64,000 nucleotides of DNA, taken from Thermoanaerobaculia bacterium (GTDB taxonomy: Bacteria > Acidobacteriota > Thermoanaerobaculia > Multivoradales > Multivoraceae). Location: the NCBI GenBank assembly GCA_963664405.1, contig OY761158.1, positions 1,952,001 through 2,016,000 of the forward strand, read 5' to 3'. Shown piece after piece: positions 1 through 64,000 of this stretch. The stretch's first letter is position 1. Each line of letters starts with the position of its first letter. Both the position numbers and the translations under genes were made by a program. Below the pieces are notes generated by a model that had not been told where the DNA came from, searched no databases, and saw only the letters and a list, made by a program, of their open reading frames with translations.

Positions 1-481
1 GCGCTCTGTGATGGCCGTCTTCGCGGCGCAGGAAGAGACACCGAAACCCTTCTTCTTGAACGCCGGTAGGTCGCCGAAGCTCATCGCCAAAGAGACGTTG
101 CTTCCCCTGATGAGAGCAGAGCTGGCGCTTGCCGAAGGGCGCCCCGAGGAAGCCGCCGCGCTCTTCGAAGGCCAGCTACTGCAGGACTGGTACGACGTGC
201 AATGGGGCTACTTCGTCAGTCTCCAAGGTCTTGCCATGGCCTACGAGAAGCTCGGGCAGCGCGAAGCCGCCGTCAACATCCTCGAACGGTCGGCTACCGA
301 GAAGCACCGGGCTCACCCCTTCGGCAAGGAAGTGTGGATGGCCAATCAGGTCGAGCTCGCCAGGCTCTACCGGGAACAGGGCTGGCTCGACGAGGCCGGT
401 CAGATCGCCGAAGAGCTGGCCGTTCTGATGGCGGCAGCAGACGCCGATTTCTGGCTGGTCCGAAAGCTCGCCAAGCTATAG
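1..481 (+). CDS. C-terminal fragment of a TPR-containing protein, paralog of the kinase-TPR protein at 20844-23981 (5' end outside window)
   Basis: Tail HRAHPFGKEVWMANQVELARLYREQG...ADADFWLVRKL aligns by eye with RSHPYARETWMANQLRLASLYRELG...ADPDFWLVQQL of the 20844 ORF. Confidence 0.75.
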   Translation, partial: RSVMAVFAAQEETPKPFFLNAGRSPKLIAKETLLPLMRAELALAEGRPEEAAALFEGQLLQDWYDVQWGYFVSLQGLAMAYEKLGQREAAVNILERSATEKHRAHPFGKEVWMANQVELARLYREQGWLDEAGQIAEELAVLMAAADADFWLVRKLAKL

Positions 482-659
482 CCGGTCACTCGGCCCGACC
501 CCCCCAAGGGGCGACTCGGAGAAAAATGAGGCCCCGTGGCACCGGTGCGGCCACGGGGCCTCGAGATCGTCGAAGCCGACTCCTACCCCGGCTCGCACAG
601 AGGATCGAAGGTGCTCGCCGATCTCATCACAACAACTGACTTCGTTGTCAATTTGGCCC

Positions 660-3600
660 TCAGAAGCGAACGCCCGCCAACACCCGCATCGTGCGGGGGC
701 GCTGGAAAGAGCGGCGCGAGCGACGTGGAGCACCGGTCCGGCTGTTGGTCGAGATCTGTTCCTGGCGGTTGATGACGTTGTAGGCCTCGACACGCAGCCA
801 GCCCTCGAGCCCGGGTCGTCCCAACGGGAAAGCCCACGATCCGCTCAGGTTGATGGACCACCTATCACCGTTCTCGAGCGATCCTCTCGGCTCGAGAAAC
901 GTGCGCAAGGCCTCGACGCTGTAGACCGTGTCGCTCCGATTCGTCGGAGGTCGAAACACGGTCAGGTCGTGGTTCCAGGGAGCTCCCGTCTGGTAGAAGA
1001 AGTTGCCGCCGATGCTGAGCTCGTGACCCCCACCCACGTCGAAGAGCTTGTACCCGTAGCTCTTGAAGATCAGGTCGCGACTCGTAGGCATGACGCCGTC
1101 ACGATGGATCGTCGAGACCGGCTCACCGACGTGGGGTCGCAGTAGCTCCCGGCAGCTGTCGTCGAGGTCGAGGCGCTCGCAGTCGAAATCATCGACGAGG
1201 TCTTCGGTGAGCAGGAACTCGAGGTTGCGGCCGTAATCGTCGTTGAGGTTGTTGGCGCTGCCGCCAGAAGTCTTGCCCTCGGCGCGGCCGAAGGTCAGAT
1301 TGTTGTAGAGAGCCCACCCCTTGGAGAAGCGCTTGTTGAGCTGGAGCTGAAGCGCACGGTAGCTACGGTTGTCGTCCTCGAAACTATCGAGGATCTCTTC
1401 CGCGCGCTCGCGAGTGCCAATACCGTTGGCGACGAAATTCTCTACCCAACCGAGCTCGCGAAGGATCGGGGCATAGTCGTCGTAGTTCTCGACCAGCTGA
1501 AAGAGCCCGAACTCCTCATTCCTCTGGATGGTCGAGCCGATCAGGTTGTCGAGGCGCCACCAGATTCCCTTGGCGTCGAAGATCCATCTCTTGCCTAGCT
1601 GCCACTCGTAGCCGAGCACGATCTCGTCGCGATGGTAGGGCTCGATGTCGATATCGACATTGAGATTCGGATCGTCGTGGATCTCCCACAGACCCCCGGG
1701 TCGGATCGAGCCGAGGAAGAAGCAGTAGGAGCCGTTGTCGAGATTGGTCGGAAAGCCGAACCCGGCGATTCGCTCGCAGGCCACGTCATCGGGAAAACGC
1801 CGCACGAAGCCCAGGGCGTTGATGTTGAGATAGAGGTCAACTGCGTTGCTCGCGCCGGTCCAGTCCTCCTGCAGGTTGGCGTTGACCAGATTCTGTGGCG
1901 TCTGGGTGAAGAGTCGGCCGACGCTGAGGCTCATCAGCCGACGGCCGTTGCCACCGAAGTCATAGACGACCGACAGTCGCGGAGACAGATCGCCGCTGTC
2001 GATGACGGTGCGACCACGATCGTTGGTCAGCCGCTGATCCTCCCACCGCAGCCCTAGATTGAAGACCCAGTGGTCGCCGACCTCGAAACGATCTCTCAGA
2101 TAGGCGCCGTAGTTGCGACCCCTGCTCGTCGCGCTGCCCTTGCCGGCCGCTACGACATCAGCAGGGTTGTAGTCGTTCAATGTGCAATTGCGTTCACAGC
2201 CGTCCTCGAAGCCGAACTCGGTCATCGCATCGAACTCGAACCCGGAGATGAGGTTGGGCCGCTGCACGTCCTGATCCCAATCCACCTGCTGCAAGTCGAG
2301 GCCATAACGCAGCTCGTGCCGAGCGAGAAACTGGGTCGCCGCGAAATTGACCTGGTCGCGAGGAAACTCGTTGGTTCCGTAGCCGAGTCCTAGACGCCAC
2401 CCGTTGTGCGTAGTGCTGTCGCACCGCTGGATATAGGCGTCATCATTGTTGACCGGCGAGAACTCTCCAAGGGCCGGGTCAGGAGCGAAGGCTGGGTCCT
2501 GCGCCTTCAGCTCGGGCGGGAAGGGGCGACTCCGATCCTCGTTCGAGGTCTGAGTCGCCGCTTTCGCCTCGAGGAAAAGATTCGTCCGCAACGTGCTGTT
2601 CCAGCTCAGCGAGGCGATGTCGCCTGAGAAGCCGAAGAAAGTGGCCGCATAGCGGTCATATGTGCTTGTTTGCACAAAGAGCCTGTCGGAGGGAGAGTCG
2701 ATCCAAGTGAGAGCCAAGGAGTGCCGCGCGGCTGGCTGGAGGTTCACCTTGGCCAAGGTTGTCTTCGTCTCTGTACTGACATCGAGCAAGCTTCCGTCGA
2801 GGATCTTGTCGAGCTGGTCGGTGGTCACGTCGGCCCGAGAGAAAAAGAACCAGGCCCGATCGCGAACGATGGGCCCGCCAAGATAACCCTCGAGGCTGTC
2901 GGAGCCACCGTCTCGCTCGCCTTCACCGAAGACCAGAAAGTCCGCCGCTTCCTGTTCTGGGTCGGTCTTCTCGTCTTCGGGTTGATCCTCGTTCATCTGT
3001 TCGAAAGACTCGACCAGACGCTCGTCCTCCGCCAGGGCGGGTTGGGAGTCGTAGTTCGAGTTCCACTTGTCGCGGGCGAAGACTCCCGTGGCCTCGCCGT
3101 GAAAGCGGTTACTGCCCGACTTCACGATCAGGTTGGTATGCGAGCCGACGTTGCGCCCGTACTCCGAGCCGGAGCCCCCGACCTGCATACTGATCTCTTC
3201 AACGGCCACGGTCGGGAAGAAGACGCGCGTGCCCCCTCCCCGCATCGAATAAGTCGCATCCACCCCATCGATATAGACACTCTGCTCCTGCCACAGTGCG
3301 CCGTTGACCGACGGCCTGATATAGCCGAGGTAGAGACTCTCGTCGTCCTGGGTAACGCCGGGGAGAAGGTCGATCGCGCCTAAGAACGAGCGATTGACTG
3401 CCGACACCTGGCCCGCGGTCTCGGCATCGATGCTCGCTCCCGCCACGATGTTGAACCTGTCTATCATCGGCGACTCGGCAGTCACGATGACGGTCTCGCT
3501 CGCGGTGACCTCTAGCTCCAAGTCGAGCTCTGCCGTGCCTCCGGCGGCAATCGAGATCCGACCCGCGGCAGTCGTGAAAGGCTCCATCGATGCTCGTACA

Positions 3601-3824
3601 ACGTAGCTGCCCGGAGGCAAGAGGCCGAAGCGGAAGAGACCGGTCTCATCTGCTCGCCGCTCATGAGCGCCTCTGTCGCCCTCCAGCACCACCAGTGCAC
3701 CCGCAATCGGGGCTCCCTCCCTCGTCGTAATCCTCCCCGACAGATTTCCTGTCTCAGGTCCATCGGCACGCAGTCCCACGGCCAGAAGACCCAGAAAAAG
3801 TCCCCATGCGAGCCATCCCTTCAT
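660..3824 (-). CDS. TonB-dependent receptor (Oar-like) with N-terminal carboxypeptidase-regulatory-like domain
   Basis: Signal peptide MKGWLAWGLFLGLLAVGLRA after AGGAGC RBS; TGNLSGRITT..GAPIAGALV domain; plug motif KSGSNRFHG; YLRDRFEV..W.FNLGLRWE barrel motif; terminal aromatic residue (GVRF). Confidence 0.9.
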   Translation of the reverse strand: MKGWLAWGLFLGLLAVGLRADGPETGNLSGRITTREGAPIAGALVVLEGDRGAHERRADETGLFRFGLLPPGSYVVRASMEPFTTAAGRISIAAGGTAELDLELEVTASETVIVTAESPMIDRFNIVAGASIDAETAGQVSAVNRSFLGAIDLLPGVTQDDESLYLGYIRPSVNGALWQEQSVYIDGVDATYSMRGGGTRVFFPTVAVEEISMQVGGSGSEYGRNVGSHTNLIVKSGSNRFHGEATGVFARDKWNSNYDSQPALAEDERLVESFEQMNEDQPEDEKTDPEQEAADFLVFGEGERDGGSDSLEGYLGGPIVRDRAWFFFSRADVTTDQLDKILDGSLLDVSTETKTTLAKVNLQPAARHSLALTWIDSPSDRLFVQTSTYDRYAATFFGFSGDIASLSWNSTLRTNLFLEAKAATQTSNEDRSRPFPPELKAQDPAFAPDPALGEFSPVNNDDAYIQRCDSTTHNGWRLGLGYGTNEFPRDQVNFAATQFLARHELRYGLDLQQVDWDQDVQRPNLISGFEFDAMTEFGFEDGCERNCTLNDYNPADVVAAGKGSATSRGRNYGAYLRDRFEVGDHWVFNLGLRWEDQRLTNDRGRTVIDSGDLSPRLSVVYDFGGNGRRLMSLSVGRLFTQTPQNLVNANLQEDWTGASNAVDLYLNINALGFVRRFPDDVACERIAGFGFPTNLDNGSYCFFLGSIRPGGLWEIHDDPNLNVDIDIEPYHRDEIVLGYEWQLGKRWIFDAKGIWWRLDNLIGSTIQRNEEFGLFQLVENYDDYAPILRELGWVENFVANGIGTRERAEEILDSFEDDNRSYRALQLQLNKRFSKGWALYNNLTFGRAEGKTSGGSANNLNDDYGRNLEFLLTEDLVDDFDCERLDLDDSCRELLRPHVGEPVSTIHRDGVMPTSRDLIFKSYGYKLFDVGGGHELSIGGNFFYQTGAPWNHDLTVFRPPTNRSDTVYSVEALRTFLEPRGSLENGDRWSINLSGSWAFPLGRPGLEGWLRVEAYNVINRQEQISTNSRTGAPRRSRRSFQRPRTMRVLAGVRF

Positions 3825-3990
3825 AACGCCGCTCCTTGTCGCCAAAAGGCGACCACCGGTTAGTCGGCTGCCCACAAAAGCCAGGACAGACCCTCGATTC
3901 GAGGCAGAACCTGCGGGTATTGCCCACATCCTACTAGGGAGGCTCCCACGATCCCATTTGAGGCACTCTTGATGCCCCTTCACTCCTACA

Positions 3991-4017
3991 TGCGAAAAAT
4001 CCCGTCCTAGCGCGCCA
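3991..4017 (-). promoter_or_regulatory. Putative ECF sigma promoter TGGC-N19-CGCA
   Basis: Minus strand TGGC GCGCTAGGACGGGATTTTT CGCATGTAG; same spacing at 25020-25046 and 46630-46656, one base shorter at 26754-26779. Confidence 0.5.
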
Positions 4018-4126
4018 AAAGGCGCAGAAGCTCGAGGACCGACGAGACTAGTGCGGGCGGCCGAATCCCCATCGACATGCCAAATGTCATAGATTCAGCT
4101 CTCCACCTGGCAGCAAAGGAGGGGTC

Positions 4127-5470
4127 ATGAGCGGAACGAGACGAGACTTCCTGAAGAAGTCGAGCGCTGTGACGGTCGGCTTGGGCCTGACTTCCTGGTC
4201 TGGGCTCGCCGGAAGAGCACGGGCAGCGGCCCCGAATGACCAGATCCACATCGGAGTCATCGGATGCAACGGGATGGGATTCAGCGATCTCCGCTCGATG
4301 CTCAAGCTCCCTGACACAACCTGTGTGGCGCTCTGCGATGTCGACGCGAATGTTCTCGAGCGTCGCGCGAAGAACACCGAGGATCTCACCGGCTCCAGAC
4401 CCCGCACTTATGGCGACTACCGAGAGCTCCTCGACGACAAAGACGTCGATGTCGTCATCATCGGCACTCCCGACCACTGGCACTGCCTGCAGATGGCCGA
4501 CGCCTGCGACGCCGGAAAAGATGTCTACGTCGAAAAGCCCCTGGCCAACTCGATCGATGAATGTCGCCGCATGGTGCGGGCGGTCGATCGTAACCAGCGG
4601 GTGGTCCAGGTCGGACAGTGGCAACGTAGCGGCCCACACTGGACCGAAGCGGTGGAGTTCGTGCAGTCCGGCCAGCTCGGAGAGATCCGCTCGGTCAAGG
4701 CCTGGGCCTATATGAACTGGATGGACCGAATCAAGCCCGCCGCCGACGGTAAGCCTCCGACGGGCGTGGACTACGACATGTGGCTCGGCCCGGCGAAGAA
4801 GCGGCCCTTCAACGAGAACCGCTTCCACTTCAACTTCCGCTGGTACTGGGACTATGCGGGGGGCCTCATGACCGACTGGGGAGTGCACCTCATCGACATC
4901 GTGGTCTGGGGCATGGAAGCCGACTACCCGAGCCGCGTGCTCTCCGCCGGCGGCAAATACGCCTATCCGGACGGCGCAATGGAAACTCCCGACACCCAAC
5001 AGGCGATCTACGAGTTCGACGGCTTCTCGATGATCTGGGAGCACGCTGTAGGGATCGGCCTCGGTCCCTTTCAGCGTGGGCACGGTGTCGCCTTCATCGG
5101 CAACAACGGCACCCTGGTCGTCGATCGGGAAAAGTGGGAGATCTACCCCGAGACCGAAGTCGACCGCACCAAGCCGGGCCCGGATCGCTACCGGATGGCA
5201 TCCCAGCCCGCACGCAAAGCGAATGCGGACGAGCGGGGCCTCGACCAACACACCGCCAACTTCATCGACTGCGTAAAGACCAGGGCCAAGCCTCGCTGCG
5301 ACGTGGAGACGGCCTCGTTGGCGGCCGTCAACGCGCATCTCGGCAACGTCGCCCTACGCACCGGCGATACCCTCGATTGGAGCGCCAAGAAGGGTCACTT
5401 CGTCGATCACAAAGAGGCGAACACCTACCTCAAACCCAAGTACAGGAAGCCCTGGACGCTGCCGTCCTAG
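4127..5470 (+). CDS. Tat-exported Gfo/Idh/MocA family oxidoreductase
   Basis: TRRDFLK twin-arginine signal; IGVIGCNGMG; GTPDHWH; DVYVEKP; DWGVHLID; AAGGAGG RBS. Confidence 0.92.
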   Translation: MSGTRRDFLKKSSAVTVGLGLTSWSGLAGRARAAAPNDQIHIGVIGCNGMGFSDLRSMLKLPDTTCVALCDVDANVLERRAKNTEDLTGSRPRTYGDYRELLDDKDVDVVIIGTPDHWHCLQMADACDAGKDVYVEKPLANSIDECRRMVRAVDRNQRVVQVGQWQRSGPHWTEAVEFVQSGQLGEIRSVKAWAYMNWMDRIKPAADGKPPTGVDYDMWLGPAKKRPFNENRFHFNFRWYWDYAGGLMTDWGVHLIDIVVWGMEADYPSRVLSAGGKYAYPDGAMETPDTQQAIYEFDGFSMIWEHAVGIGLGPFQRGHGVAFIGNNGTLVVDREKWEIYPETEVDRTKPGPDRYRMASQPARKANADERGLDQHTANFIDCVKTRAKPRCDVETASLAAVNAHLGNVALRTGDTLDWSAKKGHFVDHKEANTYLKPKYRKPWTLPS

Positions 5471-5516
5471 CCGAGCCTGAGAACGACTCGCCTGCCGCGA
5501 GGCCCCTGGGGACTAA

Positions 5517-6272
5517 ATGAAGATCCAGACTCTTGCTACGTCGATTATCGCGATCCTGACGATCTCCGCCGCACTGGTCACAGCCGCTCTCGGCCAAACC
5601 AGCAATCAAGAGCGAGCCAAGATCAGCGAAATCTGGGAACCGGTGCCGCCGATGGTCACCCCAGGCTCAGCCGGATCGCCGCCCTCGGACGCCATCGTTC
5701 TATTCGACGGTCGCGGCCTGTCGAGCTGGGAGTCGGTGGAGGGAGGGGCCGCCGCGTGGGCGGTCGAGGACGGGGCGATGAAAGTCAACGGCAAAGGTGG
5801 CATCCAGACCAAGCAAGCGTTTGGAGACATTCAACTCCACATCGAGTGGCGGACCCCGTCGAAGGTGGAAGGCACGAGTCAAGGACGCGGCAACAGCGGT
5901 GTCTTTCTGGCCGGTCGCTACGAGGTCCAGGTTCTCGACTCTTACGACAACCCCACCTACTCGAACGGTCAGGCCGGCAGTGTCTACAAGCAGCACATTC
6001 CACTGGTCAACGCGTCCCGAGGGCCCGGCCAGTGGCAGAGCTATGACGTCATCTTCATGGCGCCGCACTTCGGCGACAGTGGCCGTGTGGTTCGGCCGGC
6101 GACAACCACCGTCTTTCACAACGGAGTGCTGGTACTGAATAGCGTTACTATCCAGGGCGCGACGGCTTTCATCGGAGAGCCCCTTTACCAGGCGCACGGC
6201 AAAGCGCCGATCATGCTCCAGGATCACCGCAATCCGGTGAGCTTCCGCAACATCTGGGTGCGAGAGCTCTAG
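5517..6272 (+). CDS. DUF1080 (3-keto-glycoside hydrolase/hydratase family) secreted protein
   Basis: [45 protein letters not shown]; signal peptide. Confidence 0.9.
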
Positions 6273-6527
6273 CCAGAGAAAATGATCGATATCATTTCCC
6301 CTGGCTAGACCAGCGTTTCCAAAGTCGCGCTACAATAGCTCGCGGTCATTCTGTTCGCTGGCAAGGCGCGCCGACGTAGGCATATTGGGGAATATGTCGA
6401 GGAGGCGCAACGCCGCCAGCGGGGCAGAACGGGCCGAGATATGTAGCGCTACTTTGGAAACGCTGGTCTAGTTCCTGTCTGGCGCCGAGGACGGCGCACT
6501 CAGGCCATGCTTCCTATTCGCTTCGGG
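6269..6527. repeat. Dispersed copy of the 128-bp hairpin repeat, interrupted by a MITE
   Basis: CTAGCCAGAGAAAATGATCGATATCATTTCCCCTGGCTAG (6269-6308); after the MITE, GGCGCCGAGGACGGCGCACTCAGGC..TGCTTCCTATTCGCTTCGGG as in the 12960-13450 array. Confidence 0.85.
6305..6471 (+). mobile_element. Palindromic MITE copy 1 (167 bp including both CTAG)
   Basis: Terminal inverted repeats CTAGACCAGCGTTTCCAAAGT / ACTTTGGAAACGCTGGTCTAG; homologous copies at 39485 and 49996. Confidence 0.88.
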
Positions 6528-6619
6528 TGACGGGACAGGCCCGAACCGAGCAGAGCGCCTTATCCCATAGAATGCTCGCCTCCGGTCGTATTGCGGTTGT
6601 CCTCTAATAGGAGAGAGTT

Positions 6620-7858
6620 ATGTCGGAGAGGGTTATGGCGAGATTGCGTTTCGGTGCCTTCCTAGCTCCCCATCATCCGATCGGAGAGCACCCTGCTCTC
6701 CAGTTGCAGCGCGACCTCGACCTGGTCGAGCTTCTCGATCGAGTGGGCTTCGACGAGTTCTGGTGTGGCGAGCACCACTCGACCGGCTGGGAGGTCATCG
6801 CTTCTCCTGAGCTCTTTCTCGCAGCAGCCGGGGAGCGCACCCATCGAATCAGGCTCGGCACCGGCGTGGTCTCACTTCCCTTTCACCATCCGTTCCACGT
6901 TGCCCAGCGCATGGTCCAGCTCGACCACATGACCGGAGGGCGAGTGATCTTCGGTACCGGGCCTGGCGCACTGCCGTCCGACGCCTTCACCCTCGGCATC
7001 GATCCGATCGTGACCCGGGACCGCCAGGACGAAGCGATCGGAGTCATCCGACGGCTGCTGCGCGGCGAAGATCGTTTCACTCACGAAAGTGAATGGTTCA
7101 CCTTGCGCGACGCCAAGCTTCAGCTGCTGCCGCTCCAGGCAGAGATGCCGATGGCGGTGGCGTCGATGATCAGCCCGTCGGGGATGACTCTGGCCGGCAA
7201 GTACGGCATTGGCGTGCTGTCGGTGGGCTCCATGGTGAGCGCCGGGCTACAAGCGCTTCCAACGCAGTGGAGCTTCGCCGAGGAGGCTGCCGCCGAGAGC
7301 GGGGCGACTGTCGACCGCAAAGACTGGCGCATCGTCATGTCCTGGCACATCGCCGAGACCCGCGAAGAAGCACGGACGCAGGCGGCGAAGGGTTTCTTGC
7401 GATGGAACAACGAGTACGTCGCAGGTACCCTCATGCAGCCAAACTCCACGCAGATCGATTCGACGGAGGCAGCCTTCGACGGGATGGAAGGGACAGCCTC
7501 AGTCGTCGGTACCCCGGACGATCTGATCGAAGCCGTCCGCCGAATGGTCGACGTGACCGGTGGCTTCGGCACCGTGATCGGATTCGTCCACGACTGGGCG
7601 AGCCCCGAGGACACACGGCGTAGCTGGGACATGGTCGCTCGATACGTCATACCCGAGGTCAACGGGCTACTCGACAGCTATCGAGAGTCTCAGCGCTACG
7701 TCATCGAGCACCGTGAGTCGTTCGAACGTGCCGGCGAGGCCATCATGTCGAAAATCACGCAGAACGAGCGCGCCATCAAAGCACTGGAGGAAAGCGGCGG
7801 AGTGGCCAGTCCGGCGTTTCCCGGCGTCGCCGGCGATCCGGAGGAGAAGGCTCGCTAA
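6620..7858 (+). CDS. Luciferase-like (LLM class) flavin-dependent monooxygenase, limonene 1,2-monooxygenase-like
   Basis: RFGAFLAPHHP, GFDEFWCGEHHS, IRLGTGVVSLPFHHP, LDHMTGGRV.FGTGPG. Confidence 0.9.
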   Translation: MSERVMARLRFGAFLAPHHPIGEHPALQLQRDLDLVELLDRVGFDEFWCGEHHSTGWEVIASPELFLAAAGERTHRIRLGTGVVSLPFHHPFHVAQRMVQLDHMTGGRVIFGTGPGALPSDAFTLGIDPIVTRDRQDEAIGVIRRLLRGEDRFTHESEWFTLRDAKLQLLPLQAEMPMAVASMISPSGMTLAGKYGIGVLSVGSMVSAGLQALPTQWSFAEEAAAESGATVDRKDWRIVMSWHIAETREEARTQAAKGFLRWNNEYVAGTLMQPNSTQIDSTEAAFDGMEGTASVVGTPDDLIEAVRRMVDVTGGFGTVIGFVHDWASPEDTRRSWDMVARYVIPEVNGLLDSYRESQRYVIEHRESFERAGEAIMSKITQNERAIKALEESGGVASPAFPGVAGDPEEKAR

Positions 7859-7909
7859 AAGACCTAAGGCCGTCTGCGCCTCCGAAGAGGAAGGACGGGA
7901 GCCCACGCG

Positions 7910-9229
7910 ATGCCGAAAGCCGACCAGAAGCGCAGTTTCTACGGCTGGACCGTTGTTGTAGTCGGCTTCTTCGTCTACGGCTTCGGCATCGGCCCGGGGT
8001 ATTACAGCTGGGGCTTCTTCGCTCCGGAAGTGATCGCCGAGCTCGATCTGTCCCGCCAACAGGTCGGCAGCATCTTCGGCGCCTTCACTTTGACCTTCGC
8101 CCTGGCCGGCCCATTGGCTGCCCTCGCCTTCCGTCGCTTCGGAGTCCGCACCACGGTGACCCTTGGCGCGCTGCTTGCCGCACTCGGCTTCGGCCTCGTC
8201 AGCCGCGCCGACTCCGTCGTCGAGCTCTACCTCTGCTACTCCCTGATCGGCGGCATCGGCATTGGCCTCTCCTCCGCGTTCGCGGCCCAGACCCTTGCCG
8301 TTTTTTGGTTCAAGCGCTATCGCGCCCTTGCCATCGCCATCATGATGTTGGGCGCCGCGGTGGTCGGCGGCATGGTGACACCGGTCGACGCCATCATCCT
8401 CCGGCTCTGGGGATGGCGTTTCGCGTGGGTGCTTATCGCGGGTATCTCGGTTCTCGTAGCGCTGATCTCTGCCGTCTTCATTCGCGATCGGCCGGAACAT
8501 TTAGGGCAGCACCCCGACGGTCGGGAGCCGGAGGAAGACGTCTCCGCTCACGCGGAGGGATCCGCCTCCCCCAGCTTGGAGATTGGTGCTGAGGCGAAGA
8601 CCGCCATCGCTCCCAAGTGGACCGCTCTCGAGGCGCTCCGAACGCCCCAATTCGCAATCCTCACCCTCACCTCGATGGCCAATATCGTGCCTTGGCGCGT
8701 CCTCAGCGTACACGGCAGGCTCCACTTTGAGGATCTCGGTTTCACCACCACCGTCGCCGCGGCGATCCTCGGAGTCCGCGTCGGGGTGAGCGCGGTCGGC
8801 CGCCTCAGCGGCTCCCTTGGCGACATCTTCTCCCCCACCAAGGTCATGGCCGTGTCGCTCCTCATCAACGGCATCGGCCTGGGGGGGCTCCTGTTCGCCG
8901 ATACCCCGACACTTGCCTATTCCTGTGTTGTCTTCCTGGGAGTGGGCTACGGCGCCGCCTACATTAGCGAGCCGGTCATGTTCGCCCACTTCTTCGGGCG
9001 CAACGCCTTCGTCGGCACCTCGGGGGTGCGCCTCGTTGTCACCGGCATCGCCGGCTACGCTGCCCCCACTCTCGCCGGCGCCGCGGCCGACCGAACCGGC
9101 ACCTACTCCCACACCATCGCGGTGCTCGCCGTCGCCTGCCTGGTTGCCTCGGCTACGATCTTCTTCTGTCGACGCCCAGACCCTCCCGGAGACTCCTTGC
9201 AGGACCAGCCCCGTGTGATTACAATGTAA
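7910..9229 (+). CDS. MFS transporter (oxalate/formate antiporter-like)
   Basis: About 12 hydrophobic helices; FYGWTVV start, WFKRYRALAIAI, GWRFAW, EALRTPQF. Confidence 0.88.
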   Translation: MPKADQKRSFYGWTVVVVGFFVYGFGIGPGYYSWGFFAPEVIAELDLSRQQVGSIFGAFTLTFALAGPLAALAFRRFGVRTTVTLGALLAALGFGLVSRADSVVELYLCYSLIGGIGIGLSSAFAAQTLAVFWFKRYRALAIAIMMLGAAVVGGMVTPVDAIILRLWGWRFAWVLIAGISVLVALISAVFIRDRPEHLGQHPDGREPEEDVSAHAEGSASPSLEIGAEAKTAIAPKWTALEALRTPQFAILTLTSMANIVPWRVLSVHGRLHFEDLGFTTTVAAAILGVRVGVSAVGRLSGSLGDIFSPTKVMAVSLLINGIGLGGLLFADTPTLAYSCVVFLGVGYGAAYISEPVMFAHFFGRNAFVGTSGVRLVVTGIAGYAAPTLAGAAADRTGTYSHTIAVLAVACLVASATIFFCRRPDPPGDSLQDQPRVITM

Positions 9230-9233
9230 GCAC
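9197..9233 (+). promoter_or_regulatory. sigma70 promoter and palindromic operator of mazEF, embedded in the MFS gene 3' end
   Basis: TTGCAG-17 bp-TACAAT; palindrome GTGATTACA-A-TGTAAGCAC (9215-9233) directly before ATG 9234. Confidence 0.65.
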
Positions 9234-9488
9234 ATGCCCACAACGACACGCATCGTCAAGATCGGTAACTCCCGAGGATTTCGAGTCCCGAAGGCGCTGT
9301 TGGATCAAGCAGATCTACCTGAGGAAGTCGAGCTGCGGGCCGAGCCAGGGCGCCTCGTGGTCACCGCAGCTCAGCCACCGAGAGCCGGCTGGGCAGACGC
9401 TGCCAAGCAAATGCACTCTTCAGGCGACGACGAGCTACTTGATCCGACGCATTCGAGCCAATTCGATGAACAGGAGTGGGAGTGGTAG
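9234..9488 (+). CDS. mazE: AbrB/MazE family antitoxin
   Basis: IVKIGNSRGFRVPKALL; PRAGWADA; acidic EWEW end; overlaps toxin gene. Confidence 0.9.
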   Translation: MPTTTRIVKIGNSRGFRVPKALLDQADLPEEVELRAEPGRLVVTAAQPPRAGWADAAKQMHSSGDDELLDPTHSSQFDEQEWEW

Positions 9489-9817
9489 CCCGCGCTGTTG
9501 CGGTGCGTGGCGACGTGCACCTTGTGAGCTTAGACCCGACGACAGGGAGTGAGATACGGAAGACCAGGCCCTGTTTGGTCATCTCGCCAGACGAGCTCAA
9601 TCGGCATCTCAGAACCACCATCGTCGCACCGATGACGACGGGCGGCCGAGCATATCCATGGCGAGTGCAGTGCCGCTTTCAACGCCGTGGCGGGTTCGTG
9701 GCGCTTGACCAGATCCGAACGGTGGACGACGGTCGCCTGAACAGGCGCCTCGGGCGGCTTCCGGCCGAAACAGTGACCGAAGTGCTGCAAGCGCTAAAAG
9801 AGATGTTCGAGGCTTAG
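9476..9817 (+). CDS. mazF: PemK/MazF family endoribonuclease toxin
   Basis: RGDVHLVSLDPTTGSEIRKTRPCLVISPDELN, IVAPMTT, DQIRTVD; exact start uncertain. Confidence 0.93.
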   Translation: MGVVARAVAVRGDVHLVSLDPTTGSEIRKTRPCLVISPDELNRHLRTTIVAPMTTGGRAYPWRVQCRFQRRGGFVALDQIRTVDDGRLNRRLGRLPAETVTEVLQALKEMFEA

Positions 9818-12486
9818 GCCTTCGCTTCGTACCAAGTCACGCCGGCACCAGCATCTACTACCAGCGGCACGTCGAGAGTCTCGACCCCTTCCATTTCTTC
9901 TCGCACCATCGCTTCGACCTCGGCAAGGTCGCTCTCCGGCACTTCCAGAACGAGCTCGTCGTGCACGGTCAGCAGAAGGCCCGAGTCAGGAAAGTCGCGG
10001 CGAATACGGTTGTCGACAGAAACCATGGCCTTCTTCAAGAGATCGGCCGCCGTCCCCTGAATGCGGGCGTTGATCGCCATCCGCTTGGCGTTCTCGCGCA
10101 AATTCCAGTTTCTCGACTGGATGTCCGGAAACCACCGCGCTCTGCCGTACAGGGTCTCCACTCGCCCCTCGACTCGCGCGCTCTCGGTAGTGTCCTCGAT
10201 ATAGGCACGCACCGCCGGGAAGCGATCGAAGTAGGCCTCGATGAACTTCTTCGCCTCTTTCTGTTCGATGCCGAGGTTGCGAGCGAGACCGAAGGGAGAC
10301 ATGCCGTAGATGATGCCGAAGTTGATCGTCTTGGCGGCGCGACGCTGATCGGGAGTGACCAGATCTGGGGACCCACCGAAAACCAGCGCGGCGGTGGAAG
10401 AGTGGATGTCCTCGCCGCGACGAAAGGCATCGACGAGGGCACCCTCCTGGGCGATGTGGGCGAGCACCCGTAGCTCGATCTGACTGTAGTCGGCCACCAG
10501 GAGCTGCATCCCTTCGGGAGCCCGGAAAGCCCGGCGAATACGGCGCCCCGCTTCGGTGCGAACGGGAATGTTCTGCAAGTTGGGGTTAGCCGAAGAGAGC
10601 CGCCCGGTGGCGGCGACAGCCTGCTGAAAGCGTGTGTGCAAGCGACCGTCTTCGTGAACCAGCGTCGGCAACGCATCGACGTAGGTGGACTTGAGCTTGG
10701 TCTGTTCTCGAAATCGCAGAATGCGCTCCGGCAAATCGAAGCCCCTTGCCGCCAGCTCCTCCAGAGTGTCGGCGCCGGTGGAATAGCTCTTGGTCTTGCG
10801 GGTGCGGCGCAGTACAGGATAGGAGAGCTTCTCGAACATGATGACACCCAGCTGCTGGGGCGAATTGATGTTGAAGCGCTCGTCGGCGATTCTGTAGATC
10901 TCTTCCTCGAGGGCCTCGAGCTCGGCGGCGAGCTCAGTGGACATCGTGGAGAGGAACTCCACGTCGAGCAGAACACCGCGCTCCTCCATGCCGACCAGAA
11001 CGGGTAGCAGAGGTTCCTCGAATTGCTCGTAGACACGACCCGCGGCCATCGGTGGGCCGGGGTTGGACATCTCCTCTTCCAGGAGATCCAGCAGGCGGCC
11101 ACTCAGGATCACGCGCTGTGCGGCGAAGTCGAGAAGGCCTGCAGCGCCGGGCATCGGCACTTCCCCTTTGTGCCAGCCGGCTTCTCGTGCCTTGATCGGC
11201 TGGACCTGAAGCCGTTCGAGACAGACCTCACCGAAAGAGAAGTCGCGAGTAGCTGAACGCAGCAGATAGCTGAAGAGCATGGTGTCGAGCAGACGAGCCG
11301 CGACGGCGCCCTCGCAACCCGCCACCCGAAGCAGCTCCTTGAGGTCGTGTCCGACGATCTCCTTCTTCTCGTCGGCCAGCCACGACCGCACCTCCGCAAG
11401 TGCTCTTTCCTTCATACCGGGAGTGCGGAAGTCGACGATCGCAACTCCACTGACGCTGCCGTCGACGACCTGGAAGGCAAGTGCCAGGGGAGGCTCACCC
11501 AGGACCCCGACCACAACCCGCCTACCGAAAGCGGCTACCAACGCTTCGAAGTCTTCCAGGCTCTCCACCACTCGCGCCGGCTCGATCTCGATCTCGTTGG
11601 TGATCGAGCCCTCGGCCTCCATCTCCTTGAGCAGCGAGAAAAACTCCAGCTCTCGGAAGAGCTCAGCCAAAGCCTGGGGATCCGGCGCCTCACGAACCAG
11701 CTCCTTCGGTTCGAAGTCCACCGGCAGATCGGTCTCGATCGTCACCAGCTCTTTCGACAGTCGGGCGTCGTCGGCATGTTCCGTCAGGCCCTCGCGATAC
11801 GCCTTGCGCTTGATCTCGCCGGCGCGCTCGAGAAGGGTCTCGAGAGTGCCGTGTTCCCGAATCAAGTTCTTCGCCCCCTTCTCACCGATTCCCCGAACTC
11901 CCGGCACGTTGTCTACCGAGTCGCCCATCAGCGCCAGCACATCGACCACCTGATTCGGGGGGACGCCGAAGTCCTCTTCTACCAGCTTGGCATCGTAGAG
12001 CTTCTCCCGCCCGGTGTGGAGCATGAATGTCTTGGGACCTACAAGCTGCATGAGGTCCTTGTCGGCGCTCACCAAGATCACCTCGTAGCCGGCGCTAGAG
12101 GCCTTGCGCGCCAGAGTACCGAGGACGTCGTCGGCTTCGTACTTCTCGAGCTCGAGAATCGGGATTCTGAAGGCCTCGAGAGCCTTGCGCACCAGGGGTA
12201 GCTGCGAGCGTAGATCATCCGGCATCGGCTTGCGATTAGCCTTGTAGTCTTCGTAGCGCTCTTTGCGGAAGGTCTTGCTCGAGACGTCCCAGGCCACTCC
12301 GACATACTCCGGTGTGTGCTCGCGCAGCAGCTTGCGCAGCATGTTGATGAACCCATAGACGGCGTTGGTGGCCTCGCCACGCGAGTTGGAGAGCCCGGGA
12401 ATGGCGTAGAAGGCCCGAAAGAGGACGGAGTATCCGTCGATGAGAAAGAGGCGTGCGGGGGCCGACGCGGGTTCGCCGCTACTCAT
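9814..12486 (-). CDS. polA: DNA polymerase I
   Basis: 5'-3' exonuclease LIDGYS, YEADDV, GDSVDNVPGV; polymerase TGRLSSANPNLQNIP, ADYSQIELR, RRAAKTINFGIIYG, VHDELV. Confidence 0.98.
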   Translation of the reverse strand: MSSGEPASAPARLFLIDGYSVLFRAFYAIPGLSNSRGEATNAVYGFINMLRKLLREHTPEYVGVAWDVSSKTFRKERYEDYKANRKPMPDDLRSQLPLVRKALEAFRIPILELEKYEADDVLGTLARKASSAGYEVILVSADKDLMQLVGPKTFMLHTGREKLYDAKLVEEDFGVPPNQVVDVLALMGDSVDNVPGVRGIGEKGAKNLIREHGTLETLLERAGEIKRKAYREGLTEHADDARLSKELVTIETDLPVDFEPKELVREAPDPQALAELFRELEFFSLLKEMEAEGSITNEIEIEPARVVESLEDFEALVAAFGRRVVVGVLGEPPLALAFQVVDGSVSGVAIVDFRTPGMKERALAEVRSWLADEKKEIVGHDLKELLRVAGCEGAVAARLLDTMLFSYLLRSATRDFSFGEVCLERLQVQPIKAREAGWHKGEVPMPGAAGLLDFAAQRVILSGRLLDLLEEEMSNPGPPMAAGRVYEQFEEPLLPVLVGMEERGVLLDVEFLSTMSTELAAELEALEEEIYRIADERFNINSPQQLGVIMFEKLSYPVLRRTRKTKSYSTGADTLEELAARGFDLPERILRFREQTKLKSTYVDALPTLVHEDGRLHTRFQQAVAATGRLSSANPNLQNIPVRTEAGRRIRRAFRAPEGMQLLVADYSQIELRVLAHIAQEGALVDAFRRGEDIHSSTAALVFGGSPDLVTPDQRRAAKTINFGIIYGMSPFGLARNLGIEQKEAKKFIEAYFDRFPAVRAYIEDTTESARVEGRVETLYGRARWFPDIQSRNWNLRENAKRMAINARIQGTAADLLKKAMVSVDNRIRRDFPDSGLLLTVHDELVLEVPESDLAEVEAMVREEMEGVETLDVPLVVDAGAGVTWYEAKA

Positions 12487-12925
12487 TCTCGTCGGGGCTG
12501 ATGCCCATCTTCGCCATCAGCTCGGCCTCGGTCACTCGCGGCTCATCGCCGGCGAACTGATAGCGAGCCGGCTGCGCGTCGACATAGATATGACGGTCCA
12601 AAACCAGGTCGTCGGCCTCGTCCAGGGCCTCCGAAGAAACCGCCATATCCTGCTCCGGGTGCGCCGCCTGCCGCCAGAAGAGGCTCGTACCACACAGCGA
12701 GCAGAAGCCGCGCTGGGCCCAGGCGGAGCCTTGATACCAGGTCAGGCCCTCTTCGCGGAAAAATCTCAGCTGATCGCCGCGCGTGTGCACAGTCATGAAC
12801 GGCCCAGCGGACCATTTTCGACACATACCGCAGTGACAGATCGCGAACTTCGCCTCGGGAACTGCTACCTCGAATCGGACCGCTCCGCACAGGCATCCTC
12901 CGCTCCGGGTTGTGGGCTCCGTCAT
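12479..12925 (-). CDS. GFA family (glutathione-dependent formaldehyde-activating-like) protein
   Basis: GGCLCGAVRF, CHCGMCRK, RGFCSLCGTSL. Confidence 0.9.
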   Translation of the reverse strand: MTEPTTRSGGCLCGAVRFEVAVPEAKFAICHCGMCRKWSAGPFMTVHTRGDQLRFFREEGLTWYQGSAWAQRGFCSLCGTSLFWRQAAHPEQDMAVSSEALDEADDLVLDRHIYVDAQPARYQFAGDEPRVTEAELMAKMGISPDENE

Positions 12926-12959
12926 CTCATCCTCCTTCGGTAGGGAGAGGGTACCAGCC

Positions 12960-13450
12960 CTAGGCTCCAGAAATGATGGCTATCATTTCCTCCGCCTAGT
13001 TGTCTTTTGGCGCCGAGGACGGCGCACTCAGGCGTTGCTTCCTATTCGCTTCGGGAAACGGCTCAGAACGAATACTCGGACACGCTCCTAGGCTCCAGAA
13101 ATGATGGCTATCATTTCCTCCGCCTAGTTGTCTTTTGGCGCCGAGGACGGCGCACTCAGGCGTTGCTTCCTATTCGCTTCGGGAAACGGCTCAGAACGAA
13201 TACTCGGACACGCTCCTAGGCTCCAGAAATGATGGCTATCATTTCCTCCGCCTAGTTGTCTTTTGGCGCCGAGGACGGCGCACTCAGGCGTTGCTTCCTA
13301 TTCGCTCACGGAAACGGCTCAGGACGAATACTCGGACACGCTCCTAGCTTTCGAAAATGATGAATATCATTTCCGAAAGCTAGTTGCCCTCTAGCGCCGA
13401 GGACGGCGCACTTCGCCGATGCTTCCTATTCGCTCCGGGAACCCCTCAGA
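12960..13450. repeat. Tandem array of four 128-bp structured units (starts 12960, 13088, 13216, 13344)
   Basis: Units 1-2 identical, unit 3 has a few substitutions, unit 4 diverged; each begins with a 40-bp CTAG...CTAG hairpin and contains GCGCCG-AGGA-CGGCGC. Confidence 0.95.
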
Positions 13451-13637
13451 CCGACTCTCCGCCGGTCGTCGTCGAAGAACCAAGACACGTAGTCCCCAGC
13501 TTCGTTTCCTAGGGCGAAGGCTCCTAGCGCGACTGGAATCCCGAGAACCGCAACGACTTTGCATTCTTCATCAGGCACTTACAAAGATCTTACAAAACCG
13601 GCGAATGTTCAGCGAGTGCCCGCGGTTGCTCGTAACA

Positions 13638-16183
13638 ATGACCAGCACCCAGCGGCGGCTCTTGCACTGCATTCCCGCCTTTCTATACCTAGCCTTCTCA
13701 ACCAACCCTGCGGCGACTCAGTCGCTACCTTCGGTTCCAGTGCCGGCGGAGAACCCCATTACCGAAGAGAAACGCATCCTCGGCAAGATCTTGTTCTGGG
13801 AAGAGCAGCTCTCAAGTGACAACTCCACCGCGTGTGGAAGCTGCCACATCCCGTCGGTGGGAGGCACCGACCCGCGAACGCCTTCGCATCCCGGGCCCGA
13901 CCAGGTCTTCGGCACTGACGATGATGTGATCGGCTCCCGCGGGGTTCGCCGCTCGGACTCGGAGAACGAGCGAACAGAAGACCCGGTTTTCGGCACGGCC
14001 TCCCAGGTCACCCGGCGCGCCGCACCCTCATTCTTTGGCATGTCCGCCTTTGCGCCAGATCTGTTTTGGGACGGCCGCGCCTCCTCGAGGTTCGTCGATC
14101 CGGAAACCGGAGCCGTCAGCATAGCCGCCGGCGGCGCCCTCGAGAGCCAAGCCATCGCACCGATCCTGAGTGACGTCGAGATGGCGAAGGAGGGTCGCGA
14201 CTGGGACGACGTGCGGCTGAAGCTCGAGGAGGCAGTGCCGCTAGCGCTCGCGACGAACCTGCCCGCGGACACGGCCGCTGCTCTAGTGGTCACTGAGACA
14301 TACCCTGAGCTCTTCGACCGGGCGTTCGGAGATTCCAGGATCACCGCCGAGCGTATTGCCTTTGCTATCGCCACCTACGAACGGACCCTGATCCCCGACC
14401 AGACACCCTGGGACCGCTTCGTCGCTGGGGACGAGAGCGCGCTCTCGGAGCAGCAGCAGATTGGGTGGGAGAACATTCAGGAGCATACGGTCTGCCTGAA
14501 CTGTCACCAGCCGCCTCAGTTTACCGACCACCTCTTCCACAACATCGGGCTACCTCCCGCGGGGGAGGACCTCGGACGCCAAGAGGTAACGAACGACGGT
14601 GAGAGTGAGCACGATAATCGATGGCGGTCCGATCACGATAAGTGATGGTCGCGTAGCCTTTTGAAGGACTTAGCCGAAGCTGCGTTTCGCTGCCACTTGC
14701 CTCAGACGGTCTTGTTCACAGTATTTGATGGCGATTCGAGGAAACCCGATCACGTTGTCTGGTGGGAATGGGTGTTCCGTTCAAGGTATCTGAGGGCGCA
14801 ACCAGGGGCCCAAGCGCGATGGAAGCTCGGCGAACCGCCTCGATCGCCCATCAGATAGCGTGCCGTTCATCCCATCGCTGCGTGTCAGCCCTCGTTCAGC
14901 GTGATCAGCGAAAGAACAAGTATGGACTGCGCGTCAGGCCCCGACGGCCCGCCTTCGGCGGGGATGATGCCGACGGACCTAGTCTTGAGCACACTACTTG
15001 AGGGACCAAACACCCTTCCCTCACCTACCGTGCTCAGAATGGCCAACATTCCCATCGATTATCGTGCTCACTCTCAGACGGCAACGACGGTGGGAGGTTC
15101 AAGACCCCCAGCCTTCGCACCAGCGGGCTCAAGCCCGCAATGATGCATGTCGGGTGGATCTTCGACGTCGAAGACTCGATCGCGTTCTACAACGCCGGAT
15201 CCGGCAATGAGGCCACCCGGCACGTCCAGTTCACTGCAGACCAAAGCGGCATTCCAACAGCCAACCCGGGAGTCTTCGCAAATTACGCCCAGCTCTTCAT
15301 GCCGGAACAGACGCAAGGAGGCCAGATCTTTCGTAGCACGGTCGTCGACTTCATCGTCAACGGCTTGACCGATGCTCGGGTGGCCAATGAGGAATTCCCC
15401 TTTGACCGGCCGACCTTGCGTGGCGCCCAGGGGTTGTGTGACGACGGCCTCGACAACGATGAAGACGGCCTGTTCGACTTCCCTGATGACCCCGGCTGCA
15501 ACTCTCCCGAGGACAACGGAGAAGGCCGGGATAGCACCGCGCCACCCGCCATTCCCGAGTCTCCAAGCAACCTACTGGCCGTCGCTACCAGCGTGTCCAC
15601 CATCGAGCTGACCTGGAACGACAACTCCGAAACCGAAGAGAGCTTTGTCATCGACCGCCGGCCTGCCGGCGGCGCCTTCTCCATGAGGGCTACTGTCCTT
15701 GCCAACGTCACCACCTTCTCAGATGCCGGACTTCCCGCGGGATCTAGCTTCGAGTACCGCGTTGCCGCTTCGAGCTCGGCCGGCGACTCGGCGCCCTCCA
15801 ACGTGGCGAGCGCAACGACCCTCGAGCCGTTCGACTGCGCAGAGCATGAGGCCACACTCTGTCTCAACCAGGGGCGCTTCCAGGTCGTAGTGGAGTGGCG
15901 CGATTTCCAAAGCGGCACCGGCAGCGGTCAGGTTGTTCTCAGCTCGTCGGACTCCGGACTGTTCTGGTTCTTCAGTCCCGACAACTGGGAAATGATGGTC
16001 AAGGCCCTGGACGGCTGTGGCCTCAACGATCACTTCTGGGTGTTCGCGAGCGCTACCACCAACGTCGAGTACACCCTGCGTGTCACCGACACCGAAACGG
16101 GGTTGACGAAGGAGTACACCAACCCCCTCGGTACCGCCGCCCCGGCAATCACCGATACAGCCGCATTCGCCACCTGCCCCTGA
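13638..16183 (+). pseudogene. Secreted di-heme cytochrome c peroxidase/MauG-like protein with FN3 and C-terminal repeated domain, interrupted by a 477-bp element
   Basis: CGSCH and CLNCH heme motifs, ENPITEEK..LGKILFWE, LFWDGRA; removing 14600-15081 restores QEVTNDG-NDGGRFKTPSLR in frame with ORF 15140-16183; start could be 13605. Confidence 0.88.
14600..15076. mobile_element. Non-autonomous IS21-like element (MITE), 477 bp
   Basis: Perfect 25-bp inverted repeats TGAGAGTGAGCACGATAATCGATGG; TG..CA ends; 5-bp target duplication GACGG (14595-14599, 15077-15081); subterminal repeats at 14634-14648 and 15021-15035; no transposase. Confidence 0.92.
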
Positions 16184-16200
16184 GTACGCTGGAGAATACG

Positions 16201-17499
16201 ATGACGAAACGGCCTGCGACGATTCTCTTTGCCTGCCTAGGCTTGCTTCTCCGGCCCGACCTGGCGGACAGCCAGCTCAGCTTCGACGGAATTGACGACC
16301 GCGTGACCGTTCCTTACGACAGTTCCTTTCCGACCGAGGTCTTCACTATCGCGGCGTGGATCAAGCTCGCATCACCTTCGGGAAGGGCCGCAATCATCGC
16401 GAGGGGCGAGGACGACAACTCTTTCAACCTTTCGTGGCATCTCTATGTGCTTGCCGACGGGACCCTCGAGATCATGCTGGAGGACACGGGCGAGGACAAC
16501 CACTGCTACCCCCGGACCTGTATGGGGCAGCCCCAGGCCTCTTGCGTCACGGGAGATCTCTTCGTCGCCGACAACACCTGGCGCCACGTCGCCGCTACGT
16601 GCGACGCCACAGGAGCCCTGGCACTCTACGTAGATGGGCAGTCCCGTACTACTTGCACCGGAACCGGCGTTCCTTCCTCGAACAACTTTCAAGATCTGAC
16701 CATCGGCAGCACCCATGGTTCGATCGGTCCACTTCCACCCGGTGGCACCGAACCGCCGATCTGGTTCTTTCCCGGACTGATCGATGATCCCGCGATGTGG
16801 AGTGTCTCGCTCAGCGCGCCGCAGATCGGCAACGTCCACGCCAATGGCGTCACCTCGACGCCATCTGGCCTCGCCGGCTACTGGAATCTGGACGAAGGCA
16901 CCGCTCAGCTCGTCGCCGACAGCTCGCCGGCGGGCAACTCCGGTTTCCTTGGCGCCGTCAACAGCCCGGACGACGCGGATCCAGCCTGGATCAGCGACTC
17001 GCCAGCCGGGACGCCGACACCGCCGGCAACGCCAACGCCATCACCAACACCGACACCGACACCGACACCGACAGATCCGACTCCAACACCAACCTCGACT
17101 CCACAACCGCCGGATCCGACACCGACACCAACACCGTACGTTCCCGTGGATTGTGCCGCTAGCCAAGAGACTCTCTGTCTCAACCAAGAGCGGTTCCAGG
17201 TCGAGGTCGAGTGGCGGGACTTCAAAGACAGGACAGGCACCGGTCAGGCGGTCGTCAACTCACAAGACTCGGGTCTGTTCTGGTTCTTCAATCCCGACAA
17301 CTGGGAATTGATGGTCAAGGTTCTCGACGGCTGCGGTATCAACGACCGCTACTGGGTCTTCGCCAGCGCGACGACCAACGTCGAGTACACCCTGCGCGTC
17401 ATCGACAGCGACACGGGATTGATGCAGGAGTACTCCAACCCACTCGGTACCGCTGCACGGGCGATCACCGATACAGCCGCCTTCGCCACCTGCCCCTGA
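16201..17499 (+). CDS. Secreted LamG-like jellyroll protein with Pro/Thr linker and C-terminal repeated domain
   Basis: Signal peptide after GGAG RBS; LSFDGIDDRV, FTIAAWIK, WRHVAAT, LYVDG, GYWNLDEG; PT repeats. Confidence 0.85.
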   Translation: MTKRPATILFACLGLLLRPDLADSQLSFDGIDDRVTVPYDSSFPTEVFTIAAWIKLASPSGRAAIIARGEDDNSFNLSWHLYVLADGTLEIMLEDTGEDNHCYPRTCMGQPQASCVTGDLFVADNTWRHVAATCDATGALALYVDGQSRTTCTGTGVPSSNNFQDLTIGSTHGSIGPLPPGGTEPPIWFFPGLIDDPAMWSVSLSAPQIGNVHANGVTSTPSGLAGYWNLDEGTAQLVADSSPAGNSGFLGAVNSPDDADPAWISDSPAGTPTPPATPTPSPTPTPTPTPTDPTPTPTSTPQPPDPTPTPTPYVPVDCAASQETLCLNQERFQVEVEWRDFKDRTGTGQAVVNSQDSGLFWFFNPDNWELMVKVLDGCGINDRYWVFASATTNVEYTLRVIDSDTGLMQEYSNPLGTAARAITDTAAFATCP

Positions 17500-17526
17500 G
17501 CGAAATGGGGAAGCGGTCCGGTGGCG

Positions 17527-17991
17527 TCAGCCGGCTCCGCTAGCGGCTTCCTGGGCAGCGGGGACATCGACGACGAGATAAGCGCCCTCCTGCGAGACCG
17601 GATAGGTCTCCGCCTCGTAGGGCCCCTTGACCATACCCGGGGCCGGCGGATCGAGCTCGTCGCCGGCAAGCACAGAGACCTCGTAGCGGCGAACGGCCAG
17701 GCGCTCGGGCGCACACCACGATTGACCGGTGCGAACATGAAACTCCCAGCCATGCCAGGGGCAGGTCAGAATCTCCCGCTTGGGCTCGTACTCGAACTCG
17801 CCAGGAGATTCGGAGCGCAGCGCGCCCCAAAGTCTGCCCTGGCACAAGAGGCCCCCCTGATGCGGACAGCGATTGCGCAGAGCGAAGAATTCACCGGCGA
17901 CGTTGAAGACGCCGATCGAGCGGCCCGCAACACTCACGATCTTGCGCTCCCCCGGCTCGATCTCGTCGACGGCGGCTACGACGAACTTCAA
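17527..17991 (-). CDS. Rieske [2Fe-2S] ferredoxin
   Basis: NRCPHQGG and CPWHGWEF motifs. Confidence 0.93.
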   Translation of the reverse strand: MKFVVAAVDEIEPGERKIVSVAGRSIGVFNVAGEFFALRNRCPHQGGLLCQGRLWGALRSESPGEFEYEPKREILTCPWHGWEFHVRTGQSWCAPERLAVRRYEVSVLAGDELDPPAPGMVKGPYEAETYPVSQEGAYLVVDVPAAQEAASGAG

Positions 17992-18019
17992 CTGGGTCCC
18001 CTATCGCGGCAACCCAAGG

Positions 18020-19111
18020 CTACAGGCCGTACAGCGCACGGGCATTGTCGAAGCGAATTCCGCGCTTGACCTCCTCCGAAAGGACGCTCGGCAGAACCAT
18101 GTCGGGGTTGTCGCCGTCCCAGTGCGGGTAGTCGCTCGCCATCATCAAGTGATCGGCCATGTTGCCGAAGTGCTCGAGCAGGTGCACGAAGTCATCCGTT
18201 CGTGGCGGCTCCTCCACCGGCTGGGTGCTCACGTAAAGGTGCTCTTGGATCAATTCCGATGGCAGCCGGTCGAGATGAGGAGCCTCAGCACGTAAGAGCT
18301 TCCAAGCTGCGTCGAGCCGCCACATCAGCGGCGGTATCCAGCCGAAGCCGTTCTCGACCGAGATCAACTTCAGGTCCGGGAAGCGATCGAAGACCCCTTC
18401 GACCACGAGGCTGGTGACGTTCGCCTGCACCGCCTGCGGCGGCCCGGTGTGGTCTTCGATGTAGTACGACGCGTGTCCGGCACCGGTGATCGGATGGCCG
18501 TAGGCTCCGAAGGCGTGACTGGCGATGTGCAGCCCGCCCTCGGCACAGGCCTCGTAGAGCGGCCAATACTTTCGCCGCCCCATCGGCTCCTGGAGCCGGC
18601 CCATGAACAGCACCTGGACGAAGCGGGGGTCGTTCGAGCGTTGGCGAATCTCTGCCACGGCCGCCTCGGGATTCTCCGGAGTCACCACGACCGAGGCGCG
18701 GAGCCTCGGCTCAGGCTCGAGCCATTCGGCGACCTGCCAATCATTGGCTGCCGTTGCCAGGGCCGCACCGAGCTCGAGGTTGAGGGCCGCCGCCGCCCCC
18801 GTCAGCGGGTTGAGAACTGCATAGGCGACGTTGTAGGGATCGAGGAAGTCCTCGCGCATGAAGCCGACCTCGGACCCGGGGGTGCGACCTGAAGGCGGGC
18901 GCGCCGCCTCACGATGGCCCATAAAGCGCGGGTAGTAGGAGCCGTTCGGAGAGCGCAGGCCGAAGGTGTCGAGGTGACTGCGCCAGCGCTCGGACAGATA
19001 GGGATAAAGGTCTTTGATCGAGTCGAGCTCGTTGTGGAGGTCGCAGTCGATGATCGCAGGGCGAGCCTGCGGAGCGCTCTTCTCGGTGGGGGCAGCTACG
19101 GTCTCGATCAT
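18020..19111 (-). CDS. Amidohydrolase_2-fold protein, putative dinuclear-metal oxygenase subunit
   Basis: IIDCDLH, NDWQVAEWL, EGVFDRFPDLK..VENGFGW, TQPVEEP, ASDYPHWD. Confidence 0.85.
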   Translation of the reverse strand: MIETVAAPTEKSAPQARPAIIDCDLHNELDSIKDLYPYLSERWRSHLDTFGLRSPNGSYYPRFMGHREAARPPSGRTPGSEVGFMREDFLDPYNVAYAVLNPLTGAAAALNLELGAALATAANDWQVAEWLEPEPRLRASVVVTPENPEAAVAEIRQRSNDPRFVQVLFMGRLQEPMGRRKYWPLYEACAEGGLHIASHAFGAYGHPITGAGHASYYIEDHTGPPQAVQANVTSLVVEGVFDRFPDLKLISVENGFGWIPPLMWRLDAAWKLLRAEAPHLDRLPSELIQEHLYVSTQPVEEPPRTDDFVHLLEHFGNMADHLMMASDYPHWDGDNPDMVLPSVLSEEVKRGIRFDNARALYGL

Positions 19112-19153
19112 GCTTTGGCCTCCTGCACCTGCTCACGGGATTCTGCCGACACT

Positions 19154-20197
19154 TCAGAGTTTGTAGAAGGTGCGCGCATTCTCGCTCCTGATCTTATCCT
19201 GCAACGATTGCGGTAGATGATCGAGAAGCGCCTCCTCGACATCGAACGCGTGTACGTGAGGGTAGTCGCTGGTGTAGAGCAGCATCTCTTCACTGCCCAG
19301 CTGGTCGACGACTTCGAGCAGTTGGCTCGCTTGCGGCGGTGGATCGAGCGGCTGGATTCCCACTCGGACATGCTCGCGAACGTACTCCGACGGCGGCCGT
19401 CTCACCCACGGCACCAGACGGCGAAGATTCCGCCACTCTTTGTCCATACGCCACATATGCGTCGGCAGCCAGGTGAACCCCGACTCCAGGAAAGCGACCC
19501 GCAAACCAGGGTGAGCGTCGAACACGCCCTCGACGATCATGCTGGTGAGCTGGGTGGCGAAGACCTGCGCCATCGCCGTGTACTCCTCCAAGAAATAGGT
19601 CGGCCAGCCGGTAGGCGTCGGCGGCATCACCGGCGCACCGCCGAAGTGAATACCCGCGACCAGCCCACTGCGCTCGATCGCCTCCCACAGCGGCCGAAAC
19701 AGCCGGCTTCCCAGCGGATGCTCAGTACGGACGGGCAGGAGCACCTGAACGAACCCCGGGTGCTCGGCGACGCGCTCGATCTCGGCCACCGCGAGCTCGG
19801 GGATCTGGATCGGCACCACGATCGAGCCTCGGAGGCGCGGCTCGGGCTCGAGCCATTCCTGGATCTGCCAATCGTTGACCGCGGTCGCAAGCGCTACCGC
19901 GACATCGGGGTTGTGAACACCGTCGACGGCGTAGAGGCAGCTTGCGATCGCGACTTCGGCGCCGGACCCATCGAGCACGCTTCGCAGCCGATCCAGGCCC
20001 GAGGCGGGGCCGTTGTCCCCGCCCTCATCGCTCCTGCCTCGTCCCGAGATCGGAGCACGAGGAGGGTAATACTGCTGCGACGGCCCGCGGTCCACTGTGT
20101 TGGTGAAGTGCTCGATCCAGTGCCCGGGTAGGTACGGAAAGAGCTCCTTCACCGGCGGGGTGTCGATGTGGATGTCGGCGTCGATGAGAGGTGACAT
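19154..20197 (-). CDS. Amidohydrolase_2-fold protein, partner subunit
   Basis: LIDADIH, NDWQIQEWL, GIHFGG, EGVFD.HPGLR..ESGFTW, YTSDYPH. Confidence 0.85.
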   Translation of the reverse strand: MSPLIDADIHIDTPPVKELFPYLPGHWIEHFTNTVDRGPSQQYYPPRAPISGRGRSDEGGDNGPASGLDRLRSVLDGSGAEVAIASCLYAVDGVHNPDVAVALATAVNDWQIQEWLEPEPRLRGSIVVPIQIPELAVAEIERVAEHPGFVQVLLPVRTEHPLGSRLFRPLWEAIERSGLVAGIHFGGAPVMPPTPTGWPTYFLEEYTAMAQVFATQLTSMIVEGVFDAHPGLRVAFLESGFTWLPTHMWRMDKEWRNLRRLVPWVRRPPSEYVREHVRVGIQPLDPPPQASQLLEVVDQLGSEEMLLYTSDYPHVHAFDVEEALLDHLPQSLQDKIRSENARTFYKL

Positions 20198-20251
20198 GAT
20201 TAATCTTACGCTGCCGTAGAGATTAACCATGCTATCGCCGTCTGCCATCTA

Positions 20252-20836
20252 GTGAGAGATTCCAGCCCCCAGCAGGTCACCCTAATTCTGGAAGCGATCA
20301 ACGCGGGGGACGCAGCCGCAGAGGATCAACTGCTGCCCCTGGTTTACGACGAGCTGCGCAAGATCGCACGATCGCGGATGGCGCGGGAGCGGCCAGGGCA
20401 GACTCTTCAGCCCACCGCCCTGGTGCACGAGGCCTATCTTCGCCTCTTCGGAGGCGAGAAGCCCAGCTGGGAGAGTCGAGCTCACTTCTTCGGCGCCGCC
20501 GGCGAAGCCATGCGTCGCATTCTGATCGAACGAGCACGCAAAAAGGGTCGACTGATGCGAGGCGGCGACCGGCGCCGCGTCGAGCTCGACACTTCGGCGG
20601 GAAGAACCGAGCCGCCTTCGGATGAGGTTCTGGCACTCGACGAATCGCTCAGCGAGCTCGAGTCGATCGACTCCAAGATGGCACAGGTCGTGAAGCTACG
20701 CTACTTCGCCGGTCTTACCGTGGAGGAAACAGCGAGCGCCATGGCCAGCTCGCCGCGAACGGTCCACCGGCAGTCGGTCGCCGCTCGAGCGTGGTTACAG
20801 AGTAAGCTGTACCCCAGCGATCAACAAGGTCAGTAG
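20252..20836 (+). CDS. ECF sigma factor, TIGR02999/kinase-associated type
   Basis: LLPLVYDELRKIA, TLQPTALVHEAYLRL, RAHFFGAA.EAMRRILI, VVKLRYFAGLTVEETA. Confidence 0.93.
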   Translation: MRDSSPQQVTLILEAINAGDAAAEDQLLPLVYDELRKIARSRMARERPGQTLQPTALVHEAYLRLFGGEKPSWESRAHFFGAAGEAMRRILIERARKKGRLMRGGDRRRVELDTSAGRTEPPSDEVLALDESLSELESIDSKMAQVVKLRYFAGLTVEETASAMASSPRTVHRQSVAARAWLQSKLYPSDQQGQ

Positions 20837-20843
20837 CAGCGCC

Positions 20844-23800
20844 ATGACAGAGAGATCCGATCCCCCGGGTCACTGGGGGCTAGTATGGGATCTGTTTCAC
20901 CGTGCCCTGGAAACCGGGTCCGAGGAGCGGGCCGCCTTCCTGACAGAAGCCTGTGGAGGGGACAAAGAGCTGCGATCGGAAGTCGAGAAGCTGTTGGCAG
21001 CTCATGAGCACGAGTCGCAGCTGCTTGACCTCCTGACCGAGCTCGCTCCGGAGGGGGACACCTCCAGGCCCACGGAGCTACCCGAGGTTCCCCCGGAGCA
21101 AGAGCTCGCGCCCGGCGCTGTTCTGGCGGATCGTTTCGAGATTGTCGGCCTCGTCGGCAGAGGCGGAATGGGAGCCGTCTACGAAGCTCAAGATCGTGAG
21201 CTGGGTGCGCGAGTGGCCCTAAAAACCCTGCTGGCAGCACTCTCTGGAAGCAGCGCCGCTCTGGACCGATTCCGGCGAGAGATCCAACTCGCCAAGCAGG
21301 TCACCCACCCCAATGTATGCCGGATCTACGATCTCTTTCGCGACCGTGAGGGCCTCTTCTTCCTGAGCATGGAGCTCCTGGAGGGGAAGACCCTGGCGCA
21401 GCACATCGCGGAGTCCGGCCCGCTCGATCTCGACGAAGCCCTGCCAATCGTCGAGCAGCTGGCAGCCGGGCTCGCTGCCGCCCACCAGGCCGGGGTCGTG
21501 CACCGCGATCTCAAGAGCTCGAACATCATGCTGATTCCCGAAGGCGGCGGCACACGGGCGGTGGTAACCGACTTCGGCCTGGCGCGGACAACAGGCTCAG
21601 CAGACGCCGAGACCGGACACCTCACCCGAAGCGGGGAAGTTCTCGGCACCCCGGCCTTCATGGCTCCCGAGCAACTGGAGGGAGGCGAGATCTCGCCGGC
21701 AACCGACGTCTACGCTTTCGGCGTCGTGCTCTTCGAGATGGTTACCGGGCGTCTGCCCTTCAGTGGCGTAACGCCCTATGCGGTGGTGGCGCAGCGCCTT
21801 CGGAACGAGCCACCGTCTCCCCGGGAGCACTCGCCCAATCTGGATCGGCGCTGGGAACGGGTGATCCTCCGCTGCCTGGAGTCTCGCCCCGCAGACCGAT
21901 TTCAGACTCCGGGCGCAATCGTTGCCGCGCTGCTTGGGGCCAAGGCCACCACTATCCCCTCCGATCGACGGCGCTTGGCCCGCCGCTCGGCTGTCGCAGC
22001 GATGGGTATGGCCGTTGTCTTCGGCGGGTTCTTCCTACTCCGTGGAGACGCAGACTCCGACGCTGCCGCCTCGGCCGAGGCCGACCAGGACTCCAGCGCG
22101 GCCCTTCCTTTCGCTGAGCGCGACGCGGTGCTGATCACCGCCTTCGAGAACAGGACCGGCGACGAGATCTTCGACGGCACTCTGGAAGGTGCACTGGCCC
22201 GACAGCTCGCCAACTCGACATTCGTCACCGTGGCGACCCTGCCGCGGATCCGCGACACCCTGGCCCTGATGGGCCTACCCGACAACGCCGAGGTCGATAC
22301 CTCTACCGGACGCGAGATCGCTCTGCGCGATGGCGGCATCCGCGCCTTGATCGGCGGCCGGATCGAGAAGCTCGGGCAAACATGGGTGCTGAGCGCCGAC
22401 TTGATCGACGCAAGCGATGGTCGGGTGGTGGCGAGTCTCGAGGAAGAGGCGCCGCACATGGAGGAGGTTCTCGGTGCAATTCGTCGTCTCGCCAGCGGAA
22501 TGAGAGAGCTCCTCGGCGAAGAGATCGACGAGATTCGCGAAAGCGAAGAAGAGCTGGCAAGGGTCGCCACGCCGTCTCTCAGGGCCCTACGCCTCTATAC
22601 CGAGGCCGACGCGCTCGTCGCCCGCATCGACAACGCCGCCTCAGAAGAGCTTCTTCGCCAGGCCATTGAGCTGGATCCGGACTTTGCATCGGCTCACATT
22701 TTGCTCGCCTATGCCATTGGCAACCAGGGTCGCCCCCAAGAAGAGCTCTTTCCGCATGCGGAGCGGGCCTTCGAGCTCGCCGGGCAAGCACCGGAGCGGG
22801 AGCGCTACTTCATCCGTGCCAGTTATTTCCAAATGTCAGGAGAATGGGAGAAGGCGCGAGCCAACTACGAGGCCCTCTTACGCGTCGACCCCTATCACTT
22901 CTGGGGCAACAGCAACATGGCGCGCTCCTTGTCTCGAGGCCCCCGCCGCGAAGATGCGCCCGCTTACTGGGTTCGCCGGGCGCGTGGGCGACCGAACGAC
23001 CTCGACGCCAACTTCGATGCCGGCTACGCGTTGGAGATGATCGCCGAGAGCCCCGAAGCGGCCCGGCCTTACCTTCGCCGCGTCGTTGACCTCGCCGTCG
23101 ACCCCAATAGCCCGTTGCAGCAGCGCAACGGGTTCGAGATCTCCTGGGCTCGCCTACATCCGGCCCACGAGCACTGGGTTGGCAACGACGCCGAGGGAAT
23201 GCTACGAGAGCTGGATCGCGTGGCGGAGGAGCTGTCGCAGCTATCGCCTGGCCTCGAGGCGGCATTTCTGTCAGCCGTGCTGCGCTCGGGGTATCGCAGC
23301 CTCGGCTTCCGCAACCGTCCCCCGGCGCTTAGACCCATCAGCCGCACCGGGAGCTTCTGGGGCGGAATCGACGCTTATTACCGGGGCGATCTAGCGGAGG
23401 TCAAGAGACAACTCGGCGAAGCTCGAAGCCGCCTCGTCTGGGCCGGCGCCCTCATCCAGGAACCGCCCCGTATCCTCGCCCTGGTGCGTGCCGGCTTCTT
23501 AGCGGAGGCCCGGGCAGGCCTCGCCTCTTTCGAGCTCCGCGAAGAGACTTCGGTCCCCGACGGCTACCCGGCGCGCAACACCGTGACCGATGTCATGAAG
23601 GGCCATGTAGCCCTCGCCGAGGGCCGGGTGCAGGAGGCCCTAGCACTGCTGCAGAGTGCGCTCACCGCGGGGCCAGAACCGGGCGGGACCAGCTACTTTG
23701 TGGCGGCGTCGGGCCTCGCCTCGGCGTGGCTGGAGCTCGGCGAGCCCGCTCGCGCCTTGGCAGCCCTCGAAGAGTCGTCGCGGCAGAAGCGGCGCAGCCA

Positions 23801-23981
23801 TCCCTACGCCAGGGAGACCTGGATGGCCAACCAGCTCCGCCTCGCCTCTCTCTATCGCGAGCTGGGAAGAGCGAGCGACGCGCAGGGCGTCGAAGACGAG
23901 CTGCGCGCGATGCTGGCCTATGCCGATCCCGACTTCTGGCTCGTTCAGCAGCTGGCGGCGAACAGCCAACCCGCCCCCTGA
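20844..23981 (+). CDS. Hanks-type Ser/Thr kinase with transmembrane helix and extracytoplasmic TolB-N-like/TPR region
   Basis: GRGGMGAVY, VALK, HRDLKSSN, TDFGLA, GTPAFMAPE; hydrophobic segment; TPR-like helices. Confidence 0.93.
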   Translation: MTERSDPPGHWGLVWDLFHRALETGSEERAAFLTEACGGDKELRSEVEKLLAAHEHESQLLDLLTELAPEGDTSRPTELPEVPPEQELAPGAVLADRFEIVGLVGRGGMGAVYEAQDRELGARVALKTLLAALSGSSAALDRFRREIQLAKQVTHPNVCRIYDLFRDREGLFFLSMELLEGKTLAQHIAESGPLDLDEALPIVEQLAAGLAAAHQAGVVHRDLKSSNIMLIPEGGGTRAVVTDFGLARTTGSADAETGHLTRSGEVLGTPAFMAPEQLEGGEISPATDVYAFGVVLFEMVTGRLPFSGVTPYAVVAQRLRNEPPSPREHSPNLDRRWERVILRCLESRPADRFQTPGAIVAALLGAKATTIPSDRRRLARRSAVAAMGMAVVFGGFFLLRGDADSDAAASAEADQDSSAALPFAERDAVLITAFENRTGDEIFDGTLEGALARQLANSTFVTVATLPRIRDTLALMGLPDNAEVDTSTGREIALRDGGIRALIGGRIEKLGQTWVLSADLIDASDGRVVASLEEEAPHMEEVLGAIRRLASGMRELLGEEIDEIRESEEELARVATPSLRALRLYTEADALVARIDNAASEELLRQAIELDPDFASAHILLAYAIGNQGRPQEELFPHAERAFELAGQAPERERYFIRASYFQMSGEWEKARANYEALLRVDPYHFWGNSNMARSLSRGPRREDAPAYWVRRARGRPNDLDANFDAGYALEMIAESPEAARPYLRRVVDLAVDPNSPLQQRNGFEISWARLHPAHEHWVGNDAEGMLRELDRVAEELSQLSPGLEAAFLSAVLRSGYRSLGFRNRPPALRPISRTGSFWGGIDAYYRGDLAEVKRQLGEARSRLVWAGALIQEPPRILALVRAGFLAEARAGLASFELREETSVPDGYPARNTVTDVMKGHVALAEGRVQEALALLQSALTAGPEPGGTSYFVAASGLASAWLELGEPARALAALEESSRQKRRSHPYARETWMANQLRLASLYRELGRASDAQGVEDELRAMLAYADPDFWLVQQLAANSQPAP

Positions 23982-24000
23982 TCTCAAAGACGGACACGGT

Positions 24001-24954
24001 CTAGGCGTCGGGGGTGCCGTCACAATCGTTGTCGAGCCCGTCGCGGCCCCATCTGCCTTTGGAGTCCTGATGGCCCGGATAGATCCGGGAGTTGCCGTCG
24101 TCGCAGTCGTCTCCTCCCGTTGCAATCGAGCAGTGACCGTCGGCATCCGCGTCGGTGCAACCGGCACCTCCGCCGCCGCCATCGCCCCCATCGACCGTGC
24201 TCACTCTCTGTAGCCGGATCGCCATCGGTAGGTACCATCTGCCTATGACCGCGTTATCCGACGCCCGCACCACCTCGGCCTCCGAGACGTCGACTTTTCC
24301 GTCGCACGACTCGGTCTGCAACAGCCGCCAATTGTCGTCATCCGCGTGGAGAGGGTCCTGGCAGATGTAGAGAGGGTTCACATGATCGATGTCGGCCTTG
24401 GGAGTAAAGCCGCCGACCTCGTTCCACAGCTTGAAGCGGCGCAGTGTCTGACGAGTGGCGCCGGCCTTGAAGACGCGATCGGCACTGATATCGACCTGAG
24501 CAAAGCAGTCGGTCGCACAGTTGCAAGTGTCGCCCCCCAGCTCGCCTCCCAAGCTCAGCGCCGCCAGGGCTGAGCAGCCGGCCCCGCCATCGGCGGAGTC
24601 GGAGAAGTCGAATCCAATCGCCCGCATGAACGACTTCGAGAAATATCTGGTAGCGAGCTTCCAACGCCCGCCCCCCGAGACCGTGCTGAAACCGGTGGTC
24701 GAGAGAGTTGGCGTGCAGACGTCGCGGGCGTCGGCGTAGTCGAAGTCGGTGCCTTCGCAGGTGAGAGGGTCGTCGGCACTTACGCTCAGATTGGCATCGG
24801 CGCCGAAGACACCGCCACTGAGCGCGTTTGCCGCTTCGTGCAGAAAATCCACCCTCACCAGCACTGACTCCTGCTGAGCAGCCATCGGTAGGGCGCTCCA
24901 GCCCACGAGCAAACCCAAGTGGATGGCGAGCAAGATCGTTTTTCGCAACGTCAT
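24001..24954 (-). CDS. Secreted Cys-rich protein with C-terminal Asp-rich putative metal-binding motif
   Basis: Signal peptide, AGGAGG RBS; DADADGH..DDCDDGNSRIYPG..DGLDNDCDG. Confidence 0.75.
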   Translation of the reverse strand: MTLRKTILLAIHLGLLVGWSALPMAAQQESVLVRVDFLHEAANALSGGVFGADANLSVSADDPLTCEGTDFDYADARDVCTPTLSTTGFSTVSGGGRWKLATRYFSKSFMRAIGFDFSDSADGGAGCSALAALSLGGELGGDTCNCATDCFAQVDISADRVFKAGATRQTLRRFKLWNEVGGFTPKADIDHVNPLYICQDPLHADDDNWRLLQTESCDGKVDVSEAEVVRASDNAVIGRWYLPMAIRLQRVSTVDGGDGGGGGAGCTDADADGHCSIATGGDDCDDGNSRIYPGHQDSKGRWGRDGLDNDCDGTPDA

Positions 24955-25019
24955 GGAGACCTCCTTGGAAAACTAGACTTCCCTGTGAGTGGGTGAAGTC
25001 TGGTGTGCATGTCTCCTAG

Positions 25020-25046
25020 TGCGCCATCCGATCAAGAATCCTGCCA
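25020..25046 (-). promoter_or_regulatory. Putative ECF sigma promoter TGGC-N19-CGCA
   Basis: Minus strand GGTGGCAGGATTCTTGATCGGATGGCGCACTAGGAGACATGC. Confidence 0.55.
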
Positions 25047-25181
25047 CCGGAACGGCGTATTGACGTGCCGCAGTCAAATCTGGAGAGGATGACAGTCATC
25101 ATCGATGACCTGCGAGGGCTGGGACTTGACCGGCCCTCGGCCTTCGCACGACACTTTTTTCATAGCCCGAGAGGACCCGAG

Positions 25182-26688
25182 CTACTTCTGTTCAAGACAA
25201 GTCGCCCATGCATTCATGATGACGGGCGTGGCGGTGCCGTTGCCGTATCCGAGTTTCGTCGCCTGTATCTGCCAGCCACTACCTAGGGGAGATGAGCCCC
25301 AGATAACGATCGGTGTGAAGAGAGGGAGTGGCGCGGCTATCTGCCCACCGCCTCCGAGGACGGCCGTCCCGCCGGGGCACGCTACTTCGCAATAACCAAA
25401 ACCGAATGGAGCGATGCTCACCCGGCACTCTCTCCTTACACGGCTGATCGTCCCCAGACCGCTGGGGCCCGTCGCCCCTTCAGGGCCCGGCGGGCCTTGA
25501 AGACCGGAGACGCCCTGCAGGCCCTGGGGGCCCTGGGGACCTGATGGCCCGGCTTGCCCCGGTGGACCCTGCAGCCCGCGCGCGGGCCCTCGGGTCCCGA
25601 GGGTCCCACGGGCCCGGAAGGTCCCTGAAGACCGGGTGAGCCTTGAGGCCCGGAGGCTCCCGGAGGGCCGGTGGGTCCCTGCAATCCCTGCGGTCCACGC
25701 GGGGCACTGAACTCCACCCACCGGCCCGATTGGTAAGGCGGCGTCGTCAGAGGATCGACGCCGCCTCCCCGGTAAATCCACATGCTGGCCACGTCGGGGT
25801 CCGTAGTGGAGCGGTCGAATACGTAATCGTTCGGCGCATAGGGCGGGATCGGGCTTGGCTCCCATTCGCCACGATTGTCGAGCCCCGAGCCCGCTGGACC
25901 CTCCGGTCCCGACAGTCCTTGGGGTCCCGGCGGCCCAACCGCACCCAGAGTGCCCTGCAGGCCGGAGTCCCCTGCGGTCCGGGCGGGCCTTGCAGACCAC
26001 GCGTACCTTGCAGGCCGGACGTCCCCTCCGGCCCGGACGGCCCGGGCAGACCCGGCTGACCTTGTAGGCCCTGGGTCCCCTGCGGTCCAGAGGATCCGAT
26101 CGGACCGGGGGGTCCCAGCGGACCTTGCGGGCCCGGCGGTCCTCCAGCCGGGCCCTCCGGCCCCTCGGGCCCCGGCGGCCCTTGCGCACCCTCGGGTCCA
26201 GGTGGTCCCTCCAGCCCCTCTGGGCCGACAGGTCTGACCGCGCCGAGCGTGAGATCGTACTCGTCGTACCCCCTGTGCGAGGCGCTGGTCTCCACCGAGA
26301 ACAGAAAGTCGCCGGTCGGGCAGATCCCGCCGGGGCATGCAGCCACGATCTCGTAGGCCGACGCGAAGCAGACATTCAACGGACCTTGATCGCCCAGGAC
26401 CACCAAGGGCGGGTCGCCGTTGTCGAAGCCGATGCCTGCGATCAGCAAGACCTGGTCGCCAGCCATGCACGGACCGAGCGGCGAAGCCAGGCCGAGGAGG
26501 TCGGTGTGGACCTCGCTGATGAAGAGATCAACCGTGGCGGGGTTGTTGCCGCTGTTCTGGCCGGAGACGGCAGTCGGTGCAGTCAGGCCCAGCCCGACAA
26601 GCAGAGCTGCGCAGGGGATCGATACGCGAACCCTCGCCAAAATCCCTCCTGCTCGGAGAACTGCCAAAACCGCTTTCTGCGACCTCAT
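25182..26688 (-). CDS. Secreted collagen-like (Gly-X-Y) protein with Cys-rich C-terminal domain; several frameshifts
   Basis: Signal peptide, AGGAGG RBS; GPQ/GPP/GLQ triplets distributed over ORFs 25747-26688, 25436-26470 and 25182-26375; C-terminal [20 protein letters not shown]. Confidence 0.75.
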
Positions 26689-26753
26689 GGTGACCTCCTC
26701 GGATAGGGCAGACCTCCGAAAATATGAGGAGGGCTGGCGCGCATGTCTTCTAA

Positions 26754-26779
26754 TGCGCCGTCCGATGAAAAACCTGCCA
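26754..26779 (-). promoter_or_regulatory. Putative ECF sigma promoter TGGC-N18-CGCA
   Basis: Minus strand GGTGGCAGGTTTTTCATCGGACGGCGCATTAGAAGACATGC, near-copy of the 25020 region. Confidence 0.55.
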
Positions 26780-26887
26780 CCACGTCGTGCTATCGAATGA
26801 AGCTCGACTAGCCCGCCAGCGCAAAACGCTCCCCTTCGCCCGCACCCGATCTAGGCTCCTCGCCTTCGCTGGAGAATGACCGACAGC

Positions 26888-27565
26888 CTACGCCGACTGG
26901 CGGCTACCGACGAAGCACAGCAGCTGCATCTCCTCGTCGCGGCCCGACACCGCGCTTCGAGCGATCGACTGGCTCAGGCGAAGAGAAGGTAGGAGAGCCT
27001 CGTAGTCCTCCACCGTGCGGCGCCACGTGGGCGGCTTCGACCGCTTAGATCCTGTGGCCTCGAAGAGCAGCAGCAGGCAATCGTCGCTGAGCACCCGCTG
27101 GAGCTCCTCCGCAGCGGCAGTGATCGACTCATGGGGAATGTGCTGGAGCACGGTCCAGCTGACCGCCAGATCGAAGTGGAAATCGGGGTAGGGCATCTTT
27201 TGTGCCGAGGCGTGCTCGAACTTGACGCCCGGGAACCACTCTCTTGCATCCTTGAGCACGTCGGCATTGGGCTCGAGAGCGTGCGCCTCGGCGCTGTACT
27301 CGGCGATCCAAGGAGTGCGGGCGCCCCAGCCGCAGCCAAGCTCCAAAGAACGCCGGAAGCGGCGCTCACCCACCGCTTGGCGAGTGAGCAAGTAGTTGAA
27401 GTACTGGTAGGCCAGGGTGCGGGGAGGCTGATCAATGCCCCACCCGTAGCCCTGCCAGGTATAGACGCCATCCTTCTTCTGCCAGCTCTTCCTGCGACGG
27501 AGCGAGGTCAGCGTACGAGACCACAGCCGCGCAAAGGGTGCGGGGGATGGCGTAGTTGTCGGCAT
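26888..27565 (-). CDS. Class I SAM-dependent methyltransferase
   Basis: SLELGCGWG, ASAQKMPYPD..FDLAVSWTVLQHI. Confidence 0.85.
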   Translation of the reverse strand: MPTTTPSPAPFARLWSRTLTSLRRRKSWQKKDGVYTWQGYGWGIDQPPRTLAYQYFNYLLTRQAVGERRFRRSLELGCGWGARTPWIAEYSAEAHALEPNADVLKDAREWFPGVKFEHASAQKMPYPDFHFDLAVSWTVLQHIPHESITAAAEELQRVLSDDCLLLLFEATGSKRSKPPTWRRTVEDYEALLPSLRLSQSIARSAVSGRDEEMQLLCFVGSRQSA

Positions 27566-27659
27566 CTTGCGAGGCTCCTCCTCGAGCCGTTAGTCGGCGC
27601 AATACTACGCGAGACCGCCCTCAGAGTCTCGGCCACGATTCGGCCTTCATCGGAGCAGC

Positions 27660-30140
27660 CTAGATCGCGTCACAGGTCGGGAAGGCCATGGTGTCCTGGA
27701 TGGGCTGGAAGCGAGTCCCCTGATCGTTGTGGTAGGTCCTTATATCGCCGGTGAGAGTGTCCTCCACCACCAGATCGACCTCGACATTGGTCAGCCCGGC
27801 GCCGAAGATCCAGAAGTTGCGCAGCGCGTGTCCCTGGGGCAGACCGCAGCCGCCGAAGAGCGCCTTGACGACCACCTCCACATTGGTATCGTCGAAGAAC
27901 CAGAAGTAGCCGGTGTCGTCGGTGAGCGCGACGGCCTGCCCCGAGCCGGCAGAACCGCCGGCGGTCTCCCACGAGGCGGTGACCTTGAAGCGATCGTTGT
28001 TGAGACAGAGCGTGGTTGCGTCTTCGACGCAGGTACTGCTCGCGCCTCTGCCCACCAGTGAGTCGCCATCCGAGGCCGAGTCGAAACCCAGGAACCGCTT
28101 CGCCGTGTCTACCATCCGGTCGAGGAGATTTCCGACCTCTTCGGCTTCCTGCGGGATGGGCGGATAGGGCAAGTCGTAGCTCGCGACCTGTGCCTCGGGC
28201 TGGGGTAGACCCGGGGCGTCACAGGTAGGGAAGGCGGCCGTATCCTGAATCGGCAGGAACTTGGTCTTCTGGGGGTTGACGTACTCCTGGACCTCGCCGG
28301 TCTCGGTGTCGGTGACGCTCAGGAGCACTTCGACGTCGGTGAGCCCGGCGGCAAAGAGCCAGAAGTTGCGCAGCGGGTGGTTTACGTCTTGGAGACCGCA
28401 GCCGTTGTCGAGGGCCTTGACCAGCATCTCGACGTTGGCGGGGTCGAAAAACCAGAAGTAGCCAGTGTCAGAAGTGAGCTGCACGGCTCGGCCGTGGCCC
28501 TGGTCGCCATTGTTCTTGAGCCACTCCGCTTCGACCCTGAAGCGACCGTTGTTGAGGCAGAGTACGGTGTCGGAGGGCTCGCAGCTCAGAACGTTGAGGG
28601 CTTCGAGCCACTCGTTCATATCGAGGCCGACCCAGCTCGGGATGTCGAGACGGGCCTCTTGGAGCTCGAGAGAGGCGAGGAGCTCAGGTGTCGTCGCGGA
28701 GGCTTTGAGCGACGCTACGTAGTCGATGATGAGCTGGCTGTGGCCGGCAGTGACGATTCGGGTTTCGCCGCGGCCGTCGATGAGTCTGCGGAGCAACGGC
28801 TGCCATCCGAGGATCCAGTCCAGAGCAAGTTGGGGAGCGTCGGAGCTGAGCGCACTGGTATCCGCCATGTCGCCAATGAAACCGAAAAAGAGGTCGATCG
28901 CTCGCCGGCCTCCCGGCGCGTAGCGGAAGATCCGATCGCGCAATTGGTAGAGGAGGAAGGGATCGAGGGCGCCGTCCGCCTCAGGTTCGAGAGTCGAACG
29001 CCCTGCCAGATTTTGCTCTGGTGGCAGGACCGAATTCGCGACATTGCATTCGGTACCGAGGACGAAGAACTCGTAACAGCACCCCCCGAGCGCAGCCAGG
29101 GCTTCGTTGAAGGTAACGCACTTCGGGTCGGAGTGGTTGCAGTATGAAACGCCTGATCCGCCACGTGGAGCGCGGATCTCGTCCCGACCTACAATCGCAC
29201 TTTCAACATCAGGTCGGCCCGCCTCGACGCGAAGCGTTGATCGTGAGTCCGGCCAGAGCACCGCGGACGGTCCGGAGAACGAGTCGACGAAGGCCTCGTT
29301 GAAGACCTCCCAGTCGTCAGGGGTTCCCTCGTCGACCCCGACTGGGAAGTCCACGGTGCTGGAGGCTCCGGGGGCCAGGTCTCCGATATCGAGAGTGCAG
29401 AAGCTGCCCTCTCCGGGGCCCGGTTCGCATACCCAGTTGTCGGAGCTGGCGACAGCCTGATAAGTCGTTCTAATCGGCACGAACTCGCCCAGCCGAACCC
29501 CTTCCGCCAGGACGTCGCTGATGTTGGTGACCGTGATCTCGTAGGGAATGAAGGAGTCGAAGTTCCACAGGTGAAACTGCGGCTGCATCGCCTTCGTCAC
29601 CTCCAACGCAGGCTGTGGAGGAGACGGAGGAGGCGGATCGAGGCAGTTGGGGTTGTCCTCGCTGTAGAGAACGACTCGCAGATCGTCGAAGTCTGGAGAA
29701 ATATCGAATGCGGACTGTGTTGCCGGCGCGAGGAGCTCCCGCTGATAGCCGAACTCGATCGGCCCGCCCGAGGCCGAGAAGTCGGGTCGATTTCCCAGCC
29801 CGTCCCAGAAATCGTCGAAGCGCATGCAGGGCGCCTCGTGGATCTCGAAACCTCCAACGTCGCCCGTCTTGTTGACAATGTTGAAGGTCGATCGATAGAT
29901 GACCCCTCCCTGCCGTATTGCCGCGCGGGTGCTCAGCAACCCGATCGAATTTCTCCTCGCTTCGCTGTAGTCGATACCGGCGAGAGGTCCGAAGACCCCA
30001 GGGTCGTAGAAGGTACCGTCTGAGAGGATGTGGTCGATCGAGACCAGGTGGTTCTTGGCGAAGTTGCTGTCGTTGAAAGGGTTTAGCGCTGGAAAGCTGA
30101 AAGTAGTGCGGCGGAATGCGGTGCCGAACACGCTCGGCAC
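27660..30140 (-). CDS. Large extracellular protein with DUF11-like domain and two copies of the C-terminal repeated domain; 5' end apparently damaged
   Basis: LEVTK..YEITVTN..CTLDIGDLAPGAS; two LCLNN.RF.V...W..DTGYFWFFD..NVE domains; upstream in-frame TAG at 30162-30164 and a frameshifted signal-like segment near 30310-30384. Confidence 0.75.
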   Translation of the reverse strand: MPSVFGTAFRRTTFSFPALNPFNDSNFAKNHLVSIDHILSDGTFYDPGVFGPLAGIDYSEARRNSIGLLSTRAAIRQGGVIYRSTFNIVNKTGDVGGFEIHEAPCMRFDDFWDGLGNRPDFSASGGPIEFGYQRELLAPATQSAFDISPDFDDLRVVLYSEDNPNCLDPPPPSPPQPALEVTKAMQPQFHLWNFDSFIPYEITVTNISDVLAEGVRLGEFVPIRTTYQAVASSDNWVCEPGPGEGSFCTLDIGDLAPGASSTVDFPVGVDEGTPDDWEVFNEAFVDSFSGPSAVLWPDSRSTLRVEAGRPDVESAIVGRDEIRAPRGGSGVSYCNHSDPKCVTFNEALAALGGCCYEFFVLGTECNVANSVLPPEQNLAGRSTLEPEADGALDPFLLYQLRDRIFRYAPGGRRAIDLFFGFIGDMADTSALSSDAPQLALDWILGWQPLLRRLIDGRGETRIVTAGHSQLIIDYVASLKASATTPELLASLELQEARLDIPSWVGLDMNEWLEALNVLSCEPSDTVLCLNNGRFRVEAEWLKNNGDQGHGRAVQLTSDTGYFWFFDPANVEMLVKALDNGCGLQDVNHPLRNFWLFAAGLTDVEVLLSVTDTETGEVQEYVNPQKTKFLPIQDTAAFPTCDAPGLPQPEAQVASYDLPYPPIPQEAEEVGNLLDRMVDTAKRFLGFDSASDGDSLVGRGASSTCVEDATTLCLNNDRFKVTASWETAGGSAGSGQAVALTDDTGYFWFFDDTNVEVVVKALFGGCGLPQGHALRNFWIFGAGLTNVEVDLVVEDTLTGDIRTYHNDQGTRFQPIQDTMAFPTCDAI

Positions 30141-30489
30141 ACTTGGCAGCTCGCCTCCTGCCTATATCGAACCGCAGCCGCCGCTGGGCCCGTTCCTAAC
30201 ACTCACCTGACAGCTAGTGTCCCAATCTCCCATCGGAAAACTGCTGCGCTCGATGACCAAACATGTGCCGTCCTGGAAACAGTTCGCCATTGCTGGCGCG
30301 AGCGAAGCCGCTTAGAGCAAATACACATGCGGCTATTGGAGCGGTCTGGCACCGTGGCAGCAGCGCCGCAGCCTGAGAGCCCATACTTTCCTCCCGGGGT
30401 TTCAAGCATGCTATACCAGACGCGGCCCAGGTCGAGCCTGTCTGGCATGTTTCGATAGGCTTCGAGTCGTGCGGCGGCGAGGCGCGGTC

Positions 30490-30960
30490 ATGGCGAAACT
30501 AGGCCCAGGTGTCCTGATCATGTGCACCGGCAACTCCTGCCGAAGCCAGATGGCCGAGGGCTATCTCCGCGAGCTCGGCGGCGATCGCTTCGACGTCTAT
30601 AGCGCCGGCACGGAGCCCGCCATGGCAATCAGCGCCTTCGCTTGCCAAGTCATGCTCGAAGACGGCGTCGATATCGCCGACCAACGACCGACGGACTATC
30701 GTGCCTATCTCGGGACTCCCTCCATCCGTTACGTGATCCTCGTCTGCGACGGGGCGGCGCAGACTTGTCCGACCTGGCCAGGGCCCGCTGAGCGCCTGGT
30801 CTGGCCCTTTGAAGATCCGGCGATGTTCCGAGGGTCTGACGCGGCGAAGCTCGAGAAGTTCCGCGAGATTCGTGATCAGATCAAGGCCAGACTCGTGGAG
30901 TGGCTCGAGGCGATAGGATCGGAGACACCAAAGACTTCTCACCTCGGAGACTCGTCATGA
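30490..30960 (+). CDS. arsC: Arsenate reductase, LMW-PTP (thioredoxin-coupled) type
   Basis: CTGNSCRSQMAEG P-loop, resolving cysteines LVCDGAAQTCP, WPFEDP. Confidence 0.85.
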   Translation: MAKLGPGVLIMCTGNSCRSQMAEGYLRELGGDRFDVYSAGTEPAMAISAFACQVMLEDGVDIADQRPTDYRAYLGTPSIRYVILVCDGAAQTCPTWPGPAERLVWPFEDPAMFRGSDAAKLEKFREIRDQIKARLVEWLEAIGSETPKTSHLGDSS

Positions 30961-32270
30961 AGAGAAACTCGTGGATCCAGCGCGCCGCAGCGCTGTCGGT
31001 ACCTGTCCTCCTTCTTATCGGCACTGCGCCAACGCTGGCGGCGGAAGCGGCGATCGATGTCGTCGACCTACCTTCCGCCTCGCCGGAGTCGGTCGGCATC
31101 TCGAGCGAGCGCCTCGAGCGCATCACCAAGGTGATGAACCGGGCGGTCGAAGACGGCAGGATGGCCGGCGGCATCGGCCTGATCGCACGCAAGGGGAAGG
31201 TCGCCTACTTCGAGACTTACGGTGATCAGGACCGCGAGAACAGGATCCCGATGAAGAAGGACGCGATCTTCCGCATCTACTCGATGTCGAAAGCGGTCAC
31301 CGGAGTCGCGGTAATGATTCTCTATGAGGAGGAGGGTTTCCCGCTCAGTACCCCGGTGAAGCGGTGGCTGCCCGAACTGGGCGACATGCAGGTGGCGGTC
31401 GACCGCACCGATCCCTCGAGCGGCCAGCGACTCTTCCGGCTAGAGCCGACCCATCGCGACATGACGGTGCGCGACCTACTGACCCACACTTCAGGCATCA
31501 GCTATCAGGGGCCGGTCAACGCCCGCGGTCAGCGCTATTACGAGCAGCTCGAGACGCGGGCGGGCGACGTCGACCTAGAAGAGTTCACCAAGCGCCTCGG
31601 CAAAGCACCGCTCCACAACCATCCCGGCACGGTGTGGCAGTACGGGCTGTCGATGGATGTGCTCGGGCGGTTGGTGGAGGTCATCTCGGGGAAGACTTTC
31701 GACGTCTTCCTCGAAGAGCGCATCTTCGAGCCCCTCGGCATGGTCGACACCGCCTTCTTCGTGCCCAGCGACAAGAAGGAGCGCCTCGCAGTTCTCTACT
31801 CTCCCGACAAGGAAGGAGCGATCAAGCGATCGACAGCGGCGCCCCAGGACTCCTACCACACCAAACCGTCGATCTTCTTGGGCGGAGCCGGTCTCGTGTC
31901 GACGACGACGGACTATCTCCGCCTCACCCAGATGCTGCTCAACGGTGGCGAGCTCGACGGCACCCGGATCCTTGGCCGCAAGACCGTGGAGCTGATGTCG
32001 TCAGACCATATCGGCGACATACCGCGGGTGGGGATGATCGCCGATCATGATGGCTTCGGCCTCACCTTCCGAGTGAATGGGAGCCCCGGCTTGAGCGGGG
32101 CCCTGGGCTCGGTCGGCGAGTACAGCTGGGGTGGCGCGGCCGGCACCCGCTTCTGGATCGATCCGGCCGAAGAGATGGTGGGTCTCTTCATGGTACAGAT
32201 CCTCCCGCATACGGGCATCACCCTCGGCACCGAGTTCAAGAATCTCGCCTACCAGGCGATCATCGACTAA
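30957..32270 (+). CDS. Secreted serine hydrolase, beta-lactamase class C-like
   Basis: FRIYSMSK (SxxK), LLTHTSG, HPGTVWQYG, WGGAAGTRFWIDP; ATGA overlap with arsC. Confidence 0.92.
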   Translation: MKRNSWIQRAAALSVPVLLLIGTAPTLAAEAAIDVVDLPSASPESVGISSERLERITKVMNRAVEDGRMAGGIGLIARKGKVAYFETYGDQDRENRIPMKKDAIFRIYSMSKAVTGVAVMILYEEEGFPLSTPVKRWLPELGDMQVAVDRTDPSSGQRLFRLEPTHRDMTVRDLLTHTSGISYQGPVNARGQRYYEQLETRAGDVDLEEFTKRLGKAPLHNHPGTVWQYGLSMDVLGRLVEVISGKTFDVFLEERIFEPLGMVDTAFFVPSDKKERLAVLYSPDKEGAIKRSTAAPQDSYHTKPSIFLGGAGLVSTTTDYLRLTQMLLNGGELDGTRILGRKTVELMSSDHIGDIPRVGMIADHDGFGLTFRVNGSPGLSGALGSVGEYSWGGAAGTRFWIDPAEEMVGLFMVQILPHTGITLGTEFKNLAYQAIID

Positions 32271-32475
32271 CAGTGCACGGCTAATCGGCACCACAAGCCC
32301 GAAATCGACCCGACTGGGGAACTTGCCCCCTCGGCAGCCGACTCTGCACTCCGCCGGGGATCTCAAGAGCGTCCATGAACCGCGACGACAGGCCTCCGTT
32401 TGGGACGCCTGGACGGAGTCCTTCCGTAGCGCTTGCCGGACGCGATCAAGGTGTGGTCTGTCTGTAGTGTCTAAT

Positions 32476-33468
32476 CTAGCCGATCGCCACCGGTGGTGGA
32501 AGATCCGCGTGTGTAGGAAGCAGAATGCCAGTGGGAACAAAAGCGTGCTCGGGAAACTCCGAGATGGCTTCGACTATCCCCAATCGAAGTCGCTGTGAGG
32601 CCCTTCGATAGGCGTCCAGCCAACTCTGCCAGTTCTTCACATATTCGACCCACACCGCCATCGTCGCGGCGTGAGCCTTGGGGCGGTTGCCCTTCTTTGT
32701 CTTTGCCGGCCGAAAGCAGAACTTGGATCGATCCATAATCCTCTTGCTATAGCCTTTGGCTACGGTAGCTCGAACCTCCGCGAACTCTTCTAGGAGCCCA
32801 TCGCAAAGCCCACAAGACTGCTTGGTGATCTCTTCCCGGTCGAGATCATCCCAGCACGGAGGTGGGGAGAGGTCGAGACAGACCCGTTCTTCGAATCTCT
32901 TCGGATTCGGCTTCTTGTGCCGGGTATGCTGCGCATCCCGACGTCGACGGTCATGAGCTCTCTCGACCTCATACAGCTCGGACCGGCGGACCCAGACACC
33001 CTCGAGCTTCATGTCCCCGGTCATCAGCGCTCGAGCCGAATGGACGCCTGGCCACTTCGCCGGGTGAGGGACGGCACCTTCCTTGAGGCCCTGGGACATC
33101 AGATAGCGAAGCCTGGCGATCTGGGCCTCTGACTCATGGCTCACGATCGTGATGTCGCAGTGGCTCTCGAAGATCCCGCCCGTCCAACCGCAGAGCCTCT
33201 GGACCTCCTTGGCGATTTGTGAATTGGCCAGACAGAAGAAGTTACTGACTTGCTTCGCGGAGTCCGCGCGAATCAGAAAGTGCGCATGATTGCTCATAAA
33301 GACGACGTAGCAGATCCTCATGCCGTACTTCTTCTGCGCGTACGCGAGAACGCCAATGATGAGCTCGTTGAGCCGCTTGGACGGAATGAAGAAGTACCTC
33401 CCCTGAAAGGTCTTGATCGTCACTTCGTACAGATTCCCCGGAAGAACGCAGCGTGGATGTCTTGGCAT
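32476..33468 (-). CDS. Y1 HUH transposase, REP-associated tyrosine transposase (RAYT)-like
   Basis: MPRHPR..PG.LYEVT start, VFMSNHAHFL (HUH), RLRYLMSQGLKEG.V..P.KWPGVHS (catalytic Tyr region), C-terminal EFP...F.P. Confidence 0.8.
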   Translation of the reverse strand: MPRHPRCVLPGNLYEVTIKTFQGRYFFIPSKRLNELIIGVLAYAQKKYGMRICYVVFMSNHAHFLIRADSAKQVSNFFCLANSQIAKEVQRLCGWTGGIFESHCDITIVSHESEAQIARLRYLMSQGLKEGAVPHPAKWPGVHSARALMTGDMKLEGVWVRRSELYEVERAHDRRRRDAQHTRHKKPNPKRFEERVCLDLSPPPCWDDLDREEITKQSCGLCDGLLEEFAEVRATVAKGYSKRIMDRSKFCFRPAKTKKGNRPKAHAATMAVWVEYVKNWQSWLDAYRRASQRLRLGIVEAISEFPEHAFVPTGILLPTHADLPPPVAIG

Positions 33469-33520
33469 ACTCTTACAAGACGCAAAACTCCCAGCTACCT
33501 TGCAGACTTGCCGATTTTCC

Positions 33521-33781
33521 CTGCACCATTGCTGCACCATTGCTCGGCATAGTGACCCCCGCCTGGCTCCTGCACCCCCAACCGCGACAGCTCGACGCCG
33601 CAGTCCCGAACAGCCATGCACCGACTCAACTTCACCGACTCAACTTGCCTGCCGAGTAGCCCTGCACCGAGAAGGAGAAGGAGAGAAGAAGGAGATCCGG
33701 GAAGGGAGCTCGGTGCAACCTCGGATGTGCCGAGTGGCTTAGCGGCGCCGCCGCGCCGAATAGCCATGCACCGAATCAACT
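33521..33781. repeat. TGCACC-rich repeat cluster upstream of the RAYT-like gene
   Basis: CTGCACCATTG twice (33521-33542); 26-bp direct repeat CCGAAYAGCCATGCACCGAMTCAACT at 33606 and 33756; inverted repeat TGCACCGAG/CTCGGTGCA at 33663/33709. Confidence 0.65.
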
Positions 33782-33793
33782 CCTCTCCGAGAG

Positions 33794-34270
33794 CTACGCG
33801 GTGGGCGCTGCTTCCAGGGCCTCGGCGAGGAGCTCGAGCGCGTGCTCCGTGAAGCACCACATATTGGCCTCACGACTTGTATCGCCAGTCTCAATCCTCA
33901 CAGTCCGTGAGACGGGGCCGTCGATGGCAATCACGCTCAACCCCGGCGGATCTCCGTAGGGCGACCCCGTCGGCCCCGCGATTCCCAGCTCGCTGACTCC
34001 CCAAGTTGCGTGGAGTAAGGTGCGCACCCGCCGTGCGAAGTGCGCGGCAAGCTTCTCCCGATCTCCCATCAACTCGCGGAGCTCGTCACGATCTGTCTGG
34101 AGCAGCTGATACCTCGACCGGGCCGTATAGATGACGGTTCCACCCTTGAAGTAAGCCGACGCTCCGGGGACCGCGAGCAGCGTCGCTGCGATCAGTCCAC
34201 CGGTCGACGACTCCGCAACGGCAACGCTCTGTCCGACGGACTTCAGCCTCTGTCCGAGGTCGGAACCCAT
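33794..34270 (-). CDS. CinA C-terminal domain protein (PncC-like)
   Basis: VAVAESSTGGLIAA.L..VPGASAYF.GG, ELGIAGPTG; start may lie up to 34309. Confidence 0.85.
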   Translation of the reverse strand: MGSDLGQRLKSVGQSVAVAESSTGGLIAATLLAVPGASAYFKGGTVIYTARSRYQLLQTDRDELRELMGDREKLAAHFARRVRTLLHATWGVSELGIAGPTGSPYGDPPGLSVIAIDGPVSRTVRIETGDTSREANMWCFTEHALELLAEALEAAPTA

Positions 34271-34338
34271 CGCGAGTGAGCAACCATCAGACATATCCAT
34301 ATCGTACATAGTTCAGGGCCTGCATGCCTCGCGCTGGA

Positions 34339-34390
34339 TTGACAGCGTCGGGTTCACCTGCTAAATTTTCAGCATGCTAAATTTTCAGCA
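34339..34390 (+). promoter_or_regulatory. sigma70 promoter overlapped by tandem BlaI-type operators
   Basis: TTGACA-17 bp-TAAATT; TGCTAAATTTTCAGCA repeated twice (34359-34374, 34375-34390). Confidence 0.8.
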
Positions 34391-34401
34391 GGGGAGTCGC
34401 C

Positions 34402-34794
34402 ATGTCTGACCGGCGCGTGAGCGGCCTCAGCCGCCGTGAGCGCGAGATCATGGATATCGTTTTCCGACGCGGGCGGGCCGGCGTGCTCGAGGTGTTGGAA
34501 GACATGTCATCGCCACCGAGCTATTCAGCGGTCAGAGCCACGCTCCGGATCCTCGAAGACAAAGGTCACCTGAAGCACGAGCAGCAGGGTCAGCGCTATG
34601 TGTTCCTGAGCACAGTGCCGGTCGAGCGGGCGCGGGAGTCAGCTCTCGACCGCTTGGTGACCACCTACTTCGGAGGGTCACCCGAGCACGCGATCGTCGC
34701 ACTGCTCGATGTTTCGAAGGATGAACTAGACCCGGAGCGGCTCGCTCGAATCGAGCGGCGCATCGCGGACGCGAGAAAAGGAGAGCAGCAATGA
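34402..34794 (+). CDS. BlaI/MecI/CopY family repressor
   Basis: LSRREREIMDI, SYSAVRATLRILEDKG, RYVF, LVTTYFGGS. Confidence 0.93.
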   Translation: MSDRRVSGLSRREREIMDIVFRRGRAGVLEVLEDMSSPPSYSAVRATLRILEDKGHLKHEQQGQRYVFLSTVPVERARESALDRLVTTYFGGSPEHAIVALLDVSKDELDPERLARIERRIADARKGEQQ

Positions 34795-36404
34795 TGTGGG
34801 ATTCATCGATCGGCCTCGAGCTCGTTCTAAAGGTTCTTCTGCTTCCCGTCGCGACGTGCGCAATCGCACTACTCTCCCGTCGCCGCTCGGCTTCGGTCCA
34901 GCACTTGGCCCTGGCGGGAGGGCTGACGAGCCTGGTCGCGCTACCCCTTCTTGCGATGGTGATGCCAAACTGGGCTGTCAGCACGATCCCCGGCGCCCCC
35001 GACACCCTGGCGCGCTGGTCGAGCATCGACACCGCCATTGAGGGGCTGTCCGCAACGAGTCAAGGCGGCGCGACCCTCGGCTCGGGTGGGCTCGTCGGAT
35101 CTGTCGAAGTCGCTTGGATCGTCTGGTTCCTCGGGACCTTGGTCGTATCTCTGCGGTGGCTCGCCTCACATCTGCGCGGCCGACGCATTCTGCGAGAGAC
35201 CGATGTCGAGCAGTCACCGCAATTGCTCTTCGCGCTCCGCAAGATCTCGCGTCGGCTCGGTCTCCGTCGAGCTGTCGTCCTACTTCGCGGCGGCCCACAG
35301 CAGATGTCCTTCACCGTCGGTTCCGTCAGGCCGCGAATCGTCCTGCCCTCGAGCGCACAGGAGTGGCCGATCGAGCGCCTCGAGATGGTGCTCGCCCATG
35401 AGCTCTCACACGTCCTCAGACTCGACTCCCTCTCTCAGAATGTGGCGGCTATCGCGTCGGCGCTCTACTGGTTCCATCCATTAGTGTGGTGGATGGCGCA
35501 TCGCATGCGCGCGGTCGCGGAATGTGCAGCGGATGACGCCGTCCTCGCCGGCGGAGCCTCGCCACCCGACTATGCTGAGGAGCTCGTTCTGCTGGCGAGA
35601 AAGTATCGCGCAACTGCCCCGGGGAGCCCTGCCGTGCTAGGTGGCCCCTTCGAGAAGAGGATTGAGGCGCTTCTGGCTGAGAATCGTCATCGGGTCTCGC
35701 TCGGTTGCCAGAAGTCAGCTCTGGCCCTCGGCGCAGCACTCATGGCGACAATGGCGGTGTCGGCCTGCTCGAGCACAGAGGCGTCGCCAGCCGCCGAGAG
35801 TCGCGAGACCGCGCAAACAGAAACGACATTCGAATCGCAGGCAGCCACTACGTCTGGACGCCAGATCCTCTTCGACACGGTGATCGTCGAGACCCGAGAC
35901 GAGCTCGTCAACTGGGAAGCACTCGGAAGTGCGGCGCGAGGAGAGAATCTGAGCCTCCTCTCCATCGGCAACGACTTGCAGAGCCTGGAAGCTCGCCTAC
36001 GCCAGGGCGAGAACGAGGGCAGGCTCACGATTCTCTCCTCTCCCAAGATGCTGACGGTCGACGGAGAGCGCGCCTCAGCTCAGAGCGGTCTCCAGGTCCC
36101 GGTGCAGACGAAATCGGAAGGGAGGATCTCGACCCAGTTCGTCAACGCCACTCTGCGGCTCGACATGACGCCTAGGATCGTCGAGGACGACATCGTCGAG
36201 GTCCACCTGTCGCTACAGAAGCGAATCCCGCGGCTGGAGCTGGCCGAAGGCGGCGCTAATGCGCCGATCGCCACCACCGAGGCGAGCTCGGCCTTCCGAG
36301 TCCGACTCGGAGGTACCGTCGCCATCGCCGGTATGCGCGCCTCCGGGCAGGAAGGAAGTCCGGATCTGATCGCCTTTGTAACCGTTCGGGAGATTCGTCT
36401 CTAG
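34791..36404 (+). CDS. BlaR1-type M56 metallopeptidase fused to a secretin-like C-terminal domain
   Basis: VLAHELSHV.R.D, YWFHPLVW, ECAADD; C-terminal ILSSPKMLTVDGERA..SGLQVPV..FVNATLRLDMTPRI. Confidence 0.85.
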   Translation: MMWDSSIGLELVLKVLLLPVATCAIALLSRRRSASVQHLALAGGLTSLVALPLLAMVMPNWAVSTIPGAPDTLARWSSIDTAIEGLSATSQGGATLGSGGLVGSVEVAWIVWFLGTLVVSLRWLASHLRGRRILRETDVEQSPQLLFALRKISRRLGLRRAVVLLRGGPQQMSFTVGSVRPRIVLPSSAQEWPIERLEMVLAHELSHVLRLDSLSQNVAAIASALYWFHPLVWWMAHRMRAVAECAADDAVLAGGASPPDYAEELVLLARKYRATAPGSPAVLGGPFEKRIEALLAENRHRVSLGCQKSALALGAALMATMAVSACSSTEASPAAESRETAQTETTFESQAATTSGRQILFDTVIVETRDELVNWEALGSAARGENLSLLSIGNDLQSLEARLRQGENEGRLTILSSPKMLTVDGERASAQSGLQVPVQTKSEGRISTQFVNATLRLDMTPRIVEDDIVEVHLSLQKRIPRLELAEGGANAPIATTEASSAFRVRLGGTVAIAGMRASGQEGSPDLIAFVTVREIRL

Positions 36405-36430
36405 CTATAGCTAGGCTAGCTATAGCTAGG
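36401..36430. repeat. Tandem duplicate of the perfect palindrome CTAGCTATAGCTAG
   Basis: CTAGCTATAGCTAG-G-CTAGCTATAGCTAG-G between convergent stop codons. Confidence 0.85.
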
Positions 36431-36446
36431 GTCGTGTCTCACAAAC

Positions 36447-38396
36447 CTACATCGGGGGCACGAACCAGATCGGCGAGGTGAAGGCCCGCTCCTGAATCGT
36501 CGTCTGCAGGTCCGGCCGAGGCTCGACGCCGGCCCGGATCGCGTCCCAGGTCGACCAACGGCAGACCGGATTCTCGAGCACACGCACGTAGTAGAAGGCG
36601 CGCTGCGTTGGGTCGAACTCCGGGTCGGTCCAGAGCGTTTCGAGCTCTGAAGCGCCGAGGTCCGACGAGATGCTGCAGTCGCTGAGATCGACCGCCGCAC
36701 CGTTGTCGGGGCAGCGGTGAGTCTGCGCATCGGGCTCCAGGCCGTCTGAACAGGCGACGTCGAAGATGCGGTCGTGGGCCGCACCCTCCTCGACCCACCC
36801 CTTGATGACCTGCACCCGCTGCAGCGGCGCCGAGTCCGCGTCGCGAGCGGCCCAGACCAGGAAGCGCGGCGCCCGCTCACCGTCGGCGGCGAGATCGGCC
36901 CCCATCGGGACGCCGCCTTCGTAGGCCTTTGCGACCATGTCGCGATCGGAGGCGAGACCGTCGGGGTAGTCGTAACCGGCGAAGAAGCGCACCCGCATTC
37001 GCGGCCCGGTGGTCGCGAAGGTCTCCTTGCGCCGCATCGCGTCGTAGATCGACTCGCGAGTGTTCTCCTCGGCCCAGACGACAGCGAGACCGGAGGCGCC
37101 GAAGAAGCGAAGTGCCGAGTCCGTGTACACGTTGCCCTGCGCGTCGGGCTCGTCGAGAGGCACCGAGCCGCGCCGCTGCGGCGTGCCGTCGTTGATGCCG
37201 ACCTTGGAGTGAAAATTGTCCTCCTCGGGCGTCGGTCCGGCATTGTGAGTGTCGCTCGAGCCGATGAGGCCGAAGTGAAACGGATTGAAGCCCTGTTCCT
37301 CCTCGAGCAGGAGGCCGTTCATATAAGCCTCGCGAACATAGCCGTGCTTGGGCTCACTATAGAGATCGGTGCCGATGCGGTTGGGGTAGATCTCGAAGTC
37401 GGCCCACTCGTCGTTCGGAAAAAGGAGAGGATGGACCTCGGATGTGCCCTTGACCTGAGTCACTTCCACAATGGGCTCATTTCGCATCCGCAACTCGGCG
37501 TAGGCCGCGTCGAAGGGCTCTTCGCCAACCGTCTCGAGCTGGAACATGTGCCCATTCGAGCCGTTCGAGTTGTGGGGGATTGCGAGACCCTCGATACCCT
37601 GTTCGCGAAGGCCGTCGAGCCAACGCCAGAGGTCCTCTGGGTTTCTCGAGTCGGTCGATGCAAAGGGAGCCTCCGGAACCGCGCTCGAGCGAAAGATGAC
37701 GTTGCGGTGGAGGTTCCCCCGGTCCGCTGCCGAGGTCGTGTACTCGTAGCCGATCAGGGTCGTGAAGCGGCCGGGGTCGTTGTGCTGCTCTGCAGCCTCG
37801 ATGATGTCGCGCCAGGCCGCGAGCTTGGCGGAATGGATGGCGTCGGCACCCAACGCCGCGATCTCACCGCTTCTGAGTGCCTCTATCGAACGAGTGTAGC
37901 CGCCCGTATCCAGGTCTCGTAGCTCTTTGGCGAGGGGCGTTTCGCTGAGCGGGTTCTCGGGATCGTCCAAGGCGGGGAAGGTACCGAGGTAGAGACCATG
38001 GTCGGTGACCCCCATGAAGTCGAGAGGCCCGCTCTGGAGCTGAAGCGTGTGGCCACTGGGGTGGGCGACCGCTTCACCCTTGGCGTAGCGATAAGCGTCG
38101 TCGGGAGAGGCGCGGACTTTGAACATATAGGCGTCGAAAGAGTGGCGGGTGTGGACGTGAAGATCGCCGAAGTAAGCGTTGCGCAGAGAATTCGGCCCCG
38201 ATCCCTCTGAGAGGGCAGACGGGGACGAGCTCGCACCTTCCGGCTGGCGAACTTCCGTGCTCAGAGGAACAGGCGAGGGTCAAGGCAAAGATCGCCGCAG
38301 CAACACCAGGTGCAGGGGTATTCGGCGGCAGAAGTGCTCCGCCAGGTGCAGGGGTATTCGGCAGAAGAGAAGTGCCCCGGTCTTCCGATGCTTCAT
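36447..38396 (-). CDS. DUF3604 family protein (putative lipoprotein metallohydrolase); N-terminal region disrupted
   Basis: RNAYFGDLHVHT..SFDAY upstream of the called ORF; LDFMGVTDH, NLHRNVIFR, IPHNSNGSNG, GSSDTHN, IQERAFTSPIW; in-frame TGA at 38280-38282, lipobox IFALTLAC in another frame. Confidence 0.85.
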
Positions 38397-38401
38397 CGAC
38401 G

Positions 38402-39463
38402 TCACTCCCTCTCAAATACTTCCGCGACCGCGATGCCGCTTTCACCGGCAACGGCATAAAAGAGATAGACACGCCCCTCGTCCTCCAGAATCGCCGGGTC
38501 GCGAAGCTGATTCACATGCCCGTAGGCGGTGCTCCGCATCGACGGCTCGACCGGAGCGTCGGCGCCCTCCCAGTCGTATTCCGGCCTCAAGACCTCGACG
38601 TACTCGGTCTCCTTCCAATCGAGCCAGTCGCCGGAAAGGTCGATGCTGCTCAAACGAATGACCTCCGGGGCGGTACCGGCCTCGGTCCAGAACACCCACA
38701 ACCTATGGCCGCGCTTCAACAGCGCCGAGTGGCGCATGTTTGGGTTGAAGAGCATCGCGCCCTCTTCGAAATCGGTGAAGCCGTCTTTCGACCGGTAGAG
38801 CTGGCCTGGCATGGCCAAGGCATAGGTCATCTCGTCGTGATGAAAAATTCGCATGTAGGTGCGGCCAAGCACCTGCGGCTGCGCCGTGAAATCAATCCCG
38901 TTCTTCGAAGTGGCGACTCGAGATTTTTGAATCCCGACGCCGTCCAAGCCATGGAGATACATCACGATCTGGCGCCGGGCGAAGTCGACGTGAACGTCGG
39001 GCGAGGCTATGTGCGGCGTGGAGATCTCTTTGAGCATGTCGTGAGAGGCCTTCACACCCTTTCCGCTACTCGCGGCCTCCCTCTCGGCCACCATTTCCGG
39101 GGTGATCTCCGGTGGCTCGGTCAAGAAGCCCGAGTCTTCGATCTGCAAACTCCCCGGCGGGTGAATCGACCACGGGCCTGTAACTTTGTCTGCATAAGCC
39201 AATCTGATGTAGCGCCCTTTGTGATCGGCAAAGTAGAGGTAGTAGTTACCGAGTCGTCCCTCGATCCAGTCGGGAACTCGGATCACTGACGGGCCTTGAA
39301 TGTTCTGACCGATCGAAGGGTGAAGATCGGGCCCGACGATCGGTCGATCCAACAGCCGCTTGATGCGCACAGGTGACTCCCCAGCGGAAACAGTGGAGGT
39401 GATGCCGATCAGCACGATCGACGCGGCCAAGACAACCACAAGACCCTTCTTTCTCTCTCTCAT
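38402..39463 (-). CDS. Secreted hypothetical protein, putative beta-propeller glycoside hydrolase-like; paralog of 59890-60873
   Basis: GPSVIRVPDW..YYLYFADHKG.YIRLAYAD, HIASPDVHV, VNQLRDPAI, YAVAGE.GIA. Confidence 0.7.
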   Translation of the reverse strand: MRERKKGLVVVLAASIVLIGITSTVSAGESPVRIKRLLDRPIVGPDLHPSIGQNIQGPSVIRVPDWIEGRLGNYYLYFADHKGRYIRLAYADKVTGPWSIHPPGSLQIEDSGFLTEPPEITPEMVAEREAASSGKGVKASHDMLKEISTPHIASPDVHVDFARRQIVMYLHGLDGVGIQKSRVATSKNGIDFTAQPQVLGRTYMRIFHHDEMTYALAMPGQLYRSKDGFTDFEEGAMLFNPNMRHSALLKRGHRLWVFWTEAGTAPEVIRLSSIDLSGDWLDWKETEYVEVLRPEYDWEGADAPVEPSMRSTAYGHVNQLRDPAILEDEGRVYLFYAVAGESGIAVAEVFERE

Positions 39464-39484
39464 CGGCCTAGGGTAGCAGCTCAT

Positions 39485-39648
39485 CTAGACCAGCGTTTCC
39501 AAAGTTCGTGTACATAGCTCGAGGTCATTCTGTTTGCTGGCAAGGCGCACCGACGCAGGCATATTGGGAATATGTCGAGGAGACGGAACGCCGCCAGCGA
39601 GCAGAAGGGGCCGAGATCTGTGCGCGAACTTTGGAAACGCTGGTCTAG
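39485..39648 (+). mobile_element. Palindromic MITE copy 2 (164 bp)
   Basis: Same terminal inverted repeats and core as 6305-6471. Confidence 0.88.
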
Positions 39649-39699
39649 TCCATACACCGAGACAGCTTGTCGCGCAGGAACCTGGGCCAGGTCTCCTCC

Positions 39700-40809
39700 T
39701 CATGCCGCGGAACCGTCGCCCGCGTCCAGTTCCTGGTAGCGCGCAATGCCGACCCGCTTGCCGATGCGCTCGCGCGCTTCGGCGGTCGACTCGTCGAGAG
39801 GGATACCACTGGCGTCGGCAACGCGGACATTGCAGCTGAAGATCGCAACGATGCCGGCTGCATCAACAAGCGCCTCGGAACCAAGGGCCACCGACAGCTG
39901 GTCACGGACTGCGTCGAGCTCTTGGTCCGATCCAACCACGACAGCATCCGCAAAGCGCGCCAGTAGCCGCCCCTGAGGAACCCCGCCGTCGCCCTCGCCT
40001 TCGCCGGTCACCAGATCCAGGTCGGTCTTCGTCTCGCTCTCGTAGCCGCTCGCACGGAGCAGCGCGCTATGCGCTGTGGTTCAGTAAAAGCAGTCGTTGA
40101 GGTACGAGACTCGCGCGGCAAGCAGCTCGATCTGGGTGCGCGTCAACTGTCGACCCGAGTCGACATCCGGGCGCGCCACGATGTCGAAGGGGAGGTAGTA
40201 GGCCTGCTCGATGCGATCGAGGTTGTGCACCTCGTCCGGCACCAGACTCAAGGCCTGGCGCACATAGGGGACGTGGCTGTGGCCCCCATAAACCTCGCGC
40301 AAGCCGTCCTCGGGAGAAACCAGGGGCACCCAGGCGACATCGCGCCGCGCGTCGGCTGGCCGACGGCGGCTGGGCTCACCGGGCGACGGCGACGGGAGTT
40401 CTGCTACCGGCAGGTCGAGCGCGCGATGGAAGGTGTCGGTCGAGACCGTGGTGATGACCACGCCGATCAGCTCCACATAGCGCTCGTCTTCCAGACCTTC
40501 GGCGCGCAGCGAGTCGAGCCAGCTCTCGGTCAGCCGGCCCGGATCGGTGACGATACGGTGCACCGCGTCGACGTAGACTTCGGCGAGGGGGCCTGAGCCC
40601 GAGTGACGCCCAGGAACGCCGTAGGGAGAGAGAGCGGCCTTTCTCTTCCGGCACAGCTCACAGGAGTGGGCCTTTCGGCATTCCGACGCGATCGCGAGGC
40701 GCTCTTGCGCGGTCCACCAGGTGCCGGCGGTACCAAGCCGTTCCCAGGCCTCATTCTGCGCTTGGAGAAGGTCCGGACGGATCGGTATCTGGTCGCCCTG
40801 GTAGTTCAA
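39700..40809 (-). CDS. AhpD-like alkylhydroperoxidase-related selenoprotein (CFYU; Sec at TGA 40081-40083)
   Basis: ORFs 40081-40890 and 39700-40011 are in frame with no other stop; readthrough gives ELLAARVSYLNDCFY-U-TTAH, the AhpD core; hairpin downstream; likely TTG start after AAGGAG. Confidence 0.85.
40045..40063 (-). promoter_or_regulatory. Putative bacterial SECIS element
   Basis: 17 nt after UGA: GCUGCUC-CGUGC-GAGCGGC (7-bp stem with one G-U pair). Confidence 0.7.
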
Positions 40810-40825
40810 ACGTCCCGCGACTCCT

Positions 40826-41977
40826 TCACAGGATGAAACCTTTGGTATCCAGGCCGACGAGAGTCCGTCCGTAAACCAGCGAAGCTTCATCGAAGTTGAC
40901 CGTCTGATGTTTCGTCGCCATCGTCACGTCGCGGAAAGCCTTCTGCAGCGGACTGTCGTCGAAGACCGATCTTGCACCGGTCGCAGCAATCAGACGGTTC
41001 ACAGATCGCCGACACAACTCCACCGCATAGCAGGCCTGGAACTTCGCCTCGGCGCGAAGCGGCAGCGAGTCGCTGCCGTTCGCCGCCTGCTCGAGCAGGT
41101 CGATGGCCGAATCCAGCAGCTTCTCCGCGCACAGGACTTCGGCCTTCGCCTCGGCAAAGCGAGTGTGGAGGCCGGGGCGGTCCAGCTTCTTCCTACCGGT
41201 GTATTTGTCGGACTGGACCCCCATCAGCTCACTCGCAGCATCGATCGCGCCGCGAGCGAGCCCGAGACTCGAGGCACCGGCGTGGACCGCCAGGCCCGGC
41301 ATGATCGGGATCTTGTAGGTATTCGTAGCATGCCTACTCGCCCACTCAGAACGCGCGCCGAAAAGGACGCCGCTGTCCATCACTCGGTGCTCGGGCACGA
41401 GGACCTTGTCCGCCACCACCTCGACGCTGCCGGTGCCGCGCAGGCCGAGGGCATGCCAGTTGTCGTCGAGCTCGAGATCGGAGCGCGGCACAATCGCGTG
41501 GTAGAGCCTCGGCCTCTCCTCACTGTGGTCGACCGTGCCCATCAGAAACCAGGAGCCATGGGCGGCACCGCTGACAAAACCCCAGCGGCCGGAAAGGGTC
41601 CATCCATCTTCGCGGCGCTCGATGACCCCGGCCGGAGCCAGCGAGCCCGCCGACACCAGATCCGGATCCGCCCACACCTCGTCCTGGGCCTGCTCCGGAA
41701 AGCTGGCCATGATCCAGTCATGCCCGGTGGAGACCATCAGCACCCAGGCGGCGGAGCTGCATCCTCTGGCACACTCGCTCACCATCTCGAGCATCACCCG
41801 CAAATCGCCCTCATCCCCACCGGCGCGGCGCGGAACCAGCGCGCGAAAAAGGCCCGCCTCGCGCATCGCCGCGACACTCTCATCGGCCAGGGATCGCGCA
41901 AGGTCCGAGGCTTCGGCGTGGGCGCTGAGGGTCTCGAGCAGTGTCGGACTGACAGAAGACGCGGCCGATACGTTCAT
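40826..41977 (-). CDS. Acyl-CoA dehydrogenase-fold flavin-dependent monooxygenase (HsaA/HpaH-like)
   Basis: GLFRALVPRRAGG, ARGCSSAAW, LSGRWGFVSG, DNWHALGLRGTGS, PLQKAFRD; AGGAG RBS. Confidence 0.88.
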   Translation of the reverse strand: MNVSAASSVSPTLLETLSAHAEASDLARSLADESVAAMREAGLFRALVPRRAGGDEGDLRVMLEMVSECARGCSSAAWVLMVSTGHDWIMASFPEQAQDEVWADPDLVSAGSLAPAGVIERREDGWTLSGRWGFVSGAAHGSWFLMGTVDHSEERPRLYHAIVPRSDLELDDNWHALGLRGTGSVEVVADKVLVPEHRVMDSGVLFGARSEWASRHATNTYKIPIMPGLAVHAGASSLGLARGAIDAASELMGVQSDKYTGRKKLDRPGLHTRFAEAKAEVLCAEKLLDSAIDLLEQAANGSDSLPLRAEAKFQACYAVELCRRSVNRLIAATGARSVFDDSPLQKAFRDVTMATKHQTVNFDEASLVYGRTLVGLDTKGFIL

Positions 41978-42024
41978 TTCATGCTCCTGAATTGACCGGG
42001 GCCCTTCAATTTTCATGTCCTTGA

Positions 42025-42053
42025 TTGAATCCCAACCGGCCGACCGGTAGGAT
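42025..42053 (+). promoter_or_regulatory. sigma70-like promoter, probably leaderless transcript
   Basis: TTGAAT-17 bp-TAGGAT-6 bp-ATG(42060); no Shine-Dalgarno sequence. Confidence 0.55.
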
Positions 42054-42059
42054 AACAGC

Positions 42060-43334
42060 ATGCTGACCGGAGCGACCACCACCATCACGGTCATCTCGTT
42101 GCTTCTCACCTGGGGAGGCGCCTTGCAGGAGCAGAGCGAACTGCGACCTGCGGTCATCCATCCGAAAGAGATGGTGGAGCGCCGCTTCGCCCCTAGCGCT
42201 CCGGAAGTAGGTGAGGCGATGCCGGACCTGCCGGTATACGACTCAGAGGGAGAAGAGCTGAGGTTTCGCGACCTGGTGCGAGGGCAGCACACGGTCGTGA
42301 TCCTCGGCTGTCTCACCTGACCCCCCTTCCTCTCTCTGGTCTCCCGGGTGGAGACCGTCGCGCGGGACTACACTCCGAAGGGAGTGCGCTTCTACTACCT
42401 GTACAAAGCGTTGGCGCATCCGGAGTACCACGGGTACATCACCCCTTTCACCCTGGAAGAGCGCCTGATGCACGCCAAGGAGGCGGAGCGCCGCCTGGGC
42501 TCCCGTATCCCCTGGATCGTCGACGCAATGACCAACGACCTGAAACACGCTTTGGGCTACGCACCCAACAGTGAGTTCGTCGTTGATCCCGAGGGCAAAG
42601 TGGTGCGTCGACGAGCCTGGAGCGACCCCGACGCCCTGCGAGCGGATCTCGAAGAGCTCGTCGGCGCGGTCGAAAGACCGACCCGCGTCGCGGATCTCGA
42701 CATGCCGACCCAACCGCCCCCGGCCCCCACTGTAGCCACGGGTGTAGTGCCAGGAGTCGAGGTCGCGGGGCACATGCGAGCGCTGCGCCTAACGCCCGAG
42801 CTCGAGGGCAACAAATACCCCTTCTACGTAAAGCTCCGCGCCGAGGCCGACCAGAGCTTCCTGGCCGAGGCCGAAGGTCAGATCTACCTCGGCTTCCATC
42901 TCGACCCCCTCTACGAGATGCACTGGAACAACCTCGCTCCACCTCTCGAGCTCGAGATCACGGCACCGGAAGGAGTGCGGGTGACGCCGACCAAGCTCGC
43001 GGCGACGACGCCGAAGGAAGAGGCGGACGCCGATCCTCGCGAGTTCCTCGTCCGCATCGAGGCCGACCCGGGCCAGCGAGATCCTCTGAAGCTCTCGGTT
43101 CTGTACTACGCCTGCGACAACGCCAACACTTTCTGCGTTCCGGTGCGGCAGAGCTACGCCGTGCACCTCACCGCCGACAGCGACGGTGGCAGCCCCTTCA
43201 GCCGCACCGCGATGCCGGCAGGAGAGGGCGTCCTCGGCGACATGGACACAAATGGAGATGGCACCATCGACCGCGATGAGCTGGAGGCGAAAGAAAGGGA
43301 GCTCGACGTTTTGCTCGAGCAGGCGCCCGACTAG
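42060..43334 (+). CDS. Exported deiodinase-like thioredoxin-fold selenoprotein (CLTU; Sec at TGA 42318-42320) with Ig-like dithiol domain and EF-hand
   Basis: ORFs 42060-42320 and 42348-43334 are in frame; readthrough gives VILGCLT-U-PPF...YLYKALAHP...IVDAMTN (deiodinase-like motifs); YYACDNANTFC; DTNGDGTIDRDE. Confidence 0.85.
42338..42356 (+). promoter_or_regulatory. Putative bacterial SECIS element
   Basis: 17 nt after UGA: GGUCUCC-CGGGU-GGAGACC (perfect 7-bp stem). Confidence 0.75.
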
Positions 43335-43345
43335 TACCAACCTCC

Positions 43346-44590
43346 ATGGACTTCAATGACTCCCCCACCGAGGCCGCCTTCCGAAACGAGGTCCGGGCCT
43401 GGCTCCAGGCCAATGCCGAGCCCAGGACCGGTCCCCCCGAGCACATCTTCACCCTTCGAGGCGACGAGGCCGAGTACGTCCGTCGCGCCAAAGTCTGGCA
43501 GGCGAAGAAGCACGACGCCGGTTACGCCGCCATCCACTGGCCGAAGGAGGACGGCGGTGGCGGCGGCACGCCGATGCAGGCCCTGATCTTCGGTGAGGAG
43601 GAATCCAGGTACCGAGTGCCACAGGGAGCCTTCACGGTCGGCATGGGGATGTGTGGACCGGTACTGAGGCTCTACGCGGACAAGCAGACCAAGGAACGCC
43701 TGCTTCCACCCCTGGTGCGGGGAGAGGACCTCTGGTGCCAACTCTTTTCAGAGCCTACCGCGGGTTCAGACCTCGCCGGTTTGCGAACCCGCGCCGAGCG
43801 CGACGGCGACTCGTGGGTAGTGAACGGCCAGAAGGTCTGGACCTCGATGGCGAACCACGCCAGCTACGGCATCCTGGTCGCGCGTCACGACCCCAGCCTG
43901 CTCAAGCATAAGGGCCTCACTTTCTTCTGGCTCGATATGAAAAGCCCCGGCATAGAGGTCAAACCGATCAAGCAGATCTCGGGCGCCGCGGGTTTCAACG
44001 AGGTCTTCTTCACCAACGTTCGCATTCCCGACTCCCAGCGCCTCGGTAAAGTCGGCGAGGGCTGGCAGGTCTCGCTGGCGACGCTGATGAACGAGCGAGT
44101 GGCGGTGTCCAGCCCTGGACCGCCTGACTTCGACGATATCTTCGCGTTGGCGCGAGATCTCGGCCTCGTCAACGGACCCGCCGGCACGGCGGTGCGATCC
44201 CGCCTCGCCGACTGGTACGTCGAGGCGCAAGGATTGCGCTTGACCGGTGCCCGCACCCTGACGCGACTCAGCCGCGGAGAGAATCCTGGGCCTGAGTCGT
44301 CGATCGAGAAAGTCGTCGCCTCCACCAAGCAGCAGGAGATTGCGTCGTTCGGCACCGACTTGCTCGAATATGCCGGCGTGCTCCTGAACCAGGAGACACT
44401 GCCGGGCGAGGGCTTGTTCCAAACCGGATATCTCTCGTCTCCCGGCCGTCGCATCGCCGGAGGAAGCACCGAGATCTTGCGCAACGTGATCGCCGAACGC
44501 GTCCTGGGCTTGCCGGGAGACATCCGCGTCGACCGCGATCTCCCTTTCAATGAGATCCCGACGGGGAACAGTCCCCCACCCTCGCGATGA
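43346..44590 (+). CDS. Acyl-CoA dehydrogenase
   Basis: WCQLFSEPTAGSDLA, VNGQKVWTS, FNEVFF, IAGGSTEILRNVIAERVLGLP. Confidence 0.95.
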   Translation: MDFNDSPTEAAFRNEVRAWLQANAEPRTGPPEHIFTLRGDEAEYVRRAKVWQAKKHDAGYAAIHWPKEDGGGGGTPMQALIFGEEESRYRVPQGAFTVGMGMCGPVLRLYADKQTKERLLPPLVRGEDLWCQLFSEPTAGSDLAGLRTRAERDGDSWVVNGQKVWTSMANHASYGILVARHDPSLLKHKGLTFFWLDMKSPGIEVKPIKQISGAAGFNEVFFTNVRIPDSQRLGKVGEGWQVSLATLMNERVAVSSPGPPDFDDIFALARDLGLVNGPAGTAVRSRLADWYVEAQGLRLTGARTLTRLSRGENPGPESSIEKVVASTKQQEIASFGTDLLEYAGVLLNQETLPGEGLFQTGYLSSPGRRIAGGSTEILRNVIAERVLGLPGDIRVDRDLPFNEIPTGNSPPPSR

Positions 44591-45216
44591 CCGACCACAA
44601 CGCCGACACTGCGGGCAGTGCCTCCGCCGGGCTTCCGAGTACGACGCGGACAGAGGAGATCTACCAGGCCGCCGTCGCCCTCTTCCTCGAGCGCGGCTAC
44701 GACGCAACGCCCCTGTCCGTCATCGCAGCGAAGCTCGGGCTCACCAAGGCCGGTCTCTACCACCACTTCGAGAGCAAAGAGGACCTGCTCTTCCACATCC
44801 ATCGCCACCTGATGACAGAGCGTCTGTTGCCAGTGATCGAGGCAGCCGAACGAGAGTCGGATCCGGAGCTCCGCCTGCGACAATACATCTGCGACTTCAC
44901 CGCGCTGATGGCCTCTGACCCCGCTATCCGCCTATTGATCGAAGAATCGAAGCGGCTCTCGCCCGAGCATCTCGATGCGATCCGTGCGGTTTGGAGACGG
45001 GGCTACCAGTTGATGCGAAGCTCGATCGAGGAGCTCAAACAATCGGGCCGCTGCAAGCAGACACTAGACCCGACCTACGCCGCCTTCGCGGCGATCGGGA
45101 TGTGTACCTGGACCCTCTACTGGTTCGATCACGACCGCCCAGACACGATTCACGAGATCTCGGAGGCTTTCTCGAGCATCTTTCTGAGCGGTGTTCTCGA
45201 AGATGAGGCCGGCTAG
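44587..45216 (+). CDS. TetR family regulator (KstR2-like)
   Basis: LFLERGYDAT..IAAKLGLTKAGLYHHFESKEDLL; GMCTWTLYWF. Confidence 0.92.
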   Translation: MTDHNADTAGSASAGLPSTTRTEEIYQAAVALFLERGYDATPLSVIAAKLGLTKAGLYHHFESKEDLLFHIHRHLMTERLLPVIEAAERESDPELRLRQYICDFTALMASDPAIRLLIEESKRLSPEHLDAIRAVWRRGYQLMRSSIEELKQSGRCKQTLDPTYAAFAAIGMCTWTLYWFDHDRPDTIHEISEAFSSIFLSGVLEDEAG

Positions 45217-45227
45217 GGGCACAATCG

Positions 45228-45800
45228 TCACTCTTCGGCAGAGCTCAGAAACGTCTTCAGCCAGCCTCTCGCCCGCTGCCAGTCGCGCTGGGCGGTACGC
45301 AGAGAGATAGACAGAGCCTCCGCCGTCTCTTTCTCGGAGTAGCCTGCAAACAAGCGGCACTCCACGACCTGGACCAGGCGAGGATCGTAGGACGCGAGCT
45401 TCTCCAGCGCTTCGTCAACAGCGAGGAAGCCCTCCGCCTGTGCGGCGACGGCGACCCTGCCTTCGTCGAGCTCGAGATCTGGCTTGCCGCCACCACGCTT
45501 GTGCCGCGTCTTGCGTTTGGCGTAGTCCACCAGAATCTGACGCATAGCGCGGGCGGCGATGGCGAAGAAGTGGGAGCGGTCCGCGAAGGTGGCCGCCCTC
45601 TGTGCCACCAGCTTGATGTAGGCCTCGTGAACGAGCCCGGTGGTGTCGAGCGTGTGCCCTGGGCGCAATCGCCGCAGCTGCCCGCGGGCGATGCGCCGTA
45701 GGTCTTCGTAGATCAGTGGCACCAGCCGATCGAAGGCGCCCTCCTCACCGCGGACATGGGCTTGGAGGATCCCGGTCAGGTCTTCGCTGGACGATGACAT
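45228..45800 (-). CDS. ECF sigma factor, TIGR02999/kinase-associated type
   Basis: LVPLIYEDLRRIA, HTLDTTGLVHEAYIKL, RSHFFAIAARAMRQILVD, RTAQRDW. Confidence 0.93.
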   Translation of the reverse strand: MSSSSEDLTGILQAHVRGEEGAFDRLVPLIYEDLRRIARGQLRRLRPGHTLDTTGLVHEAYIKLVAQRAATFADRSHFFAIAARAMRQILVDYAKRKTRHKRGGGKPDLELDEGRVAVAAQAEGFLAVDEALEKLASYDPRLVQVVECRLFAGYSEKETAEALSISLRTAQRDWQRARGWLKTFLSSAEE

Positions 45801-46564
45801 CAGCCTGGTTCTCCAGCGGTTTCAGTGGGCACTATAGCCGGTGCCAGAGGGCTCTCGAAGCTCTTCAAGAGTGCATCGACCTCACCCAGCGGTCGGCCCA
45901 CGCCACCCTGGCCTTCTCGGCTGTAGTGCCCGAGCCGCTCCGCTCTAGCCAGCTCGATGGGGGTCAGCCAGCTTGATCCCGCGGCAGCACACTCTGGCGC
46001 CGTGACAAAGCGGTTGTGTCGATTGTGAGGGGTGATGTGACCCATGATCTCGCGCCGGCAGCGATGGCGGTCGCTCACATGCCCCAGACCAAGCACGTGC
46101 CCGAGCTCGTGGGCCAAGTTCTGGGCCCGGCTGCCACACCACAGCTGCTCGCCACTCGAGTCGACCGCTCGGTTGTAGAGGGTGATCGTGCTCACCGCGA
46201 ACTCGCCGCAGGTCGTGCTTCCACTCGAGCCGTCGGAGAGCTCGATACGGATGGTCCGGAAACCTCCGGCGCCGTGGATGAACTGTGGAAAGTCCTGGCC
46301 ATAGCCGCTGCAGCTCCGCCACTGGCGTATCGCCTTCTCCACCACCTCGAAGGCAAGCTCGTCGCCGTAGTCGAGTCCGATCGATTCTCCGAGCCGGGTA
46401 AGGGAGTAAGGCGGCCGGCATGGGTCGTCGCCCGCGAAGCTCGACGCGCTGACCAGCTGTCCTGCCAGCAGAAGAGCAGGCCACCTCCAAGGTCGCGGCG
46501 GCGAACCGAGCGGTGCGACGCCTGGCGCTTTGTCCCGAGTGCGGTTGCGCGAGAATTGAGTCAT
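45800..46564 (-). CDS. Secreted metzincin (matrixin-like) zinc protease
   Basis: Signal-like N-terminus; HELGHVLGLGH followed by Met-turn IMG; stop overlaps the sigma factor start. Confidence 0.8.
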   Translation of the reverse strand: MTQFSRNRTRDKAPGVAPLGSPPRPWRWPALLLAGQLVSASSFAGDDPCRPPYSLTRLGESIGLDYGDELAFEVVEKAIRQWRSCSGYGQDFPQFIHGAGGFRTIRIELSDGSSGSTTCGEFAVSTITLYNRAVDSSGEQLWCGSRAQNLAHELGHVLGLGHVSDRHRCRREIMGHITPHNRHNRFVTAPECAAAGSSWLTPIELARAERLGHYSREGQGGVGRPLGEVDALLKSFESPLAPAIVPTETAGEPG

Positions 46565-46629
46565 AGCGAGCCTCCTTGGTGAGGGTCCGACGGCTTAATC
46601 GAGGTCGTTATCGCCGCCAACCTCTGCAA

Positions 46630-46656
46630 TACGACGAAGGGGTGGAAGACCCGCCA
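46630..46656 (-). promoter_or_regulatory. Putative ECF sigma promoter TGGC-N19-CGTA upstream of the protease-sigma operon
   Basis: Minus strand ATGGCGGGTCTTCCACCCCTTCGTCGTATTG. Confidence 0.5.
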
Positions 46657-46762
46657 TCCGAAGCGCGAGGCCTCGCTCGCCAGGCTGCAGCCATCTGGCA
46701 GACACTGCAGCGGTGCTAGCATGAGTTGCTCTGTCTGAGGCTGAGGTGAATGGGGGCCACTC

Positions 46763-49755
46763 ATGGCGGCTCGAAAAAAGCGCACCAACCCCACCCTTCG
46801 CAGGTGGTCGGAGGTCGACGCTCTCCTCCGTCAAGCCTTGGAGCGGCCCACGGAGGAGCGGCCTGAATTCCTGGCTGAGGCGTGTCGGGACGACACCGAG
46901 CTGCACGCAGCGGTCGGGGCCCTACTCGCCGCATCCGAGGAGGACACGAGCGGCCTCGCGACCGGAGCGGGCGTCGACGGTCCGTTATTGCAGGAGTTAC
47001 TCGAAGAGCTCGTGCCGGAAGCGTCCCCTCCCGGCTTCGGCGAAGGGAAAGCGAAGGCGATGGCCCTAGATTCGGGCACTCGTCTTGGCAACTACGAGGT
47101 TGTCTCCAGCCTCGGCGCCGGAGGAATGGGAGAGGTCTATCGTGCCCGCGACGAGAAGCTGGGGCGCGAGGTGGCGATCAAGCTCCTTCGCCAGGAAGTC
47201 TCGAACGACCCTGAGCGTCTTGCGCGATTCACTCGCGAGGCGCGAGTTCTCGCTTCTCTGAATCACCCCAACATCGCAACCCTGCACGGATTTGAGACCG
47301 CACAGGACACCCCGTTCCTTGTCATGGAGCTGGTCGAAGGAGAGACGCTGGCGGAGAGGATCAAGCGTGGAGCGATCCCGGTCGAGGAGGCGCTCGCACT
47401 CTTTCTGCAAATCGCCGATGGCTTGGAGGCTGCCCACGATAAGGGCGTCATCCATCGCGATCTCAAGCCGGCGAACATCAAAGTGACCGACGAGGGTGCT
47501 GCGAAGATTCTCGATTTCGGTCTGGCCAAGGCGATGACGGCAGAGTCGACGATGGGAGACCCGAACTCCTCGGAATCGCCGACGCTGACTGCGGCGGCCA
47601 CGAAGCCTGGGCAGATCCTCGGGACCACCGCCTACATGTCGCCAGAGCAGGCAAAGGGGGGCGCCGTCGACAAGCGGGCTGATGTATGGGCGTTCGGCGC
47701 GTGCCTCTACGAAGCCCTGACCGGCGAACGCGCTTTCCAGGGAGACAGTGCACAAGACGTTCTCGGCTCGGTGCTGAAGCTCGACCCGGCATGGGACGCT
47801 CTGCCGTCGGCCACTCCCACTCCGCTGCGGCGCCTCCTCCGCCGCTGCCTCGAGAAGAACCCCAACGACCGCCTGCGCGACATCGGTGATGCTCGCCTTG
47901 AGCTGTGTGAAGCCTTCGCGACTCCTGCGAGCGATGAGCCGACGACACGCGAGGTCAGCAAGGAGAGGCGCAGCCTCAGTCTGGCCCGCGCCTCCGTCGT
48001 CACCGGCGCGGTGACCGCCGCCATAGCGGTGATCGCCGGGCTCGCATTCTGGACCTCGAGGCCTGATCCTATTCCGCCCGAGCGCCTCGTGGTCCGCTCT
48101 GTGCTGAGCGCCGCTCCCAGCGCGTCGGTGACAGTTTCCCCTTTCGGGCGCGATCTGGCGGTGGGCCCCGACGGCCGGGTGGTCGTGTACCAGAGCGAAG
48201 GCTCTCTCTATGCTCGCCCTACAGACAGCCTCGTCGGATCCCAGCTGGCAGGGACGGAGGGCGCGTCGACTCCCTTCTTTTCGCCCGACGGGGCCTGGGT
48301 CGGCTTCGCAGCCGGCGGCAGTCTCAAGAAGGTCTCCCTTCTCGGGGGACCGACGGTGAGGCTGGCCGATCTAGCCGGCGGCATTCTCACCGGCGCAAGC
48401 TGGGGCGCTGACGACACCATCATCCTCGGCTTTTCCGACGGCCTCTATCGAGTGTCGGCAGAAGGGGGCAGGCCGGAGCTGCTTCTAGCGCCAGATCCGG
48501 AGAGAAGAGAGATATATCGCAGCCCTGAGCTATTACCCGGCGGCCAGACCGTACTTTTCACTCTCCGCCCGAGCACGAGCCCCGAACAAGAGCAGATCAT
48601 GGCCCTGTCTCTCTCTACCAGGAAGCAGAAAGTCCTGCTCTACGGTGGAGGCACTGCCCGGTACGTGCCCACGGGACACTTGGTCTACGGGCTCAACGGT
48701 GCGCTGCTAGCCGTGGCCTTCGATGCCGAGAGTTTGGAGGTCAGGGGAAATCCGGTTTCCGTCCTGGAAGGCGTCTCCAGCAAGGCCGCTGGTCGTACCG
48801 TAAGCTTCGACTTCTCGCAGAACGGGTCCTTGGCGTACGTCACGTCAGGCGGATGGTCACGAGCGACCTTGGCCTTGGTGGGGCGGGACGGACAGGAGGA
48901 GGTCCTCTCTACCCCCCCCCTCGGCGCTACCAGTATCCTCGCATCTCTCCGGACGGGCAACGGATAGCAGTCTCCTCTGCTGATGAAAACCAGGATGTGT
49001 GGATCTGGGACCTCGGTCGGGAGACGCTGGATCAGTTGACCCGCGATCCTGGACGAGACCTGACTCCGGTCTGGACTCCTGATAGTCGCGAAGTGGTGTT
49101 CAGCTCGAACCGTGGCGGGAGCTTCGACCTTTACCAGAGGGCGGCGGACGGCACGGGCCCTGTGAAGACTCTGACTGAGAGCAACGAGCCGCTATCTCCC
49201 TCGTCTTTTTCCCCTGATGGCAAGCTTCTCGTCTACCGTGTAGGCATGTTGGCAGGGTTCGATCTAGGGGTACTATCGTTCGAGGGCGAGGGGGCACAAG
49301 AGCCGCTTCTCGTAGCGGAGATCGATGAGTGGAACGGGGAGATCTCACCCGACGGTCGTTTCCTCGCCTACCAATCGGACGAATCAGGCGAGGACGAGAT
49401 CTATGTGAGGCCATTCCCAGAAGTCGAGAGCGGTCGCTTCCCGATCTCAGCTGGCGGCGGCACAGAACCGCTTTGGTCGCCAGACGGGAGCGAGATCTTC
49501 TATCGTGTCGACGATCGGGTGATGGCAGCGCCAATCCAGACCGACCTCGCGTTCGAAGCGGGGAACCCACAGGAGCTCTTGAGGGGGGTCCATGCCGGTG
49601 CCTCCCAAGGAGGCCGCAGTTACGACATCCACCCGGACGGTGAACGTTTTCTCACCATCCTCCCGGCGGAGACGAACGAGCAAGGATTGGGGATTCAGGT
49701 CATTCTGGTCGAGAACTGGTTCGAGGAGCTGAAACGCCTGGTGCCCGTCGACTGA
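46763..49755 (+). CDS. Ser/Thr kinase with extracytoplasmic PD40/TolB-like propellers; frameshift at C9 run 48912-48920
   Basis: GAGGMGEVY, HRDLKPAN, DFGLAK, GTTAYMSPE; SPDG repeats continue in ORF 48853-49755 ending VENWFEELKRLVP. Confidence 0.9.
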
Positions 49756-49775
49756 ACTGGGCTGAAGGAGACGCC

Positions 49776-49925
49776 ATGCCCTCAAAGCATCACAACATCC
49801 ACTTCGACGTGACGGAAGGTTGGGAGCATCTCCCGTAGGGCTGGTCGTTCACCGAAGTCGCCGGCGTGGCCTGCGACTCCCGCGATCGGGTCTAAGTCTT
49901 CTGCCGCGGCGAGCACCCGGTGATC
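49776..49925 (+). pseudogene. Decayed duplicate of the first ~50 codons of the NHL-repeat gene at 55953
   Basis: MPSKHHNIHFDVTEGWEHLP*GWSFTEVAGVACDSRDRV*VFCRGEHP; stops at 49836 (TAG) and 49893 (TAA); AAGGAG RBS retained. Confidence 0.9.
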
Positions 49926-49995
49926 CGGCCCCTCTCCCCTTGTCAGCACCGAAAATGAGCTCGGACTTTCCCGACAGGACTCACGAGTTGGTGCA

Positions 49996-50161
49996 CTAGA
50001 CCAGCGTTTCCAAAGTTCGCGCACATATCTCGGCCCCTTCTGTCCGCTGACGGCGTTTCGCCTCCTCGACATATTGCCCAATATGCCTGCGTCGGCGCGC
50101 CTGGCCAGCGAACAGAATGACCTCGAGCTATTGCACACGAACTTTGGAAACGCTGGTCTAG
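49996..50161 (-). mobile_element. Palindromic MITE copy 3 (166 bp, inverted)
   Basis: Same terminal inverted repeats; its CTAG at 50158-50161 supplies the stop codon of the RND gene. Confidence 0.88.
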
Positions 50162-53100
50162 CTATCCGAGGCGACTCGCCGATCACCCCGCTCCCTCCTC
50201 CGGCTCCGGGCGCCGAAGCGAGCGTAGAGCGCGGGGATCACGAAGAGGTTGAGCAGCGTCGATGTGACCAGCCCCCCCAGGATCACCAGTGCCATCGGGT
50301 GCTCGATCTCGTAACCCGGCCGGTTGCCACCGACGACGATCGGCAGCAAGGCCAGCATGGTGGTCAGGGCGGTCATCAAGATCGGCGCAAGGCGCTCCTC
50401 CGCGCCGCGGAGTGCCAGCTCTCGGCCGAAGGGCAGGCCCTCCTCCAGCTGTAGATGCCGGTAATGGCTGATCAGCATGATGCCATTGCGGCCCGCGATC
50501 CCGAGAACGGTCACGAATCCCACGATCGCTCCCAGAGAGACGACACCGCCGCCGAGGGCGACCGCAACCACACCGCCAACCAGGGCGAAAGGCAGGCTCA
50601 GAAAGACGAGAAAAGTGAGCTGTGCGGACCGGAAGTCGGTGTGCAGGACGAGAAAGATTCCCAGAATCGAAAGCGCGGACAGAGAGAGCAGCCGATTTCT
50701 TGCCTTCTGTTGCTCGATGTACTCGCCCAGAAACTCGGGGTGGTAACCCTGCTCGAAGGCAACCGTTCCCACCCGATCTTCGATCTCGCGCGCCACGCTG
50801 CCGAGATCACGGCCGGCGACGTTGCAGATGACATCGATGCGTCGCGACGCATTCTCCCGCTCGATGGTGTTTGGCGTGGGCGCGATGAAAACGTCGGCCA
50901 CCTCGCCGAGAGGGACCTGCGCGCCGGACGGTGTGTCGATCTTCATCTCGCGGATTCTGGTGACGTCGTTACGCACCCCCGGGACACCCCAGACCACCAC
51001 GTCGAAAGTCATCTGGTCCTGGTAGATCTCCCCCACTTTGGTGCCCTTGACCAGGGTCGTGGTGGCCCGCCTTAGGTGCCCGGAGCTGAGCCCGAACTGC
51101 TCCGCGCTGCTCTCACGCAGCCGGATCACCAGCTGCGGCACCATCACCTGCTGCTCTACGTGCAGATCCACGACCCCCGGAACCTGCCCCATCTCCGCGG
51201 CGACCGCCTCGGCGTGGGCGTAGAGCTGTTCGAGGTCGGGACCGAAGATCCGGACCACGATCGACCCGCTGGCTCCGGTCAGAACCTCCTTGATCCTCTC
51301 CTTGAGATAGGTGAGCACATCCCGGTACAGACCGGGGTAACCGTTGACCACCTCCTGGATCTTCGCCACCGAGGCGTCATAGTCGACGTCCGGATCGAGA
51401 CTGATCCAGAGCTCGGTGAAGTTCGGCCCGACGACCTCGTCGGCCACTTCAGCACGACCGATGTGGGCGCCGAAGTTGCGGACCCCCGGGATCGCTCGAA
51501 GCTCCCGGCTCACTCGCTCGGTGATCCGGCGCATCGCAGCCAGCGAGGTCCCCGGCTTCTCGACCCAGTGCATCAGAAAATCGTACTCCTTGAACCTCGG
51601 CATGAACTCCTCGCCAAGCAGAGGCAGGCCGGCGACGGTAAGCCCCAGGACGACGGCCAGCCCTGCGAGCACCGTCTTCGGCCGGCGCATCAAGGCCGGC
51701 AGCGCCCGCCGATAGAGTCTCTTCAGGCCTCTCACCAGACGCGGCTCCGCATGCTTCTGGGCTGCACGGGGAAGCAACAGCAGAGACAGCGCCGGAGTGA
51801 CCGTCAGGGCGACCAGCAGCGAAGCGAGGATCGCGAGCACATAGGCTGAAGCCAGAGGCCGAAAGAACGATCCGGAGAGCCCGTCCAGAAAGAAGACCGG
51901 CAGGAACACCAGCACCACGATCACGCTGCCATAGACCACCGCACTACGAACCTCGAGGGAAGCTTCGAGGACGACGCGAAACACCGGTCGAGGCTCGCTC
52001 GCGGCTCGATTCAGCCGCAGGCGCCGAATGATGTTCTCGACGTCGATGATGGCATCGTCGACCACCTCTCCCAGCGCGATGATCAACCCGGCGAGGACCA
52101 TCGTGTTGATGGTCCAACCGAGCCAGTCGAGAATCAGCACCGCGGTGAGCAGCGACAGGGGGATCGCCAACACGCTGATGAGCCCCGTCCTCCACTCCTC
52201 GAGGAAGGCGAACAACACCACCGCCACCAAGAGACATCCCGCGAGGAGGGCAAAGCGCAGGTTGGACAACGACATTTCGATGAAGGTCGCGGGCCGGAAG
52301 ATCGTGGAGTCGATCGCAATGTCCGCCAGCCCCGGACCAAGTGCATCGAGCGCGGCCTCGACTCCGCGGGTCACCTCGAAGGTGTTGCCCCACGGCTGCT
52401 TCTCGACGATCAGCAACAGCCCGGGCCCGTCGTTGATCACCGCATCCCCGATCGGCTGCGCGAAACCCTCTACGACATCGGCGACGTCCCCCAGCTCGAG
52501 CGCCGCTCCGTCGCGAAAATCGATCGGCAGGCGGGCGAGATCCTCCTCGGTCTCGACCGCTTGCCGGTGCAGTATCGCGAGGCGCTGATTCGGCGTATCG
52601 ACAAAGCCACCCGCACCGACGAAGAGAGCGGAGCGCAGAGCCTCGACCAGGCCCTCGAGAGTCAGGCTGTGAGCCCTCAGACGCTCCGGATCCACCAGTG
52701 CCTGCAGCTGGCGGTCCTTCTGTCCCCAGATCGCCACGTTGGCGACGCCGGGAACCGCCATCATGCGCGGCCGCATCGTCCATACCGCAAGGGTGGTCAG
52801 CTCCATCTGCGAGAACTTCTCGGAGGTCACCCCGACCTTCAGTACGCGACTCGTTGCCGAAAGGGGCGGCACCATCACCGGCGGACTCGCGACTTCGGGT
52901 AGTCGGCCGGTCAAGGTCGTGAGCCTTTCCTGAACGACTTGGCGCGCCTGCCAAAGATCCGTGCCCTGCTCGAAAATCAGTACCACCGAAGACAGACCGA
53001 GGACCGATTTCGAGCGCACCGTCTCGAGGAATGAAATGCCGTTGACGACGCTCTCGATCGGCACACTGACCAGGCTCTCCACCTCTTCGGTCGAAAGGCC

Positions 53101-53262
53101 GGGAGCCTCGGTCTGAATCTCAACCAGGGTCGGCGCGAACTCGGGGAAGACGTCGAAGGGCATCGTGCGCGAAGCCCTGACACCCACCACGATCAGCACC
53201 GCCGCCAGGACCACCACCACCCCACGGTGGCGCAGAGAGATGGAAACGAGCCAATTCATCAT
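50158..53262 (-). CDS. CusA/CzcA-like RND efflux permease
   Basis: [55 protein letters not shown]. Confidence 0.95.
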
Positions 53263-53283
53263 GGTGAGCGGGGACCTTCGGCG

Positions 53284-54483
53284 CTAATGGCCGGCCTCGA
53301 ATTCGGTCCCGAAGAGCTCAGCCGCACCGGTGACCACCACGACGCTTCCAACAGCGGGACCTCGACTCAGAACCGCCCAATCGTCGACGGTGTGGCTCAC
53401 TTCCACCCGCCGGCGTTGAAAGACCTGAGGCGCCTTCACCTGATACACCCAGGTGCCGCCGTCGATGTCATAGAGGACCGCCGTGAGCGCTACCACCGGG
53501 CTCGTCTCCCCGACTCCACCGGATTCCAGAACAGGGACCGAGACACCGACCTTTCGGCCCGGCCGCAGCGCGCCATCGTCGTTCTCTATCTCGTAGAACA
53601 CATCGGCCGTCGCCGCCTCGGGATTCGCCGACGGCGGCCCTACGATCGGCTGTGCGCGACCCAGCGGGTCCTCGCGGACACCGAGTCGGTGCACCTCAGC
53701 GCTGCTGCTCAAGTCCAGCGACGCGAGCTCCCCTACGTAGACCGGAACCCGAATCCACAGCGGGTCTTCGGCGGAGACCTCGAACAGAGGTGCCGAAGCA
53801 GCGACCGTGTGACCCGGGCTGGCGAAGACCTCCCCCAAGCGGCCCTCGAAGGGCGCCTCGATCGCCAGCGCACCACTTCCGCCACTCGACTTCGGACTGC
53901 GCAGGAGGTCGAGCTGTCTTCGAGAGGCTTGCAGGTTGGCCTCGGCGACCTTCAACTCCGCTCTTGCCTGCTCGGCCTGTCTGACACTGCCTGCCCCTTC
54001 CAGGAGCAGCTGTTCGGCCCGTTCCGACTGCAAGCGGGCCGCCTCGGCACGAGCCAGACTCTCGGCTTCGAGCCTGACGAAATCCTGGTCTGGAGGGGTC
54101 AGAGGCACCAGCCCGAAAACCGGCTGCCCCTTACGAAGTCGATCTCCGGAACGGGGAGCCTCGCCCCCATCCAGCGCCGCCAGGGTGCCGCCAAGCGGCG
54201 CGGTAACGATGACCGAGCGCCCGGGAGCCGTCATCAGCTCACCCGCGTAAGAGTGGGCCCGACCCAGACTGCGCAGAACGACCTCGGCGGTCTCGATACC
54301 GAGCCTCTCAACGGCCTGCGGCGTCAGAGTGATCGTGGTGAGATCGCTCTCCGCGCGCGGATTCTCCACCCGCGAGGGAGCTTCGACAGATTTCACCGCG
54401 GGTGGCGGCTGACAGGCCAGGAAGAGACTCCAGCCAAGCGACCCCAAGATGAACGGAATCCATGTCTTTCGATTCGAGGTCAT
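53284..54483 (-). CDS. RND periplasmic adaptor (membrane fusion protein), lipoprotein
   Basis: LFLAC lipobox; AVERLGIETA, APFEG, LRPGRKV, VVVTGAAELFG. Confidence 0.9.
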   Translation of the reverse strand: MTSNRKTWIPFILGSLGWSLFLACQPPPAVKSVEAPSRVENPRAESDLTTITLTPQAVERLGIETAEVVLRSLGRAHSYAGELMTAPGRSVIVTAPLGGTLAALDGGEAPRSGDRLRKGQPVFGLVPLTPPDQDFVRLEAESLARAEAARLQSERAEQLLLEGAGSVRQAEQARAELKVAEANLQASRRQLDLLRSPKSSGGSGALAIEAPFEGRLGEVFASPGHTVAASAPLFEVSAEDPLWIRVPVYVGELASLDLSSSAEVHRLGVREDPLGRAQPIVGPPSANPEAATADVFYEIENDDGALRPGRKVGVSVPVLESGGVGETSPVVALTAVLYDIDGGTWVYQVKAPQVFQRRRVEVSHTVDDWAVLSRGPAVGSVVVVTGAAELFGTEFEAGH

Positions 54484-54485
54484 TT

Positions 54486-55853
54486 CTACTCACCCGCCTG
54501 TTGGTTCGCGGCCGGAAGCGACCTGAGATTCATCCCCACCGAAGCCTCGAGACGAGCCCACTCTGTCGCCACCTGATGAGCGAGCTCGGCCTCCTCTCTG
54601 TGGCCGCCAAGAGTCACCAGCTCGGCTCTCGTAACCTCGAGAGACGCGACCTCACCCATTTCATACGCCTTTCGGACCCGCCGCTCGGTCTCGCCGAGGA
54701 CGGGTAGCAGATCCCGCCGATGCCGCGCCAGCGCCTGGTCCGCAAGAGACAGTAGCGCATGGCACTCGCGAACTTCCAGAACGATGCGGCTCCGCGCCGC
54801 CGCATAGCGGTGACCCGCGCCTTCGATCAGAGCCGCGGCGCGAGCGATCTCCGCCTGACTTCGGTCGAAGATCGGCAGCTCGAAGTCCAACCCGGGACCG
54901 AGCAGGAGGCGATCCCCGTCTGTCTCGTCGGCGTCGATCGCGGCGGTGAGCTTGAGCCGCTCGCTCTTCGCCAGACCTACTCTGTTGGCCGCAGCCTCGA
55001 CTTCGAGCTCGGCGGCGCGAAGATCGGGACGCGCTGCCAGGGCGTCATCGAGAAGGCGCTCGAGAGCGGGCACCACCGCCGCTTCTGCCGTCGCGACGAC
55101 GGGGTCGAGAGCGACCCTGCGTTCCTGCTCACCGAGACCGAGAAGGGCCAGAAGGCGATCCTCTGCCAATGAGGCTCCACTCCGAGACCTGTGCTCCTGC
55201 TGGGCCGCCGCCACCGCCGCCTGGGTTGCCGCGCTCGCTTCGAGCTCGCTGATATCGCCGAGACGAAGGCGAACCCTCATCAAACGAGCGATCTCCTCCG
55301 CCTGCTCCGCAGCTAGAGAATCCAGATCTCGGAGTCTCTTCGCCAGAATGAGATCGGCAAAAGCCGTCTTCGAATCGCGCGCCACGCTCAACCCACTCTG
55401 AACCAAATTGGACGCGACGACCTCGACGTTGGTCTGCGCAATCGACACCCTCCTCGGTCTCTGCCAGAGAGCCTCCAACGGCCAACGAAGAGCGGCCTCC
55501 AATTGCTTCGGGCCGCTCGGAAAGAGCAGCGAGAGGACCGGGTTCTGCAGCAGCCCCGCGGCCAGGAGATCCGCCCTGGCGAGCCCCAGATCGCTCAGGT
55601 CGGCCAGGAAGTCGGGGTTGTTCCACAGCGCGATCGCGACCGACTCGTCCTCGGTCAGTCCGTCGGTGAGGACAACCCCTTCAGGCAAGCCGGTCGCCGA
55701 CTCGGGCTCTGGTGGCGCCAGGACGTGGCCCGTCCTCTCGCGCAGATCTTCGGAGACCGACTCCGTCGTCGTGTCCGAGGTCACACTGGTGCAGGCCGTG
55801 GACAACAGTGCCACGACGAGTGAAGATCCCAGTGTTGAGTACCGGTAGCGCAG
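54486..55853 (-). CDS. TolC family outer membrane factor, lipoprotein
   Basis: LLSTAC lipobox; IALWNNP, GLLQNP, ALAARPDL, LPIFDR; likely CTG start at 55853 after AAGGAG (alternative GTG 55814). Confidence 0.9.
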   Translation of the reverse strand: MRYRYSTLGSSLVVALLSTACTSVTSDTTTESVSEDLRERTGHVLAPPEPESATGLPEGVVLTDGLTEDESVAIALWNNPDFLADLSDLGLARADLLAAGLLQNPVLSLLFPSGPKQLEAALRWPLEALWQRPRRVSIAQTNVEVVASNLVQSGLSVARDSKTAFADLILAKRLRDLDSLAAEQAEEIARLMRVRLRLGDISELEASAATQAAVAAAQQEHRSRSGASLAEDRLLALLGLGEQERRVALDPVVATAEAAVVPALERLLDDALAARPDLRAAELEVEAAANRVGLAKSERLKLTAAIDADETDGDRLLLGPGLDFELPIFDRSQAEIARAAALIEGAGHRYAAARSRIVLEVRECHALLSLADQALARHRRDLLPVLGETERRVRKAYEMGEVASLEVTRAELVTLGGHREEAELAHQVATEWARLEASVGMNLRSLPAANQQAGE

Positions 55854-55952
55854 ATCGGCTCCTTGACTGTGAGTACTCCGGAATTAGACCATGAGACCTC
55901 CCGAGCGCTCGAAGTGGCAGCGCGCGCCACCCTCTACGCCAAAGGAGAGACA

Positions 55953-56951
55953 ATGCCCTCACAGCATCACAAGATCCACTTCGACGTGATCGAAGGCTGG
56001 GAGCAGCTTCCGGAGGGCTGGTCTTTCACCGAAGTCGCCGGCGTGGCATGCGACTCCCGCGATCGGGTCTACGTCTTCTGTCGCGGCGAGCACCCGCTCA
56101 TCGTCTTCGACAAAGACGGCCACTTTCTAGACGCCTGGGGCGAGGGCATATTCGACATCCCGCACGGCATCTTCATCGACGGCGAAGACCAGGTTCATCT
56201 GGTCGACTCCGGCGATCACACCATCCGTTCCTTTTCGAGCCAGGGAAGCTTGCTCGGCATTCTCGGCGAACCGGGAGTCAGCTCTGACACCGGCTTCGAG
56301 GTCAATGCCTCTCCGGTCACTCACTCCGGTGGGCCGTTCAACCGAGTGACGAATGTCGCGGTCCGGCCCGACGGCAGCCGCTACGTGGCCGATGGCTACG
56401 GCAATGCGCGGGTGCACAAGTTCAACGCCTCCGGCGAGCACGTGCTCTCCTGGGGCGCGCCCGGGACCGGACCGGGTCAGTTCAACCTGCCCCACGGAAT
56501 CGCCGTCGACAGCGCCGGCACCGTCTACGTCGCGGACCGGGAGAACAGCCGGGTGCAGCTCTTCGGGCCTGAAGGCGAGCTCATCACCATCTGGGACTTC
56601 GTCAATCGACCCGACGACATCTTCATCGACGAGCAAGACATGGTGCATGTCGCGGAGCTCGGCTTTCGTTCCGGAGTTGGAACGGTCCCACACTTTCGAT
56701 TCATGAACGAGCCACCCGCCGGCCACGACCCGATCGCACGAGTCGGCATCTACGATCCGGACGGGAACGTTGTCGCTCGGATCGGCGGAGAAGAGGAAGT
56801 GCTCCCCGGCAACTTCATCGCCCCCCACGGGCTTTGGGCCGACTCTCACGGCGACCTCTACGTCGGTGAGGTGGTGGTCGCCTCGGGTGCTGCCGCCCGC
56901 CTGGCCCCTCTGCCCGCCACCTCGTTTCAGAAGTTCACGCGTTCCGGCTAG
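55953..56951 (+). CDS. NHL-repeat protein (peptidyl-alpha-hydroxyglycine lyase-like)
   Basis: PHGIFID, YVADGYGNARVHKF, GPGQFNLPHGIAVD, YVADRENSRVQ; AAGGAG RBS. Confidence 0.9.
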   Translation: MPSQHHKIHFDVIEGWEQLPEGWSFTEVAGVACDSRDRVYVFCRGEHPLIVFDKDGHFLDAWGEGIFDIPHGIFIDGEDQVHLVDSGDHTIRSFSSQGSLLGILGEPGVSSDTGFEVNASPVTHSGGPFNRVTNVAVRPDGSRYVADGYGNARVHKFNASGEHVLSWGAPGTGPGQFNLPHGIAVDSAGTVYVADRENSRVQLFGPEGELITIWDFVNRPDDIFIDEQDMVHVAELGFRSGVGTVPHFRFMNEPPAGHDPIARVGIYDPDGNVVARIGGEEEVLPGNFIAPHGLWADSHGDLYVGEVVVASGAAARLAPLPATSFQKFTRSG

Positions 56952-56987
56952 GAGCCTGCGCAGCAGGCGAGTAGTTCTCAGGTGGTG

Positions 56988-57859
56988 CTAGGAGGTCGGA
57001 TCTTCGGAGGAGGACCTCGCTCCGGGAAGGGGCGGAAGCTCCACGAAGTCGCCGGGTCGCTTCTCTTTGTTCGCCGTCATCGCCTCCATGACCTCCTCGT
57101 TCTGCGACATGCTGGCGTTCCAGATGGCGATGTAGTCGAGGGAGTCGGCCGTCGAGTGATCGCGGGCGTGGTTGATCATCCGCTTGCAGCCGTAGACCGC
57201 CAGCGGCGGTTTGCCGGCAATCTCTTGCGCAATCTGATCGACCTCGGCGAGCATCGTCTCCTGATCGGGAAAGACTCGGTTGACCAGACCAACCTCCCTC
57301 GCCTCCGCCGCCGACATTCGGCGACCGGTGTAGGCCAGCTCGCGGGCGATACCCTCCGGAATCAACTTCGCGATGCGCGGAAAAGTACCGACGTCGGCGG
57401 TCATCCCGATATTGATCTCGAAAATGGTGAAGAAGGCGTCCTCGGTCGCATAGCGCATGTCGCAAGCTGTAGACAGGTCGACGCCACCCCCGATCGCCCC
57501 CCCTGAATGCAGGCAAGCACCGGCACCCGGCAGTTCTCGAGGCAGGAAAAGGAATGCTGCATCTCGAGCACATTCCCGTAAAAGCGCGCGCCGTGCTGCA
57601 GGCGAGTCTTGCGTGCAGCCTCCGGGTCATCGTCCTTCGAGCCGCCGCCGAAGGACCCCAGATCGAGTCCCGCCGAAAAGTGCGGGCCTGTGGAAGAGAG
57701 GACGATCACCCTGGCCCTAGAGCTCGCGTCGATATCCTTCACGATCCGGGGCAGCTCGTCCCAGAAAGCGGGGATCATGCTGTTGCGCTTCTCGGGGCGA
57801 TTCAACACCACATGAGCGACCCGATCCGAAATGCGAACATCGAAACACTCGTAACTCAT
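56988..57859 (-). CDS. Enoyl-CoA hydratase/crotonase family; frameshift at homopolymer 57497-57503
   Basis: LNRPEKRN, FSAGLDL, PVLACIQG/AIGGGVDL, EINIGMTADVG. Confidence 0.88.
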
Positions 57860-57873
57860 ATGTACCGCCTCCC

Positions 57874-59043
57874 TCAAGCCTCGAGAAACTTACCCATCCG
57901 GTCCAAGGCGGTGCGAATGTTCTCCACGCTGTTGGCATAGGAGAAGCGCACAAAGCCCTCGCCGAGAGCGCCGAAGCTGGTGCCCGCCACGGTCGCCACT
58001 CCGATCTCTTCGAGCAGCCGATTCTGAATGGTACGAGCGTCCAGGCCCGTCCCTTCGATATTGGGGAAGGCGTAGAACGCTCCGGCTGGGCGCCGGCAGC
58101 GCACCCCGGGGAGTGCATTGAGGCCGTCGACGATCACCTCGCGACGCTCGTCGAATGCCCGCACCATCTCGTCGACCGCGTCCTGCGGACCCTCCAGCGC
58201 AGCGATCCCGGCGAACTGGGCGGAGGCGTTGACGCAGGAGTGGCAGTTGACCGCCAAGCGGGTGGCACCTTCGACCAAGGTCTCGGGCCAGACCGCATAT
58301 CCCAAGCGCCAGCCGGTCATGGCAAAAGTCTTGCTCCAGCCATCGAGCAAGATGAGCTGGTCGACGAGCTCGGGATAGGCCAAGAGGGTGGTGTGCCCCA
58401 GCCCGTCGTAGGTGATGCGCGAGTAGATCTCGTCGCTAAGCACTGCCACATGGGGGTGCTCCGCCAGCCCCGCCACCAGGCGATCGATCTCGGCCTTCAG
58501 CACCGCGCCTCCGGTCGGATTGGCCGGTGAATTGAGGATGAGGAGCCGGGTGCGAGGAGTGATGAGACTCAGCACTTCGTCGGCGTCGAAGGAGAAGTCC
58601 TTATCCTCGAGGAGCGGCGTCGGGATCGCCTTGGCCCCGGAAAAGATGATCATCGACTCGTAGATCGGGAAGCCCGGATTTGGGTAGAGGATCTCCGCGC
58701 CAGGCTCTCCGAACATCAAAATGGCGAAGAACATCGTCGGCTTGCCGCCCGGCATGATCACGATGCGCTCAGGGCTGACCTCCACCCCACGGTACTTCAG
58801 AATGTCCGCGGCTACCGCTTCGCGCAGCGCGGGGATCCCCGGTGAAGGGGTGTAGCCATGGTGGCCATCGTGCAGCGCCTTGACCGCTGCCTCGACGATA
58901 TGCGGAGGGGTCTTGAAGTCCGGCTGGCCGATCCCGAGGTTGATGATGTCGCGCCCTTCGCGAGCGAGAGCCTCGGCCCGCGCCAGCACTTCGAAGGCGG
59001 TCTCGGTCCCCAGCCGCCCCATCTTTTCCGATAACTTGAGCAT
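57874..59043 (-). CDS. PLP-dependent class I/II aminotransferase (aspartate aminotransferase-like)
   Basis: LGIGQPDF, NSPANPTG, SDEIY, DGWSKTFAMTGWRLGY, GAFYAFP, VRFSYA. Confidence 0.95.
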   Translation of the reverse strand: MLKLSEKMGRLGTETAFEVLARAEALAREGRDIINLGIGQPDFKTPPHIVEAAVKALHDGHHGYTPSPGIPALREAVAADILKYRGVEVSPERIVIMPGGKPTMFFAILMFGEPGAEILYPNPGFPIYESMIIFSGAKAIPTPLLEDKDFSFDADEVLSLITPRTRLLILNSPANPTGGAVLKAEIDRLVAGLAEHPHVAVLSDEIYSRITYDGLGHTTLLAYPELVDQLILLDGWSKTFAMTGWRLGYAVWPETLVEGATRLAVNCHSCVNASAQFAGIAALEGPQDAVDEMVRAFDERREVIVDGLNALPGVRCRRPAGAFYAFPNIEGTGLDARTIQNRLLEEIGVATVAGTSFGALGEGFVRFSYANSVENIRTALDRMGKFLEA

Positions 59044-59101
59044 CTTCGAAACCCCTCACTGGTATCTACGCTGCGCGATGATAGCGAAACAAAGCGCTGG
59101 C

Positions 59102-59483
59102 TTAGGCCAGCGCCAGAGCCACCGCGATCTCGCGCTGGCGCTGATCGAGGGTAACGAAGCTTAGCTCTCCAACAGCGCCGCGCAGATACAACGCACAGGC
59201 GAGGTGCCACAGATCGGCACCACGGACGTCGCTGCGCGAGAGAACTTCGCGGCATTCGGCAGTCAGAGGGCGATCCGGGAACACCCAGGTCATCCACGAC
59301 AACAGGCTGTCCTGTTCTTGATCCAGCTTCTCGCGCTGAAGGGTGGCGCGGAACTCCGCCTCGAGCAGATTCGAGGCGATGCGCCGGTCAAAGCCACCTC
59401 AGCCTGCGCGCCAGCGCCTCATAGCCAGGCTCGGCAAAAGCCACGGCTATGAGTGCCGAAGCGTCGCCGTAGGTCGGCTTCAA
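59102..59483 (-). pseudogene. PIN-domain (VapC-like) toxin, frameshifted
   Basis: YGDASALIAVAFAEPG then shifted frame SNLLEAEFR..RGADLWHLACAL..FVTLDQRQ. Confidence 0.7.
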
Positions 59484-59754
59484 TCGCGGGACTCCAGAAA
59501 TCTGGCCAGCGCTCCAATTGAGGTCGCGATCGGGGCCAACTCGGAGGTCGGCGATTCTCCCTAACTCACGCCTCCCCGATCCTCGAGCAACAGCAGGCGC
59601 TCCACGTCTGTCTTCTCCCGTCTGAGGGGCCGAATCTCTGCCACGCCTCTTCCTCTATACGAAATATAGACGGACTCACCGCCTCGAACCTTGCGCAGGA
59701 TCTCGCTGAATCTCGCCTTGGCATCATATGTGGTAAGTAGCTTCTACGCTTCAT
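59480..59754 (-). pseudogene. Phd/YefM family antitoxin with frameshift and internal TAG
   Basis: TYDAKARFSEILRKVRGGESVYISYRGRGVAEIRPL...GVS*...GALARFLESRD; upstream palindrome CTAGTC-A-GACTAG at 59770-59782. Confidence 0.7.
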
Positions 59755-59889
59755 CGATTAACCATATAGCTAGTCAGACTAGTCATATAAGTCCACGAAC
59801 AGGCAAGGAACACGACGGCGTTCAGCCCGAGGAGCAGATGGGACTTTGCGAGTGATACATTCGAGCGCTCCCATGATCCCGAGGACCCT

Positions 59890-60873
59890 TTGAAACAGAC
59901 GATAGCGGTCATCTCCGCCGTTCTTGCCCTCGGCATGGCCACCTTTCCGGCCTCGGGTCAGTCGGTGCGTGTCGAGCGCCTGCTCGATCATCCGATCATC
60001 CAACCCGATATGGATGGGTCGATGGGCAGCAATATCGCCGGCCCGTCACTGATCCGAGTGCCGGGCTGGATCGAGAAGCCACTCGGGCGCTACTACCTCT
60101 ACTTCGCCGACCACGAGGGCACCTACATTCGGCTCGCCTATGCCGACAATCTGCTGGGCCCGTGGAAAACGCATGAGCCAGGTACCCTGCGGCTCGAGGA
60201 CTCCCACTTCCCCACCACCTGCCCGCCTTGCTCCCCGTCGACGCCTGGGGGTCGGGCCTATGTGCACATCGCGTCGCCGGACGTACACGTTATCGACGAA
60301 CGGCATGAGATCGTCATGTACATCCACGGGCGAGACGCCGGCGCCCAGGTGACGCGGGTAGCAACCTCGAGCGACGGCCTACACTTCGAAGCACGTCCGG
60401 AGATTCTCGGCCGGCCCTACTTCCGCGCCTTCCCGCACCGCCACCACATCTACGCGATCTCCTCGCCAGGCGTTGTGGTGAGATCGACTGACGGTTTGGC
60501 GAGCTTCGAAGAGGGCCCCCAGCTCTTTACCCCGGATATGCGGCATTCGGCCGTGCTCAAGCGGGGGGACACCCTCTATGTCTTCTTCAGCGAGCGCAGG
60601 GCGGCGCCCGAGCGCATCCTGTTGGCGACGATCGACCTTTCCAAGGACTGGTCCCAGTGGAAGGAGAGCGAGCCGGCGGAGGTTCTCCGACCCCAGACAC
60701 CGTGGGAGGGAGCCGAGCTTCCGATCGAGCCCTCTCGAGGTGGCTCGATCAACGAGCCGGTCAACCAGCTCCGTGATCCGGCCATCTTTGAAGAGGGCGA
60801 ACGGATCTTCATGCTCTACTCGGTGGCCGGCGAGCGGGGAATCGCCATCGCCGAAGTGCACCTGGAACCGTAG
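59890..60873 (+). CDS. Secreted hypothetical protein, paralog of 38402-39463
   Basis: Signal peptide; GPSLIRVPGW..YYLYFADHEG.YIRLAYAD, HIASPDVHV, VNQLRDPAI. Confidence 0.7.
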   Translation: MKQTIAVISAVLALGMATFPASGQSVRVERLLDHPIIQPDMDGSMGSNIAGPSLIRVPGWIEKPLGRYYLYFADHEGTYIRLAYADNLLGPWKTHEPGTLRLEDSHFPTTCPPCSPSTPGGRAYVHIASPDVHVIDERHEIVMYIHGRDAGAQVTRVATSSDGLHFEARPEILGRPYFRAFPHRHHIYAISSPGVVVRSTDGLASFEEGPQLFTPDMRHSAVLKRGDTLYVFFSERRAAPERILLATIDLSKDWSQWKESEPAEVLRPQTPWEGAELPIEPSRGGSINEPVNQLRDPAIFEEGERIFMLYSVAGERGIAIAEVHLEP

Positions 60874-60966
60874 CGCCGCGGATGAACATCGATCGCAGAC
60901 CCATCGCGCCGGCCTCATAGCCCCTACACGGCTGCACGACACCGCGGAGACGAGGGAGATGGTTCT

Positions 60967-63900
60967 TTGATCAAATTCGCGATTCGCAATCCATATGCCA
61001 TGGCGGTAGCTGCCCTGACGACGATCGTTTTGGGGGTCACCGCCTTCGGCCTGATCCCCGCCGACCTATTGCCGATATTCAACACACCGGCGGTCCAGAT
61101 CGTCACCTTCTATCCGGGCATGCCACCGGAGGTGATGGAGCGCGACATCATGAGCCGGCTAGAGCGCTGGACCGGCCAGTCGGTGGGCATCGAGCATCAA
61201 GAAGCCAAGGCAATGCTCGGCGTCTCGGTGGTCAAGGACTTCTTTCGCGAGGGGATCAGCCTCGAAACCGCGATGAGCCAGGTCACTTCTTACGCCGTCA
61301 GCGACATGTTCTACCTGCCGCCCGGCACCATTCCGCCGATGGTCATGCCCTTTGATCCCACGGCGTCAGTGCCGCTCTGTCTGGTCGCAGTCTCCAGCGA
61401 CACCATGAATGAGAAGGAGCTCTACGACATCGCCTACTTCGAGTTGCGCAACCGGCTGCAGTCGATCCGGGGAGTGATTGCTCCTGCAGTCTACGGCGGC
61501 AAGCTGCGGCGGATCCTGGCCTACGTGGACCGGGAGAAGTTGGAGGCTCGGGGACTGTCGCCGATGGATGTCGTACGGGCGCTCAAAGAACAGAATGTCT
61601 TCATCCCCGCCGGCAACTTGAAGGCCGGAGACCTCGACTACCAGATCTTCGCCAACTCCATGCCCGCCAAAGTCGCCGAGCTCAACGACATGCCGGTCGC
61701 CATTCGCGGCGGCGTTCCGGTCATGGTCTCGGACGTCGCTCGGGTCGAGGACAGCAGTCAGATCCAGAGCAATGTGGTGCGGATCAACGGTCGCCGGCAG
61801 GTTTACATCCCGGTCTATCGGCAACCGGGAGCCAACACCATCGAGATCGTCGACTCGATCCAACGCAACCTCGAGCGAATCCTCCAGCGACTTCGCGAGA
61901 TGGACGAAAAAGCCGGCGACCTCACCCTCGAGGTGGTCCTCGACCAGTCGCAGTATGTGCGCGGATCGCTGCGGGCCCTCCAACTCGCCGGTCTCCTCGG
62001 CGCCGGCTTCGCCGCGCTGGTAGTGCTCGTTTTCCTACGCCGTCTTCGCTCAACGCTGCTCGTTCTGACCACCCTGCCTTTGGCGATCTTGGTTTCGATC
62101 GTCGGCCTTCACTTCTCCGGCGCCACTCTCAACGCGATGACCCTGGGCGGCCTGGCACTGGTCATCGGCATTCTCATCGACCAATCGATCGTCGTTGTCG
62201 AAGCCATCGTGCGTCACATCGACGAAGGCCGCGACCCCTTCGACGCCGCCCTTACCGGCACTCAGGAGGTCGCGTTTCCCGCCCTCATCTCGACGATCAC
62301 GTTCTGCATCGTCTTCTTTCCGGTGACTTTCCTCTCCGGAATGGCCAGCTATCTCTTCAGCCCCGTAGCTCTCGCTGCCTCCCTCGCCATGGGCGCGTCG
62401 TATCTCTTTGCCATCACCCTCGTTCCCGCCTTCGCTGCGCGCATTCTGAAGAAGCGCAAGGGCGACCGCGCCGACGGGGGTCTCTGGCTCGCAGGCCGTT
62501 ACGTCAGGCTGGTGCGCCAAGCCCTTCGCCTGCGCTGGCTCGTCCTGGGCGGAACCGCCGTCCTCTTCGCGCTCAGCGTTCTTTTGCTCACCCGAATCGG
62601 GAGCGAGCTCTTCCCCCAAGTCGACGCGGGCCAGTTCCAGATCAACGTGCGGCTCCCCTCGGGGACCCGTATCGAGAAGACCGAAGAAACTCTCAACCGG
62701 ATCGAAGCGCATCTCATCGAACAGATCGGCGCGCCGGACGCGGAGTACCCCAGGGTCGAGCGGCAACCGGACTCCAACCTACGGATGCTGATCACCAACA
62801 TCGGCGTGCTGATGGATTGGCCCGCCGCCTACACCCCCAACAGCGGTCCGATGGACGCCTTCATGCTGGTCCAGCTCAAGAACAAACGCGGAGCCCCAAC
62901 CACCTTCGAGTATGTGGACCAGCTACGGCGAGAGCTTCCACCGCTCTTTCCCTCGGTCGAGTTCTCTTTCGACACCGGCGGCATGCTTAGCGCGGCGCTC
63001 AACATGGGCGAGCCCGCGCCGATTCACATCCAGGTCTCGGGCTCCAACCTCGATACCTCGCACCAGATTGCCAGCTTGATGGTTAAAGAGATGCGGGCCG
63101 TCGAAGGCGCGACCGACGTGCGGATCGCCCAGCGCATGGACTATCCGATCCTCGATCTCCAGATCGACCGGGTCAAGGCGGCGATGGCCGGCGTCTCGGT
63201 CGAGAACGTGATGAAGAACCTGGTCACCGCCACCAACTCCAGCATCGGCTTCGACCCCGCGTTCTGGATCGATGAGAACAACGGGAACCACTACTTCATC
63301 GGCGCTCAATACGCAGAATCCGATCTGGTCTCGGTCGATACGCTCCTCAACATTCCGGTAACGGGCGCCAACGGGGTCGTTCCGGTGGCTCTCGGCACCT
63401 TGGTCGATGTCCAGCGCAAGACCGGACCCGCGTCCATCAGCCACATGAACATCACTCGCGTGATCGACGTCTACGCCTCTGTCCTGCCCGGCTACGACAT
63501 CGGATCGGTCGTGGCGCGCATCGAGCAGCGACTTTTCGATTCTGCCGATATCCAGCCGGTCGAGAACGAGTCGGATCGAGGGATCTACTACGACATCACC
63601 GGGCCGGCCTTCGCGGGCAAGGGCTACAGCTACACCACCACCGGCGAGGTCGCTACGATGCGCGAGACCTTGCGCCAGTTCGGGCAGGGCTTCGTTCTCG
63701 CCCTGGTCCTGGTCTACCTGGTCCTGGTGCTGCAGTTCCGCTCCTTCTTAGACCCCTTCATCGTGCTCCTGACCGTTCCGCTGGGCCTGATCGGGGTGTC
63801 AGTCATGCTGCTGGTGACCGGAACCAATCTGAGCATCATGGCGGCGATGGGCATCATCATGATGGTCGGACTGGTTGTCGCCTACAGCATTTTGTTGGTC

Positions 63901-64000
63901 GATTACGCCAATACCACGCTGGTGCGGGTCGGCTCGACCATCGAGGCAATCTGCGGAGCCGCCAGAGTACGACTCAGACCGATCCTGATGACCTCGCTGA
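60967..64000 (+). CDS. RND efflux permease (AcrB/CusA superfamily), 3' end beyond window; missing from the ORF track
   Basis: Frame from TTG 60967: IKFAIRNPYA..DLLPIFNTPAV, LNAMTLGGLALVIGILIDQSIVVVE, FPQVDAGQF, RVRLRPILMTSL at the window end. Confidence 0.9.
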   Translation, partial: MIKFAIRNPYAMAVAALTTIVLGVTAFGLIPADLLPIFNTPAVQIVTFYPGMPPEVMERDIMSRLERWTGQSVGIEHQEAKAMLGVSVVKDFFREGISLETAMSQVTSYAVSDMFYLPPGTIPPMVMPFDPTASVPLCLVAVSSDTMNEKELYDIAYFELRNRLQSIRGVIAPAVYGGKLRRILAYVDREKLEARGLSPMDVVRALKEQNVFIPAGNLKAGDLDYQIFANSMPAKVAELNDMPVAIRGGVPVMVSDVARVEDSSQIQSNVVRINGRRQVYIPVYRQPGANTIEIVDSIQRNLERILQRLREMDEKAGDLTLEVVLDQSQYVRGSLRALQLAGLLGAGFAALVVLVFLRRLRSTLLVLTTLPLAILVSIVGLHFSGATLNAMTLGGLALVIGILIDQSIVVVEAIVRHIDEGRDPFDAALTGTQEVAFPALISTITFCIVFFPVTFLSGMASYLFSPVALAASLAMGASYLFAITLVPAFAARILKKRKGDRADGGLWLAGRYVRLVRQALRLRWLVLGGTAVLFALSVLLLTRIGSELFPQVDAGQFQINVRLPSGTRIEKTEETLNRIEAHLIEQIGAPDAEYPRVERQPDSNLRMLITNIGVLMDWPAAYTPNSGPMDAFMLVQLKNKRGAPTTFEYVDQLRRELPPLFPSVEFSFDTGGMLSAALNMGEPAPIHIQVSGSNLDTSHQIASLMVKEMRAVEGATDVRIAQRMDYPILDLQIDRVKAAMAGVSVENVMKNLVTATNSSIGFDPAFWIDENNGNHYFIGAQYAESDLVSVDTLLNIPVTGANGVVPVALGTLVDVQRKTGPASISHMNITRVIDVYASVLPGYDIGSVVARIEQRLFDSADIQPVENESDRGIYYDITGPAFAGKGYSYTTTGEVATMRETLRQFGQGFVLALVLVYLVLVLQFRSFLDPFIVLLTVPLGLIGVSVMLLVTGTNLSIMAAMGIIMMVGLVVAYSILLVDYANTTLVRVGSTIEAICGAARVRLRPILMTSL

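What the first reader, a model, noticed from the sequence alone, without database searches (positions are those of the whole stretch)
39700..43334. Two hidden selenoproteins flanking a flavin monooxygenase: candidate selenium-dependent redox/dehalogenation cluster
Seen: two pairs of split ORFs are each one reading frame broken by a single TGA at a catalytic Cys position (CFY-TGA-TTAH and GCLT-TGA-PPF). They are transcribed divergently around an HsaA-like flavin monooxygenase and followed by an acyl-CoA dehydrogenase and a TetR regulator. Established: AhpD uses a CxxC motif, iodothyronine deiodinases use S/CxxU-P, and bacterial AhpD-like and deiodinase-like selenoproteins have been reported separately. 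Inference: co-location suggests a catabolic module, possibly for halogenated or aromatic compounds, with peroxide control. I am not aware of this combination being described, but could not search for it.
Basis: partly seen in the sequence, partly recalled or inferred. Interest (0 to 1): 0.85.

Follow-up and report, generated by a model that had tools for sequence, protein, structure and literature searches.

The report
Two known-family selenoprotein genes, side by side
Two neighbouring genes each use a TGA codon for selenocysteine, but both belong to selenoprotein families already described, and their position around a flavin monooxygenase is not repeated in other genomes.

Summary
One reading frame on the minus strand (40809/40890..39700) has a single in-frame TGA at 40083..40081 (NDCFY-U-TTAH). 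One on the plus strand (42060..43334) has a single in-frame TGA at 42318..42320 (GCLT-U-PPF). Both show full-length Cys homologues, conservation on both sides of the TGA, and a hairpin 16-17 nt downstream with a G-containing 5-nt loop.

Neither is new. The first scores 438 bits against NCBIfam NF041238, 'AhpD_rel_CFYUT' (cut-off 175). A 2026 review equates that family with 'hypothetical protein 1' of the 2005 Sargasso Sea study. 79 of 80 related loci carry TGA at the same position. The second is a deiodinase-like protein fused to an EF-hand, a selenoprotein fusion reported in 2021. It appears to be exported, unlike its cytoplasmic-type neighbours.

The proposed pathway is not supported. Among 80 loci of the AhpD-related family with up to 10 kb of flank, 0 hold the deiodinase-like gene. 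Three hold a weak HsaA-like hit and no neighbour is conserved.

Verdict: two real selenoprotein genes, new members of known kinds; the module idea is unsupported; low interest.

The parts
39700..40890 (-). AhpD-related (seleno)protein gene, NF041238 family. Likely start is TTG 40809 (GAAGGAG 11 nt upstream); an alternative ATG at 40890 has no Shine-Dalgarno. Stop is TGA 39702..39700.
   Evidence: (438 bits, cut-off 175)
40081..40083 (-). Sec codon (UGA) of the AhpD-related gene, residue 270 counted from ATG 40890. Motif E255-x11-C267-F-Y-U270-T-T-A-H274.
   Evidence: TGA at this position in 79 of 80 related loci, TGC in 1
40045..40063 (-). SECIS-type hairpin: 7-bp stem and 5-nt loop CGUGC. The stem begins 17 nt after UGA.
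   Evidence: -11.6 kcal/mol; 76 sequences, 85.7% of cells paired against 26-47% when slid, 4 of 7 pairs with compensatory changes
40826..41977 (-). Group-D (acyl-CoA-dehydrogenase-fold) flavin monooxygenase, HsaA/HpaH-like but below both equivalog cut-offs. Start is ATG 41977 (AGGAG upstream).
   Evidence: (227 bits against 450)
41978..42059 (.). 82-bp divergent intergenic spacer between the monooxygenase and deiodinase-like genes. No sigma-70-like promoter was found by the consensus scan.
42060..43334 (+). Deiodinase-like / beta-sandwich / EF-hand selenoprotein gene, 424 aa with Sec. Domains: N-terminal hydrophobic helix (res 5-21), Trx fold (about res 47-205), beta-sandwich (about res 239-372), EF-hand loop.
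42318..42320 (+). Sec codon (UGA), residue 87, motif G-C84-L-T-U87-P-P-F.
42337..42357 (+). SECIS-type hairpin: 8-bp stem (one G-U pair) and 5-nt loop CGGGU. The stem begins 16 nt after UGA. Single-sequence evidence only.
   Evidence: (-12.5 kcal/mol)
43113..43136 (+). Nearly invariant Cys pair C352...C359 (YYAC-DNANTF-C-VPV) in the beta-sandwich domain. Candidate second redox centre, weakly DsbD_N-like.
43245..43280 (+). Canonical EF-hand loop, DTNGDGTIDRDE.
   Evidence: EF-hand_5, 22 bits, below the gathering score; homologues have strong EF-hands
43346..44590 (+). Acyl-CoA dehydrogenase, 11 nt after the deiodinase-like stop. All three ACAD domains present; pimC-like at 213 bits against a 624 cut-off.
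44587..45216 (+). TetR-family regulator. Its start overlaps the ACAD stop by 4 nt.

Best explanation
The region holds two genuine selenoprotein genes of two families that are already described. They happen to lie either side of a flavin monooxygenase gene in this genome.

(1) A cytoplasmic-type AhpD-related protein (NCBIfam NF041238, 'CFYUT' family) made of tandem AhpD/CMD-like halves. Sec270 takes the place of the second Cys of the AhpD signature E-x11-C-x-x-C-x-x-x-H. Inferred mechanism: the selenolate attacks a peroxide or an oxidised partner, C267 resolves the Se-S bond, and an unknown reductant recycles the pair.

(2) An exported deiodinase-like thioredoxin-fold protein with Sec87 in C-L-T-U-P-P-F. 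It is followed by a beta-sandwich domain with a nearly invariant Cys pair and by an EF-hand. Inferred mechanism: an extracytoplasmic selenol/thiol oxidoreductase whose second Cys pair relays electrons, possibly modulated by Ca2+.

Each UGA is decoded with the help of a hairpin that starts 16-17 nt downstream and has a 5-nt loop beginning CG.

Shown: reading frames, family membership, Sec/Cys pairing, and hairpin conservation for gene 1. Inferred: chemistry, cellular location and electron donors.

The adjacency to the monooxygenase, ACAD and TetR genes is lineage-specific and is not a conserved functional module.
For: AhpD-related gene:
- NF041238 equivalog, 438 bits against a cut-off of 175, E 2.4e-131.
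- 117 of the 120 best database homologues are N-terminal pieces ending exactly at C-x-Y/F. Two are full-length Cys forms reading CFYC(T/S)..H. One ends otherwise.
- 79 of 80 genome loci have TGA at the site and 1 has TGC.
- The sequence downstream of the TGA is conserved in 76 loci.
- The hairpin is supported by covariation. It is absent from the single Cys-form locus.
- selA lies directly downstream in 8 of 80 loci.

Deiodinase-like gene:
- The best solved-structure sequence match is mouse Dio3. E 3.3e-4 for the single protein and 4.5e-7 for the family profile, aligning GCLT-U-PPF with GSCT-C-PPF, and AHP with AHP.
- Of the 120 best hits, 116 start just after the TGA site and 4 span it (3 Cys, 1 Ser).
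- Of the 150 best representatives, 56 span the site (39 Cys, 10 Asp, 2 Thr, 2 Ala, 2 Asn, 1 Glu) and 71 start just after it.
- The structure model is confident (pLDDT 90), with a Trx fold plus a beta-sandwich.

Both genes:
- Both hairpins pass a bSECIS-like rule that 44 of 1549 TGA triplets in the window pass.

Literature:
- NF041238 is listed as 'hypothetical protein 1, Sargasso Sea' (PMC13188914).
- The deiodinase-like/EF-hand fusion selenoprotein has been reported (PMC9402790).

No conserved module:
Against: - No selA, selB, selD or tRNA-Sec gene lies in the 64-kb window. The rest of the roughly 6.8-Mb contig could not be read, so the capacity for Sec insertion is inferred, not shown.
- Neither hairpin folds significantly better than shuffled sequence on its own (z -1.0 to -1.7).
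- The deiodinase-like hairpin has no comparative support, because no homologous DNA could be fetched.
- The window protein scores below the Pfam T4_deiodinase gathering score (25.0 against 27) and far below NF038285 (59 against 250).
- The 20-nt overlap of the monooxygenase and AhpD-related genes, and the 11-nt gap between the deiodinase-like and ACAD genes, suggest co-transcription in this genome. A local functional link is therefore not excluded.
- Synteny was tested only from the AhpD-related side, and most of the 80 loci are from marine Proteobacteria rather than close relatives.
Confidence: 0.8

Rival explanations
1. The two selenoproteins, the flavin monooxygenase, the ACAD and the TetR regulator form one selenium-dependent catabolic module, possibly for halogenated or aromatic compounds. 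The deiodinase-like enzyme would dehalogenate and the AhpD-like enzyme would control peroxide.
For: - The genes are tightly packed: 82-bp divergent spacer, 20-nt overlap, 11-nt gap and 4-nt overlap (coordinates).
- The Trx domain is closest in sequence to iodothyronine deiodinase among solved structures.
- Flavin monooxygenases can release peroxide (general knowledge).
Against: - 0 of 80 AhpD-related loci carry the deiodinase-like gene within 10 kb. HsaA-like hits occur in 3 of 80 (26-29% identity, only one adjacent), ACAD in 4 of 80 and TetR in 3 of 80, all weak.
- No conserved neighbour was found.
- The deiodinase-like family looks exported and is fused to varied extracytoplasmic domains, not to catabolic enzymes.
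- No dehalogenase, ring-cleavage or flavin reductase gene was seen among the 33 larger ORFs scanned.
- The top-120 lists of the three proteins share no contig length other than the window's own.
Confidence: 0.06
2. A narrower local link. In this lineage only, the AhpD-related selenoprotein is translationally coupled to the flavin monooxygenase. It serves that enzyme, for example by removing peroxide from uncoupled flavin hydroperoxide or by reducing a product. The deiodinase-like operon is unrelated.
For: - The monooxygenase stop (40826) overlaps the likely AhpD-related start (TTG 40809, good Shine-Dalgarno) by 20 nt.
- One related locus (L015) has an ACAD-fold monooxygenase-like gene directly downstream of its AhpD-related gene.
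Against: - Only 3 of 80 loci have any such gene nearby, and those are distant paralogues (26-29% identity) in different orientations.
- The closest locus (L001, 58% identity) has DUF3604 upstream instead.
Confidence: 0.15
3. The TGA codons are real stops. The genes would be pseudogenes or naturally short proteins, and the downstream ORFs are not translated as part of them.
For: - Gene callers annotated the pieces separately.
- No Sec machinery is visible in the window.
Against: - TGA is kept at the same codon in 79 of 80 loci across several phyla, with conserved protein sequence and a covarying hairpin after it.
- Cys forms run straight through the site.
- The catalytic His of the AhpD motif, and most of the deiodinase-like Trx fold, lie after the TGA.
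Confidence: 0.03

Closest known systems
NCBIfam NF041238 'AhpD_rel_CFYUT', alkylhydroperoxidase-related (seleno)protein. Listed as 'hypothetical protein 1' (CxxU) of the Sargasso Sea selenoproteome (PMC1088965, passages read; equated in the table of PMC13188914, passages read).
   Same: Full-length match to the model (positions 1-356 of 357). Same CFY-U-T motif, the same TGA position as 79 of 80 related loci, and the same SECIS hairpin.
   Different: Nothing of substance. The neighbours differ, as they do throughout the family.
Deiodinase-like selenoprotein fused to an EF-hand domain (Fig. 2B and text of PMC9402790, 2021; passages read). Bacterial deiodinase-like selenoproteins go back to PMC1088965 (2005).
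   Same: [quoted passage not shown]
   Different: I could not see the paper's figure or sequences, so identity of the family is inferred from the description. Here the extra Cys pair is placed in a separate beta-sandwich domain.
Mouse iodothyronine deiodinase 3 and 2 catalytic domains (PDB 4tr3, 9h48)
   Same: Best sequence match among solved structures. Shares T-U/C-P-P-F and A-H-P. 20-22% identity, target-normalised TM 0.69-0.75.
   Different: - The Cys is at -3 rather than -2 from Sec (C-L-T-U against S-C-T-U).
- In the printed alignment, the two Glu residues preceding A-H-P in Dio3 (YIEEAHP) are Ala-Leu here (YKALAHP).
- ResA/TlpA-type oxidoreductases superpose as well or better (TM about 0.8).
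- Below the Pfam and NF038285 cut-offs.
- Thyroid-hormone substrates are not expected in bacteria (PMC1088965).
AhpD-type alkylhydroperoxidase domains (PDB 6k40 AhpD, 2oyo peroxidase-related protein; M. tuberculosis AhpD chemistry is recalled, not from a call)
   Same: CMD/AhpD core domain with E-x11-C-x-x-C/U-x-x-x-H.
   Different: - About 370-400 aa with an extra N-terminal half that resembles the C-terminal half of an AhpD-like domain and has its own invariant C77-x-x-C80.
- Scores far below the TIGR00777 AhpD cut-off (16.5 against 192).
DsbD N-terminal domain (PF11412; PDB 1l6p, 1jpe) and the Trx + beta-sandwich C-terminal part of M. tuberculosis DipZ (2hyx)
   Same: A Trx-fold domain joined to an Ig-like beta-sandwich. 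The sandwich carries a conserved Cys pair. One homologue is above the Pfam cut-off, and nDsbD entries recur among fold hits with the highest identities, 17-20%.
   Different: - The window protein itself has no PF11412 hit.
- Fold matches are weak (E 1e-3 to 1e-2, TM about 0.5) and mixed with unrelated sandwiches.
- The Cys spacing is C-x6-C.
Known neighbouring selenoprotein genes (Prx/SelW, Prx-like/AhpD-like) and selenoprotein operons (PMC2398784 and PMC13188914, passages read)
   Same: Two redox selenoprotein genes within about 2 kb of each other.
   Different: This pair (NF041238 plus deiodinase-like/EF-hand) is not among those named in the passages I read. It is also not conserved in the 80 loci examined.

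Membership tests
NF041238 AhpD_rel_CFYUT (seleno)protein | Score at or above the curated cut-off over the whole model | tested here: met
   438.2 bits against 175, model positions 1-356 of 357
NF041238 AhpD_rel_CFYUT (seleno)protein | C-F-Y-U/C-T motif, with UGA or Cys at the same column and His four residues later | tested here: met
   CFY-TGA-TTAH in the window. TGA in 79 of 80 loci and TGC in 1. Cys forms P0139 and P0164.
Bacterial selenoprotein gene (general) | SECIS hairpin just downstream of UGA with G in a small apical loop. The 16-37 nt UGA-to-loop distance rule is recalled, not taken from a call. | tested here: met
   Both sites pass; 44 of 1549 TGA triplets in the window pass the same rule. 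Covariation exists for the AhpD-related hairpin only. No Rfam model matched.
Bacterial selenoprotein gene (general) | selA, selB, selC (tRNA-Sec) and selD present in the genome | not testable with these tools
   None in the 64-kb window. The rest of the contig (6,780,313 bp) is not available.
Bacterial selenoprotein gene (general) | Cys-containing homologues aligned at the UGA position | tested here: met
Iodothyronine deiodinase family (Pfam PF00837) | Score at or above the gathering threshold | tested here: not met
   25.0 bits against 27 for the window protein. 19 of 36 family members match at E <= 0.1. One relative reaches 29.8 bits.
Iodothyronine deiodinase family (Pfam PF00837) | Active-site T-U-P-P-F and the A-H-P motif | tested here: met
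   Alignment to 4tr3; the profile's best PDB hit is Dio3
Iodothyronine deiodinase family (Pfam PF00837) | Reductive dehalogenase activity | not testable with these tools
   Needs an enzyme assay
NF038285 bacterial 'deiodinase family protein' | Score at or above the cut-off | tested here: not met
   59.1 bits against 250; only model positions 175-322 of 347 match
Deiodinase-like / EF-hand fusion selenoprotein (PMC9402790) | Deiodinase-like domain with Sec, plus an EF-hand domain in one polypeptide | tested here: met
   (most homologues carry PF13405/PF13499/PF13202/PF00036)
HsaA (NF045629) for the middle gene | Equivalog cut-off | tested here: not met
   226.9 bits against 450; HpaH-type 207 against 650. 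It is an ACAD-fold flavin monooxygenase-like protein of unassigned substrate.
DsbD N-terminal domain (PF11412) for residues about 225-385 | Pfam match and nDsbD-like fold with a redox Cys pair | tested here: inconclusive
   No hit for the window protein. 7 of 36 relatives match at E <= 0.1 and P0038 scores 26.7 against 25. Fold hits to nDsbD have E about 3e-3 and TM about 0.5. The Cys pair is nearly invariant.

The most novel reading that the evidence does not exclude
In this lineage the 82-bp divergent spacer and the TetR regulator may tie both operons into one regulon. An exported, Ca2+-sensing deiodinase-like selenoenzyme, fed by its own DsbD_N-like Cys-pair domain, would reduce or dehalogenate an external substrate. 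The substrate would then be oxidised inside the cell by the flavin monooxygenase and the ACAD, with the AhpD-related selenoprotein guarding against peroxide. My evidence does not exclude this for this genome. It shows only that the arrangement is not general.
Probability: 0.05. Interest if true: 0.6.

Novelty: new member of a known kind. Interest (0 to 1): 0.2.

Why it matters
It matters mainly for annotation. Standard gene callers split both genes at the TGA, and almost all database homologues are stored as fragments: 117 of 120 for one family and 116 of 120 for the other. The catalytic residue is therefore missing from the records.

The case also shows that two neighbouring selenoprotein genes do not by themselves define a pathway.

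[quoted passage not shown] Here they sit in a separate beta-sandwich domain with weak DsbD_N likeness, in proteins that look exported. This suggests an extracytoplasmic selenol/thiol relay rather than a deiodinase.

Tried and rejected
- A first genome scan with a broad 13-sequence alignment failed because it had no conserved stretch. It was repeated with a closer 12-sequence alignment.
- A covariance model built from the AhpD-related SECIS alignment found only its own site in the window (56.6 bits). It did not find the deiodinase-like hairpin at any E <= 10. The model is dominated by family-specific coding sequence, so this says little.
- Rfam returned no match at gathering scores for the whole window, and only one chance-level hit for 39600..42500.
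- tblastn of the deiodinase-like protein against plasmids found nothing.
- The promoter/terminator consensus scan of 39300..45400 gave 0 promoter-like sites, and 3 terminator-like sites against 3.5 expected.
- I compared contig lengths across the top-120 lists of the three proteins to look for co-occurrence. None was shared other than the window's own. This is weak evidence only.
- The fold search of the C-terminal domain alone gave only weak, mixed beta-sandwich hits.
- Other TGA sites with hairpins (24134+, 54829-, 54101-) lie out of frame with the real genes.
- The ESM Atlas look-up did not accept the read-through protein and was dropped.
- A reassigned TGA (code 4 or 25) was considered and rejected, because TGA ends many well-supported genes here.
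- No complex prediction was run, since no binding claim is made.


Full report
**What is there**

The window is a 62-65% GC chromosomal stretch. Its genes include polA, TonB-dependent receptors, RND efflux pumps and two ECF-sigma/Ser-Thr-kinase pairs. The best-named relatives of the two genes come from Acidobacteriota-type MAGs, so an acidobacterial origin is likely. That origin is inferred.

On the minus strand, one frame runs from 40890 (more likely from TTG 40809) to 39700. It has a single internal TGA at 40083..40081, reading NDCFY-U-TTAH. On the plus strand, one frame runs 42060..43334 with a single internal TGA at 42318..42320, reading GCLT-U-PPF.

Between them lies an ACAD-fold flavin monooxygenase gene on the minus strand (41977..40826). 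After the plus-strand gene come an acyl-CoA dehydrogenase (43346..44590) and a TetR gene (44587..45216).

One detail of the finding needs correcting. The AhpD-like gene is downstream of the monooxygenase gene and co-directional with it, overlapping it by 20 nt. Only the deiodinase-like gene is divergent, across an 82-bp spacer.

**More than chance?**

Yes. TGA is a normal stop in this DNA. Among 16 in-frame TGAs with long, high-GC3 open stretches on both sides, only these two carry recognisable redox motifs. The other hairpin-bearing candidates that I checked lie out of frame with the real genes.

**Gene 1 (minus strand)**

Family membership:
- It scores 438 bits (cut-off 175, E 2.4e-131) against NCBIfam NF041238, 'AhpD_rel_CFYUT', an alkylhydroperoxidase-related (seleno)protein.
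- The 2005 paper lists 'hypothetical protein 1' with a CxxU motif (passages of PMC1088965).

Sec/Cys pairing:
- Of the 120 best database homologues, 117 are about 245-aa pieces ending exactly at C-x-Y/F (111 at CFY). Two are full-length Cys forms (CFYCT..H and CFYCS..H). One ends otherwise.
- A scan of one genome per species found 440 relatives, of which the best 80 loci were kept. 79 of these 80 have TGA at the site. One, from a Mycobacteriales MAG, has TGC.
- The part after the TGA is conserved in 76 loci.

SECIS hairpin:
- In an alignment of the 63 nt from the TGA (76 sequences), a 7-bp hairpin with loop CGUGN is conserved. 85.7% of cells are paired, against 26-47% when the partner columns are slid. 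Four of 7 pairs show compensatory changes.
- In the window this hairpin is 40063..40045 (-11.6 kcal/mol).
- The single Cys-form locus lacks it.

Other evidence:
- selA lies directly downstream in 8 of 80 loci.
- The motif E255-x11-C267-x-x-U270-x-x-x-H274 matches the AhpD core (TIGR00778/TIGR00777 region).
- The N-terminal half resembles the C-terminal half of an AhpD-like domain and has its own invariant CxxC.
- That Sec replaces the attacking Cys of AhpD is my recollection of M. tuberculosis AhpD chemistry. It is not a result from a call.

**Gene 2 (plus strand)**

Family membership:
- The Trx-type domain is closest in sequence to iodothyronine deiodinase. Pfam T4_deiodinase gives 25.0 bits, just under the gathering score of 27.
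- The best solved-structure hit is mouse Dio3 (E 3.3e-4). It aligns GCLT-U-PPF with GSCT-C-PPF, and AHP with AHP. With a family profile the E-value is 4.5e-7.
- It is not a member of NCBIfam NF038285 (59 bits against 250).

Sec/Cys pairing:
- Of the 120 best hits, 116 start just after the TGA site and 4 span it (3 Cys, 1 Ser).
- In an exhaustive search of 1.84 billion representatives, 1274 matched at E <= 0.001.
- Of the best 150 of those, 56 span the site (39 Cys, 10 Asp, 2 Thr, 2 Ala, 2 Asn, 1 Glu) and 71 start right after it. A further 17 are later fragments and 6 are other forms.

Structure:
- A confident model (pLDDT 90) shows an N-terminal hydrophobic helix, a Trx fold, a beta-sandwich and a short helical tail holding a canonical EF-hand loop.
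- Fold matches are the Trx + sandwich part of DipZ, then ResA/TlpA-type oxidoreductases (TM about 0.8), then Dio3 and Dio2 (TM 0.69-0.75, with the highest identities).
- The sandwich carries a nearly invariant Cys pair, C352 and C359.
- Its likeness to the DsbD N-terminal domain is only suggestive. There is no Pfam hit for the window protein. 7 of 36 relatives match at E <= 0.1, and one further relative is above the cut-off. nDsbD entries recur among weak fold hits.

Location:
- Relatives have clear signal-peptide-like N-termini.
- The module is found fused to EF-hand arrays, arylsulfotransferase, YHYH, DUF3179, Lcl_C, beta-helix/PMP repeats and an esterase.
- This points to an extracytoplasmic location. 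That is an inference; no signal-peptide predictor was available.

SECIS hairpin:
- The candidate is 42337..42357, an 8-bp stem with loop CGGGU (-12.5 kcal/mol).
- Its geometry is almost the same as the hairpin of gene 1.
- Both pass a bSECIS-like rule met by 44 of 1549 TGA triplets in the window.
- It rests on this one sequence. Neither hairpin beats shuffled controls on its own.

**Is it a module?**

In the 80 loci (up to 10 kb each side):
- 0 hold a deiodinase-like gene.
- 3 hold an HsaA-like hit (26-29% identity; one adjacent, one 1.9 kb away, one on the other strand).
- 4 hold an ACAD hit.
- 3 hold a weak TetR hit.
- 7 hold DUF3604, one of them weak.

Clustering all ORFs within 6 kb gave no conserved neighbour. 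The largest families were a TonB-dependent receptor (15 loci), an ABC ATPase (12), SDR (9), and acyl-CoA synthetase, TauD and SelA (8 each).

The four acidobacterial-type loci (L001, L002, L029, L038) also lack the arrangement, though some have short flanks.

The monooxygenase has relatives at 55-65% identity in other MAGs and one at 98% on a 12-kb contig. No contig length is shared with the lists of the two selenoproteins, other than the window's own (one search compared).

The likely exported location of gene 2's product also argues against one joint pathway with the cytoplasmic-type neighbours.

Co-transcription of monooxygenase + AhpD-related, and of deiodinase-like + ACAD + TetR, remains plausible in this genome because of the overlaps and short gaps. 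A lineage-specific link therefore cannot be excluded.

**What stayed unchecked**

- The Sec machinery of the source genome. The window holds no tRNA gene and no SelA/SelB/SelD domain.
- The genomic neighbourhoods and SECIS covariation of the deiodinase-like family.
- The closed metagenome and viral contig collections.
- Supplementary files of the cited papers.
- The figure of PMC9402790.

**Verdict**

Both proteins are new members of families already described (2005, 2021, NCBIfam). The 'candidate selenium-dependent redox/dehalogenation cluster' is not supported. Interest is low. The residual value is correct annotation, plus the hint that the deiodinase-like/EF-hand proteins are exported two-centre redox proteins.

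Noticed in passing
L077:11276-12709 (-), and 7 further loci of L001-L080: In 8 of 80 loci the selenocysteine synthase gene selA (Pfam SelA, E 8e-149 for the representative) lies 16-384 bp, or in one case 2.9 kb, downstream of the AhpD-related selenoprotein gene, convergently.
   Followed up: partly
window 36447-38126 (-); L001:8016-9653 and others: A DUF3604 gene lies 1.6 kb beyond the AhpD-related gene in the window. DUF3604 genes occur within 10 kb in 7 of 80 related loci (one weak), directly adjacent in the closest locus L001. This may be a weak association or chance.
   Followed up: partly
window 56988-57877 (-): An enoyl-CoA hydratase gene is split into two overlapping ORFs in different frames. 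The N-terminal part matches ECH_1 positions 3-70 and the C-terminal part positions 113-248. This is a frameshift: a pseudogene or a sequencing error, not a TGA read-through.
   Followed up: partly
L058:9247-10203: The only Cys form among the 80 AhpD-related loci (a Mycobacteriales MAG, CTYCATGH, codon TGC) lacks the conserved SECIS hairpin sequence.
   Followed up: yes
proteins P0332, P0350, P0352, P0354, P0358-P0360, P0370, P0371, P0386: A branch of the deiodinase-like/sandwich module has Asp or Asn at the Sec/Cys position and usually Asp or Glu at the -3 Cys (G-D-L-T-D-P-x-F). Members scanned (P0332, P0352, P0354) are fused to beta-helix or PMP-repeat domains. These look like redox-dead variants.
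   Followed up: no
window 20252-23981 (+), and 45228-45800 (-) with 46763-48967 (+): There are two pairs of a PF07638-type ECF sigma factor next to a Ser/Thr protein kinase gene. One pair lies immediately beside the TetR gene of the cluster.
   Followed up: no
window 38402-39484 (-) and 59890-60873 (+): Two ORFs with only sub-threshold Glyco_hydro_43 likeness (20 and 17 bits) and no NCBIfam name. Both are otherwise unexplained.
   Followed up: no
protein P0393: A 98%-identical copy of the monooxygenase sits on a separate 12,234-bp contig. The clusters holding the window's own selenoprotein fragments each list 2 contigs. A very close relative probably shares the region. I did not look into it.
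   Followed up: no
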